A DNA stretch of 64,000 bases from a virus. This document shows, in pieces, positions 1 to 64,000 of this stretch; within the stretch, counting starts at the first letter, position 1; each line of letters starts with the position of its first letter. The DNA lies in UHGV virus genome UHGV-0168042. The stretch is one strand, 5' to 3'. Under the pieces are notes generated by a model. That model saw nothing but the letters and a program-made list of their open reading frames with translations, was not told the origin of the DNA and searched no databases. The position numbers and the translations under genes were made by a program.

Positions 1-225
1 TGATTGCCAGAGCCTGCTCCTGCTGTGGAGTTTTCGGTGCTGGCGCTGCAGACGAAAAGCCCGCCATAGCCTGGTTGATTGCCAGAGCCTGCTCCTGCTG
101 TGGGGTTTTCGGTGCTGGCGCTGCAGACGAAAAGCCCGCCATAGCCTGGCTGATTGCCAGAGCCTGCTCCTGCTGTGGAATTTTCGGAGTAGAAGGGGAT
201 ACTTGATCTCCCGGAAGTAGATCAA
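1..225. repeat. 75-bp tandem direct repeat, about 3 copies (starts 1, 76, 151), in-frame within the giant virion gene
   Basis: tgattgccagagcctgctcctgctgtgg(a/g)gttttcggtgctggcgctgcagacgaaaagcccgccatagcctgg repeated with 1-2 substitutions; period 75 = 25 codons; array may continue upstream of the window. Confidence 0.9.
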
Positions 226-3200
226 TGATTTCTGTATCGTGATTAACAGTGCGTTTTTGTTGTATGGCTGTTGCGATATCAGCCACTTGAGAAGCTTTTT
301 TAAATCCAAAAGATTTACCGGTTAAGCCGGATATCTTTTCAGTAAGAGCCTGATCCATTCCTTTCGCTTTTTCGGAAAGCGAAGATATAGAACCAAACGA
401 AGTAGCCAACGCAAAATCCTTTACCAGGTCCAGACTTGTTCCAGCAAGGCTGGTAGCCGCGCCGCCAAATAAATTACTTGCACCACTGATTCCGCTTTCA
501 TTTATTGCGATTAACCGCTCAAGCAAACTCGATGGAGAGCCGGTATTAACATCAGCGTTCTCTGGATTAATCGGTTGTGGTTGGTTACCTGTTTTTTGTG
601 GCTTTTTGACTGCCTGGGCATGTTGTGCAACCTCAATTGGCTGTTGTGTTGCTGTCGGAACGGCATTCAAAACTGGTTGAGCTGGAGATTTTCCATTAGC
701 ATATTTTACCTTGCGACCAACACTATATTGCGAATCGCGGGCAATTAGCTGACCACCATTTTCTTTCTGAATTTTATTAATCCGCGCCAATGTTTCATCA
801 GAGAATTGCCCCTCCCATCGACCAGTGTTTGTGTTAAATGCTCCAAGTGCGTTCTTAATGAACTCATTATTAACTGCCGGATTTCCGCCTTCTTTCGTCG
901 CAATTGCACGAACTAATTGCGTCATAACCTCTGGTTTGCTGACATCTATTTTTTCATTAGGCGATACACCAAGATATTTACTGACGTTATCAATATATTG
1001 GTTAGTATTGTTCTCATTTGGCGGTGCCCATTTTGAAATGATGCTGGATACCGTCTGTAACTTCTGATATCCCGCTGCGGCACTGGTGCCGTTGTAATAG
1101 CTGGAAACCTGGTTTGCCAGTGCCCTGATCCCTTCTTCAGGTGTGTTAAATCGCGCAAAACGTTGTTCACCTTTTGCATTTGGCGATTCCAGCGTCGCCC
1201 CTTCCTGGTTGGCAAAAACAAGATTGCCGAGATTATTATTTCGGTAATTGCGGTTTTTAGCGTTGCTGCCGCCAATATTCAGATCCGCTGCAATGGTGTT
1301 GTTGGCAGGTGCACTAAATTCAGTTGGAGAAGTATACCCGTGCTCACCAACTCCATCCTCGCCATTACGCCCACCTTGTAATTGTTCACCTAGAGAATGA
1401 ATCGCATCGACAGTTTTTTTGGTGCCGTCTTCAACAGCTTTTTTTACTTGTTTCGTGTTTTCGTCAGTGGATAAAAATGTATCCTTAAGGCTACCAAAAA
1501 CAGATTTGGTGATATCTACCGCGCCGTTAACACCACGAGCAATATCTCCGGTATCAAAATTCTGAAGTTTTTCACCTGCTCTTTCAAATCCTAGCGCAGA
1601 AATTCCTTTCCCTATCAAGTTCGTTGCGCCCGACACCAAGCCCTCCATATCGAGCACATTAGCTGTTGCGTAAGCCGTTTTTTGCTGTTCGGATACAGCA
1701 TCATCGTCACTTAATCCAAAGGCTGCCTTTTGCGCATCTGTATCAGTGTAACCATCTATAGCGTCATATCCCGCCATAGCTAGCGATCCGATGATCGGGA
1801 TAGCTCTTGCAGCTGTAGAAGCAGCTGATTTAACACCTATTTTTGCAGCACTTTTGAGGGCTACGGATTCGGTTTTTTTCTTTGCAACAGTTTCACCTGT
1901 TTTAATTGTGGCCTCTTCGGCAACAACACCTGCTGGCTTAACTGCCTTTGCTGTGTTTTTTGTTTCTTTAGCAATACCCTTAGATGCGTCGCTTGTGGTG
2001 CTGATGTCTTTGGCTTTACTAACCTTTGTTTTAACAGTCTTTGCAGCTCCGGCACCAGCTCCAGCAGCAGCGGTTCCGGCAGCGGCTTTTTCACCAACAG
2101 AAAGGGCTTTTTTCCCCAGATTGCGACCTTTCCTTTTCGGTTTGTTCCGTTTATTTTTACCAGCCTGATCGCCAATATTGATTTTATTTCTTCTGCTTGC
2201 TCGATTTCTCCAGAGATCACTTAAGCCGAACTTATTCCCAGAAGATACTGATTTGCGTAGCTTAACTACTTCGTCGGAGACATTTTCCAGACCATCAATT
2301 ATTTTGTTGTCATTGGTCTGAAGAATTTTGGTTTGCTCTTCTACTGCTTGTGCGGATTTTGTCTCAACAGCGTTATTGAACGCTTTTGCAGATGTTGCTT
2401 TTTGAGAATTCACCGCCGCCGGATAAGTAATTACTGGTGATATCGCTTTCGAGGTTGATGTTTCTTTTTTTCCCTTTTCTACCCATTCTTTAAGAGATTC
2501 TGCTTTACCTGTGATCTCTTTAGTTATGTCGTACATGCCACGAGCCGCCATCCATAACGGCCCACCAGCACCGACACCAGCTGCATTTGTTAAAGACTCT
2601 TCACTGGAAGACTGATTGCCATCTACCCCCATAATGGAACCTAGCTTTCTGAGAAAGCCAGCTTGTAATTTTGCGTCGGCTTTACGTGCGTTCTGCAATT
2701 CTTTTTTTCTGGCTACATCCTCATTGCTTTTTTGGGATACAAAACGTCCACTACTATCCCGCAGCGGGCCTTTTAGACTTTGGGGGGATTGTGGTTCAAG
2801 AGGGGCTGAATTAGCAGCTACCGGTATAAAACCGTCCGGTTTTCGGATGGTCTGACGTGATTGCACGGAGCGAACACTTTCTGGTGTGTTCGTTGCAACG
2901 ATAGAGCGGTCCACGGTTTGGTTTATCGGTGCCCTTTCCTTTTTAGCAGGGAGACGTTTTTTATATGGGTTAGTTTGGACATCTCTAACGCTATCAGATG
3001 TACTTTGCTCGTAGTCTTTACGCCTGCGTGATAGTCTGTTGCTAACTCTGCCTTGCCTTTCGTCCTGTTGAGTTATGGTGCTTGCCCCAGAAAGAATGGC
3101 GTCTTTAACCTCAGCAAGAGCTTTAAGTTCGTTTGTGCTCGCCTCCTGAATAGCGTCAATTATTGCGATACGGTCTTTATTCTCTTTCAAAATAACCTCT

Positions 3201-3322
3201 CTTTTACCAGCGCGATCAACGTTTCCCAGCTTGAGCTTTGTATTTTTCTTCCAGGGCTTTTGACATATGGAGTGCTCGCCATTGCGGTAATTGTTCAACG
3301 TCGCTAACGGGCTGATATCCAT
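1..3322 (-). CDS. Large virion protein, 5' part only (runs off window start); Sit/tape-measure-like, with possible lytic-transglycosylase-like region and C-terminal 25-aa tandem repeats
   Basis: Manual minus-strand translation from ATG at 3322-3320 (MDISPLATLNNYRNGEH...) stays in the same frame as the repeat unit QAMAGFSSAAPAPKTPQQEQALAI at 1-225; no complete ORF in this frame is listed by the track, consistent with the stop lying outside the window. Absence of internal stops not fully verified. Confidence 0.55.
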   Translation of the reverse strand, partial: MDISPLATLNNYRNGEHSICQKPWKKNTKLKLGNVDRAGKREVILKENKDRIAIIDAIQEASTNELKALAEVKDAILSGASTITQQDERQGRVSNRLSRRRKDYEQSTSDSVRDVQTNPYKKRLPAKKERAPINQTVDRSIVATNTPESVRSVQSRQTIRKPDGFIPVAANSAPLEPQSPQSLKGPLRDSSGRFVSQKSNEDVARKKELQNARKADAKLQAGFLRKLGSIMGVDGNQSSSEESLTNAAGVGAGGPLWMAARGMYDITKEITGKAESLKEWVEKGKKETSTSKAISPVITYPAAVNSQKATSAKAFNNAVETKSAQAVEEQTKILQTNDNKIIDGLENVSDEVVKLRKSVSSGNKFGLSDLWRNRASRRNKINIGDQAGKNKRNKPKRKGRNLGKKALSVGEKAAAGTAAAGAGAGAAKTVKTKVSKAKDISTTSDASKGIAKETKNTAKAVKPAGVVAEEATIKTGETVAKKKTESVALKSAAKIGVKSAASTAARAIPIIGSLAMAGYDAIDGYTDTDAQKAAFGLSDDDAVSEQQKTAYATANVLDMEGLVSGATNLIGKGISALGFERAGEKLQNFDTGDIARGVNGAVDITKSVFGSLKDTFLSTDENTKQVKKAVEDGTKKTVDAIHSLGEQLQGGRNGEDGVGEHGYTSPTEFSAPANNTIAADLNIGGSNAKNRNYRNNNLGNLVFANQEGATLESPNAKGEQRFARFNTPEEGIRALANQVSSYYNGTSAAAGYQKLQTVSSIISKWAPPNENNTNQYIDNVSKYLGVSPNEKIDVSKPEVMTQLVRAIATKEGGNPAVNNEFIKNALGAFNTNTGRWEGQFSDETLARINKIQKENGGQLIARDSQYSVGRKVKYANGKSPAQPVLNAVPTATQQPIEVAQHAQAVKKPQKTGNQPQPINPENADVNTGSPSSLLERLIAINESGISGASNLFGGAATSLAGTSLDLVKDFALATSFGSISSLSEKAKGMDQALTEKISGLTGKSFGFKKASQVADIATAIQQKRTVNHDTEIIDLLPGDQVSPSTPKIPQQEQALAISQAMAGFSSAAPAPKTPQQEQALAINQAMAGFSSAAPAPKTPQQEQALAI

Positions 3323-3336
3323 ATAGAGTCAGGTTG

Positions 3337-4158
3337 TTAATAATGGTTAGCCATCCATTCAGATCTAATTGATGGGATAAACTCTCTATTGAGAAAGGGG
3401 ACGTACAGTGTGGTTGTCACATCTGCACCCTCCTTAGCGTTTTTGCAATGTTGCGGAGGCAGGATCAGTCGGCTTGTGCCTCTCTCAATAGACATTTTCA
3501 GGCCGTGGCGTAGGTCTTTTTGCATAAGCTGTATGCGAGCCACAAGCGGAGTAAATTCAGTTTCAAGCGCCATGCTTTCAATGATGTCAAAGCGTCGGTT
3601 AGCGGCCTGAGTGAAGTCCTCCGGATCGTCTTCAAGCGCCGTGCATAAAGCGAGTTCAGCAATTCGCATCCGTGCCACGCCAGCACTGTATTCGGGGCTT
3701 TTCATATCAGGAAGTGAAGCTCGCATTCGTTCAAGGAGTTCCGCGCCTTTCCCGGTTAATGGTTTAAGTATCCAGTCAGTTGGTACTCCATTTACTGGTA
3801 CGTTGGTTTTCACGTAAGGAGGTACAGTGAGTATTTCTACTGTTTGGGCCAGGTCGCTCAGGTTAATATCTGCATGATGCGTATTACCGCAGTGACTGCA
3901 CTCATAGGAGTAGGTCATTACTGCATCGGGGCGCGAATTAACAAATATCCACCAAAGAGCAGTTCTGCGATCCTGAACTGTCCAGTTAGCACTGTCGTTA
4001 ATTTCACCATCCTGCATAGAGTTAAGGTACTCTGTAGTAGTTGCCTCATCTTCTGCCGGGTTCAGGTCAGAATATTTCAGCGCATCCTTCACGGTAGGGG
4101 CGTGGAACTGAATTTCTGTCTCAGGACGGGAAGGCAATGGAAATTTTGGAATGTTCAA
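3337..4158 (-). CDS. Hypothetical phage virion/morphogenesis protein (273 aa)
   Basis: Complete ORF in track, co-oriented with and immediately upstream of the giant virion gene; no recognisable motif. Confidence 0.5.
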   Translation of the reverse strand: MNIPKFPLPSRPETEIQFHAPTVKDALKYSDLNPAEDEATTTEYLNSMQDGEINDSANWTVQDRRTALWWIFVNSRPDAVMTYSYECSHCGNTHHADINLSDLAQTVEILTVPPYVKTNVPVNGVPTDWILKPLTGKGAELLERMRASLPDMKSPEYSAGVARMRIAELALCTALEDDPEDFTQAANRRFDIIESMALETEFTPLVARIQLMQKDLRHGLKMSIERGTSRLILPPQHCKNAKEGADVTTTLYVPFLNREFIPSIRSEWMANHY

Positions 4159-4403
4159 TTATTCCTCCGAAAAGCAGGTATCTGTTCATTTTCCAGAGGA
4201 TAGGGAGTGTGTGATTTGCGATGGGGATTGAATGAAGATCTTTGCCGGTCGAGAAGCGATTATTGAGGGTGATTTTTACACCTTAAGTGACGCTACTCAC
4301 ATATCCACAGAGTATTTTTATAAACCTTTTTCCATTTTTAATCCTTTTTAGATCCTTTTTAGGCGTCGCTGGAGCCAGTAGTGGCGCGGGCTGTAGAGGA
4401 GTC

Positions 4404-4522
4404 TGGTGTAAGATTTGCCCTCAATTAGATACGATCGGTGTAAGATTTGCCCTCAGAAGGTGTAAGATTTGCCCTCAAAAGGTGTAGTAATTGCCCTCAA
4501 AGTGATGTAAAAATTGCCCTCA
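4404..4522. repeat. Iteron array, 5 direct repeats of about 19 bp (ggtgtaagatttgccctca and variants) at 22-32 bp spacing
   Basis: Copies start at 4404, 4436, 4458, 4480, 4504; directly upstream of the rep gene. Confidence 0.85.
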
Positions 4523-4546
4523 CCATTTGAAGGATCACACAGGGTT

Positions 4547-5302
4547 ATGAACAGAGCGGAATTAACAGCAAAAGCCGTCAGCCTGATTGAGTCAGCGACA
4601 CCTATTAGTCGTAGTTTGGCACAAGCCAATGAGATCACGGAGGCTGCTTATCACCTGACTCGCGACCAAAAGCGACTGTTGTTTATTGTGGTGGGAAGAC
4701 TTCGCTATGCTTCTAAGGATGGCGTTCTTGGTTCAGGTGCCTGTGAGTTGACGGTCAACGAATATGCAGAGATGTATAATTTGCCCTCTGCTGAAGCCAG
4801 CAAGGATATTCGTAAGGCCATTTCAGGTCTTAGCGAGAAGAAAGTTACGATATATAACCCTGATGAATCGACCGAATCAGAAGACAGTTATGAGTCTTAT
4901 CCTTGGATGATTAAGGATGCCTATTCACCACGGCGCGGGACTTACATTATTCATCTTAATCCATATCTCATGCCGTTTTTTACTCTGCTTGATAAGAGAT
5001 TCACAAGGCTGAATTTTACCGAAGTATCTCGCCTTACAAATCCTTATTCTATGCGGCTTTATGAGTCCTTATGCCAGTACAGGAAGGATGATGGAAGCGG
5101 CTTTGCCATACTTGGCGTCGAATGGATGCGGGAGCGTTATGGGTTACCAAAAAGCTATCAGCGGTATGCCGAATTTAAGAGAAGTTTTTTAACGAAGGCT
5201 GTAGCAGAGATTGAAAAAAATACAAAAATGAAAATAGTCTTCTCAGAGGTGACGGAAGGCGGCAAAGTTACCAGGATAAAATTTACCTATCAGCAGTCTT
5301 AA
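4547..5302 (+). CDS. repA: Iteron-binding plasmid replication initiator (Rep_3/RepA-like)
   Basis: Track ORF 4514-5302 starts at TTG; first ATG at 4547 (MNRAELTAK...). Protein resembles Rep_3 initiators (central NEYAEMYNLPSAEASKDIRKAISGL, C-terminal winged-helix-like region). Flanked on both sides by iterons. Confidence 0.8.
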   Translation: MNRAELTAKAVSLIESATPISRSLAQANEITEAAYHLTRDQKRLLFIVVGRLRYASKDGVLGSGACELTVNEYAEMYNLPSAEASKDIRKAISGLSEKKVTIYNPDESTESEDSYESYPWMIKDAYSPRRGTYIIHLNPYLMPFFTLLDKRFTRLNFTEVSRLTNPYSMRLYESLCQYRKDDGSGFAILGVEWMRERYGLPKSYQRYAEFKRSFLTKAVAEIEKNTKMKIVFSEVTEGGKVTRIKFTYQQS

Positions 5303-5593
5303 GGGCAATTTTTACACCCCTCTCAAGGTGTAGAATTTGCCCTTAACGATCGGCAATTGAGGGCAATTTTTACATCTTAATTGCATGTATCTTGTTATTG
5401 GCAAGTTGTGTTTTTATATAACATATTGATATGTAAGGATTATGTAAAAATCACCCTCAACCAATATCGTGCGTATCGTGCATTCTTATTGCGCTTTTTT
5501 ATTATCATTCACTGTGTTAACTGATTGATATTATTGAAATGTGTAAAGAATGCCTTCATTACAGATGGATTAATGATGTAAAAAATGCCCTCA
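5302..5593. repeat. Second iteron cluster downstream of rep, both orientations, with AT-rich stretch (candidate origin / copy-control locus)
   Basis: Reverse copies at 5302-5318 and 5358-5376 (exact reverse complement of iteron 5), forward copies at 5327-5345, 5442-5459, 5575-5593; AT-rich tgtttttatataacatattgatatg between. Confidence 0.7.
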
Positions 5594-5683
5594 AAATTGC
5601 GCTACCTTCCCTACCCGCTATCGTTGAGGGCGTGGGTGCTGACGGGAAATGAGCAACCCTCCAGCACACATAATTAAAGCTAT

Positions 5684-6391
5684 TCAGAATTTGATCACTC
5701 CACTCACAGCCCCCTTTAACGCACTTGTAGCCATGCCAGCGGCACCGTTGACCAAAGCAGAAACACCTGAGCCTGCGGATGTGTATTTCTGGAAAGTGAT
5801 TGGGTATGACAAGAACTCTGACACCTGATCACGTGAGCGAGTGATTTCCCCAAGTTGAGTAGGAAATACGCGCATTTCTTCTTCCAGTTCTTTTCCGCCG
5901 TCCTGAGTCACCCGGTAGACACGGATTTTCATCAGATATTCAGGAGGAAGGTTTATTGTTCCATCAGGATTTGTTACACGAGAACGACGCTCTTTGAACC
6001 AGTCCATGATCTTGCCATCTTCGGTATCCCTCACGGTCATAGTGACCGGTCCGGCGCTAACATAGGTTGGCTTGCTGAATTCTACGCTGCCGATCACCTT
6101 GCTTTCTGTCTCAATGTTTCCACTGCTGTAGGTGATATCCTTCACGAACATATCGAAGCCGTTCAGGCCATCCACTTCAACGGTCCACTGCCACCCCTGG
6201 GCGTAACGGATACGCATAGCGGCAGCAACAATATTTTTCCCGTAGGCAATATCGCTACTGTAATTCCCGCTTACCCCGCCGCCTGATATGGCTTTATCAA
6301 GAATGTCGCTAATGAGGTTGCTGGTGAATGATTTCGTGTTAAATGACAATGCGGTGGTCAACGTTCTACCAACGCTGCTGAAAATACTCAC
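5684..6391 (-). CDS. Hypothetical virion protein (235 aa)
   Basis: Complete ORF, tightly packed in the minus-strand structural gene run. Confidence 0.5.
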   Translation of the reverse strand: MSIFSSVGRTLTTALSFNTKSFTSNLISDILDKAISGGGVSGNYSSDIAYGKNIVAAAMRIRYAQGWQWTVEVDGLNGFDMFVKDITYSSGNIETESKVIGSVEFSKPTYVSAGPVTMTVRDTEDGKIMDWFKERRSRVTNPDGTINLPPEYLMKIRVYRVTQDGGKELEEEMRVFPTQLGEITRSRDQVSEFLSYPITFQKYTSAGSGVSALVNGAAGMATSALKGAVSGVIKF

Positions 6392-6406
6392 TCTGCGCCT
6401 CCAGCG

Positions 6407-6958
6407 TTAAAAAATGGTAGCCCCCGGAATAATGGCCCGGTTTGAGGACATTTTTTCCTCAATCTCCTGCACGCGGGCATATAGTGTGGCTTCATCGGGC
6501 AGATCGGAGTAGTCAAATTTCCCGTCGATGGACGCTCTACGCTGCCGGGCGACATTTCTTACATTGATAAGTGCCTCCAGATATTCCTCCAACATTCCAA
6601 TGATTGCAGGAGGCACTTGCCATTCATCTAGCTCTCTGTCGCGTAGATTAACCAGATACAGCATTCGAAAAGGCCAGCGTTCTGAACCTGTTAGCTCTAA
6701 TTCAATAAATCCGGATAATTCATCCGAATAGACCAACAAGCCGTTGTTGTCAGTAACATGAACCAGAGAGAGATAATCTTCTGGCCACGGGATTGCAGTA
6801 CCACCAGCTTTTTCAAGTTTTAACGTTTTCACTACCCCTGCCCTGTCCTGATACGTGGTCAGAGCTTTGATCAGGAAGGCTTTCAGCGTTTCTTCTTCAC
6901 GCACAAGCAGTGGATTAAATCGTGCTTTAACGCTTTCTAATAATTCGGTTGGTGTCAT
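6407..6958 (-). CDS. Hypothetical virion protein (183 aa)
   Basis: Complete ORF in structural run, 16 bp from neighbour. Confidence 0.5.
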   Translation of the reverse strand: MTPTELLESVKARFNPLLVREEETLKAFLIKALTTYQDRAGVVKTLKLEKAGGTAIPWPEDYLSLVHVTDNNGLLVYSDELSGFIELELTGSERWPFRMLYLVNLRDRELDEWQVPPAIIGMLEEYLEALINVRNVARQRRASIDGKFDYSDLPDEATLYARVQEIEEKMSSNRAIIPGATIF

Positions 6959-7010
6959 CGTACCTACAACTCAAATACAAGGAATTCCCGCCACAAGGGC
7001 GGGAAAGAGA

Positions 7011-7502
7011 TCACTCTACCCAGTTGTAAACAATACGCAGGGAAGGCTTAACGACCGCTGTTACGTCTTCGGATGAGAAGTCCACGGCGTCGGAATACAC
7101 TTTGCAATGAGAATATGTGCGGATCAGACCTTTATGGTTACCGCTATTCGATTCAGCCGCCGCCTGTAAGGTAATTTCCAGATATTCTTTTCCGTATACC
7201 ATCTGTTTTACAGCGGCGAGAACTGCGCCTTCGATAGTTTCCGCGCATGTAACCTGAAATTCACCAGAGTTGCGTAATGGTCCGTGCTGGTTGAATTTCA
7301 TGCCACCAGGGGCGTAATCCTCCACATCTTCACGTGTCATTTCTGGTAACTGAGCTGTACGAACTAGTACAGACAGATGTTCGTAACCCTTAATGGTCAT
7401 CCAATATTCAGAACCAATAAGTTTTTCGCCTGCAGCCAGGTTTTTATTAAACCGGGATTTTAGAAAGGCCATATCGGCTTTTGTATTTGCAAAACCGGAC
7501 AT
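7011..7502 (-). CDS. Hypothetical virion protein (163 aa), size and position compatible with a tail tube protein
   Basis: Complete ORF; tube assignment is positional only (downstream of a 552-aa sheath-sized gene). Confidence 0.4.
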   Translation of the reverse strand: MSGFANTKADMAFLKSRFNKNLAAGEKLIGSEYWMTIKGYEHLSVLVRTAQLPEMTREDVEDYAPGGMKFNQHGPLRNSGEFQVTCAETIEGAVLAAVKQMVYGKEYLEITLQAAAESNSGNHKGLIRTYSHCKVYSDAVDFSSEDVTAVVKPSLRIVYNWVE

Positions 7503-7510
7503 AAATACTC

Positions 7511-8101
7511 CTACACAAAAACAGATGAGATATTGCTACGGTTGATCGATGTGTTACCGCTGCATTGCAGGGTTACCGTGTTATGAGTGAAATAGCCTTC
7601 CGGTGTGCGCGGGGCGTCCAGTTGGTAACTCACGCTTTTGATAACAACGTCGGTAAGGGCTATGTTCCTACCTATGTTTAACGTTACTGTCTCCGGGCGA
7701 CGACCGAATGGCGCTACATTGTTCAGTTCCGGCGATTCCATCTTCAGCAATGCTGTAATGGCTGCGTTCACTTCAAGTTGCGCGTTCGTTGTCGCCATGA
7801 AATCAATTACCAGATTAAATTCAGGCGGTTGCTGACCTTCCCAAACAAGCATTGAGTTGAAGAGGGTTTTTGTTGTTACGCCGGTTGCGGTCTGAAGCGT
7901 ATCTGCAAGAGAGCCAGCCGCAGCGCTAATACCGCCAAGCAAACCTCCTACTGACTGGTTTTCAAATGGTGATTGCCACATTGATGACAGTTCTGCGGTA
8001 GATCCTTCACCGATATAACCGACGACCATATCCTCTGAAGAGAGGATATAAACCTTCATTAACGGACTTATTCCGTCAGGCATTATCGCGCCGCAAATCA
8101 A
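7511..8101 (-). CDS. Hypothetical virion protein (196 aa)
   Basis: Complete ORF in structural run. Confidence 0.5.
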   Translation of the reverse strand: MICGAIMPDGISPLMKVYILSSEDMVVGYIGEGSTAELSSMWQSPFENQSVGGLLGGISAAAGSLADTLQTATGVTTKTLFNSMLVWEGQQPPEFNLVIDFMATTNAQLEVNAAITALLKMESPELNNVAPFGRRPETVTLNIGRNIALTDVVIKSVSYQLDAPRTPEGYFTHNTVTLQCSGNTSINRSNISSVFV

Positions 8102-8150
8102 ACGCTATTTCTCCCAGGTAGAGGCCACCTTTGCAGACGGCCTATGTCAC

Positions 8151-8891
8151 TTACAAACCGCGTTTTTTGCGAATGCGCATTGATTTTTTGCGGTTGATAT
8201 TCGCTACGGATGTATGTGCTTTGCGGCGTGCTTTTTTCAGCGCCTGTTTTTGCAATGACGTCATGCGGCGAGGACGCGGGCGTTTACGGATGATGGTAAC
8301 CTTGCCATCACGAACCACTTTTTTACGTACCGCTTCCAGCATTGCGCTATCACCACCAGCAACGGTGTAAATGGCAATAGCTGTTTCCATCATGTCGGTG
8401 TCGCTTTCGGAAAGAGCGTCATAAACACGTTCGGCAGCTGAGTCATCTTCATCGTCGATCATTTCGGTTACATCGTCCTGATCAGCGCCAAGCGCAACAG
8501 CTGCATCAGCAAGAGCTGCGAGAGCATCGTTATAAGCATCGATTTGCTCATCGGTGAAATCGGTGTCTTCATCGATATCAGCCAGGCCAGCCATAGTGAT
8601 TGCTAATGCATCAAATGAGTCAGCCTCCGGATCACCATCTTCAACCCAACCAGCAATCATGGAAGCTGCCAGGCTGCGCATATCACCTTGTGCACGGGAT
8701 TCAACCGCTTCCATCATCGCGGTTTCAATGTCGTCTTTGGGCTTTGGTTGAGTGTCCTTTCCTTTCTGTCCTGCGCTTTCCAGCATGGCGTTATCATTAT
8801 TGTCCTGAGTGGATTTATCACCGCTTTCAAAGCAGCCAGAACCGAAAATCGCACGCATAAACGGATCAGCAGTATAATTTTTCATATTCAA
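8151..8891 (-). CDS. Hypothetical protein (246 aa) with strongly acidic body and very basic C-terminal tail (RKRPRPRR...RKKRGL)
   Basis: Composition read from translation; could be scaffold-like or an internal DNA-binding protein. Confidence 0.45.
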   Translation of the reverse strand: MNMKNYTADPFMRAIFGSGCFESGDKSTQDNNDNAMLESAGQKGKDTQPKPKDDIETAMMEAVESRAQGDMRSLAASMIAGWVEDGDPEADSFDALAITMAGLADIDEDTDFTDEQIDAYNDALAALADAAVALGADQDDVTEMIDDEDDSAAERVYDALSESDTDMMETAIAIYTVAGGDSAMLEAVRKKVVRDGKVTIIRKRPRPRRMTSLQKQALKKARRKAHTSVANINRKKSMRIRKKRGL

Positions 8892-8928
8892 ACCTCTCTC
8901 CCCCGCATCATTTAGCGGGGGTTATAAA

Positions 8929-10587
8929 TCAGCGCATCAGAATTGGCTTACCGACGATTCGGCGAGCTGTACCGGTCGGACAAACAGACCAGGCCACTTC
9001 CCACAGATCGATGTCCTTTTGGACAACCTGAACAACATATGGATCTTCACCCTGGGACTTGTCACGTGGAGTAACCAGCGCACCGGCTGCAACGTAACGG
9101 TCAAGCAATTCAGTCATTGCTTTCATTAGCGCTTCTTTGGTAATGCCATCCGGTTCGTGCTTAATCGCCTGAGCTACTTCATAGAAATCTCTGGCGATGG
9201 CGTTCATCAAGGAAGACACATGCTGGAATCGCAGATAGTTGTTTTTGCTGTAAGTTGTTAAAGAGTCGTCAATGTAAACGGACCCGTCAGCAGCAACTGA
9301 AACTGGATTAATGCGCGCAAGAACGAACGCTTCACGATCAACTGCACCGATATTTGGAATTCGGGCAATGTTCTGTCGATCAATAATCGCGCGTGATATA
9401 CCTGCCGGTGCGTAATGCCAACCACCAACATCCGGTACCAGCGCCACTCCTTTTGCCTTCGCTACGAATGCGTCGCAGCTAATGCCATAGACGACATTCA
9501 TTCCAGTGAAAGTATCTCGGCAGGAGAGCGGGAAGTAGTAACGGCTTGGTTGATGTGAGCCGCCAAAACTATGGCTTTTCGCTTCTGAAATAGCGTTTTC
9601 AGGTGTCTGGTTGCCCTTCAGGTCATAGAACATGTCTACGCGAACATCTTCAGCCAGCTTTTTGATTGCGGCTAAGGCGGATGCGTCATAACAACCCAAT
9701 GACAGCAATGCGGTGTAATTAACCTCTGAAGCTTCGAGAACCTTTAATGCTTCCAGATAGTCTGCAGCGGCAATTTCGGACAGATTTCCATCAGTACCAC
9801 CTTCAAAAGCCACATCCTCAAAAATGAGTTGAGCAGCGGATGCTTCTGCATTATCTGCCAGTACGGCACCAATGCGAGTGGACTGGCTTTCAAGCAGTGT
9901 CGGAATCCATGCTGGTTGGCCCATGTCGTTGGTGCCTTCTGGATTGAAAGACACTTGGTGGCTTTCCAGCACCTCAATGGACCCATCGGTTTTTTTTTCT
10001 TTCAGCGTCAGCGTAAAGAGTTCGCTTTCTTCATCATCGCGAGTTAGTGATAACGTGCGATTTTGAGATGCATCACCATCTTTGATGAAGAATAATGCCT
10101 TCTCTCCACCTTTAATCTGGGGCGTCTCTTTGGGTGTGAAGGTCACTGATTGAGTCGTTGCAGTTGGAGCAACACCAACGCTTAATGTGTCACCTGGATT
10201 TGCTGTGGTTTCAGTAGGTTCAACGGAAAGTTCTTTGCTCGCCTTTGCCGCTTTTGCTTTGCCCACAACGGAAACAGAAATACCCGGCACCTTCATGTCT
10301 TTAGCGCAAACTCGAACGACATATCCAGAGCCGCCTTTTACTGCACGCTCCACGTGGCGATATGGTTCAAATGCCGCGCCCAGGCGAGGGTGAATCGGTG
10401 AACCTAATACGCTTTGATAAGTCGTATCGTCAACTTTCAGTACCTTACCCGGTGCGCCACGACGCGATATTACAAGCCCAGCAAAGACGGATGCGCCACC
10501 GCTGGTATTGGTGAGGGTAGCGTCAGCATTTACTGACATTACAGCAACGCCAGCTGCCTGCCCTACCGAAAAACTAATCTTATTCAT
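8929..10587 (-). CDS. Large virion protein (552 aa); candidate tail sheath or capsid protein
   Basis: Long ORF, good RBS context; assignment by size and gene order only. Confidence 0.5.
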   Translation of the reverse strand: MNKISFSVGQAAGVAVMSVNADATLTNTSGGASVFAGLVISRRGAPGKVLKVDDTTYQSVLGSPIHPRLGAAFEPYRHVERAVKGGSGYVVRVCAKDMKVPGISVSVVGKAKAAKASKELSVEPTETTANPGDTLSVGVAPTATTQSVTFTPKETPQIKGGEKALFFIKDGDASQNRTLSLTRDDEESELFTLTLKEKKTDGSIEVLESHQVSFNPEGTNDMGQPAWIPTLLESQSTRIGAVLADNAEASAAQLIFEDVAFEGGTDGNLSEIAAADYLEALKVLEASEVNYTALLSLGCYDASALAAIKKLAEDVRVDMFYDLKGNQTPENAISEAKSHSFGGSHQPSRYYFPLSCRDTFTGMNVVYGISCDAFVAKAKGVALVPDVGGWHYAPAGISRAIIDRQNIARIPNIGAVDREAFVLARINPVSVAADGSVYIDDSLTTYSKNNYLRFQHVSSLMNAIARDFYEVAQAIKHEPDGITKEALMKAMTELLDRYVAAGALVTPRDKSQGEDPYVVQVVQKDIDLWEVAWSVCPTGTARRIVGKPILMR

Positions 10588-10654
10588 GCTGGTTCTTATC
10601 CTCTAAAGCGAGAGAACGAGGCAAGGCTGCCCACGGTTAATGGGCAGCCTCTGA

Positions 10655-10933
10655 TCAGGATTCGCTTACCGTGAAGTTATCGCCTACAGTTACTTCTTTC
10701 GTAGTTGGTTCAACACTGACGGTGCTTACGCTTTTATGTGCCTCCCTAACAGTGACTGTGCACTGTGCGGTTTTATTGCCGTCATTTGTTTTGATTGTCA
10801 GCACTGCCTGCCCGGCCTTAAGAGCGGTACATGTAGTGCCATCAACCTGGACAATATCAGGGTGATCTGACTCAACAGTGAAAGATTTGTCTGTTGCGTC
10901 AGGTGGCGTGATAGTTACTTGAATGTTTGCCAT
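10655..10933 (-). CDS. Small Ig-like (Big_2-type) domain protein, candidate decoration/accessory virion protein
   Basis: 92-aa translation has the alternating beta-strand pattern of bacterial Ig-like domains (VTITPPDAT...VQVDGTT...LKAGQAVLTIKT...CTVTV). Confidence 0.5.
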   Translation of the reverse strand: MANIQVTITPPDATDKSFTVESDHPDIVQVDGTTCTALKAGQAVLTIKTNDGNKTAQCTVTVREAHKSVSTVSVEPTTKEVTVGDNFTVSES

Positions 10934-11080
10934 TTTTTTCTCCTTAACGCCCCTTAATCAGGGGCGTGTTTTTGCCTTACTTCTGCTTTGTTTTTTTCTG
11001 TGCCTTTGAAGTGTTCGCGGCGATAGTTTCACCTTCATCTACGTCAAGTGACGTTGGTGATACCGACACGTTCGCCACCA

Positions 11081-12778
11081 TCACTTTTTTTCGTTAACCT
11101 TGCCTGTCAGCATGTCGATAGCACCTTCTTTGGCACGAGTCAGACGCAGGCGGGTGAAGTAGTTTTCACCGTTGCGAGGATGTACTTCGTTGATGGCACT
11201 GCCCCAGAGAGTGGTACGGTTAACGAGAGACGGATTGGTTTCGTGAACGTAAGGGATTGCTGGGACTGCATCACCAGCAATCAGACCGGCTTTACCGATG
11301 CCTTCGCCACGCCCATAGAAGAAGATGTCATCCAGCCCGAAGTCATATCCCTGTGCCAGGAATTGCTCACAGACAGGTTGCGGCACTTCGTAAATACGAA
11401 TCGTGCCAAACAGGGTGCCGATGTACTGTACATACGGCGACTGAACGTAACCTGGTGCGATCTGGAAGTGCTGTGGAGGCAGAGAGCGCAGGAAGTTCGC
11501 GGCGTCACTACCAGCAAAGCCGCCACGAATACCCGTTGTCAGGGTACGATTTGCCATTTCTTGAGACAGAGCGTTTACTGCGTGACGCAGGAGGCCGACC
11601 CAGGACTCATAGTTTTGAGCTTCCGGCAGAGCCACATCAAATTCACGACCATAAACGGTATGGAATACCAGGGTGCGCAGACGCATGATGTCGGTTTCAT
11701 GGGAGATCCAGTTACGCATCGCGGAGAACTGAAGTGCCGCTAATTCAAGGCCGTGCTCACGGCTTAAATCGGATGCGGACATTACCGTGTGTTCGGAAGC
11801 AAGTACGTACTGGGACGGACGAACTTCGTACTTACGCATAGCCTGGTTGATCACCGGAATCAGGCTTGGATTGCGCTCGATGTTAATTTCGACCTGAACA
11901 GCAATTTCAGTACCTACTGGCGGAGCCTGGGTAAATGTAATGTCAATGACACCAGTGTCATAGGCAACTTTGGCAGTCGCTGAGAAAGTATTACCTTTGC
12001 TGTCTTTAGCATTGAAATAAAGGTTGCCATCGCCGTCGTCAACTTTGGACGGTTTGCGGTTGATCAGCAGTTTGTTATAACCAGCGCGAAGCGGGCAGGA
12101 TTGTCCCTCAAATTTTTGGATGTTGAACTGGAAGGTTTTGGTGCTGCCATCCCCTTTAGTGGAAAGGGCATACAGGCGCTTCATTTGAGAATAAACACCA
12201 GCTGACTGCATATTCAGTTCGTCACCTTGGTTGAAGGTGCCGAATTTTGTGCCTGCTACGTTGACCAGTTCATAAATATTTGACTCGTCACGATCACAAG
12301 GAACAAAAGTACAGGCATCACTGGTAGCAGCGCCCAGAGAAGCAGGCAGAATTAGAGCAGCATATTGAGCAACTTTCATTACGCCGTCAGAGCTACGCAT
12401 TGATTGCGCGACAGACTCAAACATTGCCTTACCCGTGCCTTCATGGGTATCACTGGCACATTCAGTCATCAGGCGTTCAAGAGCCATGTGTGCGTTCGCC
12501 AGGATGTCACTTGCCGGGTAATGACCATGTTGACGTTTATACTCATGCAGAGACATAGCCCACCCACCAGTGATCTGACGAGCGACCTCTGGATTTACGC
12601 CTTCAAACATAGGCACTTTCTGGATTGCTTTATCCAGGTTTTCCATCATTACTGCCTGGTCAGCAATCATGTTGCCTGCTGCATCGGTGGTCGGATCGAC
12701 GGTCATAGCCATGACGCTTGCCGCCCGATTCATAATCTCGCGCTCGCGATCACGAGCTGGCTGAATGTTTTTATTCAC
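11081..12778 (-). CDS. Large virion protein (565 aa); candidate major head or portal-class protein
   Basis: Long ORF at the head of the minus-strand structural operon; preceded by an operator-like motif region at 12877-12926. Confidence 0.5.
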   Translation of the reverse strand: MNKNIQPARDREREIMNRAASVMAMTVDPTTDAAGNMIADQAVMMENLDKAIQKVPMFEGVNPEVARQITGGWAMSLHEYKRQHGHYPASDILANAHMALERLMTECASDTHEGTGKAMFESVAQSMRSSDGVMKVAQYAALILPASLGAATSDACTFVPCDRDESNIYELVNVAGTKFGTFNQGDELNMQSAGVYSQMKRLYALSTKGDGSTKTFQFNIQKFEGQSCPLRAGYNKLLINRKPSKVDDGDGNLYFNAKDSKGNTFSATAKVAYDTGVIDITFTQAPPVGTEIAVQVEINIERNPSLIPVINQAMRKYEVRPSQYVLASEHTVMSASDLSREHGLELAALQFSAMRNWISHETDIMRLRTLVFHTVYGREFDVALPEAQNYESWVGLLRHAVNALSQEMANRTLTTGIRGGFAGSDAANFLRSLPPQHFQIAPGYVQSPYVQYIGTLFGTIRIYEVPQPVCEQFLAQGYDFGLDDIFFYGRGEGIGKAGLIAGDAVPAIPYVHETNPSLVNRTTLWGSAINEVHPRNGENYFTRLRLTRAKEGAIDMLTGKVNEKK

Positions 12779-12912
12779 GGTTAAGCCCTAAATTCGGGCG
12801 CGGCGTGAAGGTTCTTTTGACGGGCTAACAATACCTACTTTGTGATTTAGTCAATAGGTTTAGTAAAATAAAATATATTAACACGCATGTTGTTATGTGA
12901 TTTAATTTTAGT

Positions 12913-12926
12913 TTTCTAACACAAAT
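12913..12926. promoter_or_regulatory. TTTTCTAACACAAA operator-like motif, 10 bp upstream of the 12937 start
   Basis: Member of the dispersed TGTTAGAAA / TTTCTAACA family (see findings). Confidence 0.4.
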
Positions 12927-12936
12927 CATTAGAGTT

Positions 12937-13329
12937 ATGGCGTATCGAATCTTTGTTTCGTATAAAAATGGCGCTAAGAGCCACTCTCTGAACACAACAA
13001 GTCGCTTTCTTGTTGAGGCGCAGTTGGCATCAATTCTTGCCGAAAGTGAGATACTCTCGCTCGCTGAACGGATCGTTATCCAGTTTTCTGGTAGAGATAT
13101 ACTCAATGTCCCCGCTCTCACCCCGGCCTCCGAAGTTATGGAATCAATTAAATGGCCTGTATGCGGATGTCCTGCCAGGGTTGAAGAACCGGTAACTGCA
13201 ACGCTCTACATGCCGAAAGCTGTAAGAGATTGGCTTGCTATGGTTGGCAATGGGAAAGTCAGTGCTGGACTTCGCAAGTTAATTGAAATGGCAGATATTC
13301 CTGAGTTAAAAAATGCATGGCGACAATGA
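12937..13329 (+). CDS. Hypothetical protein (130 aa)
   Basis: Complete ORF with ATG start directly after the operator-like motif. Confidence 0.5.
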   Translation: MAYRIFVSYKNGAKSHSLNTTSRFLVEAQLASILAESEILSLAERIVIQFSGRDILNVPALTPASEVMESIKWPVCGCPARVEEPVTATLYMPKAVRDWLAMVGNGKVSAGLRKLIEMADIPELKNAWRQ

Positions 13330-13345
13330 GTAAACAAGGGACAAA

Positions 13346-13804
13346 ATGAGTCACGTTAACCCATCAAAAACACAATATCGCTTAATGCTGGCGATCGCGT
13401 CAGCTATACCAACCAGCCTGAATCCCCCGGCAGGCTATCCCACTGTTGTTGATGATTGTTTTCAGTATTACGGAGAAGACATCCTGAGCCAGTCAAAAGC
13501 GCTCAAGCAGTTATGTAAGGCAGGTATTCTTCACTGTATCGGAGATCCGGACGATTTTGTTGTTATGCTGGCGGATCGTGACTCTTTTCTACTGTCCTGG
13601 AAAGCTGGTGCGCGCGAAGCACGTTTGGGGAATGGTATTGGTTACATAGACTATAGCGATTGTCCGCTGGCATTTGCTGGTGGATATATGCATTGGCATG
13701 AGCGAAATAGGGGCCGTCAGCGTCAGTATCGTTTGAGTGACTTTAACGTCTGTCACGGTTTCGAAGAAGCTGACAGCCAGGACATCTGGCTTCAGGAGCC
13801 TTGA
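13346..13804 (+). CDS. Hypothetical protein (152 aa)
   Basis: Complete ORF, co-oriented and 16 bp downstream of 12937-13329. Confidence 0.5.
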   Translation: MSHVNPSKTQYRLMLAIASAIPTSLNPPAGYPTVVDDCFQYYGEDILSQSKALKQLCKAGILHCIGDPDDFVVMLADRDSFLLSWKAGAREARLGNGIGYIDYSDCPLAFAGGYMHWHERNRGRQRQYRLSDFNVCHGFEEADSQDIWLQEP

Positions 13805-14124
13805 TCCCCCTTCCCTTCCCAAATCTCCCTGTTTCTTTGGTTATTCAGTGCGTTTCGTTGGTTGCATTCGTCGATCGTGCTGAATAACTGTTCAGCGTAT
13901 GTCGGATACTTGTTTAACAGCACTGGCGTGTCTTCTGGCACTAAACAAGGGGAGTAATCAATCAGATTTGCCTGCGGCCTGCTGGTGGCTTCTACGGTAA
14001 TTTTCACTGGCACGCTGGTTGATGGCTTTTGCCCGTTCCCGCTGCATCCTGATAACGTCATCAGGCACACGCACATCGTTAATCCCAGCACGGCGTAACG
14101 CATTTTCAAGGCGAGTGATTTCAT
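13792..14124 (-). CDS. Rz1-like outer-membrane lipoprotein spanin (o-spanin), overlapping the 3' end of the i-spanin in another frame
   Basis: Lipobox LSGC after a signal peptide, Pro-rich mature part, C-terminal Cys; the 167-bp out-of-frame overlap is the classic overlapped spanin architecture. Confidence 0.5.
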   Translation of the reverse strand: MKSLALKMRYAVLGLTMCVCLMTLSGCSGNGQKPSTSVPVKITVEATSRPQANLIDYSPCLVPEDTPVLLNKYPTYAEQLFSTIDECNQRNALNNQRNREIWEGKGDQGS

Positions 14125-14431
14125 TCTGGCTTTCCTCCCGTTGTTTGATTAGGTTGGCATTCAGTTCTGCTGTTTTGCGCTGGTACTCCTTTTCCAGTGC
14201 TTTAATTCTTTCGTTTTCGGTCAGCATGGCTGAGCGAGCGTTCTCACTTAACTGTAATGCGGTAGAAAGCGTGTTGTTCGTGCTTTCCAGTTGTGATTTT
14301 GAGTCTTCAAGCGATCGGACATACCTGATGTGTTCGATAACTGCCGTCGTTGTTCGGTAAATTCCAGAAATGGCTAAAAGCGCAATTACAATCAAAATTA
14401 TCTTTTTCAAAACCATCCTCTTCAGGTTCAT
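13958..14431 (-). CDS. Rz-like inner-membrane spanin (i-spanin)
   Basis: N-terminal TM segment (KKIILIVIALLAISGIY) followed by a long periplasmic coiled coil. Confidence 0.55.
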   Translation of the reverse strand: MNLKRMVLKKIILIVIALLAISGIYRTTTAVIEHIRYVRSLEDSKSQLESTNNTLSTALQLSENARSAMLTENERIKALEKEYQRKTAELNANLIKQREESQNEITRLENALRRAGINDVRVPDDVIRMQRERAKAINQRASENYRRSHQQAAGKSD

Positions 14432-14486
14432 TTTTGGTGTTAAACATGTGCCAATTCACATCCTTTTGTGTTCCTAAGTGGTGTTG

Positions 14487-15290
14487 CTATGGTTCCTTTT
14501 TGGTGTCCTTTTGGAGCGCATCGATAACGCCTTGTGGCATGATTAAACTGATTGCCGGACTCATTACTGCATCATCCAGTAGAGAACTAGTTAACGTGAT
14601 GGCGACAGCGTTCTCTAAACCTTTGGTTGCCTGAGTGGTTGACGTTTTAATGCGACCTGTAAGGGCTACGACACTCTCACTTGCTGAGTTAATTTCGGAG
14701 AGTAAAACTTCGGCGGCTGTCACTGCTTCCCGTAAAGCATCAATTTCATCCTGAGTAATGACTGGAGCCTGAGCGCCCCCAGCACCACCCTGTCCACCAT
14801 TGCTATTACCACCAGCGCTTCCAGCAGCTTCTATTTTTGCGTTAATGGCGTTCATGGCGGTTTTCAGAGCATCAAGTTTTAGCGCCGTCAATGCGTCCGT
14901 TAGAGATTGCGGAATGGAAACATTCCCCATTCCCTCAACAAGGGCGAAAGCAGGTATGGGGGTCAGCTCGTTACCTTTTGCGTAGCATTCCCAGCCAATC
15001 TTCATCTGTAACAGCTCTGATGGCTTGGTGTATGGGGAAAGAGAATCAGCCAGTAATGAAGACGCTTTGCTGGCCTCATTGAGCTGTTCAGAAAAGCCAA
15101 GCAATTGAGTAGTCCAGGCCGAAACAGAATCAGGATAGGTTTTATCGGCGAGAACTATTCCCTGTATGGCGCTGGCGAGTGATGAGGCTTTTACAGACGC
15201 TGCCCGGCTTATGGTTATAGATTCTGGTGTAGAGATACCGGCATCTGACAGAATTTTGAAGGCTTTAACTTCACCTATTGAATCAAGCAT
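14487..15290 (-). CDS. Hypothetical baseplate-associated protein (about 267 aa from internal ATG at 15290)
   Basis: Track ORF 14487-15389; start refined to MLDSIGEV..., where TAATG overlaps the stop of the upstream PAAR gene; Gly/Ala/Ser-rich central region. Confidence 0.45.
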   Translation of the reverse strand: MLDSIGEVKAFKILSDAGISTPESITISRAASVKASSLASAIQGIVLADKTYPDSVSAWTTQLLGFSEQLNEASKASSLLADSLSPYTKPSELLQMKIGWECYAKGNELTPIPAFALVEGMGNVSIPQSLTDALTALKLDALKTAMNAINAKIEAAGSAGGNSNGGQGGAGGAQAPVITQDEIDALREAVTAAEVLLSEINSASESVVALTGRIKTSTTQATKGLENAVAITLTSSLLDDAVMSPAISLIMPQGVIDALQKDTKKEP

Positions 15291-15574
15291 TATGCAACCT
15301 GAAAAATATCCTCGCCGTTGGCGATAACAGAACCACAAGAAAGCGGATCGCCTACACAGACAACTCCCTTTCCACCTATCGAAAACCATACTCGCGTCGA
15401 TACAGCTGCCCCTGGATGTGCACTGTTACCGTCAGTGTGACTGGGAAACATGGCACCATCTACAACAATTGGCTTACCGTTAACGGTGAACCAGGGAACA
15501 GTTTCAGCTACCAGTCGCGGCGGAAATCCTCCGTGACCAGAACAAAGGGTGTCGCTGGTGGCTATTGCGCTCAT
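15290..15574 (-). CDS. PAAR-like spike-tip protein
   Basis: 94 aa with Cys/His-rich PAAR-type motifs (LCSGHGG, SHTDGNSAHPGAAV, CVGDPLSCGSV). Confidence 0.55.
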   Translation of the reverse strand: MSAIATSDTLCSGHGGFPPRLVAETVPWFTVNGKPIVVDGAMFPSHTDGNSAHPGAAVSTRVWFSIGGKGVVCVGDPLSCGSVIANGEDIFQVA

Positions 15575-15639
15575 TCTTCACCTCCGGGTTATCCTCCTAT
15601 TGTCATCACTTTGTTATTTCATCATTCAAACTGAGAGTT

Positions 15640-15815
15640 AAATTTCGGAATATTTCTGTATTCTCACTTCATTCTCAAATAAATCTCACTGTCAGACCAT
15701 AATTCATTGGGTGATTAAGATATTCTCAAAATGAACTCAATAATCACTCTTTTTTTATCTCTTTTGGTGTGGATTTTTGGGTGCTTCTCTTTTAAAATTG
15801 CATTTTGATTCTCAA
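15640..15815. repeat. Short direct repeats (ATTCTCA-type, 4-7 copies) upstream of parM; candidate parC-like centromere/operator
   Basis: tattctcacttc, cattctcaaat, atattctcaaaat, gattctcaaatg within 170 bp. Confidence 0.3.
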
Positions 15816-15841
15816 ATGTGTCTCAGAAGTGGAGCAAGAAG

Positions 15842-16798
15842 ATGCGCATTTTTATCGATGATGGTTCAACCAATATCAAAATGCTGTGGGAGCACGACGG
15901 GGAAACTCGCACTCACATCAGCCCTAACAGCTTTAAGCGCGGATGGTCAGCAACATTTGGTGCGGGCAAGCCGTTTAACTATGTCATTGACGACGAAAAG
16001 TATTCGTATGATTTGATCTCGCCAGATGTTCTGCCGACGAATAACGTGGAATGGCAATACAGCCCGCTTAACGTCCTGGCTGTTCACCATGCCCTGCTGA
16101 CAAGTGGCATTGAGCCGCAGGAAGTAGAAATTGTGGTCACGCTGCCTCTGGCGGAGTTTTACGACGACGACGCGCAATACAATCTCGATAACATCGAGCG
16201 CAAGAAAGCCAGTCTTATGCGCCCCGTCACGCTGAATAAAGGCAATGTGTTCACGATTAAGAAAGTTACGGTACGACCGGAGTCTATTCCGGCAGGAATT
16301 GGCCTGTGCGACAATCTGAACCCTGCCCATTCTGTTCTTATCGTCGATTTGGGTGGAACTACCCTTGATGTTTCAATGGTCGCCGGGCAAATGACGGCAG
16401 TTTCCCGTGTTTTTGGCGATTCGAATCTTGGTGTATCACTGGTCACCAGGGAAGTAAGGCAAGCACTTGCAAGGGCCAATACCGAAACGTCAAATTACAA
16501 TGTCGATCAGCTCATTATTAACCGCCACGATGAAGATTATCTGAACGACAATATCAATGACCCATCAGCGATTGGTGATGTGAAAAAGGCCATTGCCGCA
16601 AGCATTGACCGTCTGCGTACCCGCGTTCTTGATGTGATTGGCGACTTTAAAGGATATACGCATGTCATGGTGATCGGTGGTGGCGCACCGCTGGTGGCAG
16701 ATGCAATTCGCGAGCAAGTTAATATTCGTGATGACCGTTTCTTCGTGGCGGATGACCCGCAACTTGCTCTTGTTCATGGCCTGAAAGCAATCGGTTAA
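15842..16798 (+). CDS. parM: ParM/StbA actin-like partition ATPase (type II partition)
   Basis: MRIFIDDGSTNIKMLW... N-terminus and overall similarity to R1 ParM (family-level recall); track ORF begins at GTG 15818, ATG with GGAG RBS at 15842. Confidence 0.85.
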   Translation: MRIFIDDGSTNIKMLWEHDGETRTHISPNSFKRGWSATFGAGKPFNYVIDDEKYSYDLISPDVLPTNNVEWQYSPLNVLAVHHALLTSGIEPQEVEIVVTLPLAEFYDDDAQYNLDNIERKKASLMRPVTLNKGNVFTIKKVTVRPESIPAGIGLCDNLNPAHSVLIVDLGGTTLDVSMVAGQMTAVSRVFGDSNLGVSLVTREVRQALARANTETSNYNVDQLIINRHDEDYLNDNINDPSAIGDVKKAIAASIDRLRTRVLDVIGDFKGYTHVMVIGGGAPLVADAIREQVNIRDDRFFVADDPQLALVHGLKAIG

Positions 16799-16805
16799 CG
16801 AGGTA

Positions 16806-17150
16806 ATGTCCATGTCTCAGGAACGTAAGAAAGTGATGATTTATCTTCGCCCAGAGGCTTATGCCAATGAAAAGGCGGCGAGCGAGAAGATAAAAAAACA
16901 TAGCGATATGGCAAGAACCGCATTGTTGGCAGGGCTTGCGCTGGGAGAAGTCGATAGCAGGCTTCCAGGATTACTGGCTTCCCTGCTGACCGAAGATAAT
17001 AATCCGGAGCTGATCCGAAAAATGCTGGCATCCTTCCTGGAACTACCAGCTGCGGTTGAGGAGCGCCCTGCCTCCATTGAGCCAGTGAAGGAGCAAGTTG
17101 TTGCCAAAAGCGCGTCGGCGCGCAATCTGGCTGACTCTCTACCTGATTGA
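16806..17150 (+). CDS. parR: ParR/StbB-like partition adaptor
   Basis: Small protein directly downstream of parM with RHH-like N-terminus and ALLAGLALGE motif. Confidence 0.6.
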   Translation: MSMSQERKKVMIYLRPEAYANEKAASEKIKKHSDMARTALLAGLALGEVDSRLPGLLASLLTEDNNPELIRKMLASFLELPAAVEERPASIEPVKEQVVAKSASARNLADSLPD

Positions 17151-17168
17151 CAGAAGATGTGCTGGTTT

Positions 17169-17194
17169 AAGGCTGCAAATTGCAGCCTTTTTTA
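17169..17194 (+). terminator. Rho-independent terminator after parR
   Basis: aaggctgcaaattgcagcctt hairpin followed by a T run. Confidence 0.6.
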
Positions 17195-17437
17195 TGCCTT
17201 AATGGTGCCTAATTGGTGTTAATCTGGCACCGGTTAGGTGCTGTTATGGTGCAGTTTTGTATCTGGTTCCAATTTAGGGCTGATTTCGTGTTAAACAGGA
17301 TGCAACAGAGGGCAAATTTAGAATGATTAGTGTTATACTTTTGCAAAGCATAATGACTCCACTATAGAGCCAAAACCGCATCAATAAGACTTCTGTTTGG
17401 AGCCAGTTTGATACCAAAATAACACCGAGGAACGGAT

Positions 17438-18079
17438 ATGATTATATTGGTAGTCAGCCAAAAAGGTGGCTGTGGAAAATCAACCACAAGCGTAAACATC
17501 TGTGCGGAGCTTGCCCGCGCAAATAAGGATGTAGTGTTACTAGATGCAGACAAGCAAGGAACAGCTGCCCGCTGGGCAGCTGACCGTAACACGGCAGAGG
17601 TTTCTCCTGTAATTCATTGTGTCCAGAAGTTTGGTAATATTCGAGAAACACTTCTCGATCTGGATAAGCGTTATGAATTTGTAGTTGTTGATACAGCCGG
17701 GCGCGATAGCAAAGAGATGCGTACAGGCATAACCGCTGCAGATATTGTGTTGGTCCCATTCAGACCATCTCAACCAGATTTAGACACGCTGGCACACTTT
17801 GTTGAAGTGTTTGAAGAGGCTTTGGACCTGATGCCTAATCCTAGCATTAAGGCGTTCGCAGTCTTAACAATGGCCCCATCCAATCCGGTTGTGAATGAAA
17901 CCAATGAGGCCAAAGAGTACCTGGCTGAATATCCGCAACTGAAGTTGCTGAAAACCATCATTCGTGATCGTAAGGTTTACCGCGATTGCATGGCTGAAGG
18001 GAAGGGCGTTGTTGAGATGGACAACGGGAAAGCTAAAGGTGAAATCCAGATGTTGGTTAAGGAGTTATTAAGTGATTAA
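17438..18079 (+). CDS. Small ParA/ParF-family partition ATPase (type Ib)
   Basis: Deviant Walker A KGGCGKST, Walker B-like VVVDTAG; 213 aa lacking the N-terminal HTH of large ParA proteins. Confidence 0.8.
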   Translation: MIILVVSQKGGCGKSTTSVNICAELARANKDVVLLDADKQGTAARWAADRNTAEVSPVIHCVQKFGNIRETLLDLDKRYEFVVVDTAGRDSKEMRTGITAADIVLVPFRPSQPDLDTLAHFVEVFEEALDLMPNPSIKAFAVLTMAPSNPVVNETNEAKEYLAEYPQLKLLKTIIRDRKVYRDCMAEGKGVVEMDNGKAKGEIQMLVKELLSD

Positions 18080-18359
18080 ACCTCGTAAATCGGTAAAAGC
18101 CCCCGAAGTAAAAGACCCCGATCTTGAACGCCGAATTGAGGATTTTGCAAGTAAGGCTGATTTGGTGCCGGGTGAGCAACCAGAAGACAACAAAGTGCTC
18201 GATAAGGACGCCCCACGTGATTTTAAATCTATTCGTGTTGGTTTCAATGAATACGAGTACCAGGTACTTGATGCGTTAAGTAAAAAGCATAATCGCAGCA
18301 AATTGAATATGATCCGCCATGCTATCCTCATGTTAGCGGAGTCTGAGGAAGCAAAATAA
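18072..18359 (+). CDS. ParG-like small partition/DNA-binding partner
   Basis: 95-aa basic protein overlapping the ParA stop; RHH-like C-terminus (KLNMIRHAILMLAE); GGTGCA-containing inverted repeats flank the pair (17211-17250, 18406-18436). Confidence 0.5.
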   Translation: MIKPRKSVKAPEVKDPDLERRIEDFASKADLVPGEQPEDNKVLDKDAPRDFKSIRVGFNEYEYQVLDALSKKHNRSKLNMIRHAILMLAESEEAK

Positions 18360-18627
18360 AGTCTTTCAGGGTGGTTTTAGAACTTAAAAAATCTTGAACC
18401 AAAGATGCACCAATACACCACTAATTTGGTGCACCTTTACATCCTTTTTGGTCCCAATTGTGTACCATTTGTCATTAATTTACTTATGCGCAAAAGTGGG
18501 CTTCATGAAAAAGCTCATTATTGAAATAACGATAGAAAGCAATTTCTAATCAACTAGTGGTTGTCAGCCTATTCGGCTTATAAGATCATACGCTGTTATA
18601 CGTTTTTTACGCTTTGAGGAATCCACA

Positions 18628-20289
18628 ATGAGTGAGGCAGAAGCCCGCCCGACTAACTTTATTCGTCAGATCATCGATGAAGATCTGGCCAGTGGTAAGC
18701 ACACCACAGTACACACCCGTTTCCCGCCGGAGCCGAATGGCTATCTGCATATTGGTCATGCGAAATCTATCTGCCTGAACTTCGGGATCGCCCAGGACTA
18801 TAAAGGCCAGTGCAACCTGCGTTTCGACGACACTAACCCGGTAAAAGAAGATATCGAGTACGTCGAGTCGATTAAAAACGACGTTGAATGGTTAGGTTTT
18901 CACTGGTCTGGTAACGTCCGTTACTCCTCCGATTATTTTGATCAGCTCCACGCCTATGCTGTTGAACTGATCAACAAAGGCCTGGCGTATGTTGACGAAC
19001 TGACGCCGGAACAGATCCGCGAATACCGCGGCACCCTGACGCAGCCGGGTAAAAACAGCCCGTACCGCGATCGCAGCGTTGAAGAGAACCTGGCGCTGTT
19101 CGAAAAAATGCGTGCCGGTGGTTTTGAAGAAGGTAAAGCCTGCCTGCGTGCGAAAATCGACATGGCGTCGCCGTTTATCGTGATGCGCGATCCGGTGCTG
19201 TACCGCATTAAGTTTGCTGAACACCACCAGACTGGCAACAAGTGGTGCATCTACCCGATGTACGACTTCACCCACTGCATCAGCGATGCGCTGGAAGGTA
19301 TTACGCACTCTCTGTGTACGCTTGAGTTCCAGGACAACCGTCGCCTGTACGACTGGGTGCTGGACAACATCACCATTCCTGTTCACCCGCGCCAGTACGA
19401 ATTCTCGCGCCTGAATCTGGAATACACTGTGATGTCCAAGCGTAAGCTGAACCTGCTGGTGACCGACAAGCACGTTGAAGGCTGGGATGACCCGCGTATG
19501 CCGACCATTTCCGGTCTGCGTCGTCGTGGTTACACTGCGGCTTCTATTCGTGAGTTCTGCAAACGCATCGGCGTGACCAAGCAGGACAACACCATTGAAA
19601 TGGCGTCGCTGGAATCCTGCATCCGTGAAGATCTCAACGAAAACGCCCCGCGCGCAATGGCGGTTATCGATCCGGTGAAACTGGTCATCGAAAACTATCA
19701 GGGCGAAGGCGAAATGGTCACCATGCCGAACCATCCAAACAAACCGGAAATGGGTAGCCGTCAGGTGCCGTTTAGCGGTGAGATTTGGATCGACCGCGCC
19801 GATTTCCGAGAAGAAGCTAACAAGCAGTACAAACGTCTGGTGCTGGGTAAAGAAGTGCGTCTGCGTAATGCTTACGTCATTAAGGCTGAACGCGTGGAGA
19901 AAGATGCCGAAGGTAATATCACCACCATCTTCTGTACTTATGACGCCGACACCTTAAGCAAAGATCCGGCAGATGGTCGTAAAGTGAAAGGCGTTATTCA
20001 CTGGGTGAGCGCGGCACATGCGCTGCCGGTTGAAATCCGCCTGTACGATCGTCTGTTCAACGTGCCGAACCCAGGTGCTGCGGATGATTTCCTGTCGGTG
20101 ATTAACCCGGAATCGCTGGTGATCAAACAAGGCTTTGCTGAACCGTCGCTGAAAGAAGCGGTAGCGGGTAAAGCATTCCAGTTTGAGCGTGAAGGTTATT
20201 TCTGCCTCGACAGCCGCCATTCTACGGCGGAAAAACCGGTATTTAACCGCACCGTTGGACTGCGTGATACCTGGGCGAAGTTAGGTTAA
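18628..20289 (+). CDS. glnS: Glutaminyl-tRNA synthetase (class I, HIGH/KMSK)
   Basis: 553-aa translation matches E. coli GlnRS along its length from recall ([24 protein letters not shown]..., HIGH at [17 protein letters not shown] motif); only the last residues appear to differ. Confidence 0.95.
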
Positions 20290-20314
20290 TAGGTATTTCG
20301 CCACATGAAAAAGT

Positions 20315-20340
20315 AAACGCCGCTACTGCGGCGTTTTTTA
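20315..20340 (+). terminator. Rho-independent terminator after glnS
   Basis: aaacgccgctactgcggcgtttttt. Confidence 0.7.
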
Positions 20341-22632
20341 CTTCATTATTGCAATTATATCGTTAGCAACTACACGTGTTGACGCCTTGCAGGAAACCGA
20401 CCGTCTGGCTGCCATATGATGTACTTTAAACCCGTTTCCTTCATATAGTTCACGGATGTTTGGTGCACCACTATTTGTAATCACTACCTTAGCGCCGCGC
20501 TGGTGGGCTTCCACCAATAGAGATACCAGCCGTTTCTGTTCGTCGAAACGGAAGCTATTTCCTGAATAACTGGTAAACCCTTCTGTATCCGGCAGCGGTT
20601 CATACGGCGGATCGCAAAAAATCACATCTCCTTCACCAGCCGCCTCGATGACGCCAGCAAAGTCACCTGATACAAAGGACGTGTTTTTGAGTACGTCATC
20701 AGCCAAAAATGCCTCCATCTCTGCATGTGGGAAGTAGGGCGCTTTGTATTTGCCATACCCCACGTTGAACTCGCCATTTTGGTTGTACCGCGTTACGCCA
20801 TTAAAACAGTGCCGATTAAGGTACAAAAAGGCGGCAGCATGATGTAGCTGGTCATACTTTCCTCTGTTAAATGCCTCACGCACTTCGAGGTAAGCGTCAG
20901 CGTTGTTGTAATTTTGGAAAAAACTATATGACAGCGTGACGAGCGAATGTCCTTCTCGCTGCAATGTCTGATAGAAGTTAATCAGGTCACCGTTAATATC
21001 ATTAAGCAGGTTGTGGCGAAATCCTGCATTCGTAAATACAGAACCGCCACCAACGAACGGTTCTATTAACCGCTTGCCGTGTGGTAGATGCTCAAGCACT
21101 GTAGGCAACTCTGAGAATTTACCGCCTACCCATTTGAAGATCGGACGCTCATATTCATCCGGAGTCCGGAGTTTTCTTGTGTAGGTAATGGTATTTATTG
21201 TTTTTGGCTGTTTAGCTTCCACAGTCGCAAGAATGCGACACCCAATCCATTGCATAACAGGAACTGCCATGCTGTTGCCAATCGCTTTGTAACGCGGCCC
21301 GTCAGCAGCGAGCATCGCGGCCTCTTCTTCGCTTAAATCTGGATAGTGATTGCGAAGGTATGCCAGTTCATCTGAGGAAATTGTTTTACGCTTTTCCGTA
21401 GGGATCAACGTATGCCCATCAGGAAAACCTTGCAGCCTTTCACATTCGACAGGGGTAAGACGGCGGACAGCTACTTCTGCGTTTCTTACTTCATAGCAAA
21501 CGGCTGTTGGATTTTGAGCCATTAGAGATGGTGAAGTATTCTTAGTTGCAGCATGTTGTGTACCGCTCATACGCTCAGGAAAAGCTAATGTAACAAGATG
21601 CTCATGGCTTTCTTGCTCACGCGCCCGCAATGTACCATGCCCCTCTGACCAAAAACCTGCTCCTGTGCTGCTAAAAACGGCAAGGTCAGTGGCATCTTTA
21701 AAGTCTCTTGCCTTTACTGTCGATGCGGTTTCATCGTCAATATATTCCCCAAATGCCGCCATCCTGAAAGCGTTTACGGCTTTCGTCGATTTCATACCGG
21801 GGGGCATGTCAGCGTGTAGGCATGGATTTAGGCTTTCGCCACTGATTGCAGCGCCATTTGCAATAATGGCGGAAGCGATTTCCTTCTTTTTTCGGCTCGG
21901 CGCAATATTCCGGCGCACGCCTTCGAACTCAAAAAGTATCGTTGCGGGATCGAGGTCTGTTCGAGCACTTGCGACAACAAACACGCGTCGGCGTCGTTGC
22001 GCCACTCCGAAGTATTGGGCATCAAGGATTCTCCAGGCCACTTTTCGCTGCGGTCCATAAATACAACCACACTGCGGCCACTTTGGAGCATGGCAACTGG
22101 TTTTGACATCCCACCGCCAGAACGCGTTACTTTTTCGCGATTCAGGTCGAGCACCTGGTTCGAATGGCGCATCTTCTCCAGCCAATCCGGCAAGGAAACA
22201 TCCGAAGGCGTTATCTGCCGATGACAAGACTCCTGGGACATTTTCCCAGACGATAACGGCTGGTTTGAGAAATGACTCAGCCCGTTTGTCGTCAATTGCA
22301 TTTGCAAGCTCCACATACTTTAAAGTTAGCGCGCCACGCTCATCATCAAGCCCACCACGTAATCCAGCGATACTGAATGCCTGACAAGGTGTTCCCCCGA
22401 CGAGCACATCAGGGGATTCGATTTCCCCAGCCAGGACTTTTTTGGCAAGTTTTGTCATATCGCCAAGGTTGGCGACATGGGGCCAGCGGTGCGCAAGAAC
22501 GGCAGATGGAAAAGGCTCGATTTCAGCAAACCACGCCGGACGCATACCCAACGGTTCCCAGGCAATGCTCGCTGCTTCAATTCCACTGCAAACTGAACCA
22601 TATCTAAGGTTAACGTTCTGCTTCACCACCAA
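20338..22632 (-). CDS. dmt: Bifunctional DNA methyltransferase: N-terminal C5-cytosine MTase domain fused to C-terminal Dam-like N6-adenine MTase domain (P1 Dmt-like)
   Basis: C5-MTase motifs GSVCSGIE (I), [12 protein letters not shown] (IV), ENV (VI), QRRRRVFVV (VIII), GNSMAVPV (X); then Dam-type KWVGGK, NRHCFNG and CDPPYEP. Confidence 0.85.
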
Positions 22633-23515
22633 CGGCCTCCACTAGCGAAGTGAACATCGCGGATAATTCAGCAGTAAACAGGATAAAGTCAGCGTCAAAT
22701 CGTTGCGCAACATCCTCTCGATCAATATCGTCGTTCTGGTCGTACAATTCGTCGCTGAACGACAAAGCCTTGATACTCATATCGTCATTCAGTCTGAAAA
22801 ATGCACGGTCTTGCCAGTTAACCGCAACTGTGGTTGCAACCTTACCAGCTTCTATATGACTCATGATCTCGTCGGATAGCAGGTCCACTTTTTTGCAGCG
22901 GACCGCGCCGCCATCATCAAGCAATGCTTTTAAGGTCGCTTCCTCACCGGCACGGAAACCGTTCGGGAAGCCATTTTTAATCCAGCCAGTGATGGTCAGT
23001 TCTAATGGGTCTTTCGGAGAGAAGGGGACAACGGGCAAGCTGCCAAGCGATTTCCGTAACAAAGCCAGCTGATCCTCTGCTTTTTTAGCACTGCTGGCCT
23101 CGACAAAAACCAGATGATTGCTTCGGTCTATCAGGATTTTAGCTACTGATTTTCTCGTGAAAGCGCGAGGAAGAAGAGAGTGAAGCACTTCATCCTTCAG
23201 CGAATCTTTTTCGGTCTTCTTCAGCTTTCTGTCTTGCTCTTCTTCAAGTTTCAGGATTTTTTTCTGTAACTCTTCTTTGAGTACTTGAGAAGGTAGGATT
23301 TTTTCCTCTCGTTTATGCTGCATCAGAAGAAAACCCTGGTATTCATGGGTGAGGTTGTCGCCAAGAACGGGGGTCCAACCAGCTTTAGCCATATCCTGAG
23401 AACCGCATGGGGTAAACACAAACTTGCTAAGGGCTGCATTTACTTCTGCAGTATCCCAGCTAACTTCGCGTGAAAGACGATAGATGAAGATATTTTTGAA
23501 AGCGACTGATCTCAT
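22610..23515 (-). CDS. rdgC: RdgC-like recombination-associated protein
   Basis: Collinear similarity to E. coli RdgC from recall ([73 protein letters not shown]). Confidence 0.85.
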
Positions 23516-23526
23516 GTCTCACCATA

Positions 23527-23560
23527 TGTGTTAGAAAATACATATTAATTATCTAACACA
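23527..23560. promoter_or_regulatory. Palindromic operator-like site TGTGTTAGAAAAT-N11-ATCTAACACA upstream of the rdgC-dmt operon
   Basis: Near-perfect inverted half-sites; the minus-strand copy sits about 12 nt upstream of the rdgC ATG. Confidence 0.45.
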
Positions 23561-23574
23561 AATGGGTGCATTTT

Positions 23575-24228
23575 CTATCCTTTCTTGAAATCGAAGTTGC
23601 TAGCAGTGGCCTGAAAGGTTCCTCCTGCCTTGAAAGCTATGTCTCCGTTAGCGGTGACAGCAATATTTTCCCCTTTAACATTGATGTTGTTGGCTGATTT
23701 GACGTTAACACTCCCTCCTGCATTCACGATTACATCAGCCGGACCAATGATATATATCTGCCCGGACTCATTCATGCCAATCCTTGAGCCTGCAGCCGTA
23801 TTGGCAATTTCATAGCCGCCACCAGCAGTTCGTACTTCAAGAATATTGTTGCGGTGAATAACGAAGTCTTTCGTTGCTGAGATTTGGGGGCGGGGAGGCG
23901 CTCCATCTACTTCCGGCGGCGTCCAGCCGTTGCCTTTGCCAGATGCTTCTGGTGCAACGTTTGGAATTCCTCCCGGTGCATCCTGAGCGGCACCAACTAT
24001 CATTGGGCGTCTGGTGTCTATTCGACCGTTAACATCTAAATAAGGAAACTCTACCCAGACCAGGTCACCTTTGACTGTGGGTACAAAAGCGTTTCCGATG
24101 GGTAACAGGTATTCCGCCCAGGGTAGATCGTCATCAGGAACGCCATTCCAGTCAGGTAAAACACGGACTTGAGCACGCATAAGCCCTGCCGGGTGCACAG
24201 TTCCAACAATTTGCGCTCTACGCTTCAT
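23575..24228 (-). CDS. Baseplate central spike (gpV-like)
   Basis: N-terminal OB-fold-like region, then Gly-rich repetitive region (NAGGSVNVKSANNINVKGENIAVTANGDIAFKAGG) typical of spike/needle proteins. Confidence 0.6.
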   Translation of the reverse strand: MKRRAQIVGTVHPAGLMRAQVRVLPDWNGVPDDDLPWAEYLLPIGNAFVPTVKGDLVWVEFPYLDVNGRIDTRRPMIVGAAQDAPGGIPNVAPEASGKGNGWTPPEVDGAPPRPQISATKDFVIHRNNILEVRTAGGGYEIANTAAGSRIGMNESGQIYIIGPADVIVNAGGSVNVKSANNINVKGENIAVTANGDIAFKAGGTFQATASNFDFKKG

Positions 24229-25205
24229 TTGTTCGGCACTCCCAATATCATTCGTGTTGTGTAGCCTACGCGGTCTTCAAAGTGCGCAACATTTTTTACT
24301 ATCAGCTTACGGGGCATTGATTCATCAATGCGGTTTTCCTGGTCATAGCGGTATACGATAATCTCTATCACCATCCCCGGTTTTATATCAGGATTGCCTG
24401 CGACTTCTATATCCATTTTGGGGACGAGAGACAGCTGCATATTGCGAAGAGTTTCCATATCAGAGTCGGATATATAACGCACTGGGAGTGAGCTATCGCC
24501 ATATTCGACGTAGCCATCGGTCATGGAATACCCAACAAAACGATATTGATTCTTTGCTGTTGTCGCATGTTCCTGTTGGAGTAGGCGCATTTTGGACAAA
24601 GTGTATTCTGCTTTAGGGTTATTCCCCTCGTAGGTAAATGATGGCGTTTGCTTCATCAGATCAGCCAGGGTGTAAAAGTTAAATTCCCCCCGGCATACCC
24701 AACATAATGCACCTTTGTCTCGCGCTATCTCCGAAAGCATTTTTGACGGTTTGTCACCGGCATTCAGATGATATGTAACTGCGCGTTTTAGCACGCTGCT
24801 GGTAATTTTAAGCTTGCCGGAATATGCCTTGAATATAGCGTCTGGTGTTTTGTTGGTATGTAAATTTGTGCGCGGGGAGGGGATCTTAAACCTGCGCACG
24901 TCTTCACTGACAGCAATAACGGTAACAACATCACCAGCCAGCATTGCAGACGTAACAAAGAAATCTGTTTTAAAAGTGCCTGCATTACCGTTTGGATCGC
25001 CCATTTCAGCCACCAGCGATGCACCGTATTTGGCTTTCCAGTCATCAATTACGGTGCCGGTAGCGTCATGAATTTCCAGTTTTAGCAAAGGGGCTTTGAG
25101 GCTGGTTTTTTCTACATATACTGCGGTAAAAATCCAGTCTCGTGGCACTTTGTTATCGTTAATGAGCACTGACTGTAGAAAATATTGTTGTAACTCCTGG
25201 GCCAC
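24225..25205 (-). CDS. Baseplate hub-like / tail protein (326 aa)
   Basis: Positional: directly upstream of the spike, overlapping its start by 4 nt. Confidence 0.4.
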   Translation of the reverse strand: MAQELQQYFLQSVLINDNKVPRDWIFTAVYVEKTSLKAPLLKLEIHDATGTVIDDWKAKYGASLVAEMGDPNGNAGTFKTDFFVTSAMLAGDVVTVIAVSEDVRRFKIPSPRTNLHTNKTPDAIFKAYSGKLKITSSVLKRAVTYHLNAGDKPSKMLSEIARDKGALCWVCRGEFNFYTLADLMKQTPSFTYEGNNPKAEYTLSKMRLLQQEHATTAKNQYRFVGYSMTDGYVEYGDSSLPVRYISDSDMETLRNMQLSLVPKMDIEVAGNPDIKPGMVIEIIVYRYDQENRIDESMPRKLIVKNVAHFEDRVGYTTRMILGVPNK

Positions 25206-25208
25206 TTA

Positions 25209-25976
25209 TCACCCCATAGATATCGAGGTTTCGGTAATAATACGTTTTGCGTCCAACTCCCATGCTGTGATCACGTCTGTAATCACACTTATCGGCGCTT
25301 GTGTGGCATAAATACGCTCTTCTCCAATTGGTGCTGAAACATCCGTAAAGCCGACTTCTTTGGCATCCTGTATCGAGCAAATCAGCGGGACCGGGACACG
25401 AACAAGGTGAGTGGTTGCTTCAAATTGTGTACCTGTCATCAGGCGAAGCCGTGCGCCCAGCGAATTACACATCAGACTCATGGTCGCTTTATCAGTTGCC
25501 ATTAACGTAACGTCATACGTCAGAATGGCCTGGGTGTATTCCAGTTCTGCTAAAGGCATTCCGGTATCTGGTTCGCAAAAACTGGCTACTTTTTTGCGGT
25601 CAATCTGCTGATCATCGTTGATATAATTGATATCCATAGTGCGTGAGATATTGACCAGGGGGAGAGCATCCCGGTTAATGTTCTGGTTTTCAGGTTTTCT
25701 CCCTTGCCCGGCATTTGCGCGACGAACTGCTTTAAGAAACTCGATCGCATTGTCGAAACGGGCCATATAGACACGCTCTGCTGGTGGACGATTCAGGAAT
25801 GACGCAAAGCGTTTTTCTTCCGGCGCGGGGGCCACCAGTAAGATATCAGAAAAAATGTTGCTGATTAGCGTCGCAAACGCGTTATCCACGTTTTCAAAGC
25901 CCGTGGTCTGGAATTTTCCTGTGCGTAAGGTTTGCCATTCACCGGTTCGCGCCAGGAGGGTTTTATTTGAAGTCAT
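25209..25976 (-). CDS. Hypothetical tail/baseplate protein (255 aa)
   Basis: Complete ORF in baseplate run. Confidence 0.45.
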   Translation of the reverse strand: MTSNKTLLARTGEWQTLRTGKFQTTGFENVDNAFATLISNIFSDILLVAPAPEEKRFASFLNRPPAERVYMARFDNAIEFLKAVRRANAGQGRKPENQNINRDALPLVNISRTMDINYINDDQQIDRKKVASFCEPDTGMPLAELEYTQAILTYDVTLMATDKATMSLMCNSLGARLRLMTGTQFEATTHLVRVPVPLICSIQDAKEVGFTDVSAPIGEERIYATQAPISVITDVITAWELDAKRIITETSISMG

Positions 25977-26776
25977 TCGATCACTCCGTTTTGAGTCGTA
26001 TCAAAATTTCTGGCAGGTATGCAGTAGTAAAGCGAACCAACATGCTGTGTGCCGTAGCTAAAAATACGGTGCACGTACCACCAGCGGCGGGCTACGCCGT
26101 TTACCATCTCTTCATTCCATTCAAGAATTGAGCCGACGGGGACGTTATTTGCTGCAATACGCAGAATCAGAACATCATCGGTTAAGCCATCCTGCTCACC
26201 GTCTGCGTCAATCGCATGGAAAGAGTCACGCCCGTCAGGGTTATCCAGCACATAAACGATTTCAGGTTCCTGGTAAGTCAGTTCGCGTTGGTTGTTATCC
26301 AGTTCAGTGAATGACTCTTCTCCTGTTTCGTCGCTGACTACCCCATATGTGCCAACATCTGGTCGATATAAGAGAGCCTGAAACGCGTCTGGGCTGGATT
26401 CAATAATCAGCATCCAGTCTGCGCGGATTTGGTCGTTAAAGGCTTTATGCCCGTTATAGCGTGCTTTTAACTGTGGAGTCGGTTCTCTCCCAGCCAGGGA
26501 AGATGGAAGTATGGCTATATCTGATTCGCCAGCATCCGAAGTAAGGCCACCGTTGCTATCAGCAAAATTATCATGGCTATCAGCTTTGGCGGCGGGTTGC
26601 TCTTCCAGAATGCTGAATGAATCCGAACCGGTATTGCCATGTTCCGGCGCGCCTCCTGCATTCGCTTCAATCGGTGCTGGCGTTTCTCTCTGCGTGCTGT
26701 CATGTTCTGACTCCTTACTTGCCAGGTTTGCATCGTCAGCAAACCATTCGTCAAAACGGCCCATAAGCATCCTCAA
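25973..26776 (-). CDS. Hypothetical tail/baseplate protein (267 aa), acidic
   Basis: Complete ORF, 4-nt overlap with downstream gene. Confidence 0.45.
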   Translation of the reverse strand: MRMLMGRFDEWFADDANLASKESEHDSTQRETPAPIEANAGGAPEHGNTGSDSFSILEEQPAAKADSHDNFADSNGGLTSDAGESDIAILPSSLAGREPTPQLKARYNGHKAFNDQIRADWMLIIESSPDAFQALLYRPDVGTYGVVSDETGEESFTELDNNQRELTYQEPEIVYVLDNPDGRDSFHAIDADGEQDGLTDDVLILRIAANNVPVGSILEWNEEMVNGVARRWWYVHRIFSYGTQHVGSLYYCIPARNFDTTQNGVIE

Positions 26777-26926
26777 AGGTCGATCTGTCAGGTATCGAAA
26801 GGAAGATTTTCGGGAGATTGTGATTTTGGATGAAGGAGGGGGAATTCATAAAATGCACTTGCGCACAGTGCAACAGTGCGCTATAGTTATGGCATTCGGT
26901 AATCATCACGGAGGATCAAATGACTA

Positions 26927-27229
26927 ATGACCAAAAAAATTAACATAAAGGATTTCAGGGATGCGTGGCTTGATGATTTTTTTGAATTTTCAACACCACA
27001 TAGAAAGATACCTCCTGATATTCATATGACATTGTCACGGAAGTTGGACATTATCAATGCCGCAACTACCTGTAAGGATTTAAGATCACCACCAGGTAAT
27101 CGGTATGAGGAACTGTCAGGGAAGCTAAATGGCTATTCATCAGTAAGGGTGAATAAGCAATATAGGTTAATTTTTAAGTGGGTTAACGGAAAGGCCGAGG
27201 ACTTGTATCTCGACCCTCACAAATACTAA
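26927..27229 (+). CDS. higB: HigB-family toxin (RelE/ParE fold, plasmid maintenance killer protein)
   Basis: 100-aa protein with C-terminal pattern (YRLIFKWVNGKAEDLYLDPH) resembling HigB toxins; toxin-first gene order typical of hig loci. Confidence 0.75.
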   Translation: MTKKINIKDFRDAWLDDFFEFSTPHRKIPPDIHMTLSRKLDIINAATTCKDLRSPPGNRYEELSGKLNGYSSVRVNKQYRLIFKWVNGKAEDLYLDPHKY

Positions 27230-27299
27230 AACAGATACCCGGTTACGGACCGGGTTCTGACCAGAGTCCACTTAATACGCACGCTAGTAAGGGCAAAAA

Positions 27300-27638
27300 A
27301 TGAAACAGGCAACCAGAAAACCGACGACCGTAGGTGATATCCTGCTGTACGAATACCTGGAGCCGTTAGAGCTGAAGATCAACGAGTTAGCAGAAATACT
27401 TCATGTTCATCGTAACACCGTAAGTGCTCTTGTTAATAATAATCGTAAGCTAACGATGGATATGGCATATCGCCTGGCAAAAGCATTCGATACTTCTGTA
27501 GATTTTTGGATTAATCTCCAGACCGCAGTAGACCTGTGGGAAGTCGAAAATGACATGCGCGTTCAGGAAGAGTTAAGTCGTATCAATACTGCTGAAAAAT
27601 TTATTTCTCAGCGGAACCTGAATAAAAAAGCAGCCTGA
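27300..27638 (+). CDS. higA: HigA antitoxin (XRE-family HTH)
   Basis: HTH segment INELAEILHVHRNTVSALVNNNRKLTMDMAYRLAKAFDTSVDFWINLQ matches the HigA antidote family. Confidence 0.8.
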   Translation: MKQATRKPTTVGDILLYEYLEPLELKINELAEILHVHRNTVSALVNNNRKLTMDMAYRLAKAFDTSVDFWINLQTAVDLWEVENDMRVQEELSRINTAEKFISQRNLNKKAA

Positions 27639-27673
27639 TATAGTAAAACACATACAAAAAGCCCACTTAACAA

Positions 27674-28054
27674 GTGGGCTTTCCTTTGGAATTAATGAAC
27701 ATTAAAACTATCCGTACAGAACAAGATTATGAGGCCGCACTGCGTGCGGTAGAACCGATGTTCGATAACGAACCGGAAACGAACACCCCGGAAGGTAATT
27801 TCTTGGAGGTTATGTGTCTTCTCATTGAGGAGTACGAGAAAAAACATTACCCAATTGAGCCGCCATCACCTATTGAAGCCATTAAATCCCGTATGGAATA
27901 GCAAGGGTTGACCGTGAAGGATCTGGAACCGGCGATTGGTAAGTCAAATCGTGTTTACGAAGTGCTAAATGGGACACGAAATTTAACGTTACCTATGATT
28001 CGTCGTTTACATTCCCAGTTTGGCATTCCTCTTGAAAGCCTAGTTGGTGTTTAA
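27674..28054 (+). pseudogene. Second HigA-like antitoxin gene interrupted by an in-frame TAG at 27899-27901
   Basis: N-terminal 75 aa (IRTEQDYEAALRAVEPMFD...) and, in the same frame after the amber codon, the HTH part (QGLTVKDLEPAIGKSNRVYEVLNGTRNLTLPMIRRLHSQFGIPLESLVGV); intact homologs carry a sense codon there. Confidence 0.5.
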
Positions 28055-28114
28055 GTTTGGCAGTCTGGAGGGCCGATTTTACATAAAATCAAGGTTTAAA
28101 TATTTGGTGATTAT

Positions 28115-28855
28115 ATGAGCACTGATTCATCAATAGAAAAGGAAAATGAAAAATCATCCGCCCAAAATCTGATAGAAGATGCTGTAAAAGATAAGTTGTT
28201 TAATAAGGTTTTTGCCTACATTTTTATTTCATTTTTAATTTCTAACTGGCGAGATATATTTATATTGTTGAAGTCAAAAGATGATGTTATGTATACATTA
28301 TCTATGGTGTTTGTTGGGGAAAAGATTCCATTATTTGGGAATGTTTTTGTACCCTCATTCGTAGCTCATTTTGTCTTGCCTTTTATTTATGGTGTTGTGG
28401 CTTCAATATTAGCCCCAATGTTAACTTTACTAATTTCTATGGTGACTGGCACAATATACGCTAAATTGAGAGAGATAGATAAAATTGAAGACAAAAAAGA
28501 ACAAGTAAGAAAAATTAACAGAGACATTAATGATCTTACTAAGAAACGGAAAGACGTTGAAGAGCGTCTTGAAAAAGAAAAAGAAGAACATGAATCATTA
28601 AAAAGAAAGGTAGAAGAAGTTAGGGAACAGATTGAATGTGTGGATAGCGATATCCGTCATGTTATTAAATTATATAGAGAGAAAGGTGAGAGCTTAAATT
28701 CGTTGGATGATTTTTATGAATTTTTTACTGCCGTGAAAAACTCATCTTTTCGTTCGGGTGATACAAATGACAGGGAGACACTTGAGGAGATTCTCTCAAA
28801 GCTTTCTGATTCACTTGAAAAAATTAAATGCGATGCTAATAAAAAGGTGGGATAA
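28115..28855 (+). CDS. AT-rich membrane protein with N-terminal TM helices and C-terminal K/E-rich coiled coil (candidate exclusion/abortive-infection-type protein)
   Basis: 246 aa; hydrophobic segments VFAYIFISFLISNW and FVLPFIYGVVASILAPMLTLLISMV, then a long charged coiled coil; markedly lower GC than neighbours; followed by a hairpin terminator. Confidence 0.55.
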   Translation: MSTDSSIEKENEKSSAQNLIEDAVKDKLFNKVFAYIFISFLISNWRDIFILLKSKDDVMYTLSMVFVGEKIPLFGNVFVPSFVAHFVLPFIYGVVASILAPMLTLLISMVTGTIYAKLREIDKIEDKKEQVRKINRDINDLTKKRKDVEERLEKEKEEHESLKRKVEEVREQIECVDSDIRHVIKLYREKGESLNSLDDFYEFFTAVKNSSFRSGDTNDRETLEEILSKLSDSLEKIKCDANKKVG

Positions 28856-28880
28856 ACCCACCTTTGTTAATTTTTTATGT
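28844..28880. terminator. Bidirectional hairpin terminator between convergent genes
   Basis: aaggtgggataaacccacctt followed by a T run. Confidence 0.5.
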
Positions 28881-30057
28881 ACTCCATGAACATTTTTTCA
28901 GCTTGTGCTGGTGGTGTTCCAGCCATGACAAGCGCATCAATGAACGCCTGCTTCTTCAGTGCGAACTGATCGGCAAGGCGTTGCTGAAGTTCCTTATTTT
29001 TCTGTTTCTCACGTTGCAAGGCCGCTTCTTTTGCAGCCGCCCGTTTTTTCTGTGCGTCTGACAACTTTCTGGCCCTGGTCAATTGGTCACGTAGCTTGTC
29101 GATATTGCCGTTGTCCTTTGCCAGTTTTGTACTTAAAGCTGCCTGGCGCTTCTGATAGAGCCTCCATTCGCGTTTGGCGGCTTCAACGTTTGTTTTACTG
29201 CTTCGATTGCGATTAAACTCCTTCTCGTCTTCTTTTGAGAAGTGTTTGGTTGTACGGCGGCGATCGTCACCAAATGCAATTTGCGTTGCAGCCTTTTGTA
29301 GCGCACGAGCAATACTCATTTGCCAACTGGCGGACTGTAACCGCGTCATTGAGTGGATCACGTGTTTACAGGCGACGCCTTGCAGCTTCGGGTTGCGAAC
29401 TTTTGGATAGGCGTATTCTTTTGGCGGGGCCAGGGCAAAGTTACCCGCAGTAGCGATGTAACGATACCAGTATTGATGACGACCACAGTCACAATCGAAA
29501 GACACTCGCCCGGCGCACAGTGATTTAGTGATTTTGAGAGCTGATTTATCGTCTTCTGCGATGTCATCGACCATCTGATCCCATTCTTCAAAGCGTATCC
29601 GGACGATATGGTGCTGGTGGACGGATATATCCGATGCTTCTACGCGGATATTAATCACGTTGTGGCGAAGAGATACGGGGGTAGCTCTTTTGATACCAGA
29701 TCCGTCATCCACGGCGTTATTTGCACGCTTAATATCGATTGCCTGGCTGGATGCCACCAGCTGGGCGTATGTGATGCCAGCCGTCTTGCTGTCATATTTT
29801 TCGCGTGTTTTACTCCGTAGCTTTTCGAAACCTTTCAGGTCGTCTCGCGTGAAGAACGTGCCGCCTTTTTTCTTCCCTAACTTGAGAATATCTTCGGCGG
29901 ATTTGTTCCTCAGTCCACCTGGCGTCAGCGTCCGGTGAGCTTGTCGGCGCTTACGGGTTTGTTCTTTCCTGATAATCTCGAATATACGCGTGAAGTCCTT
30001 AGAGGACAGACCGTCAGTGATATAGCGCCCGTCCTGGTTTTTCAGGAAATCAGGCAT
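28867..30057 (-). CDS. SWIM-type zinc-finger protein with long basic coiled-coil C-terminus (396 aa)
   Basis: CxC-Xn-CxH signature (FDCDCGRHQYWYRY...GVACKHVIH); C-terminal K/R/Q/E-rich helix. Confidence 0.5.
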   Translation of the reverse strand: MPDFLKNQDGRYITDGLSSKDFTRIFEIIRKEQTRKRRQAHRTLTPGGLRNKSAEDILKLGKKKGGTFFTRDDLKGFEKLRSKTREKYDSKTAGITYAQLVASSQAIDIKRANNAVDDGSGIKRATPVSLRHNVINIRVEASDISVHQHHIVRIRFEEWDQMVDDIAEDDKSALKITKSLCAGRVSFDCDCGRHQYWYRYIATAGNFALAPPKEYAYPKVRNPKLQGVACKHVIHSMTRLQSASWQMSIARALQKAATQIAFGDDRRRTTKHFSKEDEKEFNRNRSSKTNVEAAKREWRLYQKRQAALSTKLAKDNGNIDKLRDQLTRARKLSDAQKKRAAAKEAALQREKQKNKELQQRLADQFALKKQAFIDALVMAGTPPAQAEKMFMEYIKN

Positions 30058-30379
30058 TTTCTATCTCCGGTTCCGCGCTTGCGTAATCACGGATCTTGTT
30101 CCTCAGCCATGCCACATCAGGAAGAGTTAACGTGGTCCCTGCGGGCATTTCTTCCATTTCTGACTCATGGCCCACCAGCACCCGGAATACCCAGCGCAAA
30201 TCTGCATTGCCATACGCCCTGTAGGCTGCAAGGTCTGAACGATATACTTCATCAATCTTTATCGTGTACTGGAAATTATCAGAGTGATACTCCGATACCC
30301 GCTTAATCATTTCCTGGTGAAACAGCGCACGAAAAATATCGTCTTCAATGTACCTATCGTCGAGTCTGCTATAGCCCAT
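30050..30379 (-). CDS. Hypothetical protein (109 aa), translationally coupled upstream partner of the SWIM protein
   Basis: 8-nt overlap with the 28867-30057 start. Confidence 0.5.
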   Translation of the reverse strand: MGYSRLDDRYIEDDIFRALFHQEMIKRVSEYHSDNFQYTIKIDEVYRSDLAAYRAYGNADLRWVFRVLVGHESEMEEMPAGTTLTLPDVAWLRNKIRDYASAEPEIENA

Positions 30380-30572
30380 AACAAAGCCTCTCAGTCATAA
30401 CCTGGTGGAAACTGTATGCAGGGTGTGAAATGCGAGAAACAGACAGGCCACCAGTTCAGGGGGATGTGGTTCATAAATCCCCTCACTGGTGACAAGTGAC
30501 TTTCATTAATCTTTATGCGGGGGCCAGCTTCATTTGCTGGCATTAGATTAAAAATTAAACGGAGTGAATGAC

Positions 30573-30707
30573 ATGGATGTTATCTTCGAATTATTAATGC
30601 TAATTGATCTGTTTATGAACGCTTCATTGACCACGCAAATACTGGCGTCAATATTTTTGTTACTCTTCTACCTGGTATTGAGGGAGTTAACAAAGCTACT
30701 AATGTGA
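30573..30707 (+). CDS. Candidate small hydrophobic peptide (44 aa)
   Basis: GGAG RBS 8 nt upstream of ATG; single predicted TM helix (MDVIFELLMLIDLFMNASLTTQILASIFLLLFYLVLRELTKLLM); below the track size cut-off. Confidence 0.3.
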   Translation: MDVIFELLMLIDLFMNASLTTQILASIFLLLFYLVLRELTKLLM

Positions 30708-31361
30708 TCAAAGTATCACGGTATCTTCATCAACTTCTTTCCCAGCCAGTGACTTTGGCTGGGAGGTGCCTGCTTTAACTTTTTCATGCCCAATAATGGA
30801 CAGGAACGAAGCGAGTATGCCTGTTTTTTGCTCTTTCTCGACTGTACCGATCATCTGCTCTACGTAATCCGCACTGGCAACGTTGTGGTATACGGTCGCG
30901 TAGCAACACAGGACCATCAGAATATGTTCCGGCCTGATATCCTGCCAGTTCACCCGGTAGACTTCTTCTCCGTTACCGTTGTATTCGGTGTCAACGATGG
31001 AGTCAGGGATTTCGAAAGCACCTTTGTTATTTTGCGGCAGGGATAATAGCTTCTGGAGTTTTAACTCTCTGTATCTTTCCATCCCGACGATGATTGCTGC
31101 TCTGCCATCGGCATGACGGGTCTTGAGAGTCACCTGGCTTGCTCCGGTGCCAGCGGAGATCGTTGGCGTTATTTCGTCTACCAGTACCTTAAATTTGCTT
31201 TTCCGCAGGGCTGCTATAGCTGGAGGAATTTTTTGCTTTTGCTCCAATGCTGACGCGGGAAGGGGTTTTACTTCGTTAATAATGAGAGCACCGTCTTTCA
31301 GTATTGCAGTGAGCATTTGAGGCTTGCTGGTGGTCAGGCTGAATATTGCGATCTTTTCCAT
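30708..31361 (-). CDS. Hypothetical protein (about 218 aa from ATG at 31361)
   Basis: Track ORF 30708-31403; GGAGGA RBS precedes internal start MEKIAIFSL. Confidence 0.5.
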   Translation of the reverse strand: MEKIAIFSLTTSKPQMLTAILKDGALIINEVKPLPASALEQKQKIPPAIAALRKSKFKVLVDEITPTISAGTGASQVTLKTRHADGRAAIIVGMERYRELKLQKLLSLPQNNKGAFEIPDSIVDTEYNGNGEEVYRVNWQDIRPEHILMVLCCYATVYHNVASADYVEQMIGTVEKEQKTGILASFLSIIGHEKVKAGTSQPKSLAGKEVDEDTVIL

Positions 31362-31629
31362 TGTCCTTCCTCCACGGATGACGGATACAAAAAAAGGCCG
31401 CACATGGCGGCCTGCTTTGGCGTTATGACTCCCTACCGCGCTTCGGCTGAAAGTTAATCGTCAAAAGAACCTTCAACGGGAGCCGTTAGCGCGATGGATT
31501 ATGTGCAGTTTGTGATTTCCAAAATAGTGTCAACCACTTTTTGTGGATTTTATTTTTTGACCGAAATTTGGCCTAAATCATGTTGATGTAGTTGATTGTT
31601 TTTGTAACATAAAACTTCATTTTGTTTAC

Positions 31630-32253
31630 ATGAAGGACGGTGTAGTGAAGTTAAGGGTTTTAGGGACCGCGCTCGCGGCTATGTTGGGATGCGTATCTGT
31701 TAATACAGCCAATGCAACTGCGTTACCTGCACAATTCAGGGCAGGGCAGCAGGTTATGAATAACGCTGGTGGGGATCATTCACAAGCGGCAATTATGGAC
31801 TTTTGCAAGAGAGAGGGCATTCCATTACGGCCTGTTGGAACTCAGTTTATTGGTAAAACTGACTTTTGCGTTTTTGCATATACAGCATATCTGACGGACA
31901 AAGCTATAACAAAAACAGGTTATTCAACCAAAGATACTCTTTCCAGATTAAGTCAGGGATGGCAGCAATTCGAAGTGTATCGCCAGCAAGGATTAGGTGA
32001 GTTATTACAACCACTTTTTATGCTTGCGTTGGTGCCCGAGGGGCAGCAATTTTTGGTTAAAAAGGGAATGCTTCGCCAAAGTGATATTGCCGGGTTCGAT
32101 AGCATGATGGCTTATGAGCGCAAACTAACCGAGCAGCGAAATAAAAAACCATCTGCTTCATGTGTGCAAAGTAAAACAGCAGAATACAGTGCAGTAGCCG
32201 GGCCTTTAGCCAAACAAATGGCAGAGCAATGGTGTAAAAAATACGGGCAATAA
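31630..32253 (+). CDS. Secreted protein with N-terminal signal peptide (207 aa)
   Basis: Signal-like N-terminus LGTALAAMLGCVSVNTANA. Confidence 0.5.
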   Translation: MKDGVVKLRVLGTALAAMLGCVSVNTANATALPAQFRAGQQVMNNAGGDHSQAAIMDFCKREGIPLRPVGTQFIGKTDFCVFAYTAYLTDKAITKTGYSTKDTLSRLSQGWQQFEVYRQQGLGELLQPLFMLALVPEGQQFLVKKGMLRQSDIAGFDSMMAYERKLTEQRNKKPSASCVQSKTAEYSAVAGPLAKQMAEQWCKKYGQ

Positions 32254-32273
32254 GTTACGCAGCGGAGGCAGAA

Positions 32274-32666
32274 TTGAAAAGATTGGCTATTGCTTTACTG
32301 GCGTCTTTCCCTTTGATCGCGAGCGCCGGAAATTTACAAGTTAAGTGCGGTCGGTTTGATATAAAAATCTATCCAGATGCCATATTTCTGAATGGGAATA
32401 AGGTTGATAACGCACACCGAAAAACTGAATCTGACGTAATGAGCTATGTGTTCCAGGAGTATGCGGAGATGGGGGGAACTTACACGCTGTACTCGCTGGA
32501 TGTTCCTTCTCGCGGTGATATGACATTATCCCATCAATGGCAGAACGCCGATGGCGAAGCTCTGCGCGAGGTTAAAACAGAAAAATGTGGCACTTTCCAT
32601 TCTTTTAAAGGGAAAGCGCCAAATGTTAAATCTGTGCTTGAAAAACAGCGCGCAGGTGAGCTTTAA
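32274..32666 (+). CDS. Secreted/periplasmic protein with signal peptide (130 aa)
   Basis: MKRLAIALLASFPLIASA signal peptide. Confidence 0.5.
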   Translation: MKRLAIALLASFPLIASAGNLQVKCGRFDIKIYPDAIFLNGNKVDNAHRKTESDVMSYVFQEYAEMGGTYTLYSLDVPSRGDMTLSHQWQNADGEALREVKTEKCGTFHSFKGKAPNVKSVLEKQRAGEL

Positions 32667-32974
32667 ACACCTTTAACCACGGAGATGCCGTTTCCTGCAC
32701 GATAGCGGCGGGGAACGGAATTCTCCATCAGGTCACGAATTACTCCCGCCTCATGTAGTTCCTCTGTTTCCCAGTATCTGTTTGTCACCAGATCGAGGCT
32801 GGCTATGACCTTGTGCCGGTCATTCGGCATAGCCAATTTTTCTGCTATAACCATCAGTGAAAACTCTTCATCCAGTAGGATTTGATACCAGACTTTTGAC
32901 AGTTCCAACTCTCTAATGAGGGTGAAGCGCCGCTCAAGTGTGGCGGCAGAATAAGTGAAATCTATTTTTTTCAT
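32663..32974 (-). CDS. Hypothetical protein (103 aa)
   Basis: Complete ORF convergent with 32274-32666. Confidence 0.4.
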   Translation of the reverse strand: MKKIDFTYSAATLERRFTLIRELELSKVWYQILLDEEFSLMVIAEKLAMPNDRHKVIASLDLVTNRYWETEELHEAGVIRDLMENSVPRRYRAGNGISVVKGV

Positions 32975-33033
32975 CGTGCGGATAATCCGATTATTTGGCA
33001 GTTAAATCCCCGGCGTCGCCGGGGATGCAGCAT

Positions 33034-33975
33034 TTAACTAACAATCCAGTCCATAGCAATAACATCCTCTGGAGCTAAATCAATAGCATGGATTTTCCCG
33101 TCACGGATGGTGCGCCAGTGCTTTCGTGATCCACCTTCGGGCCACACCCATATACCTTCAGGCCAGGAAGAACGACGACACACTGTTGCGTATCCAGTCC
33201 TGATCTTCTCTCTGACGGTATGTAGTGACAGATTATCCTTTGGGCTTTCAGGCACAGGATGGTGGATTGCCTGAAACATCCCCATCTTTGGATGATACCA
33301 GCGTTTATTGCGTGGTTCTGCCTCCGACATCACCTGCTTAAAGGCTTTCCGGAAGGGGGCCAGGGCCACAATGGAGCGTCGCGCAAGCAAACCATCTGGA
33401 GTTAAAAACTCATGCGTATCGGTGGGAATCCGGAAAGCGTTAACCAGGTTGCGACATTTGGCTTCAGTCAGGCCACATTTCGCCGCCAGCTGGCGGTAGC
33501 CAATGTAGCCTTCCGGAATATTGCCTTTCTTTATTTGCTCGAGTGTTTCAGCGACCATCGATACTTGTGCTGATACCTCGGCTACCTGGGCATTTACGGC
33601 GTTGATCCGGCGTTCATGCTCAAGATGCATTTGCGCCATTTCAGCCAGGATTTCGGCTTTTGATTTTAACTGTACCCGGGCATTCTCCAGTTCGCGCCAG
33701 CGGTCCACCAGCCGGGCGGTGAATTCCGGAGAGAGCTGCGCGACGACAATGATGCTGTCTCGTTTTCCTTGTTCGCCTTCAAATATGTAAGCCTTGGAAA
33801 ATCGACGAGGGCCAACTGATTGTTTATTTTCAATTTCCACAGATTGTGGAAATTGGATCACACTCTTTTTAGCCAGTGTTTCGATAGTTCTCTTCACACT
33901 ATCTTGGCGACTTCCTACCAGTTCCGCGATCTCAATGCTGGTCATTGTCGCTTTTTGAGAGATGGACAGATTCAT
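33034..33975 (-). CDS. Rha/Ant-family phage antirepressor
   Basis: N-terminal Rha/KilAC-type domain (MTSIEIAELVGSRQDSVKRTIETL). Confidence 0.7.
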   Translation of the reverse strand: MNLSISQKATMTSIEIAELVGSRQDSVKRTIETLAKKSVIQFPQSVEIENKQSVGPRRFSKAYIFEGEQGKRDSIIVVAQLSPEFTARLVDRWRELENARVQLKSKAEILAEMAQMHLEHERRINAVNAQVAEVSAQVSMVAETLEQIKKGNIPEGYIGYRQLAAKCGLTEAKCRNLVNAFRIPTDTHEFLTPDGLLARRSIVALAPFRKAFKQVMSEAEPRNKRWYHPKMGMFQAIHHPVPESPKDNLSLHTVREKIRTGYATVCRRSSWPEGIWVWPEGGSRKHWRTIRDGKIHAIDLAPEDVIAMDWIVS

Positions 33976-34190
33976 CAGTGCACCTCCACGCAGTTCATTG
34001 GCAGATTCCAGTAATTGAGGATCTCCATCGCATCAAGAGTGAAGCGTGCGGCAAAAATGCAGGGTTCTTCAGGAAGGTATGAACGAGCTTCTGCTTCGGT
34101 TGCAGCCATGACGCAGATATACAGGTGTTTTTGGCAGGAATAGAAACGCCAGATAAATTCAGAATGAGTTGGGGTAGGGATAGTAGCCAT
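33975..34190 (-). CDS. Small protein overlapping the antirepressor start (Icd-position gene)
   Basis: 71-aa ORF whose stop overlaps the ant ATG, as for icd-ant in P1 immI; positional inference only. Confidence 0.35.
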   Translation of the reverse strand: MATIPTPTHSEFIWRFYSCQKHLYICVMAATEAEARSYLPEEPCIFAARFTLDAMEILNYWNLPMNCVEVH

Positions 34191-34373
34191 ATTGGCAGCC
34201 TCCTTTTGCTAATTTAAGGAGCTACCGCGTGAGGTTCCAATCTCAATGGCGGTAGCACTGACTGGGTTGGAACTACCGGCGCAAAAGGGAACCGGCCTGC
34301 CTTTCGGCAGCCCAGCCAGCACTACCATTGATCTCTGAGCTAAACGCTACGTATGGCTGTGCGATGGCATGAC

Positions 34374-34470
34374 ACAAGAAAAGACGCTTTCGGCGTCTGT
34401 GTCGCCTTTTGCATTATCCGGGGTTCCAATCCCGGCACCCGTTTTTCTAAGGTGCCGTAGAAATATACCC
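34374..34470 (-). ncRNA. Candidate c4-like antisense regulatory RNA upstream of icd/ant
   Basis: Minus-strand hairpins ggcacc...ggtgcc and ccggg-attggaac-cccgg, then terminator gacgccgaaagcgtc+ttttctt ending near 34374; 5' end not defined. Confidence 0.3.
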
Positions 34471-34502
34471 CACGATAATGCCAGGGCGCAACAGTCAGTA
34501 TT

Positions 34503-34670
34503 TTATGCTTTGGCGGATTTCTTCCGGGCTTGCTTGCAGGCGTAGGCCATTGCTTTAGCTTTCACTTCATCCAGCTTCCCGGTAATCACTTCTTTTCCGA
34601 GAGTGACAAACCAGTCATAGCAACCGCCAGTAATGTTCTTGATTTGAAAGTTGAGGTAGCGAACAGTCAT
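34503..34670 (-). CDS. Candidate small protein (55 aa)
   Basis: GGGGGAG RBS then ATG at 34670; MTVRYLNFQIKNITGGCYDWFVTLGKEVITGKLDEVKAKAMAYACKQARKKSAKA; below track cut-off. Confidence 0.3.
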   Translation of the reverse strand: MTVRYLNFQIKNITGGCYDWFVTLGKEVITGKLDEVKAKAMAYACKQARKKSAKA

Positions 34671-35001
34671 TTTGACTCCCCCAGCGCGAATAAAGAATGC
34701 AGATTATCGCGTGAGTGGTGGACGACGAGTGATGGGAAAAGACTGTAGTTGTTCATAGTGTAGTGACTCCTTGCTTTCGGAGCCGCCATCGACTGTTCCA
34801 CGGTCTGGTGGCGGCGCAATAAAGGCTGGAACACCGTGAGTCAACGGGGGCTTTTCAGCCACCTATATTGCACCGCCATAGGTATGGCGGGGGCAATAAT
34901 ACGAAAAACTAAACAGTTTGTCTCAAAAAGTTGACCGGTGTGCCAATCGGTAGTGAATGTACATCGGAGAAATTTACAATTCAACTTAAAATGTTAGAAA
35001 A

Positions 35002-35580
35002 CTAATTTATTAATTCAATCGCCATCTGATACAACGCCATTTCATCGGCATTGTGCCGTATGAAATCTGCTTTTCCGCCTATTTTTCCATCAGCATGAAC
35101 AGGGACCAGCCAGGGATATTGTTCTCGGACCTCGGCTGGCGCTGCGTACTGGTGGTGCCATTTACACAAAGGGAGGACATATTTATGTGCGTTCTCTGCC
35201 GTTCTCCCGAAGATATGGTGCAGGGATACCACTGGGCTATGTTGCCCGTGAATATGGCAGGCAATGCAGGGGAGAGTACCGATAGCGGTCTGTATCCGGC
35301 GTTCATCGGCTGTGAGTGATCTGCCCTTCAGGCCGCGTGACGTGCGTGTTTTTTTGGGCGGAGCGGATACAGCTTTATCTTTTCTCCGCTGTTCATATTG
35401 CTTTGCTTTTTCAATTTTCTTTTGCCGATATTCAGGCGATGCGGCTTTTTCTCTCGCTCGCTGCTGCTGGCGTTGAGCTTGTTGAAGGCGCTTTGCCCTT
35501 TGTTCCTCTCGCCAGGCTGGGTCAGCCAATTTTTGCATGGCTTTTTGTCTCTGTTTCTCCCAATAGCTCTGTTTCTGCAT
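35002..35580 (-). CDS. ref: Ref-like HNH endonuclease (recombination enhancement function)
   Basis: HNH core LPCIACHIHG...VSLHHIFGRTA...LPLCKWHHQYAAPAEVREQYPWLVPVHADG matches P1 Ref as recalled; basic N-terminal region. Confidence 0.75.
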   Translation of the reverse strand: MQKQSYWEKQRQKAMQKLADPAWREEQRAKRLQQAQRQQQRAREKAASPEYRQKKIEKAKQYEQRRKDKAVSAPPKKTRTSRGLKGRSLTADERRIQTAIGTLPCIACHIHGQHSPVVSLHHIFGRTAENAHKYVLPLCKWHHQYAAPAEVREQYPWLVPVHADGKIGGKADFIRHNADEMALYQMAIELIN

Positions 35581-35619
35581 GATGGCTGCCTCTTACTTTT
35601 CAGCTATTTTTCTATGATT

Positions 35620-35663
35620 GATCAAAACAGTTAGATATTCAAAATTGATTTTCTAACACAAAA
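35620..35663. promoter_or_regulatory. Operator-like palindrome (GTTAGATATTC ... TTTTCTAACACAAAA) upstream of ref and of the divergent 35698 operon
   Basis: Motif family member in the divergent intergenic region. Confidence 0.4.
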
Positions 35664-35697
35664 CATTAATATCATTCCTGATAACTGTTTGGAGGAC

Positions 35698-35853
35698 ATG
35701 ATGCTTATAGCTTTAAGTGCGATCCACCAGCCATCTGTGAATGAGATTGGCCTGTTCTATGTGTTGTTTTTCGGGGCGTTGGCGCTACTTGAACTTGGTA
35801 TTGAGCTTTTCGCAGTGCTTATGTTTTGCGTCACGATTTTGGGGAAATTTTGA
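35698..35853 (+). CDS. Small membrane peptide (51 aa)
   Basis: GGAGGA RBS, ATG at 35698; hydrophobic sequence; stop overlaps next start (TGATG). Confidence 0.4.
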   Translation: MMLIALSAIHQPSVNEIGLFYVLFFGALALLELGIELFAVLMFCVTILGKF

Positions 35854-36476
35854 TGGTGAAACGTGTTTTGAAAATTTACATCGCGGGGCCGATGACTGGT
35901 TATCCAGATTACAACCGTGCTGCGTTTAATGCGAAAGCGAGCGAGCTGATGTCTGAAGGGCATATCGTTCTGAATCCAGCTGTGTTACCTGGTGGCCTTT
36001 GCCAGAGTGAATACATGGATATTTGCCTGGCAATGGTGCGTTCTGCTGATGCGATCTATCTGCTCAATCAATGGGAAGAATCGGTTGGTGCTCGCGCAGA
36101 GCACGCGCTGGCTGAAAAGCTGGGGCTGACTGTAATTTATGAGTCACAAACCAACATTGAATGCCAGGTTGCTCCGCATATTTACCGTGAACTGGTAAAT
36201 GCGTTACGTGATGTTGCTATTGAATGTCACGGCACGGATCAGCTTCGCGCCCGCTTAAGCAAAACCCTTTCCAGTTACCTGTCTTTGGCTGAAGGATACA
36301 ACCTCCGGCAGCGGAGAATGGTCAAATTAATCACGCGTTTATCTCAATCCCTGGCAAATGCCGAACCAACTAATCCGCTACCTAATGACGCAATGAATTA
36401 TCTGAAGTCATGCGGCGTTGTTTCTGAAGATGCAGTTCGTTTTGTGGAGTTTATGTCTCAGAGGATGTCAGCGTGA
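35853..36476 (+). CDS. Nucleoside 2-deoxyribosyltransferase-like protein
   Basis: N-terminal KIYIAGPMTGYPDYNRAAF pattern; start refined to ATG 35853 (track lists 35826). Confidence 0.45.
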   Translation: MVKRVLKIYIAGPMTGYPDYNRAAFNAKASELMSEGHIVLNPAVLPGGLCQSEYMDICLAMVRSADAIYLLNQWEESVGARAEHALAEKLGLTVIYESQTNIECQVAPHIYRELVNALRDVAIECHGTDQLRARLSKTLSSYLSLAEGYNLRQRRMVKLITRLSQSLANAEPTNPLPNDAMNYLKSCGVVSEDAVRFVEFMSQRMSA

Positions 36477-36790
36477 GCTGGCGGGGATGGGGAAGGGCGG
36501 AAATCATGATACTCCGCCAGTGCGCCGGGACTATGACAGTCGTGAGTATTGGGAGGCTGATCGGGCGTACCGGTAGTGCTGTCAGAACCAAAGCGCGGCA
36601 GCTGCGGATCTGCATGATTCTGAAAGGAGACTTTCACCCGTCAGCCAAATACCGGCAGGGCGATATAGAACTGGCACGGCAGCTTCATCGGTGTGGTGTT
36701 CCCCGCCGTGAGATCGCAGAAAAACTCGAAATGCCCTTGAGCATGATTAATCAGTACGTTTATTTCGAAAGGAGAGTACATGAAGTCTGA
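36473..36790 (+). CDS. Putative HTH DNA-binding protein (105 aa)
   Basis: HTH-like segment GVPRREIAEKLEMPLSMINQYV. Confidence 0.4.
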   Translation: MSWRGWGRAEIMILRQCAGTMTVVSIGRLIGRTGSAVRTKARQLRICMILKGDFHPSAKYRQGDIELARQLHRCGVPRREIAEKLEMPLSMINQYVYFERRVHEV

Positions 36791-37268
36791 AGGTTTAACG
36801 CCAGCACAACTGGCAGAGCGTAACGCTGAGTATGTAACGGAAATTTCCCGACTTGAGAAAGAACGCTCGGCGCTGGCGGCGGAGAATGCTGGGCTGAAAC
36901 ATGCAATGGCTGTAACTCTTGAGCATGTGTCGGTCACGGATGCAGGGCAGGCCGGAGTTGCTGCAATGATTATCAACGATGCCCTGCACCACAGCGAAAC
37001 TCCAGCCACCGATGCTTTTCTGGCTGAAATTCGTGCGGAGGCTCGCAACGAGGGGATTAACTATACCGCAAGCCGTCTTGCTGCTGCTTTCAACCACGGA
37101 TTTATCAATAAGTCTTTACGTGAAGTTTTCGACGTTACACGCATGATTCTGTCAGCGAAAGAAGAGTTGGCTAATGAACCGCACCCGATTGATGGCCTGT
37201 CCGGTGAATATGCGGAGAAATCCCTTGAAGAATGGGCGGAACAGATTCGCAAAGGAGCTGACAAGTGA
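36780..37268 (+). CDS. Ea22-like family protein, paralog A
   Basis: Coiled coil RLEKERSALAAENAGLK and C-terminal PATDAFLAEIRAEAR...AEQIRKGADK shared with the other paralogs. Confidence 0.55.
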   Translation: MKSEGLTPAQLAERNAEYVTEISRLEKERSALAAENAGLKHAMAVTLEHVSVTDAGQAGVAAMIINDALHHSETPATDAFLAEIRAEARNEGINYTASRLAAAFNHGFINKSLREVFDVTRMILSAKEELANEPHPIDGLSGEYAEKSLEEWAEQIRKGADK

Positions 37269-37675
37269 AGAAGATGATTTTTGTCGCGGCATTGTTGGTG
37301 AATATCCAACAAGTGCATGCTTCAGCAGCTATTGTAGCCTCTACCGCCGCGACTACGGCTGCTGTAGCTGCTGCGAACTCTGCGAATATCGCAAACCAAC
37401 AGGCACAGCGTGCTGCTAATGCATCAGCCAGCGTTCACTCAATCACCATTAAGAGCAGTAAGCAAAATCTGGGATTCATAACGTGCGGCACGCGTTCTAA
37501 TGAAGCTGTAGGTTCACTTGGATGTACGGTATATGGGGGTAGTGAGAATAGAGAAATTCCATGGAAAACGTGGCCCGGATACGTTCTTGGCTCGAAGCTC
37601 CCGGCCAGTTATGAAGTAAACGCCGTATCGTTTGATCACTATAACGGCGTGGCAACGGTCTATTTTGCATATTGA
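37265..37675 (+). CDS. Secreted protein with signal peptide (136 aa)
   Basis: MKKMIFVAALLVNIQQVHA signal peptide. Confidence 0.45.
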   Translation: MKKMIFVAALLVNIQQVHASAAIVASTAATTAAVAAANSANIANQQAQRAANASASVHSITIKSSKQNLGFITCGTRSNEAVGSLGCTVYGGSENREIPWKTWPGYVLGSKLPASYEVNAVSFDHYNGVATVYFAY

Positions 37676-38484
37676 GGCTCCGCATGAAATTCTCCAAATT
37701 TTCTGAGTTGGTGAATCGTATTTTGTTGAATCGTATTTTGTCCAACAACCACAGCCATCGTCGCGATATGGATGTAACGATCGTTGTTCATTCGCCTGGC
37801 AGCATTGGTTCAACACCCTCAGTTGAGGTTCAGTCAATTCACGCTGGTTTTGATTGGGATTCCGGGAAAGTGCTGATTTTCCCAGCACAGCCACTGACCA
37901 CGCTAACACCAGAACAGATTACTGATATTACTGATAGTGTGCGCAAAGGTCAGTCCTGGCACGCATATCAGGAATACAAGAAGCATCAAGAGCAGTTGGA
38001 AAAATTATCGATTGAACTTGATACCGCAAAACAGCGCATTGCAGAGCTGGAGGGTAATCGCGCGGCGCTGGCTGCGGAGAATGCGAGACTGAAGGCGATA
38101 TGTGAGGATCGCCGCACGTTCATTATGAATGGCGTGCAGCTTGGTTTTATCAAGGTGCCAACAGTGGAAATAGATCCAGCTCTTGAAACAATTCGTATCG
38201 CCCTATCACCACAAAAAACCACTCCTGCGACCGACACTTTCCTGGATGAAGTGAAGACTGAAGCACGCAAGGAGGGCGCTTACTTTGTGGCGAATAGAAT
38301 GCTGGCTGCCTGGGAAGCTGGTTTTATTGATGATACTGCGAAGAACGCCGCGGATATTGCCCGGATGATTCTTACCTCTACTGAGTTTATGGCTAATGCG
38401 CGGGAAGGCGATTTTGACCGCTCATTCTCTGATGGTGTTCTCGAAGATATCGCTGAACAGCTTCGCAAAGGAGGCAGCCAGTGA
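37672..38484 (+). CDS. Ea22-like family protein, paralog B
   Basis: RIAELEGNRAALAAENARLK ... PATDTFLDEVKTEARKEG ... AEQLRKGGSQ. Confidence 0.55.
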   Translation: MRLRMKFSKFSELVNRILLNRILSNNHSHRRDMDVTIVVHSPGSIGSTPSVEVQSIHAGFDWDSGKVLIFPAQPLTTLTPEQITDITDSVRKGQSWHAYQEYKKHQEQLEKLSIELDTAKQRIAELEGNRAALAAENARLKAICEDRRTFIMNGVQLGFIKVPTVEIDPALETIRIALSPQKTTPATDTFLDEVKTEARKEGAYFVANRMLAAWEAGFIDDTAKNAADIARMILTSTEFMANAREGDFDRSFSDGVLEDIAEQLRKGGSQ

Positions 38485-39122
38485 GCGAGCTTTACTATCA
38501 GACGTTACGTGAACGTTTTTCACCGAAACCAGCGCCTAAATGCTCTGTTTGTGGCGAGGAAATGTCAATGCAGCGCATATCTGGATCACATGTTGTTTAT
38601 GCCTGTTCCGGCATGGAGGACGACGGATGCTTCAAAACTGGACGAACTTATGCTGACGAGCATTACAAAAAATCGCGCATAACAGTAGTTGATGATAGCG
38701 ATCCTGATGTGATTGAACTGCTGGAAGAGAACATGGAGATGGCTCTAACGCTTGAGAAGCTGCGTGTTGAGCTGGAGGCTGCTAAACAGCGTATTGCCGA
38801 ATATGAAAGCAATTGCGGGGCGATGGTGGCGGAATGCCAAAGCAAAAAAGCAGCTCTTGAGGCAATTCTTAGCCATTGCCCAATTAATCATCCAGATATA
38901 GACATCGCATGTATAGCGAACATCGCTCATAACGAATTAGGCGGGGCGAAAAGCACTACATCTAAGGCATACCTTGTAGAAATACAGGCACAAGGGGTGG
39001 AGGCATTCGCTTTGACGATGCGCGATACCGGAGATGATCCATTTTTTGATTCCGTTGCTTCTGCTTGCGCGGATGCAGCTGATAGGTTCGCTGCCCAGCT
39101 TCGAAAAGGAGGCAAACAGTGA
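38481..39122 (+). CDS. Ea22-like family protein, paralog C, with N-terminal Cys-rich zinc-ribbon-like motif
   Basis: CSVCGEE...YACSG...DDGCF; RIAEYESN coiled coil; C-terminal AAQLRKGGKQ. Confidence 0.5.
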   Translation: MSELYYQTLRERFSPKPAPKCSVCGEEMSMQRISGSHVVYACSGMEDDGCFKTGRTYADEHYKKSRITVVDDSDPDVIELLEENMEMALTLEKLRVELEAAKQRIAEYESNCGAMVAECQSKKAALEAILSHCPINHPDIDIACIANIAHNELGGAKSTTSKAYLVEIQAQGVEAFALTMRDTGDDPFFDSVASACADAADRFAAQLRKGGKQ

Positions 39123-39367
39123 GTAATACCGCACGACTACAGCTTGGTTTTTTACCGCTATCAAAAACCATCGTGTTGGCAAAAATGCGTGACTTAGGGG
39201 ATGGAACAAAACGTCGTGTCGGCAATGATCGCGGTCGTGATGTAACCAACGAGGCCGCACAACTCGTTTGGCATCTAGTCATGGCTGAAGGCGGTGAAAT
39301 TAATTGGGAGCTGGATGATGGTTCTCGCATGGTATTAAAGGCAGAAAAGCAGGAGCCACCACAGTGA
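39119..39367 (+). CDS. Hypothetical small protein (82 aa)
   Basis: 4-nt overlap chain of small early-region-type genes. Confidence 0.4.
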   Translation: MSNTARLQLGFLPLSKTIVLAKMRDLGDGTKRRVGNDRGRDVTNEAAQLVWHLVMAEGGEINWELDDGSRMVLKAEKQEPPQ

Positions 39368-39657
39368 ATATCGACACCACGATAACGATTGATACGGCCC
39401 TAAATACCGGTCTGGCACTTCTCGGTTGGCTTTACATCATGTCCAGTACATGGCGATGGCTGGGTTCCATTTTCCTGAAACAGTGGAAAAAACGGCGCAA
39501 ACAGGAATTACGCCAGAAGGCATTAGAAGCGTTCTATGACGCATTTGAACTTAGCCGCATTGAACCAGGCACAACAGCCAGGATAGCGACAAAAGGCGAC
39601 CTGATGATAGTGATGTTCCGACAGGAGAAAGCAAATGGCAGCAAAGCGAATGACTAA
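39364..39657 (+). CDS. Hypothetical small membrane protein (97 aa)
   Basis: Hydrophobic segment LNTGLALLGWLYIM. Confidence 0.4.
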   Translation: MNIDTTITIDTALNTGLALLGWLYIMSSTWRWLGSIFLKQWKKRRKQELRQKALEAFYDAFELSRIEPGTTARIATKGDLMIVMFRQEKANGSKAND

Positions 39658-39859
39658 TCGCGAACTTGTTGATGCCGCGATTGAACTTGCTGGCGATTTT
39701 TATTCCATGATGGGGTACACGCATCGCCCAGGCTTCAAATATTGGGAGTCTCCGCACCCGCAAGAGCAACGGGTATTTCAAATGGCCTGTCGCGCTTTTG
39801 AAGTTATTCGCGGTTCTGATGTGATGGACGCGGTTGCTGATTTGGAGGATGAAGAGTGA
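39635..39859 (+). CDS. Hypothetical small protein (74 aa)
   Basis: Complete ORF in coupled chain. Confidence 0.4.
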   Translation: MAAKRMTNRELVDAAIELAGDFYSMMGYTHRPGFKYWESPHPQEQRVFQMACRAFEVIRGSDVMDAVADLEDEE

Positions 39860-40167
39860 ACACAATTAAAGAAATGCCGGTAGAACGTGATGAATATGGC
39901 TGCTGGACACATCCGGAGTATGAAAAGTTTTGCGCAGGTCGTGAATATATATCCACTGAGGAATTTGACGCCTGGATGAAGGAAAATAATCTTCAGTGGA
40001 CTATTCGCAGTATGGATGAAGATGATTTTGATCTGGACGCAGCTGGTCCCGATATTGCCGCCTGGGAACCGGAGCGACCAGAGGGTGAAGGCTGGTTTGT
40101 TGGCTCTATTCATGACACTGAAGATGGTCCAGTTTGTATCTGGCTGCGGGAGAAGGTTGCCGCATGA
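39856..40167 (+). CDS. Hypothetical small protein (103 aa)
   Basis: Complete ORF; stop overlaps phosphatase start (ATGA). Confidence 0.4.
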
Positions 40168-40856
40168 TCCAGACTATGCATGAAGTGAATTTATATAGCC
40201 GTATTGATGGTTCTGGCTACAGAAACATATGGGTTGTTGGTGATCTGCATGGTTGCTACACCAGACTGATGTCCGAACTCCATCGTGTGGATTTTGACCC
40301 GGCGCAGGATTTACTGATATCGGTTGGCGACCTTATCGATCGCGGTACTGAAAATGTCGAATGTCTGGAACTATTGCAGATGCCCTGGTTCAGGGCAGTA
40401 ATGGGGAACCATGAGCGGTTGATGCTTGATGCGTTAAGTCCTGATGGCAACGTGAATAACTGGCTAATGAATGGCGGACAATGGTTCTTCATGCTGGGCA
40501 CTGATCAGGAAATATTAGCCAAGGCGCTGGTGGAGCTGGTAAAGCGTCTGCCATATATCATTGAGTTGAACACCGGGCATGAAACTATCGTTATAGCCCA
40601 TGCCGACTATCCAGGTGGAGAGTACCAGTTCGGTAAGGATGTGTCGTTTTTTGATGTTGTCTGGTCGCGCAGTCGCGTCGGTGATTCGATAGATGGCATT
40701 GGTGGAGAAATCACAGGCGCAGATCGCTTTATCTTTGGGCACACACCGGTACGAAGACCAAAAGCATACTGGAATCAGCACTACATAGACACGGGCGCGG
40801 TTTTTTGCGGAAATCTGACGCTAATGCAGGTGAAGGGAGGGCAGCTTAAAGTCTGA
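40164..40856 (+). CDS. Ser/Thr protein phosphatase (lambda PPase-like metallophosphoesterase)
   Basis: Metallophosphatase motifs GDLHGC, GDLIDRG, GNHE and collinear similarity to lambda PPase ([15 protein letters not shown]...[15 protein letters not shown]). Confidence 0.85.
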
Positions 40857-40880
40857 TCAAATCATTTACGCACTCAAAAT

Positions 40881-40916
40881 CACGTTAGAACATTGATTTT
40901 AGTTTTCTAACATATT
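40881..40916. promoter_or_regulatory. Operator-like palindrome CGTTAGAACATTGATTTTAGTTTTCTAACA upstream of the 40955 operon
   Basis: Motif family member. Confidence 0.4.
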
Positions 40917-40954
40917 ATTTTACCGATCGGAACAAAACAGAGTCGGTATGCATT

Positions 40955-41950
40955 ATGAGTGCAATAATCACCCCATATGTCGTAAATGAAACTGGTGTGG
41001 CTGTCTTTCCTGTAGATAAGCCCACCAGCAATTACATCGGCGCAGGACGCCGTTTTCTTATATCCCCATTGCCGCGTGAACAGGCTGAAAACACCCCTGA
41101 TGGTGTCGTTGACCTGAATTATTCACTGGTTGCCAACCAGTCACTGGCACCCTTTTTTCAAAGTGAGCGTGTATTTAACGCGTTAGGTGGTGAGGATTCT
41201 CTCGTTCACTGGGTTAGCACCAACATTCACGATTGCCAGGCGCATGATAAGCGCGATTGCAGCCACCAGCTAACCACCCATTTCTATAACGGTTCTGCCG
41301 TTCGCCTGTGCTGGAAGCATGATGCGGAATACATGATGAAGGGATACGGCAAGCTGGAAGACCAACTGTCACGGAATCGCGCCAACTGGATTATGAACTG
41401 GGCTGCCAGCGAGTTAAAACTTCCGCCAGATCGCGATCTGAGCATGGTTGAACTCACCTTTTGGGCCATTCGCCGGAATCTTAAAGACGAACTGCCTGAT
41501 GAAGCTGGTCGCATTGCATTTTGTCAGCCAAAAACTGAAATCCCTACCGGTACGCTGAAAGAATCAGATATCACCTGGGAGCACAGTACCCGCGAGCTGG
41601 TGGACATAACCGCAGAGCAGATCGTCAACCTGTCTGTAGATGAGGATTCCGGCCTGCTTTATATGCGCCGACCAAAAGCGGTCCTCGGTAAAAGCCCGGC
41701 TTATCTCCGGTTTGTGGTTTCTCGTCCGTGCATCGGATGCGGTGGCAAAGTTAACCACCCGTTCATGTACCGCGCCCGCTCGTTAAACGAACACGACCGC
41801 TGGGCTGTTCCTCTTTGCGATGACTGCGCCAGAAGCGCAGAAAACGATGTTCGGGCATGGGAAAAAGCACATGGCATACGCCTTTACGTAGCCGCTAACC
41901 AGCTTTTTGACTTCGCCATCGAGCGCGGAGTGATCACGTTCAATAACTGA
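40955..41950 (+). CDS. Phage protein with C-terminal Cys-rich motif (DUF968-like)
   Basis: CIGCGGKVNHPF...VPLCDDCARSAEN; family assignment from recall, low certainty. Confidence 0.4.
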   Translation: MSAIITPYVVNETGVAVFPVDKPTSNYIGAGRRFLISPLPREQAENTPDGVVDLNYSLVANQSLAPFFQSERVFNALGGEDSLVHWVSTNIHDCQAHDKRDCSHQLTTHFYNGSAVRLCWKHDAEYMMKGYGKLEDQLSRNRANWIMNWAASELKLPPDRDLSMVELTFWAIRRNLKDELPDEAGRIAFCQPKTEIPTGTLKESDITWEHSTRELVDITAEQIVNLSVDEDSGLLYMRRPKAVLGKSPAYLRFVVSRPCIGCGGKVNHPFMYRARSLNEHDRWAVPLCDDCARSAENDVRAWEKAHGIRLYVAANQLFDFAIERGVITFNN

Positions 41951-41954
41951 TGAG

Positions 41955-42647
41955 GTGGATCAAAAAATGAAAGAACGCGGGATGATTTTTAACGATGAGA
42001 TGGTCAGGGCCATCCTCGAAGGAAGGAAGACGCAGACTCGCCGACCTGTAAAAAATGTCAGGGCCGATAACTGCCTAGTTATCCGTAAACCGACAAAGAA
42101 ACGCAATGGTGTCTATACCCACGTTATGGATGCACCTGAACATGGTTTATGCCCGTTCGGTAACGTTGGTGATCGCATATGGGTCCGTGAGGCGTGGGCG
42201 ATATTAGGCAATGAGGATGGTTGCAGTGTGGACTGGAACGACAACCTTTGTCGTGGCGATGAGAAGAACGCAGCAAGGATTTATCGGGCCAGTTGTGAGC
42301 AAAAGCCTGGTGATTACGGTTTGTGGTCGATACCCGATGATGCCGACTGGAAACCTCACACTGTGAATGAAAAGTTTGATGGCGGGTGGCGTCCATCAAT
42401 TCACATGCCGCGCTGGGCTTCGCGTATTTTGCTGGAAATTACCGACGTGCGTGTGGAACGGCTGCGTGATATGAGCGAGGCAGATGCTAAAGCAGAAGGC
42501 GCATCTCCGGCGATGTACAAAATTACGCCGCCGGAAGCTGTTTATCGCGTTGGTTTTGGTGACATCTGGCGCAGTATTTACGGGCAGGATAACTGGCTAT
42601 CTAACCCGTGGGTATGGGTAATCGAGTTTAAGCGCGTTCAGGAATAA
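41955..42647 (+). CDS. Hypothetical protein (230 aa), ASCH/PUA-like N-terminus possible
   Basis: MIFNDEMVRAILEGRKTQTRRP pattern common in prophage genes. Confidence 0.4.
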   Translation: MDQKMKERGMIFNDEMVRAILEGRKTQTRRPVKNVRADNCLVIRKPTKKRNGVYTHVMDAPEHGLCPFGNVGDRIWVREAWAILGNEDGCSVDWNDNLCRGDEKNAARIYRASCEQKPGDYGLWSIPDDADWKPHTVNEKFDGGWRPSIHMPRWASRILLEITDVRVERLRDMSEADAKAEGASPAMYKITPPEAVYRVGFGDIWRSIYGQDNWLSNPWVWVIEFKRVQE

Positions 42648-42650
42648 ACC

Positions 42651-43529
42651 GTGAGTATGCATCAAGTTGTCAGCTTTTCAGGTGGACGAACATCGGCTTA
42701 TCTCGTTCATCTGATGGAAGCACAGCGAAAAGCTGGCGCTAGCGTCCATTTCATTTTTATGGATACCGGCTGTGAACATCCTCTGACGTATCGCTTTATT
42801 CGTGAGGTTGTGAAGTTCTGGAATGTACCGCTAACGGTGTTGCAGGTCGATATAAATCCAGAACTTGGGCAGCCAAATGGTTATACGGAATGGGAACCAA
42901 AGGATATTCAGACGCGAATGCCGGTGCTTAAACCGTTTATGGACATGGTTAAAAAGTACGGTACGCCATACATCGGCGGCGCGTTCTGTACTGACAGGCT
43001 AAAACTAACCCCTTTCACGAAATATTGCGATGACCATTTTGGGCGAGGGAATTACATCACATGGCTGGGTATTCGTGCGGACGAACCCCGTAGGCTGAAA
43101 CCGAAACCGGGCGTCCGGTATCTTGCCGAGCTGTCAGATTTTGATAAGTCGGATGTTATCCGGTGGTGGCGAAAACAACCTTTTGATTTGCAAATCCCGG
43201 AGCACCTCGGGAACTGTGTTTTTTGCATCAAAAAGTCAACGCAAAAGCTGGGGCTTGCATGTAAAGACGAACCAGGTCTGATGCGGGTTTTTAATGAACT
43301 GGTTACAGGCAAACACGTCAGGGATGGTCATCGCAGAACAGATAAAGACGTTATGTACCGTGGTCACCTGACGCTTGACGGGATTGCCAGAATGTATGCC
43401 GACAGCGACTACAGAAATTTGTATCAGGCGATGGTGCAGGCCAAGCGGTTTGATACTGGTTCGTGTTCCGAATCATGTGAAATCTGGGGTGACCAATTGG
43501 AGTTGAAATTCGAAGAGGTAGTGGCATGA
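42651..43529 (+). CDS. PAPS reductase-family (PP-loop ATP pyrophosphatase) protein
   Basis: PP-loop SFSGGRTS near N-terminus, C-terminal Cys cluster. Confidence 0.7.
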   Translation: MSMHQVVSFSGGRTSAYLVHLMEAQRKAGASVHFIFMDTGCEHPLTYRFIREVVKFWNVPLTVLQVDINPELGQPNGYTEWEPKDIQTRMPVLKPFMDMVKKYGTPYIGGAFCTDRLKLTPFTKYCDDHFGRGNYITWLGIRADEPRRLKPKPGVRYLAELSDFDKSDVIRWWRKQPFDLQIPEHLGNCVFCIKKSTQKLGLACKDEPGLMRVFNELVTGKHVRDGHRRTDKDVMYRGHLTLDGIARMYADSDYRNLYQAMVQAKRFDTGSCSESCEIWGDQLELKFEEVVA

Positions 43530-44035
43530 CAAACAAAATTGACTATCAAAAGCTTCGTGAAATTGCTGAAAAAACAAAAATTGCTGGTGAAGCGCCTGTA
43601 ATGCCTTTCGATCAGCGAATTAATGCGCTTAACGATTTTATGAAGCACTTTTCGCCAGATATCGCGTTGGCATTATTGGATGAAGTTAAACGCCTGGAGG
43701 ACACAAATATTGATGCTATGTGTCGAATTGCAGAGCTTGAGACTAATCTCGCGGCGCTGGCAGCGGAGAATGAGCTGGCTCGTAAGGCAGTTCAGGCATT
43801 CTGCGATGTTGTTGGCGACAACACCGAGGTTATCGCTGAGGTGGTTGGGCGAGATGGCGTTCTGGTTATTTTGGAGGCCATGAAGGCAACAGGAAATATG
43901 CCAGCCACCGATGCTTTCCTGGCTGAAGTACGGGCGCAGGGCGTGGAGATGTTTGCGGAGTGTGCATACACGCTTGAACATCATGATCACGCAGTAGCCT
44001 TCGCCGCTGAGCTTCGCAAAGGAGGCAACCAGTGA
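43526..44035 (+). CDS. Ea22-like family protein, paralog D
   Basis: IDYQKLREIAEK N-terminus, RIAELETNLAALAAENELARK, PATDAFLAEVRAQGV...AAELRKGGNQ. Confidence 0.55.
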   Translation: MTNKIDYQKLREIAEKTKIAGEAPVMPFDQRINALNDFMKHFSPDIALALLDEVKRLEDTNIDAMCRIAELETNLAALAAENELARKAVQAFCDVVGDNTEVIAEVVGRDGVLVILEAMKATGNMPATDAFLAEVRAQGVEMFAECAYTLEHHDHAVAFAAELRKGGNQ

Positions 44036-44727
44036 GCAAGATTGACTATCAAGAACTGCGCGAGGCGGCGGAGAAGGCTACGAAAGGTAAGTGGGCTGTT
44101 GAATTCGACGATGAGATTTACTCCACTGACGGCATAAACCATGAGCAAATAGCTATGGTGTTCAGTGAAAACGAATCTCGTGATGCTGAATTCATCGCCG
44201 CAGCCAATCCGGCTACCGTCTTGGCGCTGCTGGATGAACGGGAAAGAAACCAGCAATACATCAAACGCCGCGACCAGGAGAACGAGGATATTGCGCTAAC
44301 GGTAGGGAAACTGCGTGTTGAGCTGGAAGGCAAAGACAGCAAAATAGCCAATCTTACCGCCGAACGCGATGCTCTTCGTGAAGGTGAGATGGGCGACGCT
44401 AGGCATAGCAACACACGGGCCGCAGCTGATATCTACTTCCAACTGGTCGAGGAGTGCGAAATTCCTGCTGGCGGATCTCTGGTCGAGTACGTTGACGATA
44501 TGCGCGAGAAGCTGGAAGCCGCAGAGAAGCGCATTGCAGAGTTAGAAAGTGGTTCTCAGGCACAAAAGTTAGTTGAAGCAATCATTGTTGCGATAGAAAA
44601 CGAACAGGAAAGGCTTTTTGATGAAGATTACCTAATGGATTCGAAAGAATGCATTGACGTAATTCGTGAAGAAGTAAAGCGATGGAATGATTCCCGCGCC
44701 GCTGGCATTCGCATCAAAGGAGAGTGA
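44032..44727 (+). CDS. Ea22-like family protein, paralog E (divergent C-terminus)
   Basis: IDYQELREAAEKATKGKW N-terminus, coiled coil RIAELES. Confidence 0.5.
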   Translation: MSKIDYQELREAAEKATKGKWAVEFDDEIYSTDGINHEQIAMVFSENESRDAEFIAAANPATVLALLDERERNQQYIKRRDQENEDIALTVGKLRVELEGKDSKIANLTAERDALREGEMGDARHSNTRAAADIYFQLVEECEIPAGGSLVEYVDDMREKLEAAEKRIAELESGSQAQKLVEAIIVAIENEQERLFDEDYLMDSKECIDVIREEVKRWNDSRAAGIRIKGE

Positions 44728-44728
44728 T

Positions 44729-44992
44729 ATGGCAACTTTGACAAAAAAAGAACAAGCATGGTTGAGCGAATTACAGGACGTTCTTGATCGCTGCCCATCA
44801 CCGAAAAAAATTGGTTTTTACACCATTGGCGATAAAAGCATTTACCTGTATGACCTGCGCCGCATGGATGAAATCATGGAGGCTCTTGATAATCGTTCGT
44901 CAATGGATTGGTGTGTTGCTGTTCATGATATGAATGCCGGATTTGATGAAAAGATTTTATTCCCCTCATCAGTTGAAAGCACTGCGGGTTAA
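44729..44992 (+). CDS. Hypothetical protein (about 87 aa from ATG 44729)
   Basis: Track ORF 44687-44992; internal start MATLTKKEQ follows preceding stop. Confidence 0.4.
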   Translation: MATLTKKEQAWLSELQDVLDRCPSPKKIGFYTIGDKSIYLYDLRRMDEIMEALDNRSSMDWCVAVHDMNAGFDEKILFPSSVESTAG

Positions 44993-45002
44993 GGAGTAAC
45001 AC

Positions 45003-46193
45003 ATGACCACTATTACCAAAGAACGTATTGAATTGTTCATTAAAAATCCGCTTGAAAACGGGCTTACCCGTGGTGAACAAATGGAACTGGCACGGATTGC
45101 GCTGGCATCGCTGGAAGCAGATCCAGTTAAACGAGTTAACTCAGATCAGATGCGCCGAGTCTGCTTAGAAGCTAATCGCCATTTAGATAAATATGACGCG
45201 ATGGCGAAAGAGGTAAATAAGTTGCTTGGCCGCATCGCCCCGCCAGCGCCGGTAGTGCCGGAAGAAATCAGTACGACCCACACAATGCTGCCCGCCATGA
45301 GTGATCAGTTGATGGCGTTCGGTTATGTGAAGGGGTGGAATGCCTGCCGCGCGGCTATGCTTCATGCCGGAAACTTTCGGAAAAACGCGAATTCGTCAAC
45401 CAATAATTTTCGGGATATTGCGGAAACGTCAACCAACTCTCCGGTAATTCCTGGTGAGGTGTTGTCCGCAATCCTGAAGTTTGCCAGAGTTCGTGCTGAT
45501 TTCGATGATTTTGACGGCGACAGACGAGGTATCGGTGATTGTCTGGATGAGGCTGAGCAAGAGCTTATCGTTACCATTAACAAATATGCCAGCCAGTTGG
45601 CAGCAGAACCGATAGCGACTAATGACGTTCGAGAGCAGCAGACAGCCGTTCCACCAATACAGGCTGATGTCGCACAAGCAATTGAAAATCTCAAGCAGAA
45701 GTTAGTGGAATGCAATCGCTATAACTACTGCGCAGATGCAGTTAAAGGCGTAGAGGATGCCTGCCGTGCTGTTAGCTATAGCCAAGCCGACAATCAACCA
45801 GCATCTGGCAACCAGGCTGCCGAATCCAATCGCGGTAATGAGTGGACCGGCAATCCTGATATTGATAACGCCATCATCATGCTCGACCGCATAGATACGC
45901 TGGAAAATTGCGATGATGACCGTATTGAGGCTGTTAAGGCTGTTTTGCGCAGACTGGCTGTCAACTCTCCGGTAACTCCGGATGGCTGGATAAGCTGTAG
46001 TGAGCGAATGCCGGATACCAAAACAGCCGTTCTTGTTGCCGTGGAGTTTGACAGGAAAGGTGACTGGCGAATGAAATGGGCGACTTACATCCCTGGTCAT
46101 CCTGACGCTAATGATGGGTGGATAATTCCTGGTGCGTCGTGGAAACCGTCACACTGGATGCAGCTACCAGAACCGCCACAGGAGGCGAAATGA
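45003..46193 (+). CDS. Hypothetical protein with DUF551-like C-terminal domain (396 aa)
   Basis: C-terminal GWISCSERMPDTKTAVLVA...WKPSHWMQLPEPP pattern typical of DUF551 prophage proteins. Confidence 0.5.
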   Translation: MTTITKERIELFIKNPLENGLTRGEQMELARIALASLEADPVKRVNSDQMRRVCLEANRHLDKYDAMAKEVNKLLGRIAPPAPVVPEEISTTHTMLPAMSDQLMAFGYVKGWNACRAAMLHAGNFRKNANSSTNNFRDIAETSTNSPVIPGEVLSAILKFARVRADFDDFDGDRRGIGDCLDEAEQELIVTINKYASQLAAEPIATNDVREQQTAVPPIQADVAQAIENLKQKLVECNRYNYCADAVKGVEDACRAVSYSQADNQPASGNQAAESNRGNEWTGNPDIDNAIIMLDRIDTLENCDDDRIEAVKAVLRRLAVNSPVTPDGWISCSERMPDTKTAVLVAVEFDRKGDWRMKWATYIPGHPDANDGWIIPGASWKPSHWMQLPEPPQEAK

Positions 46194-46450
46194 TGGATGT
46201 AAAAGAGAAGGTTTTGCAGGTGATGCGTTCCCGTGCTGCCCTACAAGAGAAAGCTCTCGGCGGTGAATATCCATTCACGATAGCAACCTGGAATCTGCGG
46301 TTGGCAATGGAGAAGGAATTTCCTGATGAAGAATGGCGTTCGGCAGATTTGCGCAAAATTCTTATGGAGCTGGCTAAAGACGGAACAGTATCCAAAGATA
46401 CCCATGCCAGCCGGATTGGTCAGGCGGTATGGAGACTGGAGGTGAGGTAA
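46190..46450 (+). CDS. Hypothetical protein (about 86 aa)
   Basis: Track ORF 46118-46450; start refined to MMDVKEK overlapping preceding stop. Confidence 0.4.
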   Translation: MMDVKEKVLQVMRSRAALQEKALGGEYPFTIATWNLRLAMEKEFPDEEWRSADLRKILMELAKDGTVSKDTHASRIGQAVWRLEVR

Positions 46451-46731
46451 TGGCTAACCTGCAACTTGCCGTTAAAGGTGAATACTTCGATGCCATGATT
46501 CGAGGGGAGAAAACGGAAGAGTATCGCCTGTGTAATGACTACTGGAATAAGCGCCTCGTTAACCGTAAGTATGACCGCCTGATTATCACAAAGGGATATC
46601 CGAAGCGCGAAGACTTCAGTCGCAGAATTGACGTCCCGTATAACGGATATGAAATAAAAACAATCACACATCCGCACTTCGGTGATAAACCGGTAAAGGT
46701 GTTCGCGATAAAAGTGAAGATTAATAGCTAA
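46450..46731 (+). CDS. Hypothetical protein (about 93 aa)
   Basis: Track ORF 46429-46731; start refined to MANLQLAVKG after a GAGG RBS. Confidence 0.4.
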   Translation: MANLQLAVKGEYFDAMIRGEKTEEYRLCNDYWNKRLVNRKYDRLIITKGYPKREDFSRRIDVPYNGYEIKTITHPHFGDKPVKVFAIKVKINS

Positions 46732-46754
46732 ATTTCAATTAACACGGAGTAATT

Positions 46755-47048
46755 ATGTGGCGCGGTAATAATCATGGCGGAAGCCAGATGATACTTACCG
46801 AATATACTTTCGACCACAAAACCAATAAATCACGTTCAGTATATTTGCTTCGGCACAATAGCCGCGTAAGAAATACCGTGCTGGAGCAAAATCTGACCGT
46901 CGAAATGGATAATTTAGGAAGCTTCAAGCCAACAATATCGCTTGATGATTTTCCGTGTGGTTTAAGCGAAAGAGAAGCAATGCTGAAATTAGCAGAATGG
47001 TTACAAAGATTAAGCATTGCTATTGAAGATAACTGGATTCAACCATAA
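46755..47048 (+). CDS. Hypothetical protein (97 aa)
   Basis: Complete ORF. Confidence 0.4.
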   Translation: MWRGNNHGGSQMILTEYTFDHKTNKSRSVYLLRHNSRVRNTVLEQNLTVEMDNLGSFKPTISLDDFPCGLSEREAMLKLAEWLQRLSIAIEDNWIQP

Positions 47049-47072
47049 TGAAAAACAGAAAGAAAGATTGCT

Positions 47073-47282
47073 ATGGCAACATTTAGTAAATTCGCAGTAA
47101 TTATTATTTTATTAATTCCCCTCACTGTTACAGCAGGGGAACAGCAACATTGCACAAAAGAGAATGAACACCCTTTCATCGTTATTCAATGCGATGACGG
47201 AACGGTGACTGTGGTTAATGTAAGAAATGACCGTGTAGCTGTTTGCCGTAAAGGCGAACCATGCAAGGAAATAAAACTATGA
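47073..47282 (+). CDS. Small secreted Cys-containing protein (69 aa)
   Basis: Signal peptide FAVIIILLIPLTVTAG, four Cys in mature part. Confidence 0.4.
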   Translation: MATFSKFAVIIILLIPLTVTAGEQQHCTKENEHPFIVIQCDDGTVTVVNVRNDRVAVCRKGEPCKEIKL

Positions 47283-48028
47283 CAAGAATCACTAAAGAGC
47301 GTATTTCAGATATTATTTCCCGTATCGAAATGTATGGTCACGGTGCTGGATACACAGCAGATGAAGTATTGGAGCTTGCCAAAATAGCTTTAGCGCCTTG
47401 CAAGGATGGTAAAGCTATGACACTGATTGACTTGTTAGTGAAGGAATTATCTAAGGGGCGTGGATGGCCTGATGGAAAAGATTTTTGCCATCTATCCATT
47501 ACGATGCCAGGTAGTAGTCGCGCTACGGTTCTTTTTGGTACGCGCCATAAAAATTACCAATCATCAAAGAATTATTCCATTGATGGCATTATTTGCGATA
47601 TCAGTGACCTTGATCGCAGTGCGTTTACATCGGTTGTCACTCGTGAACAGTATGAAGCAGCTCGCATAGCGTCTCAGAAAGTCAAGTCTGAAAGTAAGGC
47701 TTACAAGTTAGATTTTGAGCAATGGCTGGAGCAGCAACGCGGGGAAATCGATGTGGACTGCGGTTGTGTGTCTGCGGAAACATTCATGCACTGGTTGCGG
47801 GTAGCTTATGAGGCTGGGAACCATCCGGTTCTTCCGGATAGTTCCCAACAAGCGCCCAGGAAAAGCGTAAAAACCACTCTGGAAAGAGGCTATCTTGAGG
47901 CCGCATTAAAGATTAAGCCGGGCCATACGCTAGGCGTCATTGATGCCATGTTGGTTCATGAAATGGCTAAGGCTTTATTGCCGCTGGTGGCTGATAAACA
48001 TGAGGCGGGCCATGCCAACGAAAGCTGA
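47261..48028 (+). CDS. Hypothetical protein (255 aa)
   Basis: Complete ORF. Confidence 0.45.
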   Translation: MQGNKTMTRITKERISDIISRIEMYGHGAGYTADEVLELAKIALAPCKDGKAMTLIDLLVKELSKGRGWPDGKDFCHLSITMPGSSRATVLFGTRHKNYQSSKNYSIDGIICDISDLDRSAFTSVVTREQYEAARIASQKVKSESKAYKLDFEQWLEQQRGEIDVDCGCVSAETFMHWLRVAYEAGNHPVLPDSSQQAPRKSVKTTLERGYLEAALKIKPGHTLGVIDAMLVHEMAKALLPLVADKHEAGHANES

Positions 48029-48296
48029 GTTACAGGCTCGCGTAGAGATTCTTGAAAAAGAAAATGCGAGTCTAAAAGGAATGCTGGCGCGGGCGGAAAG
48101 GGAATTATCAGGCAAATTATTGCCAGAAGAGCTGCCACCAGCAGATATACCTGATCGAGTGTCCTGGTGGATGAAGTATTTCCGTGCACCGTGGGAGGCG
48201 TTTTGGTGCTACGACCATCGCAGATGGTGTGATGAGCTTGATAGCAGTTTCCCCTATTTTGCGGAAGGGAACTCTTGCCCTGAATGTAGGAGTTAA
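48012..48296 (+). CDS. Hypothetical protein with coiled coil and C-terminal Cys-rich motif (about 94 aa)
   Basis: Track ORF 47940-48296; likely start MPTKAELQARVEILEKENASLK; C-terminal CYDHRRWC...CPEC. Confidence 0.35.
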   Translation: MPTKAELQARVEILEKENASLKGMLARAERELSGKLLPEELPPADIPDRVSWWMKYFRAPWEAFWCYDHRRWCDELDSSFPYFAEGNSCPECRS

Positions 48297-48528
48297 TGAT
48301 GACCGGCGAGCTTTATTTTAAAATGTTTCTCGTTAGGAGTGCAGTCAAAATTTTTGGGCAATACAGGATCGAGAGGAATGCGATTAGGCATAGCCAATTC
48401 CTTATTAACTGATTGGCAACGAGGTTGCGCTGATCCGTTGGTGATGAATAGTAGCAAAGCGCACAAAATCATCTGCGGTGGTTGATGTACATAACGCGTT
48501 TGCACCAAAGGTGTCTCTTTAATGTATA

Positions 48529-48544
48529 CTGTATAAATGAACAG
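48529..48544. promoter_or_regulatory. LexA (SOS) box CTGTATAAATGAACAG upstream of humD
   Basis: Exact CTGT-N8-ACAG with AT-rich spacer, about 22 bp upstream of the humD start. Confidence 0.75.
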
Positions 48545-48565
48545 TATTGTTGAGGTGAAAACGCT

Positions 48566-48955
48566 ATGGGCTTCCCTTCTCCTGCGGCGGATTATGTTGA
48601 AAGCAGAATTTCTCTTGATCAGCAACTAATCAGGCATCCATCAGCGACATACTTCATGCGGGCGGCAGACAGCCATCACCGTGAGGGAATATTGCAGGGT
48701 GCTTTGCTGGTGGTTGATTCTTCGCTTACTCCAGTTGATGGTTCGCTGCTTGTGTGCGCTATGGAGGGTGAATATCGCATAAAGAGATACAGGAAGTATC
48801 CGCGCCAGCACCTGGAGGATTTAAGCACCGGGAAGAAAGAGGCGTTACCAGTAGATGACGATGGATGCACGGGAAGTAATGCTGTTTTTGGTGTGATCAC
48901 TCATGTCATCAATGATGCCCGAAGTGGGGAGTTTGATGATTGTCCGGTTATTTAA
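48566..48955 (+). CDS. humD: UmuD'-like S24 peptidase-domain protein (HumD-like)
   Basis: Collinear with the UmuD C-terminal domain (GFPSPAADYVE...HPSATYF...GDIVIA/SLLVCAMEGE...VFGVITHVI); lacks the N-terminal cleavable part, as P1 HumD. Confidence 0.8.
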   Translation: MGFPSPAADYVESRISLDQQLIRHPSATYFMRAADSHHREGILQGALLVVDSSLTPVDGSLLVCAMEGEYRIKRYRKYPRQHLEDLSTGKKEALPVDDDGCTGSNAVFGVITHVINDARSGEFDDCPVI

Positions 48956-49027
48956 GCTGCAAAGTGCTGGTGCTTTATGCCTGTGAGGTTTATAATTGTG
49001 TACACATAATGAGTACACGAGGTGTTT

Positions 49028-49249
49028 ATGCAATCCATTAACTTCCGTACCGCGCGCGGCAACTTTTCTGAAGTGCTCAACAATGTTGAAGCCGGGGAAG
49101 AGGTTGAAATCACCCGCAGAGGCCGTGAGCCAGCAGTAATTGTCAGCAAGGCTACTTTCGAAGCCTACAAAAAAGCGGCGCTGGATGCTGAATTTGCATC
49201 CCTGTTTGACACCCTGGACTCCACCAACAAGGAACTGGTTAACCGATAA
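49028..49249 (+). CDS. phd: Phd antitoxin
   Basis: [73 protein letters not shown] matches P1 Phd as recalled. Confidence 0.9.
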
Positions 49250-49629
49250 TGAGGCATATATCACCGGAAGAACTTATTGCGCTTCATGATGCGAATATAA
49301 ACCGCTACGGCGGCCTGCCGGGAATGTCTGATCCGGGTAGGGCAGAGGCCATTATCGGGAGAGTTCAGGCCAGAGTTGCCTACGAAGAGATCACCGACCT
49401 TTTCGAAGTCTCCGCCACCTACCTGGTGGCTACAGCGAGAGGGCATATATTCAATGATGCCAATAAGCGTACCGCGCTAAACAGTGCGCTGCTATTTCTA
49501 CGCCGTAACGGGGTGCAGGTATTTGATTCACCTGAACTGGCAGACCTTACCGTAGGGACTGCGACTGGCGAGATATCTGTATCTACTGTCGCCGCCACGT
49601 TACGTAGATTGTATGGTTCTGCGGAGTAG
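49249..49629 (+). CDS. doc: Doc toxin (Fic-fold kinase)
   Basis: 126 aa with [15 protein letters not shown] Fic-like motif; start overlaps phd stop. Confidence 0.9.
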
Positions 49630-49831
49630 ATTAATGGCACGCAAATGCAACAAATTGTCCCATAAAGCGTTAAAGATGCTTCTTGATGGCGTGAGTCGCC
49701 GCGAGGTAAAGCAATACCTGGTTGGTAAGCAAATTGGTGCCAGGACCGCTATTGCTGTGTTATGCCGTCAGGAAATGGTTGTGCTTAAACAGAGAATGCT
49801 TGGTAGCAGACAAAGTGCTTCCAGTATTTGA
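49613..49831 (+). CDS. Hypothetical small basic protein (72 aa)
   Basis: ORF downstream of doc overlapping its end; may be spurious. Confidence 0.3.
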
Positions 49832-49832
49832 A

Positions 49833-49865
49833 AAGAAGCCCGCCATACCAAGCGGGCTTTTTGTT
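49833..49865. terminator. Bidirectional hairpin terminator between convergent operons
   Basis: aagcccgccataccaagcgggctt followed by T run. Confidence 0.6.
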
Positions 49866-50640
49866 ATTTCACCTCTTCTGTCGCTGTATCATTGGCCTGT
49901 TCTTCTTTGGCCCGTTCTGCAATCGCCGCACGGCATTTCGCCCTGGCTGTAGCGATTGCTTCTGCTCGTACATCGTCTGGAATCGTTGACGTTATATACA
50001 TATCCAGTTCTTCGGCACGGAATACTGTTTGGTCCAGATATTCGCGTAGCATCCAGGTAAATTCGAAATCACACGCGATAATCTCTGCGCTACCTTCTGC
50101 ACCATTTGGGAAATGAATAAATGCCTGTTTAGCCAAACCGATAACACGACATGCGGTTACCAAAACAGCGACAACCAGGTTTACATTTTCACACGCTACG
50201 GGCTGATTAACGCCGGAGATTACTCCATTTAACTGTCGGTTATATGGAAGGTAGTTTGAGATGCGTTCTACGCGCCATGTGCCAGTCAGGCTGCCATTTT
50301 TAAAGATAATTGGTGTAACGGATAGCCCAAGCTCGCGTATAAGTCGTTGCGCTATAGCAGGATCATTAAACAGGTCTAATGCTACACATTCGAAAGACTG
50401 CGCAAGGGCAAACAGTTCTTCCAGAGAGTAGTCTTTGCCCCTGGCGGTGATGTAACGACGAACGCCGCTGTCTGCATCACTCCATATAGCTACGCCATGC
50501 TCTTCATTCAGTTCTTCATTAAAGCCGAGATACGTCATGATAGTGCGTTCAATCGTGTCAAACGGCAGTGACATGTCGGCGTTAACAGCCACCAGCAGGC
50601 CATTACGCAAGCGGTATTGAATTGTTTTAGTGCTTTCCAT
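49864..50640 (-). CDS. Hypothetical protein (258 aa)
   Basis: Complete ORF. Confidence 0.5.
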   Translation of the reverse strand: MESTKTIQYRLRNGLLVAVNADMSLPFDTIERTIMTYLGFNEELNEEHGVAIWSDADSGVRRYITARGKDYSLEELFALAQSFECVALDLFNDPAIAQRLIRELGLSVTPIIFKNGSLTGTWRVERISNYLPYNRQLNGVISGVNQPVACENVNLVVAVLVTACRVIGLAKQAFIHFPNGAEGSAEIIACDFEFTWMLREYLDQTVFRAEELDMYITSTIPDDVRAEAIATARAKCRAAIAERAKEEQANDTATEEVK

Positions 50641-50646
50641 GTCAAA

Positions 50647-51324
50647 TCACTCCACAACAAACCAGTCACAGGCCAGCAGGTCGCCAACTGAAGGCACCCA
50701 CGGAACAACTACACCTTGTGCATTTTTTAAGGCGAAATAAGCACCATACGGAACGAGGTCGCCGGGGAAATATCCCTTAATGGCTTCCATTCGTGCCGGG
50801 TACTGTCCTTCAGGAACCAGCCAGCAGAATTGGTCTTCGCCGTTCCACCCGCGTCGAGCAACTTTCTTGCCATCCTTCAGCCACATCAGCGCGTCAGAAA
50901 AGTCGGCTGCTTCAAGGTCGATTTCTTCTTGCTGGGTGGTGATGCCACCAGCAGAAATAGTTACGCTCCCGGTAAGATTAATCATCTCGCCGTTGTCATC
51001 CGTAATGATGACCGTGGTTCCATTTTTGGAGGCGTCGTTAACCAGGCCATAGCGTTCCTCAAATGGTTTCTCCGGGACATAGAACAGATAACCGTTTTCA
51101 TAAACGATCAGATACCCGCCAGTTTTTGGTCGGTGTTTTTGTAAAAAAATTGCGTCAACACAAACTGTTGCCCCTTTAGGTTCAACGAGTTCGATGCTGC
51201 CCCAAAGTGGGGCATCAGTTACTCCGAAAATAACAACATTTTTGATTTTCGATGCACTAACGTTTTTGTGAGCTTTGTATTTGGGAAGGAGCTTAAAAAG
51301 CTCTTTCGTTGCCATGTTATTCAT
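50647..51324 (-). CDS. Protein with C-terminal DUF2829-like domain
   Basis: C-terminal ALMWLKDGKKVARRGWNG ... VVPWVPSVGDLLACDWFVVE resembles the DUF2829 signature from recall. Confidence 0.45.
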   Translation of the reverse strand: MNNMATKELFKLLPKYKAHKNVSASKIKNVVIFGVTDAPLWGSIELVEPKGATVCVDAIFLQKHRPKTGGYLIVYENGYLFYVPEKPFEERYGLVNDASKNGTTVIITDDNGEMINLTGSVTISAGGITTQQEEIDLEAADFSDALMWLKDGKKVARRGWNGEDQFCWLVPEGQYPARMEAIKGYFPGDLVPYGAYFALKNAQGVVVPWVPSVGDLLACDWFVVE

Positions 51325-51338
51325 AGTCTTTTCTCTGC

Positions 51339-51833
51339 TTATAACTTTTCGTACTGAAGCGGTGTACGCTTGATTTCAACGCGGTCTTCCGATGTACTAC
51401 CAAAGCCACCAGCACCTCGCTCTGTTTCATCGAGTTCATCAACTTCTACCAGCGATACCGGTTCAACACGCTCAAAAATGCCTTGCATGACAGCCATTCC
51501 AGGCTTGAGGCAAATGCCTTCCCCGCCGGGATCAGCAATCAGTTTTGCCATGATTTCACCGCGATAATCGGAGTCGATAATTCCTACGCAGTTAGCCAGG
51601 CGAGTATGTTTTTTGCAGCCCAATCCGGATCGTGGATAGAGTTTCAGACACCAGCCGGGCGGGATCTCCATAGCCAGTCCGGTATACACCCACCAGCTTG
51701 AGGAAATTGCCCCATTGCTATCGACGCATGGTTTTATTTCAACAGCCTCAAAATCCATCGCCGCCGATCCGGAGGTGGCATAAGCTGGAAGTTTTGCTGC
51801 CGGATGTAGGCGTTTCACTTTTACGTAAATCAT
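51339..51833 (-). CDS. dut: dUTPase
   Basis: dUTPase motifs GIIDSDYRGEI and RGAGGFGSTS. Confidence 0.85.
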   Translation of the reverse strand: MIYVKVKRLHPAAKLPAYATSGSAAMDFEAVEIKPCVDSNGAISSSWWVYTGLAMEIPPGWCLKLYPRSGLGCKKHTRLANCVGIIDSDYRGEIMAKLIADPGGEGICLKPGMAVMQGIFERVEPVSLVEVDELDETERGAGGFGSTSEDRVEIKRTPLQYEKL

Positions 51834-52306
51834 TGTTTTTTAGCTCTCTGCGTGAAGGTGTAAACCCGACGTTTGATATGTGGAACGGTAGGAACAGGAA
51901 GACAGGAACTTTCAATAACTCCTTGCTCCTCCAGCGATCGCACCGCCCGCAAGAACTGCGACGTGTCGCCGCCAAACTGGCGGGCATAGGTGCTGCCGTT
52001 ATGAAGTATTTGAGCTATTACCCGAGCTTTTGTCTGGCTGTCACGATATGCGAATAGCCGCACGGCCTCTTCTGGCGCAATCGCTAACTGATAGCCTTTC
52101 CCGGCACGGTGTCGAATGAATCCATGCGCCAGTAGGTTTTTGAGTTCGTTACGAGTGCGAACAGATCCGTAATCCAGGAAGTGTGGATTGATAACGACTG
52201 GCTTAAACCATTCCGTAGGTGCTTTAGCTAATAGAGCTAACAGCTTCCCGGACAATTCTGGATAGGAAGACGGGTAACAATTCAGAGATGGGTAATAAGT
52301 TTTCAC
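51830..52306 (-). CDS. Hypothetical protein (158 aa)
   Basis: Complete ORF, 4-nt overlaps with neighbours. Confidence 0.45.
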   Translation of the reverse strand: MKTYYPSLNCYPSSYPELSGKLLALLAKAPTEWFKPVVINPHFLDYGSVRTRNELKNLLAHGFIRHRAGKGYQLAIAPEEAVRLFAYRDSQTKARVIAQILHNGSTYARQFGGDTSQFLRAVRSLEEQGVIESSCLPVPTVPHIKRRVYTFTQRAKKQ

Positions 52307-52647
52307 CGACGCCCCCTTGCCGGATATCGACCTGCATTAGTATCCGGTGCAATAAAGCCGGTAGTGGGGCGAGTGAAAGCGAGATTAATCTTCTCGACCA
52401 TAGTGCGATAATTTTCCTGATAGTGGGCCAGGAGTTTTTCGGCGGCAATGATGGTTACTTTCCGGACGTAGCTTTCTGCTTCCTCCAGATTTCGCCAGTT
52501 TTTTTCGAGGGTAAACACAGGGACGGCCTCAAGCCCGGTCATGATGCCGAACACAACGACAGCATGACTGTTCTTAACACCAGCGGCGAAGGTTACGGTG
52601 TAACCATCTACCTTGAAGCGTCTTGATTCCGTGATTTGACTCTGCAA
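52303..52647 (-). CDS. Hypothetical protein (114 aa)
   Basis: Operator-like motif (52693-52715) lies about 45 nt upstream of its ATG. Confidence 0.45.
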   Translation of the reverse strand: MQSQITESRRFKVDGYTVTFAAGVKNSHAVVVFGIMTGLEAVPVFTLEKNWRNLEEAESYVRKVTIIAAEKLLAHYQENYRTMVEKINLAFTRPTTGFIAPDTNAGRYPARGRR

Positions 52648-52720
52648 AGCACCCTCCTAAATAGGCGAGGGTACTTTACAGCAAAGGCGTTAATCTAAAA
52701 AGATGTGTTAGAAATTTAAT

Positions 52721-53749
52721 TTACGAATCCATCAGGCGGCTATTAGCCCCCACAGACACGCCGCCACGGCGAAGATACCGCATAAGTGTTTCCGGTTTCT
52801 TCCATGTTCCTTCCTGCATGATCTCCACCATAGACACCTGCTTTTCAGCCATATCAATAGCGGCCCCGACGCGTGCACTATGCCCGGTCCACGTCCGGTA
52901 TCTTCCTTTGTTTGGCGTAGCATCTCTTTTATTCAGCAACACCCAGGCGTCGCTGAATATTTTCTCCATTGCAGGTGCAGTAAGGGGCGTTGTCGTGATC
53001 CTGGCCTTATTGCTACGGTGTATCGGCGGGAACAGCACTGCGTCAGGATGTTCGCGAAGCCCGGAAACATCCAGCCAGTCATTCAGCACAGCGGTAGTGC
53101 GACGGGAAAGCACCTTATCAAGCCCGGCGGCGGTCGTTATTGTCTTCGTGTGTGAAATATGTAGCGTGACAGTGTCACCTGTTTGGTCCAGATCTCCTAC
53201 ACGAATACGCGAGATTTCCGACATACGCATCAGCGTATTGTATGCAACAAAGAGAAAAGCCCGGTTGCGCAGGTCCACCAGCCGTTCTGACCTGGACAAC
53301 AGGACGTCGAGCAGTTTCAGATCGTCCCACCGCAGCGGTATAGCCTGGCCTGTTCGTTCGCCTTTTTCCGTTGCCGCTTCACGCCGGATGCGCCGCATAG
53401 CCAGAGAAACACTTTTATCATCCGAAAGTGGCGGAAGGCCACAATGCGAAAGCAGCATGTTAAGCATGGCGTAGTGCTTATCAATGGTGGTCGAAGCCAG
53501 ATCAGCATCATGCAGCTGGAGAAAATACTCGCGGGCCATCTCTGGTGAGATCGGGAACCAGGCGAGCTGGCGAGCGTGACACCATCTCGCCCAGGAGTGA
53601 AACACTAACCGGAGATCGCGCAAAGTATTCGGCGCGTAAGCCCCCCGGTCATTCATGAACCGCATAAAGTTTTCTGCGGCCTCCTGGTACTCTTTGCCAA
53701 TGTTGCGCAGAAAACCACCGGAGCTGCCAGAGATAATTAATTCACTCAT
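52721..53749 (-). CDS. cre: Cre-like tyrosine site-specific recombinase
   Basis: Collinear similarity to P1 Cre as recalled (WFPISPEMAREYFLQL, NRAFLFVAYNTLMRMSEISRIRV, WTGHSARVGAAIDMA, catalytic Y in LMRYL). Confidence 0.85.
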   Translation of the reverse strand: MSELIISGSSGGFLRNIGKEYQEAAENFMRFMNDRGAYAPNTLRDLRLVFHSWARWCHARQLAWFPISPEMAREYFLQLHDADLASTTIDKHYAMLNMLLSHCGLPPLSDDKSVSLAMRRIRREAATEKGERTGQAIPLRWDDLKLLDVLLSRSERLVDLRNRAFLFVAYNTLMRMSEISRIRVGDLDQTGDTVTLHISHTKTITTAAGLDKVLSRRTTAVLNDWLDVSGLREHPDAVLFPPIHRSNKARITTTPLTAPAMEKIFSDAWVLLNKRDATPNKGRYRTWTGHSARVGAAIDMAEKQVSMVEIMQEGTWKKPETLMRYLRRGGVSVGANSRLMDS

Positions 53750-53901
53750 GAAACTATTTCGCCTCTATATACAGATGACGCTACGCGAAAAATATAAAAA
53801 TGACAGGGTAGCTATAAGTTAATTTTCAAAATACAAGCCTTTGATTCGAGGCGCGTATTTTCATTGATGTCAACACTGATCATCTACCCATGATTATAGC
53901 C

Positions 53902-53933
53902 TAACTTTAAATAATGCCAATTATTTAAAGTTA
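53902..53933. other. lox-like recombination site: 14-bp perfect inverted repeats TAACTTTAAATAAT / ATTATTTAAAGTTA around a 4-bp core (or 12-bp arms around ATGCCAAT)
   Basis: Located about 150 bp upstream of the cre-like start; arm resembles the loxP arm ATAACTTCGTATA (10 of 13). Confidence 0.6.
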
Positions 53934-54114
53934 TAAAATGGCGATTTTTTTTAATCCATCACAGATTGATTCTGACCAGTAACACGTTGCCTTCATGGTC
54001 TTTAATTTGCGAAGTGTGGTTTATACAGTTGGTTTTCTAAAATTGATGACAAAAAATCACAGCTCTATCCTTTACTCACTCTGTTATTCGACATAAATTT
54101 GTCATAGTAATTTT

Positions 54115-54126
54115 ATGTTAGAAAAC
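54115..54126. promoter_or_regulatory. Operator-like motif ATGTTAGAAAAC about 20 bp upstream of the 54144 start
   Basis: Motif family member; a second partial copy at 54034-54044. Confidence 0.4.
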
Positions 54127-54143
54127 TAAATCGAGTAGGAATA

Positions 54144-55181
54144 ATGAGTAAGAAGTCGATCGAGAAAGAGTACAAACGGTTCCTGCAAACCGCTGAACGG
54201 TGGAAAGAGCTGGTGGTCGCAAACTCTGTTTTCCATGATACCAGTTATGCTGGCGAGGAATTCCGCCATGTTGCATTAACGCATGACCAAAACATATTAG
54301 AAGAAGCTGAAAAATGTCTTGCTGAATGGAAAGCCTTCGTTGACATGTGTCGCGATGCCGACGGCAAAGCGTCGAACATTGTTGAGTCTGTATATTCTCC
54401 GATCCCATTCATCATTGAGGACACCAATCAAAGCACGCATGTTGTTGTGCAAAGCGCTACAACAACACGTACATTTACACGTGAGCAATTGCTCAAAAAA
54501 TACGACAAAATCATAAAGAAAAGCCTGAAAAATAGGGTTTTTTCTCAAATCGTAGGTGCTCTTGAAGAAGAACAGCGCTTCTTTGAAGCTGAGCCTGAAG
54601 GCGAGATCTACCGGGCGCGTAAAGAGGCATATACAGATGTTGTGCTGACAACAAACATCGAAGGCAGCAATGCCCTTTCTCGCTTTAGAGTTGGCGCACA
54701 TGGCGCATTGGTTTTCGCAAGACTACCGAAGACAACGATCCCCGTTGTCAATAATGTTGGTGAACGCCGGAGCATTACAATTTATTCTGGCGTCGAATCG
54801 GTACCTTGCAGCCTTCTCGGCGATTTTAACTTATATCGTGTTCGTGACCTGGAAAAACACCAGCCAAGCTACGTTGCGAAGTCGTACATCTTAAGGAACA
54901 TCGATATTCGCAACGAAAACCTTAAGCAGAAATCCGCTAAGATGCTGGAGGATGCCGATCCGGCCATTCGCCATATCATTGAACGTAAGATTCGTACATC
55001 GCGTGAAGCAATGGCAAGGCTGGATAAAATGGATCTGGAATTGTTAGACGTAATGATGGCCTCTGGAGACGACCTGACCGGCATCAAACTGAATGAAGCG
55101 CGTAAAAAATACGGCAAAGCAATCGAAGAACGTTACGGATACACATTCCCCCAAACGCAGCACGCCGCAAAGCTCTGGTAA
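54144..55181 (+). CDS. Hypothetical protein (345 aa); occupies the position held by the c1 repressor in P1
   Basis: Lies between the lox-like site and pacB with an operator-like motif in its leader; no sequence-level support for repressor function. Confidence 0.45.
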   Translation: MSKKSIEKEYKRFLQTAERWKELVVANSVFHDTSYAGEEFRHVALTHDQNILEEAEKCLAEWKAFVDMCRDADGKASNIVESVYSPIPFIIEDTNQSTHVVVQSATTTRTFTREQLLKKYDKIIKKSLKNRVFSQIVGALEEEQRFFEAEPEGEIYRARKEAYTDVVLTTNIEGSNALSRFRVGAHGALVFARLPKTTIPVVNNVGERRSITIYSGVESVPCSLLGDFNLYRVRDLEKHQPSYVAKSYILRNIDIRNENLKQKSAKMLEDADPAIRHIIERKIRTSREAMARLDKMDLELLDVMMASGDDLTGIKLNEARKKYGKAIEERYGYTFPQTQHAAKLW

Positions 55182-55209
55182 TCACCACCGGCCCCGCACC
55201 GCGGGGCTT

Positions 55210-56718
55210 TTATATATCCAGATCCGGCATTTCGATATCCGCCAGAACCTGATCTCGGAAAGTTGCCATTTCGGCACCAATATCTTCATTAGCAGGCACA
55301 TAGTCCACCAGCATAGTGAAGCAGTAGGTATCCCATCGGTCAGGCGATTTGATGTTTAGCTTTTGCCGCATGTGCTCTTTGCGCATCATCGCCATTTTCC
55401 CCTCTTCATTCAGTAAAAAGGGGATTTTTGACGCTTGCTCTGCCGTTTTAGGGTCACTGTCTATCCGCATACGCCCTGACTTTATGGCATCACGCGCCAT
55501 AATATTTGCGTAGGCACGCTGATTAACAAATCGCTCCCTGTCTTTGTTCGCAAACATGGGTTTTCCCCACCGAATACGTACCGGGTTCGCACCACGACGC
55601 ACCAACTGCGCACACGTATCAGAACCAAAACCATCAGCATCAACCGCGATTGTTATATTCGGGTATTTTTCCGGCGTACATTCGTTATATATGAAGTCAG
55701 CAAAGGCCAATGGGTCCATAGTGCCAGGCATCTCCATTACCTTAAAGTTAACAACGCGCCGCTTATCCCTGTGACCTGATACCTTGCAGATGTTGAGGAC
55801 CGACTTATCTCGCCCATTACCAACGTCAGCCGTTGCCACCCATCCCCAGTTTTTCTCCAACAACACCTTGCGGCGAGCAGCGCGATCGCATTCATCACGA
55901 CCAAGCAAATAGCCGTTAATTTCTCGTGGGAACTGACCAAGCACCTTGACCATGTACTCAATAGAATCGCGCCCGCCATATTCCAGAAGCTTCTCCTTGA
56001 TGAATTGTGGTGTGACGAACGGTGATTCTTCCGAGTTAAGAACAATTGCTGTCCAGATCCCTTTCGGGTTGCCTGGGGTTTTTGCTCGAGAATGGTGCGA
56101 ATCGTAGAAATAACCACTTGGCCTTGTTGGCTGGGATAGCATCAACATCCGGTTATCTTCTTCAGTAAGAGCACCGGTCATTACGCCGATCGCCTTATCA
56201 GATATACCAGATGCTTCATCCAGAATTAGAAGCAAATGTGCCGCGTGTTCCCCCGCCAGCGCTTCTTCGTTGCCGAGTCGATAACCTTTGCAGAGAACTT
56301 CCCAAATCCCCTTACGGGAGCGCTCATAAAACATGGTGTCAGAGAGGACAAAATAGGTCTGCAACCACCCATGACGCTTAACTGCATTCGCCCAATACTG
56401 TTTAACGTATTTGAATACGCCTGTTTTTACCTGGCCTATCTTGTTAGCAACAATGATGACACGGGCATCGGGGAACAGGATCATAAAAATCAACAGCAAC
56501 ATCGCGGTAAGGGACGACTTCCCCGTTCCGTGTCCGGACGTGACGGTAGTCCTACTCCCCGTTTCCTGTACGGACTGAATGATCTGCTGCTGCTGGTGGG
56601 AGGGGAACATCCCAAAAATATCGACAACAGCCTGGGTAAAGTTGTAGCGGTATTTGATTACCATATCGCGCCAGCGTGGATCTCTGGTGACGCATTTAAC
56701 CTTGCGCCCGCCAGCCAT
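55210..56718 (-). CDS. pacB: Terminase large subunit (PacB-like)
   Basis: Walker A GHGTGKSS, Walker B LLILDEAS, C-terminal nuclease-like region; directly downstream of pacA-like gene. Confidence 0.75.
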   Translation of the reverse strand: MAGGRKVKCVTRDPRWRDMVIKYRYNFTQAVVDIFGMFPSHQQQQIIQSVQETGSRTTVTSGHGTGKSSLTAMLLLIFMILFPDARVIIVANKIGQVKTGVFKYVKQYWANAVKRHGWLQTYFVLSDTMFYERSRKGIWEVLCKGYRLGNEEALAGEHAAHLLLILDEASGISDKAIGVMTGALTEEDNRMLMLSQPTRPSGYFYDSHHSRAKTPGNPKGIWTAIVLNSEESPFVTPQFIKEKLLEYGGRDSIEYMVKVLGQFPREINGYLLGRDECDRAARRKVLLEKNWGWVATADVGNGRDKSVLNICKVSGHRDKRRVVNFKVMEMPGTMDPLAFADFIYNECTPEKYPNITIAVDADGFGSDTCAQLVRRGANPVRIRWGKPMFANKDRERFVNQRAYANIMARDAIKSGRMRIDSDPKTAEQASKIPFLLNEEGKMAMMRKEHMRQKLNIKSPDRWDTYCFTMLVDYVPANEDIGAEMATFRDQVLADIEMPDLDI

Positions 56719-58082
56719 TAATCATCCTCCGGCGGTTCTATCGCGATATCATCATCTCCGGCGTCATACCCTGCATCAGATGCATCATAATCACCGTAAA
56801 TTTCAGCCGTTGCCGAAGGGTCAATATCCAGCTCTTCGTCGTTGGCCTCGAATTCTCCAGCTTTACGCTCGCCATTGCGGTCGTAATCTCCGCAACCCAA
56901 TTCTTCAACAATGGTTGCCACATCCGCCCGGCGCTCTGCCAGCCATAGCGGATGGTTAGCCTGAAGCGTTGCAAACTCCCTTGCCTCTTTGTCCAGCTGT
57001 TCATCATCAACATCATTGACGTCAGAAACAGGTGGTTCGAGAAGAGTGATAGCTTTCGCCGCGCGCGCCGCGAGGATAGCCGGGACGCTGACACCCTGGC
57101 GCTCGATGTATTCAGCAACACCGATATCATCCAGTTCCTCGCGCTCACGCATACGTATAGCGGCGGCGATAACTCTGGCTGCGCGTGCGTCAGCGCCAAT
57201 GCGATATTCAATCTCTTTGCCACGCTGTTCGGCCTGTAGGCGTGCTAATTCGAGTTTTTCTCTGGCCTCAGCCTCTTTGAATGCTTGCTGGCGAGCGCTC
57301 TGACGAAGCTTTTCATCCCCCTGTCGCAGCTTTTGTTCGGACTGATATATAGCTGCCAACCTACTGATAAAATCATTCATGTAGTAGGCCGCGTCACTGA
57401 TTAGACCGAGAAGGCGCTGCCCAGGGTGCATTCCTTCTGGCTCTTTATCGCCCAAGGTGTCTATTTCCGCCTGTAGACGTTCGGCCTCCTGATCAACAAT
57501 GCTTTGATACTGAAGTGCGCGCTCTTGCGCCATTTGAATTGCTAACCGCAGGTGTTCTTCTGCGCCGTTCTTCATCATATCGCGAGCCACATTCGTAGTT
57601 GGCAATGTGGCACGCTGCACAGCACCGTCAGGGATCATTGCAGAAGATCCCTCAATTTTTGGGGCACTTTTATCTTCTTCGGGGATCATTTTCGCCATTT
57701 TTTCGCGCAATGATCTCCTGACGGATTCTTTTATCTCATTGTTATTATTTAAATTATTTTCATGATCCGAAGTTTTCTTTCTCGGCATACTTCGGAAAGA
57801 ACCTGCGCCCTGCGAATTGTCAATTTCTGTAAATTTTGTTTTTTCTGCACCCTCTTCCTGCTTTTTTGTTGCTCTTCCTGCCCGTTTTTTTTCAGGTGAT
57901 TTGGTGCTTTTTTTTGTTGTCTTTACCTGCGACCGCACCTCATTTTTTTTCATATTGAGATGCTTTCTGGCTGTATTGAAGCTAAGGCCATGCTCCTCAC
58001 AGTATTCCTTTACAGTGATCCCTTTTTCTTCACGCAACGCTATAAAGCGGGCGCGGTGCTCCTCCCAATTAACCAGACTCAT
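56718..58082 (-). CDS. pacA: Terminase small subunit (PacA-like) with N-terminal HTH
   Basis: N-terminal HTH (GITVKEYCEEHGLSFNTARKHL), acidic C-terminus; contains a GATC-rich cluster at 57630-57770. Confidence 0.55.
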   Translation of the reverse strand: MSLVNWEEHRARFIALREEKGITVKEYCEEHGLSFNTARKHLNMKKNEVRSQVKTTKKSTKSPEKKRAGRATKKQEEGAEKTKFTEIDNSQGAGSFRSMPRKKTSDHENNLNNNNEIKESVRRSLREKMAKMIPEEDKSAPKIEGSSAMIPDGAVQRATLPTTNVARDMMKNGAEEHLRLAIQMAQERALQYQSIVDQEAERLQAEIDTLGDKEPEGMHPGQRLLGLISDAAYYMNDFISRLAAIYQSEQKLRQGDEKLRQSARQQAFKEAEAREKLELARLQAEQRGKEIEYRIGADARAARVIAAAIRMREREELDDIGVAEYIERQGVSVPAILAARAAKAITLLEPPVSDVNDVDDEQLDKEAREFATLQANHPLWLAERRADVATIVEELGCGDYDRNGERKAGEFEANDEELDIDPSATAEIYGDYDASDAGYDAGDDDIAIEPPEDD

Positions 58083-58471
58083 AAAGCAACACCACGCTTT
58101 TTAACGGCGGCATTCCACAGCTTATTCGCCATGTCCACCAGCTCTCGTTGCTCTTTTCGCGCCTGTTCGACTGATTTCCTGCTACAGTTTTTAACCAGTA
58201 AACTGCCGTATTCAGGGGTTCGCCCACGCACCTTGAACTGATATCCGTTCAGGCCATGCAACCAGTATTTTCGTGGGTAAACACGATCATCAAGCTCACA
58301 GATTGCCCTGCTTGAACGAACAAAATGACGAATGATGTTAGTTACACTTACTCGTGAAACATGGAGATGAGGGTATTTTTCTTTGGCGAGAGTGGTAATT
58401 TCAGTGACTGTCAGATAGCAGTCAGCCCTGATCATGATATCCGCAATTTCTGCGCTGCTGATTTGTTCCAT
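58079..58471 (-). CDS. Hypothetical protein (130 aa); position matches the late promoter activator gene of P1
   Basis: Positional only (immediately upstream of pacA, operator palindrome in leader). Confidence 0.35.
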   Translation of the reverse strand: MEQISSAEIADIMIRADCYLTVTEITTLAKEKYPHLHVSRVSVTNIIRHFVRSSRAICELDDRVYPRKYWLHGLNGYQFKVRGRTPEYGSLLVKNCSRKSVEQARKEQRELVDMANKLWNAAVKKRGVAL

Positions 58472-58547
58472 TAATCCCCCGGCAGGAAATGACCGAGGGG
58501 ATGATAATGAGAATGTTAAAACTGTATAGACTGGTAAAAAGATGATT

Positions 58548-58582
58548 ATATTAGAAAATTAATATTAAATACCTAACACTAC
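58548..58582. promoter_or_regulatory. Operator-like palindrome TATTAGAAAATTAATATTAAATACCTAACACT
   Basis: Motif family member upstream of the 58471 start. Confidence 0.4.
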
Positions 58583-58971
58583 CAGCGAGACAAACGAACA
58601 ACATGTTTCACTTTTGCGATCCACTGTCCGCGATAACTATTGATTACGGCCTGTGCCAGCTTCAAATTGGCTTCAAAATCAGCCTTACTACCATCAGACT
58701 CCACCAGCATTCCTCCATCTATTTCTGGTAAACATAGATAATCCTGCTCAACCTGCAGCGGCATTGATGGCTCTCTGAATGGCGTTACTTGCTCTGCTTT
58801 CCAGCGAAATCTAACCCTCATCCCCCTGGTGGTCATTACTAGATAGCCTGTTATAGTGCTTTTATGGCCCACATCAGTACGCGTGGCATTGCATGACACG
58901 ATCTTACAGTTAGCGATAGACCACTCCATATTGGTGGCCTGTTGAGTGCTTAATTTGGTAGTCCCGTACAT
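58579..58971 (-). CDS. Hypothetical protein (130 aa)
   Basis: Complete ORF. Confidence 0.4.
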   Translation of the reverse strand: MYGTTKLSTQQATNMEWSIANCKIVSCNATRTDVGHKSTITGYLVMTTRGMRVRFRWKAEQVTPFREPSMPLQVEQDYLCLPEIDGGMLVESDGSKADFEANLKLAQAVINSYRGQWIAKVKHVVRLSRW

Positions 58972-59546
58972 CAGAAAGCCTCCCAGTCAGTCGCGATAAT
59001 ATCCACACCAGTTGCAAACCAGTCTGTCTGCGCCTGTAAATCACCATTCATCATTACCAGGCGAGGCATCACCATCACATCGCACCCTTCCACAATATCG
59101 AATGCCTCTTCCGGCAAGAATTCGAAGAGCTTTTCTTTGCTGCCAATGCTGCCACGGAACATCGATATATAGCTCCCTTTAGGCCATGATGTCCGCCGGG
59201 CATCAAGCCCTTTCATCATCCAGTAAAAAGCCGAGGAAAAAGGGATATTCTTTTTGCCAATGATTACATTATTCGCTTCTGTGTACTTCAGGAACTTAAC
59301 TAACCTTACCATTGACTCGGATAACGCAACGTATGGCTCATGATTGATTGCTGACACGCTTACACCGTGCAAATCCACGCTTACCACTGTCATATCACCG
59401 CTCTGTGCGGTTTCGATATTGACGCCTTTGCGAACTAATGAGGCGTAAAGTTCCTCTCGCTTTTTGGTCCAGCGTTCCCGCTTCCCTATGAAGTCACTCA
59501 AAATGAGATCTTCTTCTGCATATGCGTTATCGTTCGCCATTAACAT
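58971..59546 (-). CDS. Hypothetical protein (191 aa), possibly DUF2829-related
   Basis: Weak resemblance to the DUF2829 pattern (YWMMKGLDARRTSWPKGSY ... ATDWEAF). Confidence 0.35.
   Translation of the reverse strand: MLMANDNAYAEEDLILSDFIGKRERWTKKREELYASLVRKGVNIETAQSGDMTVVSVDLHGVSVSAINHEPYVALSESMVRLVKFLKYTEANNVIIGKKNIPFSSAFYWMMKGLDARRTSWPKGSYISMFRGSIGSKEKLFEFLPEEAFDIVEGCDVMVMPRLVMMNGDLQAQTDWFATGVDIIATDWEAF

Positions 59547-64000: not shown

Follow-up and report, generated by a model that had tools for sequence, protein, structure and literature searches.

The 64-kb window (the whole stretch of DNA analysed, 64,000 nucleotides) was found to carry a gene for a Cre-family tyrosine recombinase and, upstream of it, a 32-bp inverted repeat that is the canonical rox site. 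Because the protein, the site, its flanks, the gene order and the colinearity of the whole window match the characterised system of Escherichia phage D6, these are almost certainly the Dre/rox site-specific recombination module of a D6-type (P1 subgroup 2) phage-plasmid. The relevant features are listed in Table 1.

Table 1. Features of the dre-rox region, with positions in the window
Feature	Position	Strand	Description
dut	51339-51833	-	downstream of dre; order and size as D6 dut
orf3	51830-52306	-	downstream of dre; order and size as D6 orf3
orf2	52303-52647	-	downstream of dre; order and size as D6 orf2
dre	52721-53749	-	342-aa Cre-family tyrosine recombinase; ATG start; Dre allele with Q35R
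candidate sigma-70 promoter toward dre	53893-53920	-	TTGGCA-16-TATAAT; 11/12 consensus match
candidate promoter -10	53898-53893	-	TATAAT; just outside rox
candidate promoter -35	53920-53915	-	TTGGCA; rox spacer plus one base from each arm
rox, Dre recombination site	53902-53933	.	32 bp; 14-4-14 perfect inverted repeat; identical to annotated and published rox
rox arm, dre-proximal	53902-53915		TAACTTTAAATAAT; 14 nt
rox spacer	53916-53919		GCCA; 4 bp, asymmetric
rox arm, c1-proximal	53920-53933		ATTATTTAAAGTTA; 14 nt
c1, phage repressor homologue	54144-55181	+	ORF; colinear D6 gene annotated c1, 'phage repressor protein'; divergent from dre, across rox
pacB, terminase (pacase) subunit	55210-56718	-	ORF; colinear D6 gene annotated pacB
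pacA, terminase (pacase) subunit	56718-58082	-	ORF; colinear D6 gene annotated pacA

The protein encoded by dre was aligned with D6 Dre (GenBank accession number AAV84949.1), and 341 of 342 residues were identical with no gaps, the sole difference being Q35R. The closest solved structures were chains of P1 Cre (E=1e-69, alignment full length), with which the protein shares 42% identity over 322 aa. The features of the Cre subfamily of tyrosine recombinases were both found, namely a match to Pfam PF00589 (Phage_integrase) above threshold (62.5 bits versus a cut-off of 27.1) and a complete R-K-H-R-W-Y active-site set, made up of R175, K202, H290, R293, W316 and Y325. The numbering follows PMC4777119, in which R175, H290, R293, W316 and Y325 are named as the catalytic residues of Dre, and K202 aligns with K201 of Cre.

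Arginine at position 35 was not seen in the Dre of any relative compared, as all seven annotated records have Q35, and no 342/342 match to the protein was found among IMG/VR contigs, where the best match was 341/342. Residue 35 aligns with R34 of P1 Cre, and arginine is therefore tolerated there in an active family member. In Cre-loxP structures the equivalent residue presumably lies in the N-terminal helix A, which contacts other subunits and not the bases, thus a change in specificity is not expected. Q35R is predicted to be neutral, with the specificity of the recombinase unchanged. Because the protein departs from the reference Dre at one residue, and in a form absent from the relatives, the module in the window could also be read as a degenerate remnant without activity, its function lost through Q35R or through regulatory changes. 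However, the gene encodes a full-length protein with every catalytic residue in place, the homologous residue of Cre is itself an arginine, rox is intact, and the element around the module is colinear with D6, a viable phage, making a loss of function very unlikely.

The two arms of the inverted repeat, TAACTTTAAATAAT and ATTATTTAAAGTTA, are 100% complementary over 14 nt. The site is identical, base for base, to the misc_recomb feature 'region of crossover (rox) site for Dre recombinase' in the D6 sequence (GenBank accession number AY753669) and to the rox annotated in a further D6 record (GenBank accession number MF356679), and it matches exactly the wild-type rox printed in PMC4777119 (5'-TAACTTTAAATAATGCCAATTATTTAAAGTTA-3'). 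A variant rox of altered specificity was also considered and was dropped, as there are 0 differences between the site in the window and wild-type rox. The distance from the ATG of dre to rox, which lies upstream of the gene, is exactly 152 bp. A preliminary description of this DNA had placed a core-containing palindrome some 150 bp upstream of a cre-like gene, and both the position and the palindromic structure are borne out. The length had been given there as both 32 bp and 34 bp, and it is the shorter that defines the site. The likeness of the arms to the ATAACTT start of loxP arms holds in part, since TAACTT is present in both, while the leading A (position 53934) occurs on the c1 side only and the flanking base on the dre side is a C.

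When up to 3 mismatches were allowed, the rox pattern occurred once in the 64-kb window and not at all in 100 dinucleotide-preserving shuffles. Neither a second rox or pseudo-rox (up to 3 mismatches) nor a loxP site, even with 3 mismatches, was found in the window. The preliminary description had allowed that the true site might map elsewhere, and this is countered by the lack of a second copy or near-copy. A related reading is that the palindrome, located where dre and c1 diverge, is a mere transcription terminator or an operator for the C1 repressor, with recombination taking place at some other site. The palindrome is indeed an AT-rich hairpin with a run of T after it (TAAAATGGCGATTTTTTTT), and the genes on its two sides are divergent; the same arms are found in a metagenome-assembled Clostridia genome in a terminator-like setting flanked by A6 and T6, with no dre nearby. 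However, a terminator scan made no call at rox, the window offers no second copy or near-copy at which recombination could occur instead, and the identical minimal 32-bp rox on its own supports recombination by Dre in E. coli (PMC3553980). The published recombination assays on an identical 32-bp sequence refute a palindrome that is only a terminator or operator, leaving this reading barely credible, and the site is taken to be the rox of a Dre/rox module.

The genetic context of dre and rox was examined, and the order dut-orf3-orf2-dre-rox-c1-pacB-pacA and the sizes of the genes were found to be those of the immC region of D6. When annotated phage records were searched with the region by megablast, Escherichia phage D6 alone was returned, with matches to the features 'dre: tyrosine recombinase' and the rox site. 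Over its full length the window follows the D6 sequence MF356679 colinearly, from 41597 to 91159, over the origin of the record and then from 1 to 9784, with 95.7-98.2% identity across the colinear stretches. The origin of the D6 record is placed in rox, which corresponds to 53902-53933 in the window. Nucleotide divergence from D6 is ~4% over the dre-rox region. In the 394-bp intergenic region between dre and c1 the identity to D6 is 98%, with rox and its immediate flanks unchanged and the few intergenic substitutions all outside rox. The plasmid with the closest match to the intergenic region is NZ_CP066033, and both D6 and NZ_CP066033 have been classed as P1 subgroup 2 phage-plasmids (PMC10879196). 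These matches place the window among the D6-type (P1 subgroup 2) phage-plasmids of Enterobacteriaceae, with its map origin at rox.

Three tRNA genes (Met-CAT, Thr-TGT and Arg-TCT) are located on the minus strand at 59999-62066 in the window, in the part that is colinear with 1-9784 of D6. Parts of the window between 20000 and 64000 also match hundreds of records of Stx-converting and other lambdoid phages at 90-95% identity, and the segment at 40219-49816 matches P1, SJ46 and RCS47 (pmgS, pphA region) at 92-95%. These matches point to mosaic segments common beyond the D6 group.

Searches of plasmid and genome collections revealed the dre-rox region in more than 100 enterobacterial phage-plasmids. 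It was detected in 144 PLSDB plasmids, with 83 of the 144 at 95-99% identity, and these are mostly non-mobilizable replicons of ~90-95 kb from E. coli, Salmonella and Shigella. It was also detected in 124 of 5426 complete E. coli genomes, where it is nearly always plasmid-borne, and the best wider matches to the window are E. coli plasmids of ~93-95 kb.

The module shares with that of D6 not only the near-identical protein and the identical site but also the 152-bp spacing, the orientation, the neighbouring genes and the colinearity of the remainder of the window; it differs in the Q35R substitution, the ~4% nucleotide divergence and the few substitutions outside rox. Similarities to Cre/loxP of phage P1 are also clear, as both include a Cre-family tyrosine recombinase with the same catalytic residues and a simple two-arm site that works without accessory factors, and both occupy the same niche at the map origin, by c1 and pacAB. 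The TAACTT motif in the outer arms of loxP is the same one found in both rox arms. However, loxP is a 13-8-13 site of 34 bp whereas rox is a 14-4-14 site of 32 bp, and the two match at only 21-22 of 34 positions. The arrangement between site and gene is also different, as in P1 the cra gene and three annotated cre promoters, none overlapping lox, lie in the ~420 bp between lox and cre, whereas the interval in the window is 152 bp long with no cra, and a promoter-like element overlaps rox. With 42% identity to Cre, 14-4-14 geometry and no loxP, the module in the window is not a member of Cre/loxP proper. The Vika/vox, VCre/VloxP, SCre/SloxP, Nigri/nox and Panto/pox pairs have the same type of architecture and are likewise used as mutually orthogonal tools (PMC3553980), but these Cre-like pairs are far more distant in sequence, and their sites are other 34-bp sequences. 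Vika, for example, is 23% identical to Dre (PMC3553980).

The conservation of rox was examined by scanning IMG/VR for both rox arms with any spacer, which identified 23 contigs. A dre gene is present in the locus in 19 of them, and in 19/19 the distance and orientation of rox relative to dre are the same. The scripted gap to the site was 153-154 in these contigs, and the same measure gives 153 for the 152-bp interval in the window. The oriented spacer is GCCA in 20 of the 23. In an alignment of 25 distinct sequences, which included relatives with a Dre only 70-94% identical, 28 of the 32 rox positions were invariant, and conservation was low at 10-40 bp to the dre side of rox and over the whole of the c1 side. 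Alignment with the sites of P1-like phage-plasmids had been proposed in the preliminary description. The window itself has the canonical rox. In this comparison, rox appears as a conserved island in diverging intergenic DNA, a pattern that a functional binding site for a protein would be expected to leave.

A small number of natural variants of the site were observed. A T-to-C change in one arm (ATTATCTAAAGTTA) occurs in loci L003 (GenBank accession number CP116989; locus coordinates 1453-1484) and L005 (E. fergusonii, GenBank accession number CP137859; locus coordinates 1447-1478). The spacer is ACTA in L006 (E. coli D9 plasmid B, GenBank accession number CP010154; locus coordinates 1447-1478), beside a Dre that is identical at 306 of 342 positions, and GCTA in L018 (locus coordinates 3706-3737), where the arms are identical and the adjacent Dre homologue shares 69.6% identity. 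A CCCC spacer was seen in one contig (L025; locus coordinates 12405-12436). Judging from their sequences, it is possible that these arm and spacer variants are heterospecific sites, though the CCCC spacer may alternatively be a sequencing error. In plasmid pSa1423-90k (L002; GenBank accession number NZ_MK356557.1; locus coordinates 1400-1520), a rox arm with small indels (ATTATTTGGAAGTTA) was found, and dre is annotated as fragmented hypothetical proteins. The indels are most likely an assembly or sequencing error and not a genuine variant.

An exact-arm scan of species-representative genomes returned only the Clostridia hairpin mentioned above, which is located in the chromosome of an uncultured Clostridia MAG (L012; GenBank accession number OZ007016.1; locus coordinates 6381-6412) and comprises both 14-nt rox arms separated by a TAAT loop. 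No dre homologue was found near these arms in the 8-kb locus. The hairpin was not accepted as a rox site and is probably a chance AT-rich palindrome resembling a bidirectional terminator.

A candidate sigma-70 promoter directed toward dre was found to overlap rox (Table 1), with the 16 nt between the -35 and -10 hexamers taken up by the dre-proximal rox arm plus 3 nt. It is the sole match of at least 11/12 in the 64-kb window, and when the 501-bp region was resampled with a Markov model, 2.6% of the resamples contained a match of this quality. The promoter is present in six of seven diverged relatives tested, and the -10 hexamer, which falls outside the 32-bp site, is invariant in 25 of 25 distinct relatives amid adjoining sequence that varies. 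On rox, Dre would occupy the stretch separating the two hexamers, and it is therefore reasonable to hypothesise that dre is autorepressed. In addition to its part in recombination, rox would then be the operator of a dre promoter, where bound Dre would keep RNA polymerase out and repress the production of more Dre. None of the three cre promoters annotated in P1 falls inside lox, so a promoter embedded in rox would be specific to D6-type elements.

However, the evidence for an operator consists of a consensus match and conservation, and the total number of promoter-like sites in the region (at least 9/12) is not above the shuffled expectation, with 1 found versus 2.0 expected. The conservation of the -35 is explicable simply by its membership of rox, and the -35 match is lost in L006, the plasmid with the ACTA spacer. 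A regulatory role for rox is thus a tentative proposal and one that is rather unlikely on the present evidence. A literature search, which did not extend to the original D6 Dre paper, returned no relevant report of a rox promoter or of Dre autoregulation.

A second, weaker match directed toward dre (TTGACA-18-TCGAAT, 10/12) is located on the minus strand at 53844-53878, and its -35, which reads TGTCAA on the plus strand (53868-53873), is largely kept in relatives. The dre-c1 intergenic region has a single GATC (Dam) site, at 53878, reminiscent of the cre promoters of P1, which are regulated by Dam.

Recombination by D6 Dre at the 32-bp, 14-4-14 rox has been reported (PMC4777119), both excision and integration by Dre/rox have been obtained in E. 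coli (PMC3553980, PMC12331466, PMC4777119), and Dre/rox and Cre/loxP do not cross-react, such that their use as orthogonal tools is established (PMC3553980, PMC12331466). From the behaviour of D6 Dre on the identical site, the R35 allele in the window would be expected to recombine rox with rox and not to act on loxP. In the mechanism expected from the match to the characterised system, two Dre monomers bind the two 14-bp arms of a rox, and two such sites synapse in a Dre tetramer. Strand exchange then proceeds via a Holliday-junction intermediate in and around the asymmetric GCCA spacer, which sets the direction of rox, and accessory proteins are not needed. The positions at which Dre cleaves rox have not yet been mapped definitively (PMC4777119), and those in the window are presumed positions.

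In P1, Cre/lox performs both the cyclisation of terminally redundant DNA and the resolution of dimers. By analogy with P1, and given that the D6 annotation reads 'rox site (lox in P1)', the module probably has the same two roles in vivo. It would most likely circularise the terminally redundant phage DNA after infection, and it would most likely also resolve dimers of the plasmid-prophage to monomers, allowing faithful partition.

The preliminary description had proposed a Cre-family recombinase with a cognate lox-like site of a specificity unlike that of Cre/loxP, and this is upheld by the identity of the pair as Dre/rox and by the heterospecificity reported in the literature (PMC3553980, PMC12331466). 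Its suggestion that the site serves cyclisation and dimer resolution is probably right as well. The novelty claimed for both does not stand, given a protein that is D6 Dre at all but one residue and a site that is the annotated and published wild-type rox. The suggestion of a new orthogonal recombination tool likewise falls away, as Dre/rox is already that tool (PMC3553980, PMC12331466). The pair is therefore real but already known, and recombination and cross-reaction experiments of the type proposed were published long ago.

The Dre/rox system of phage D6 was reportedly described by Sauer and McDermott in 2004 (Nucleic Acids Res 32:6086). The pair has been in standard use as a Cre-orthogonal tool for genome engineering since that year, and it is now routine in bacteria and mammalian cells as well as in zebrafish and mice.

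The value of the result is that the window can be annotated as a D6-type phage-plasmid with its map origin at rox, and it carries little weight as a discovery. What novelty remains is limited to two minor leads, a possible self-repressed dre promoter embedded in rox, an operator role that may be undescribed, and the natural rox arm and spacer variants in relatives. The combined proposal, that in D6-type elements rox is the operator of the main dre promoter through which Dre represses its own synthesis and that the ACTA, GCTA and possibly CCCC spacers are ready-made heterospecific rox sites, is speculative and on balance doubtful. Rox and its spacing from dre are strictly conserved across natural isolates, and the variants could be screened as heterospecific sites. 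If the first part of the proposal is true, Dre would repress itself via its own recombination site, an arrangement that is not annotated for P1 Cre/loxP.
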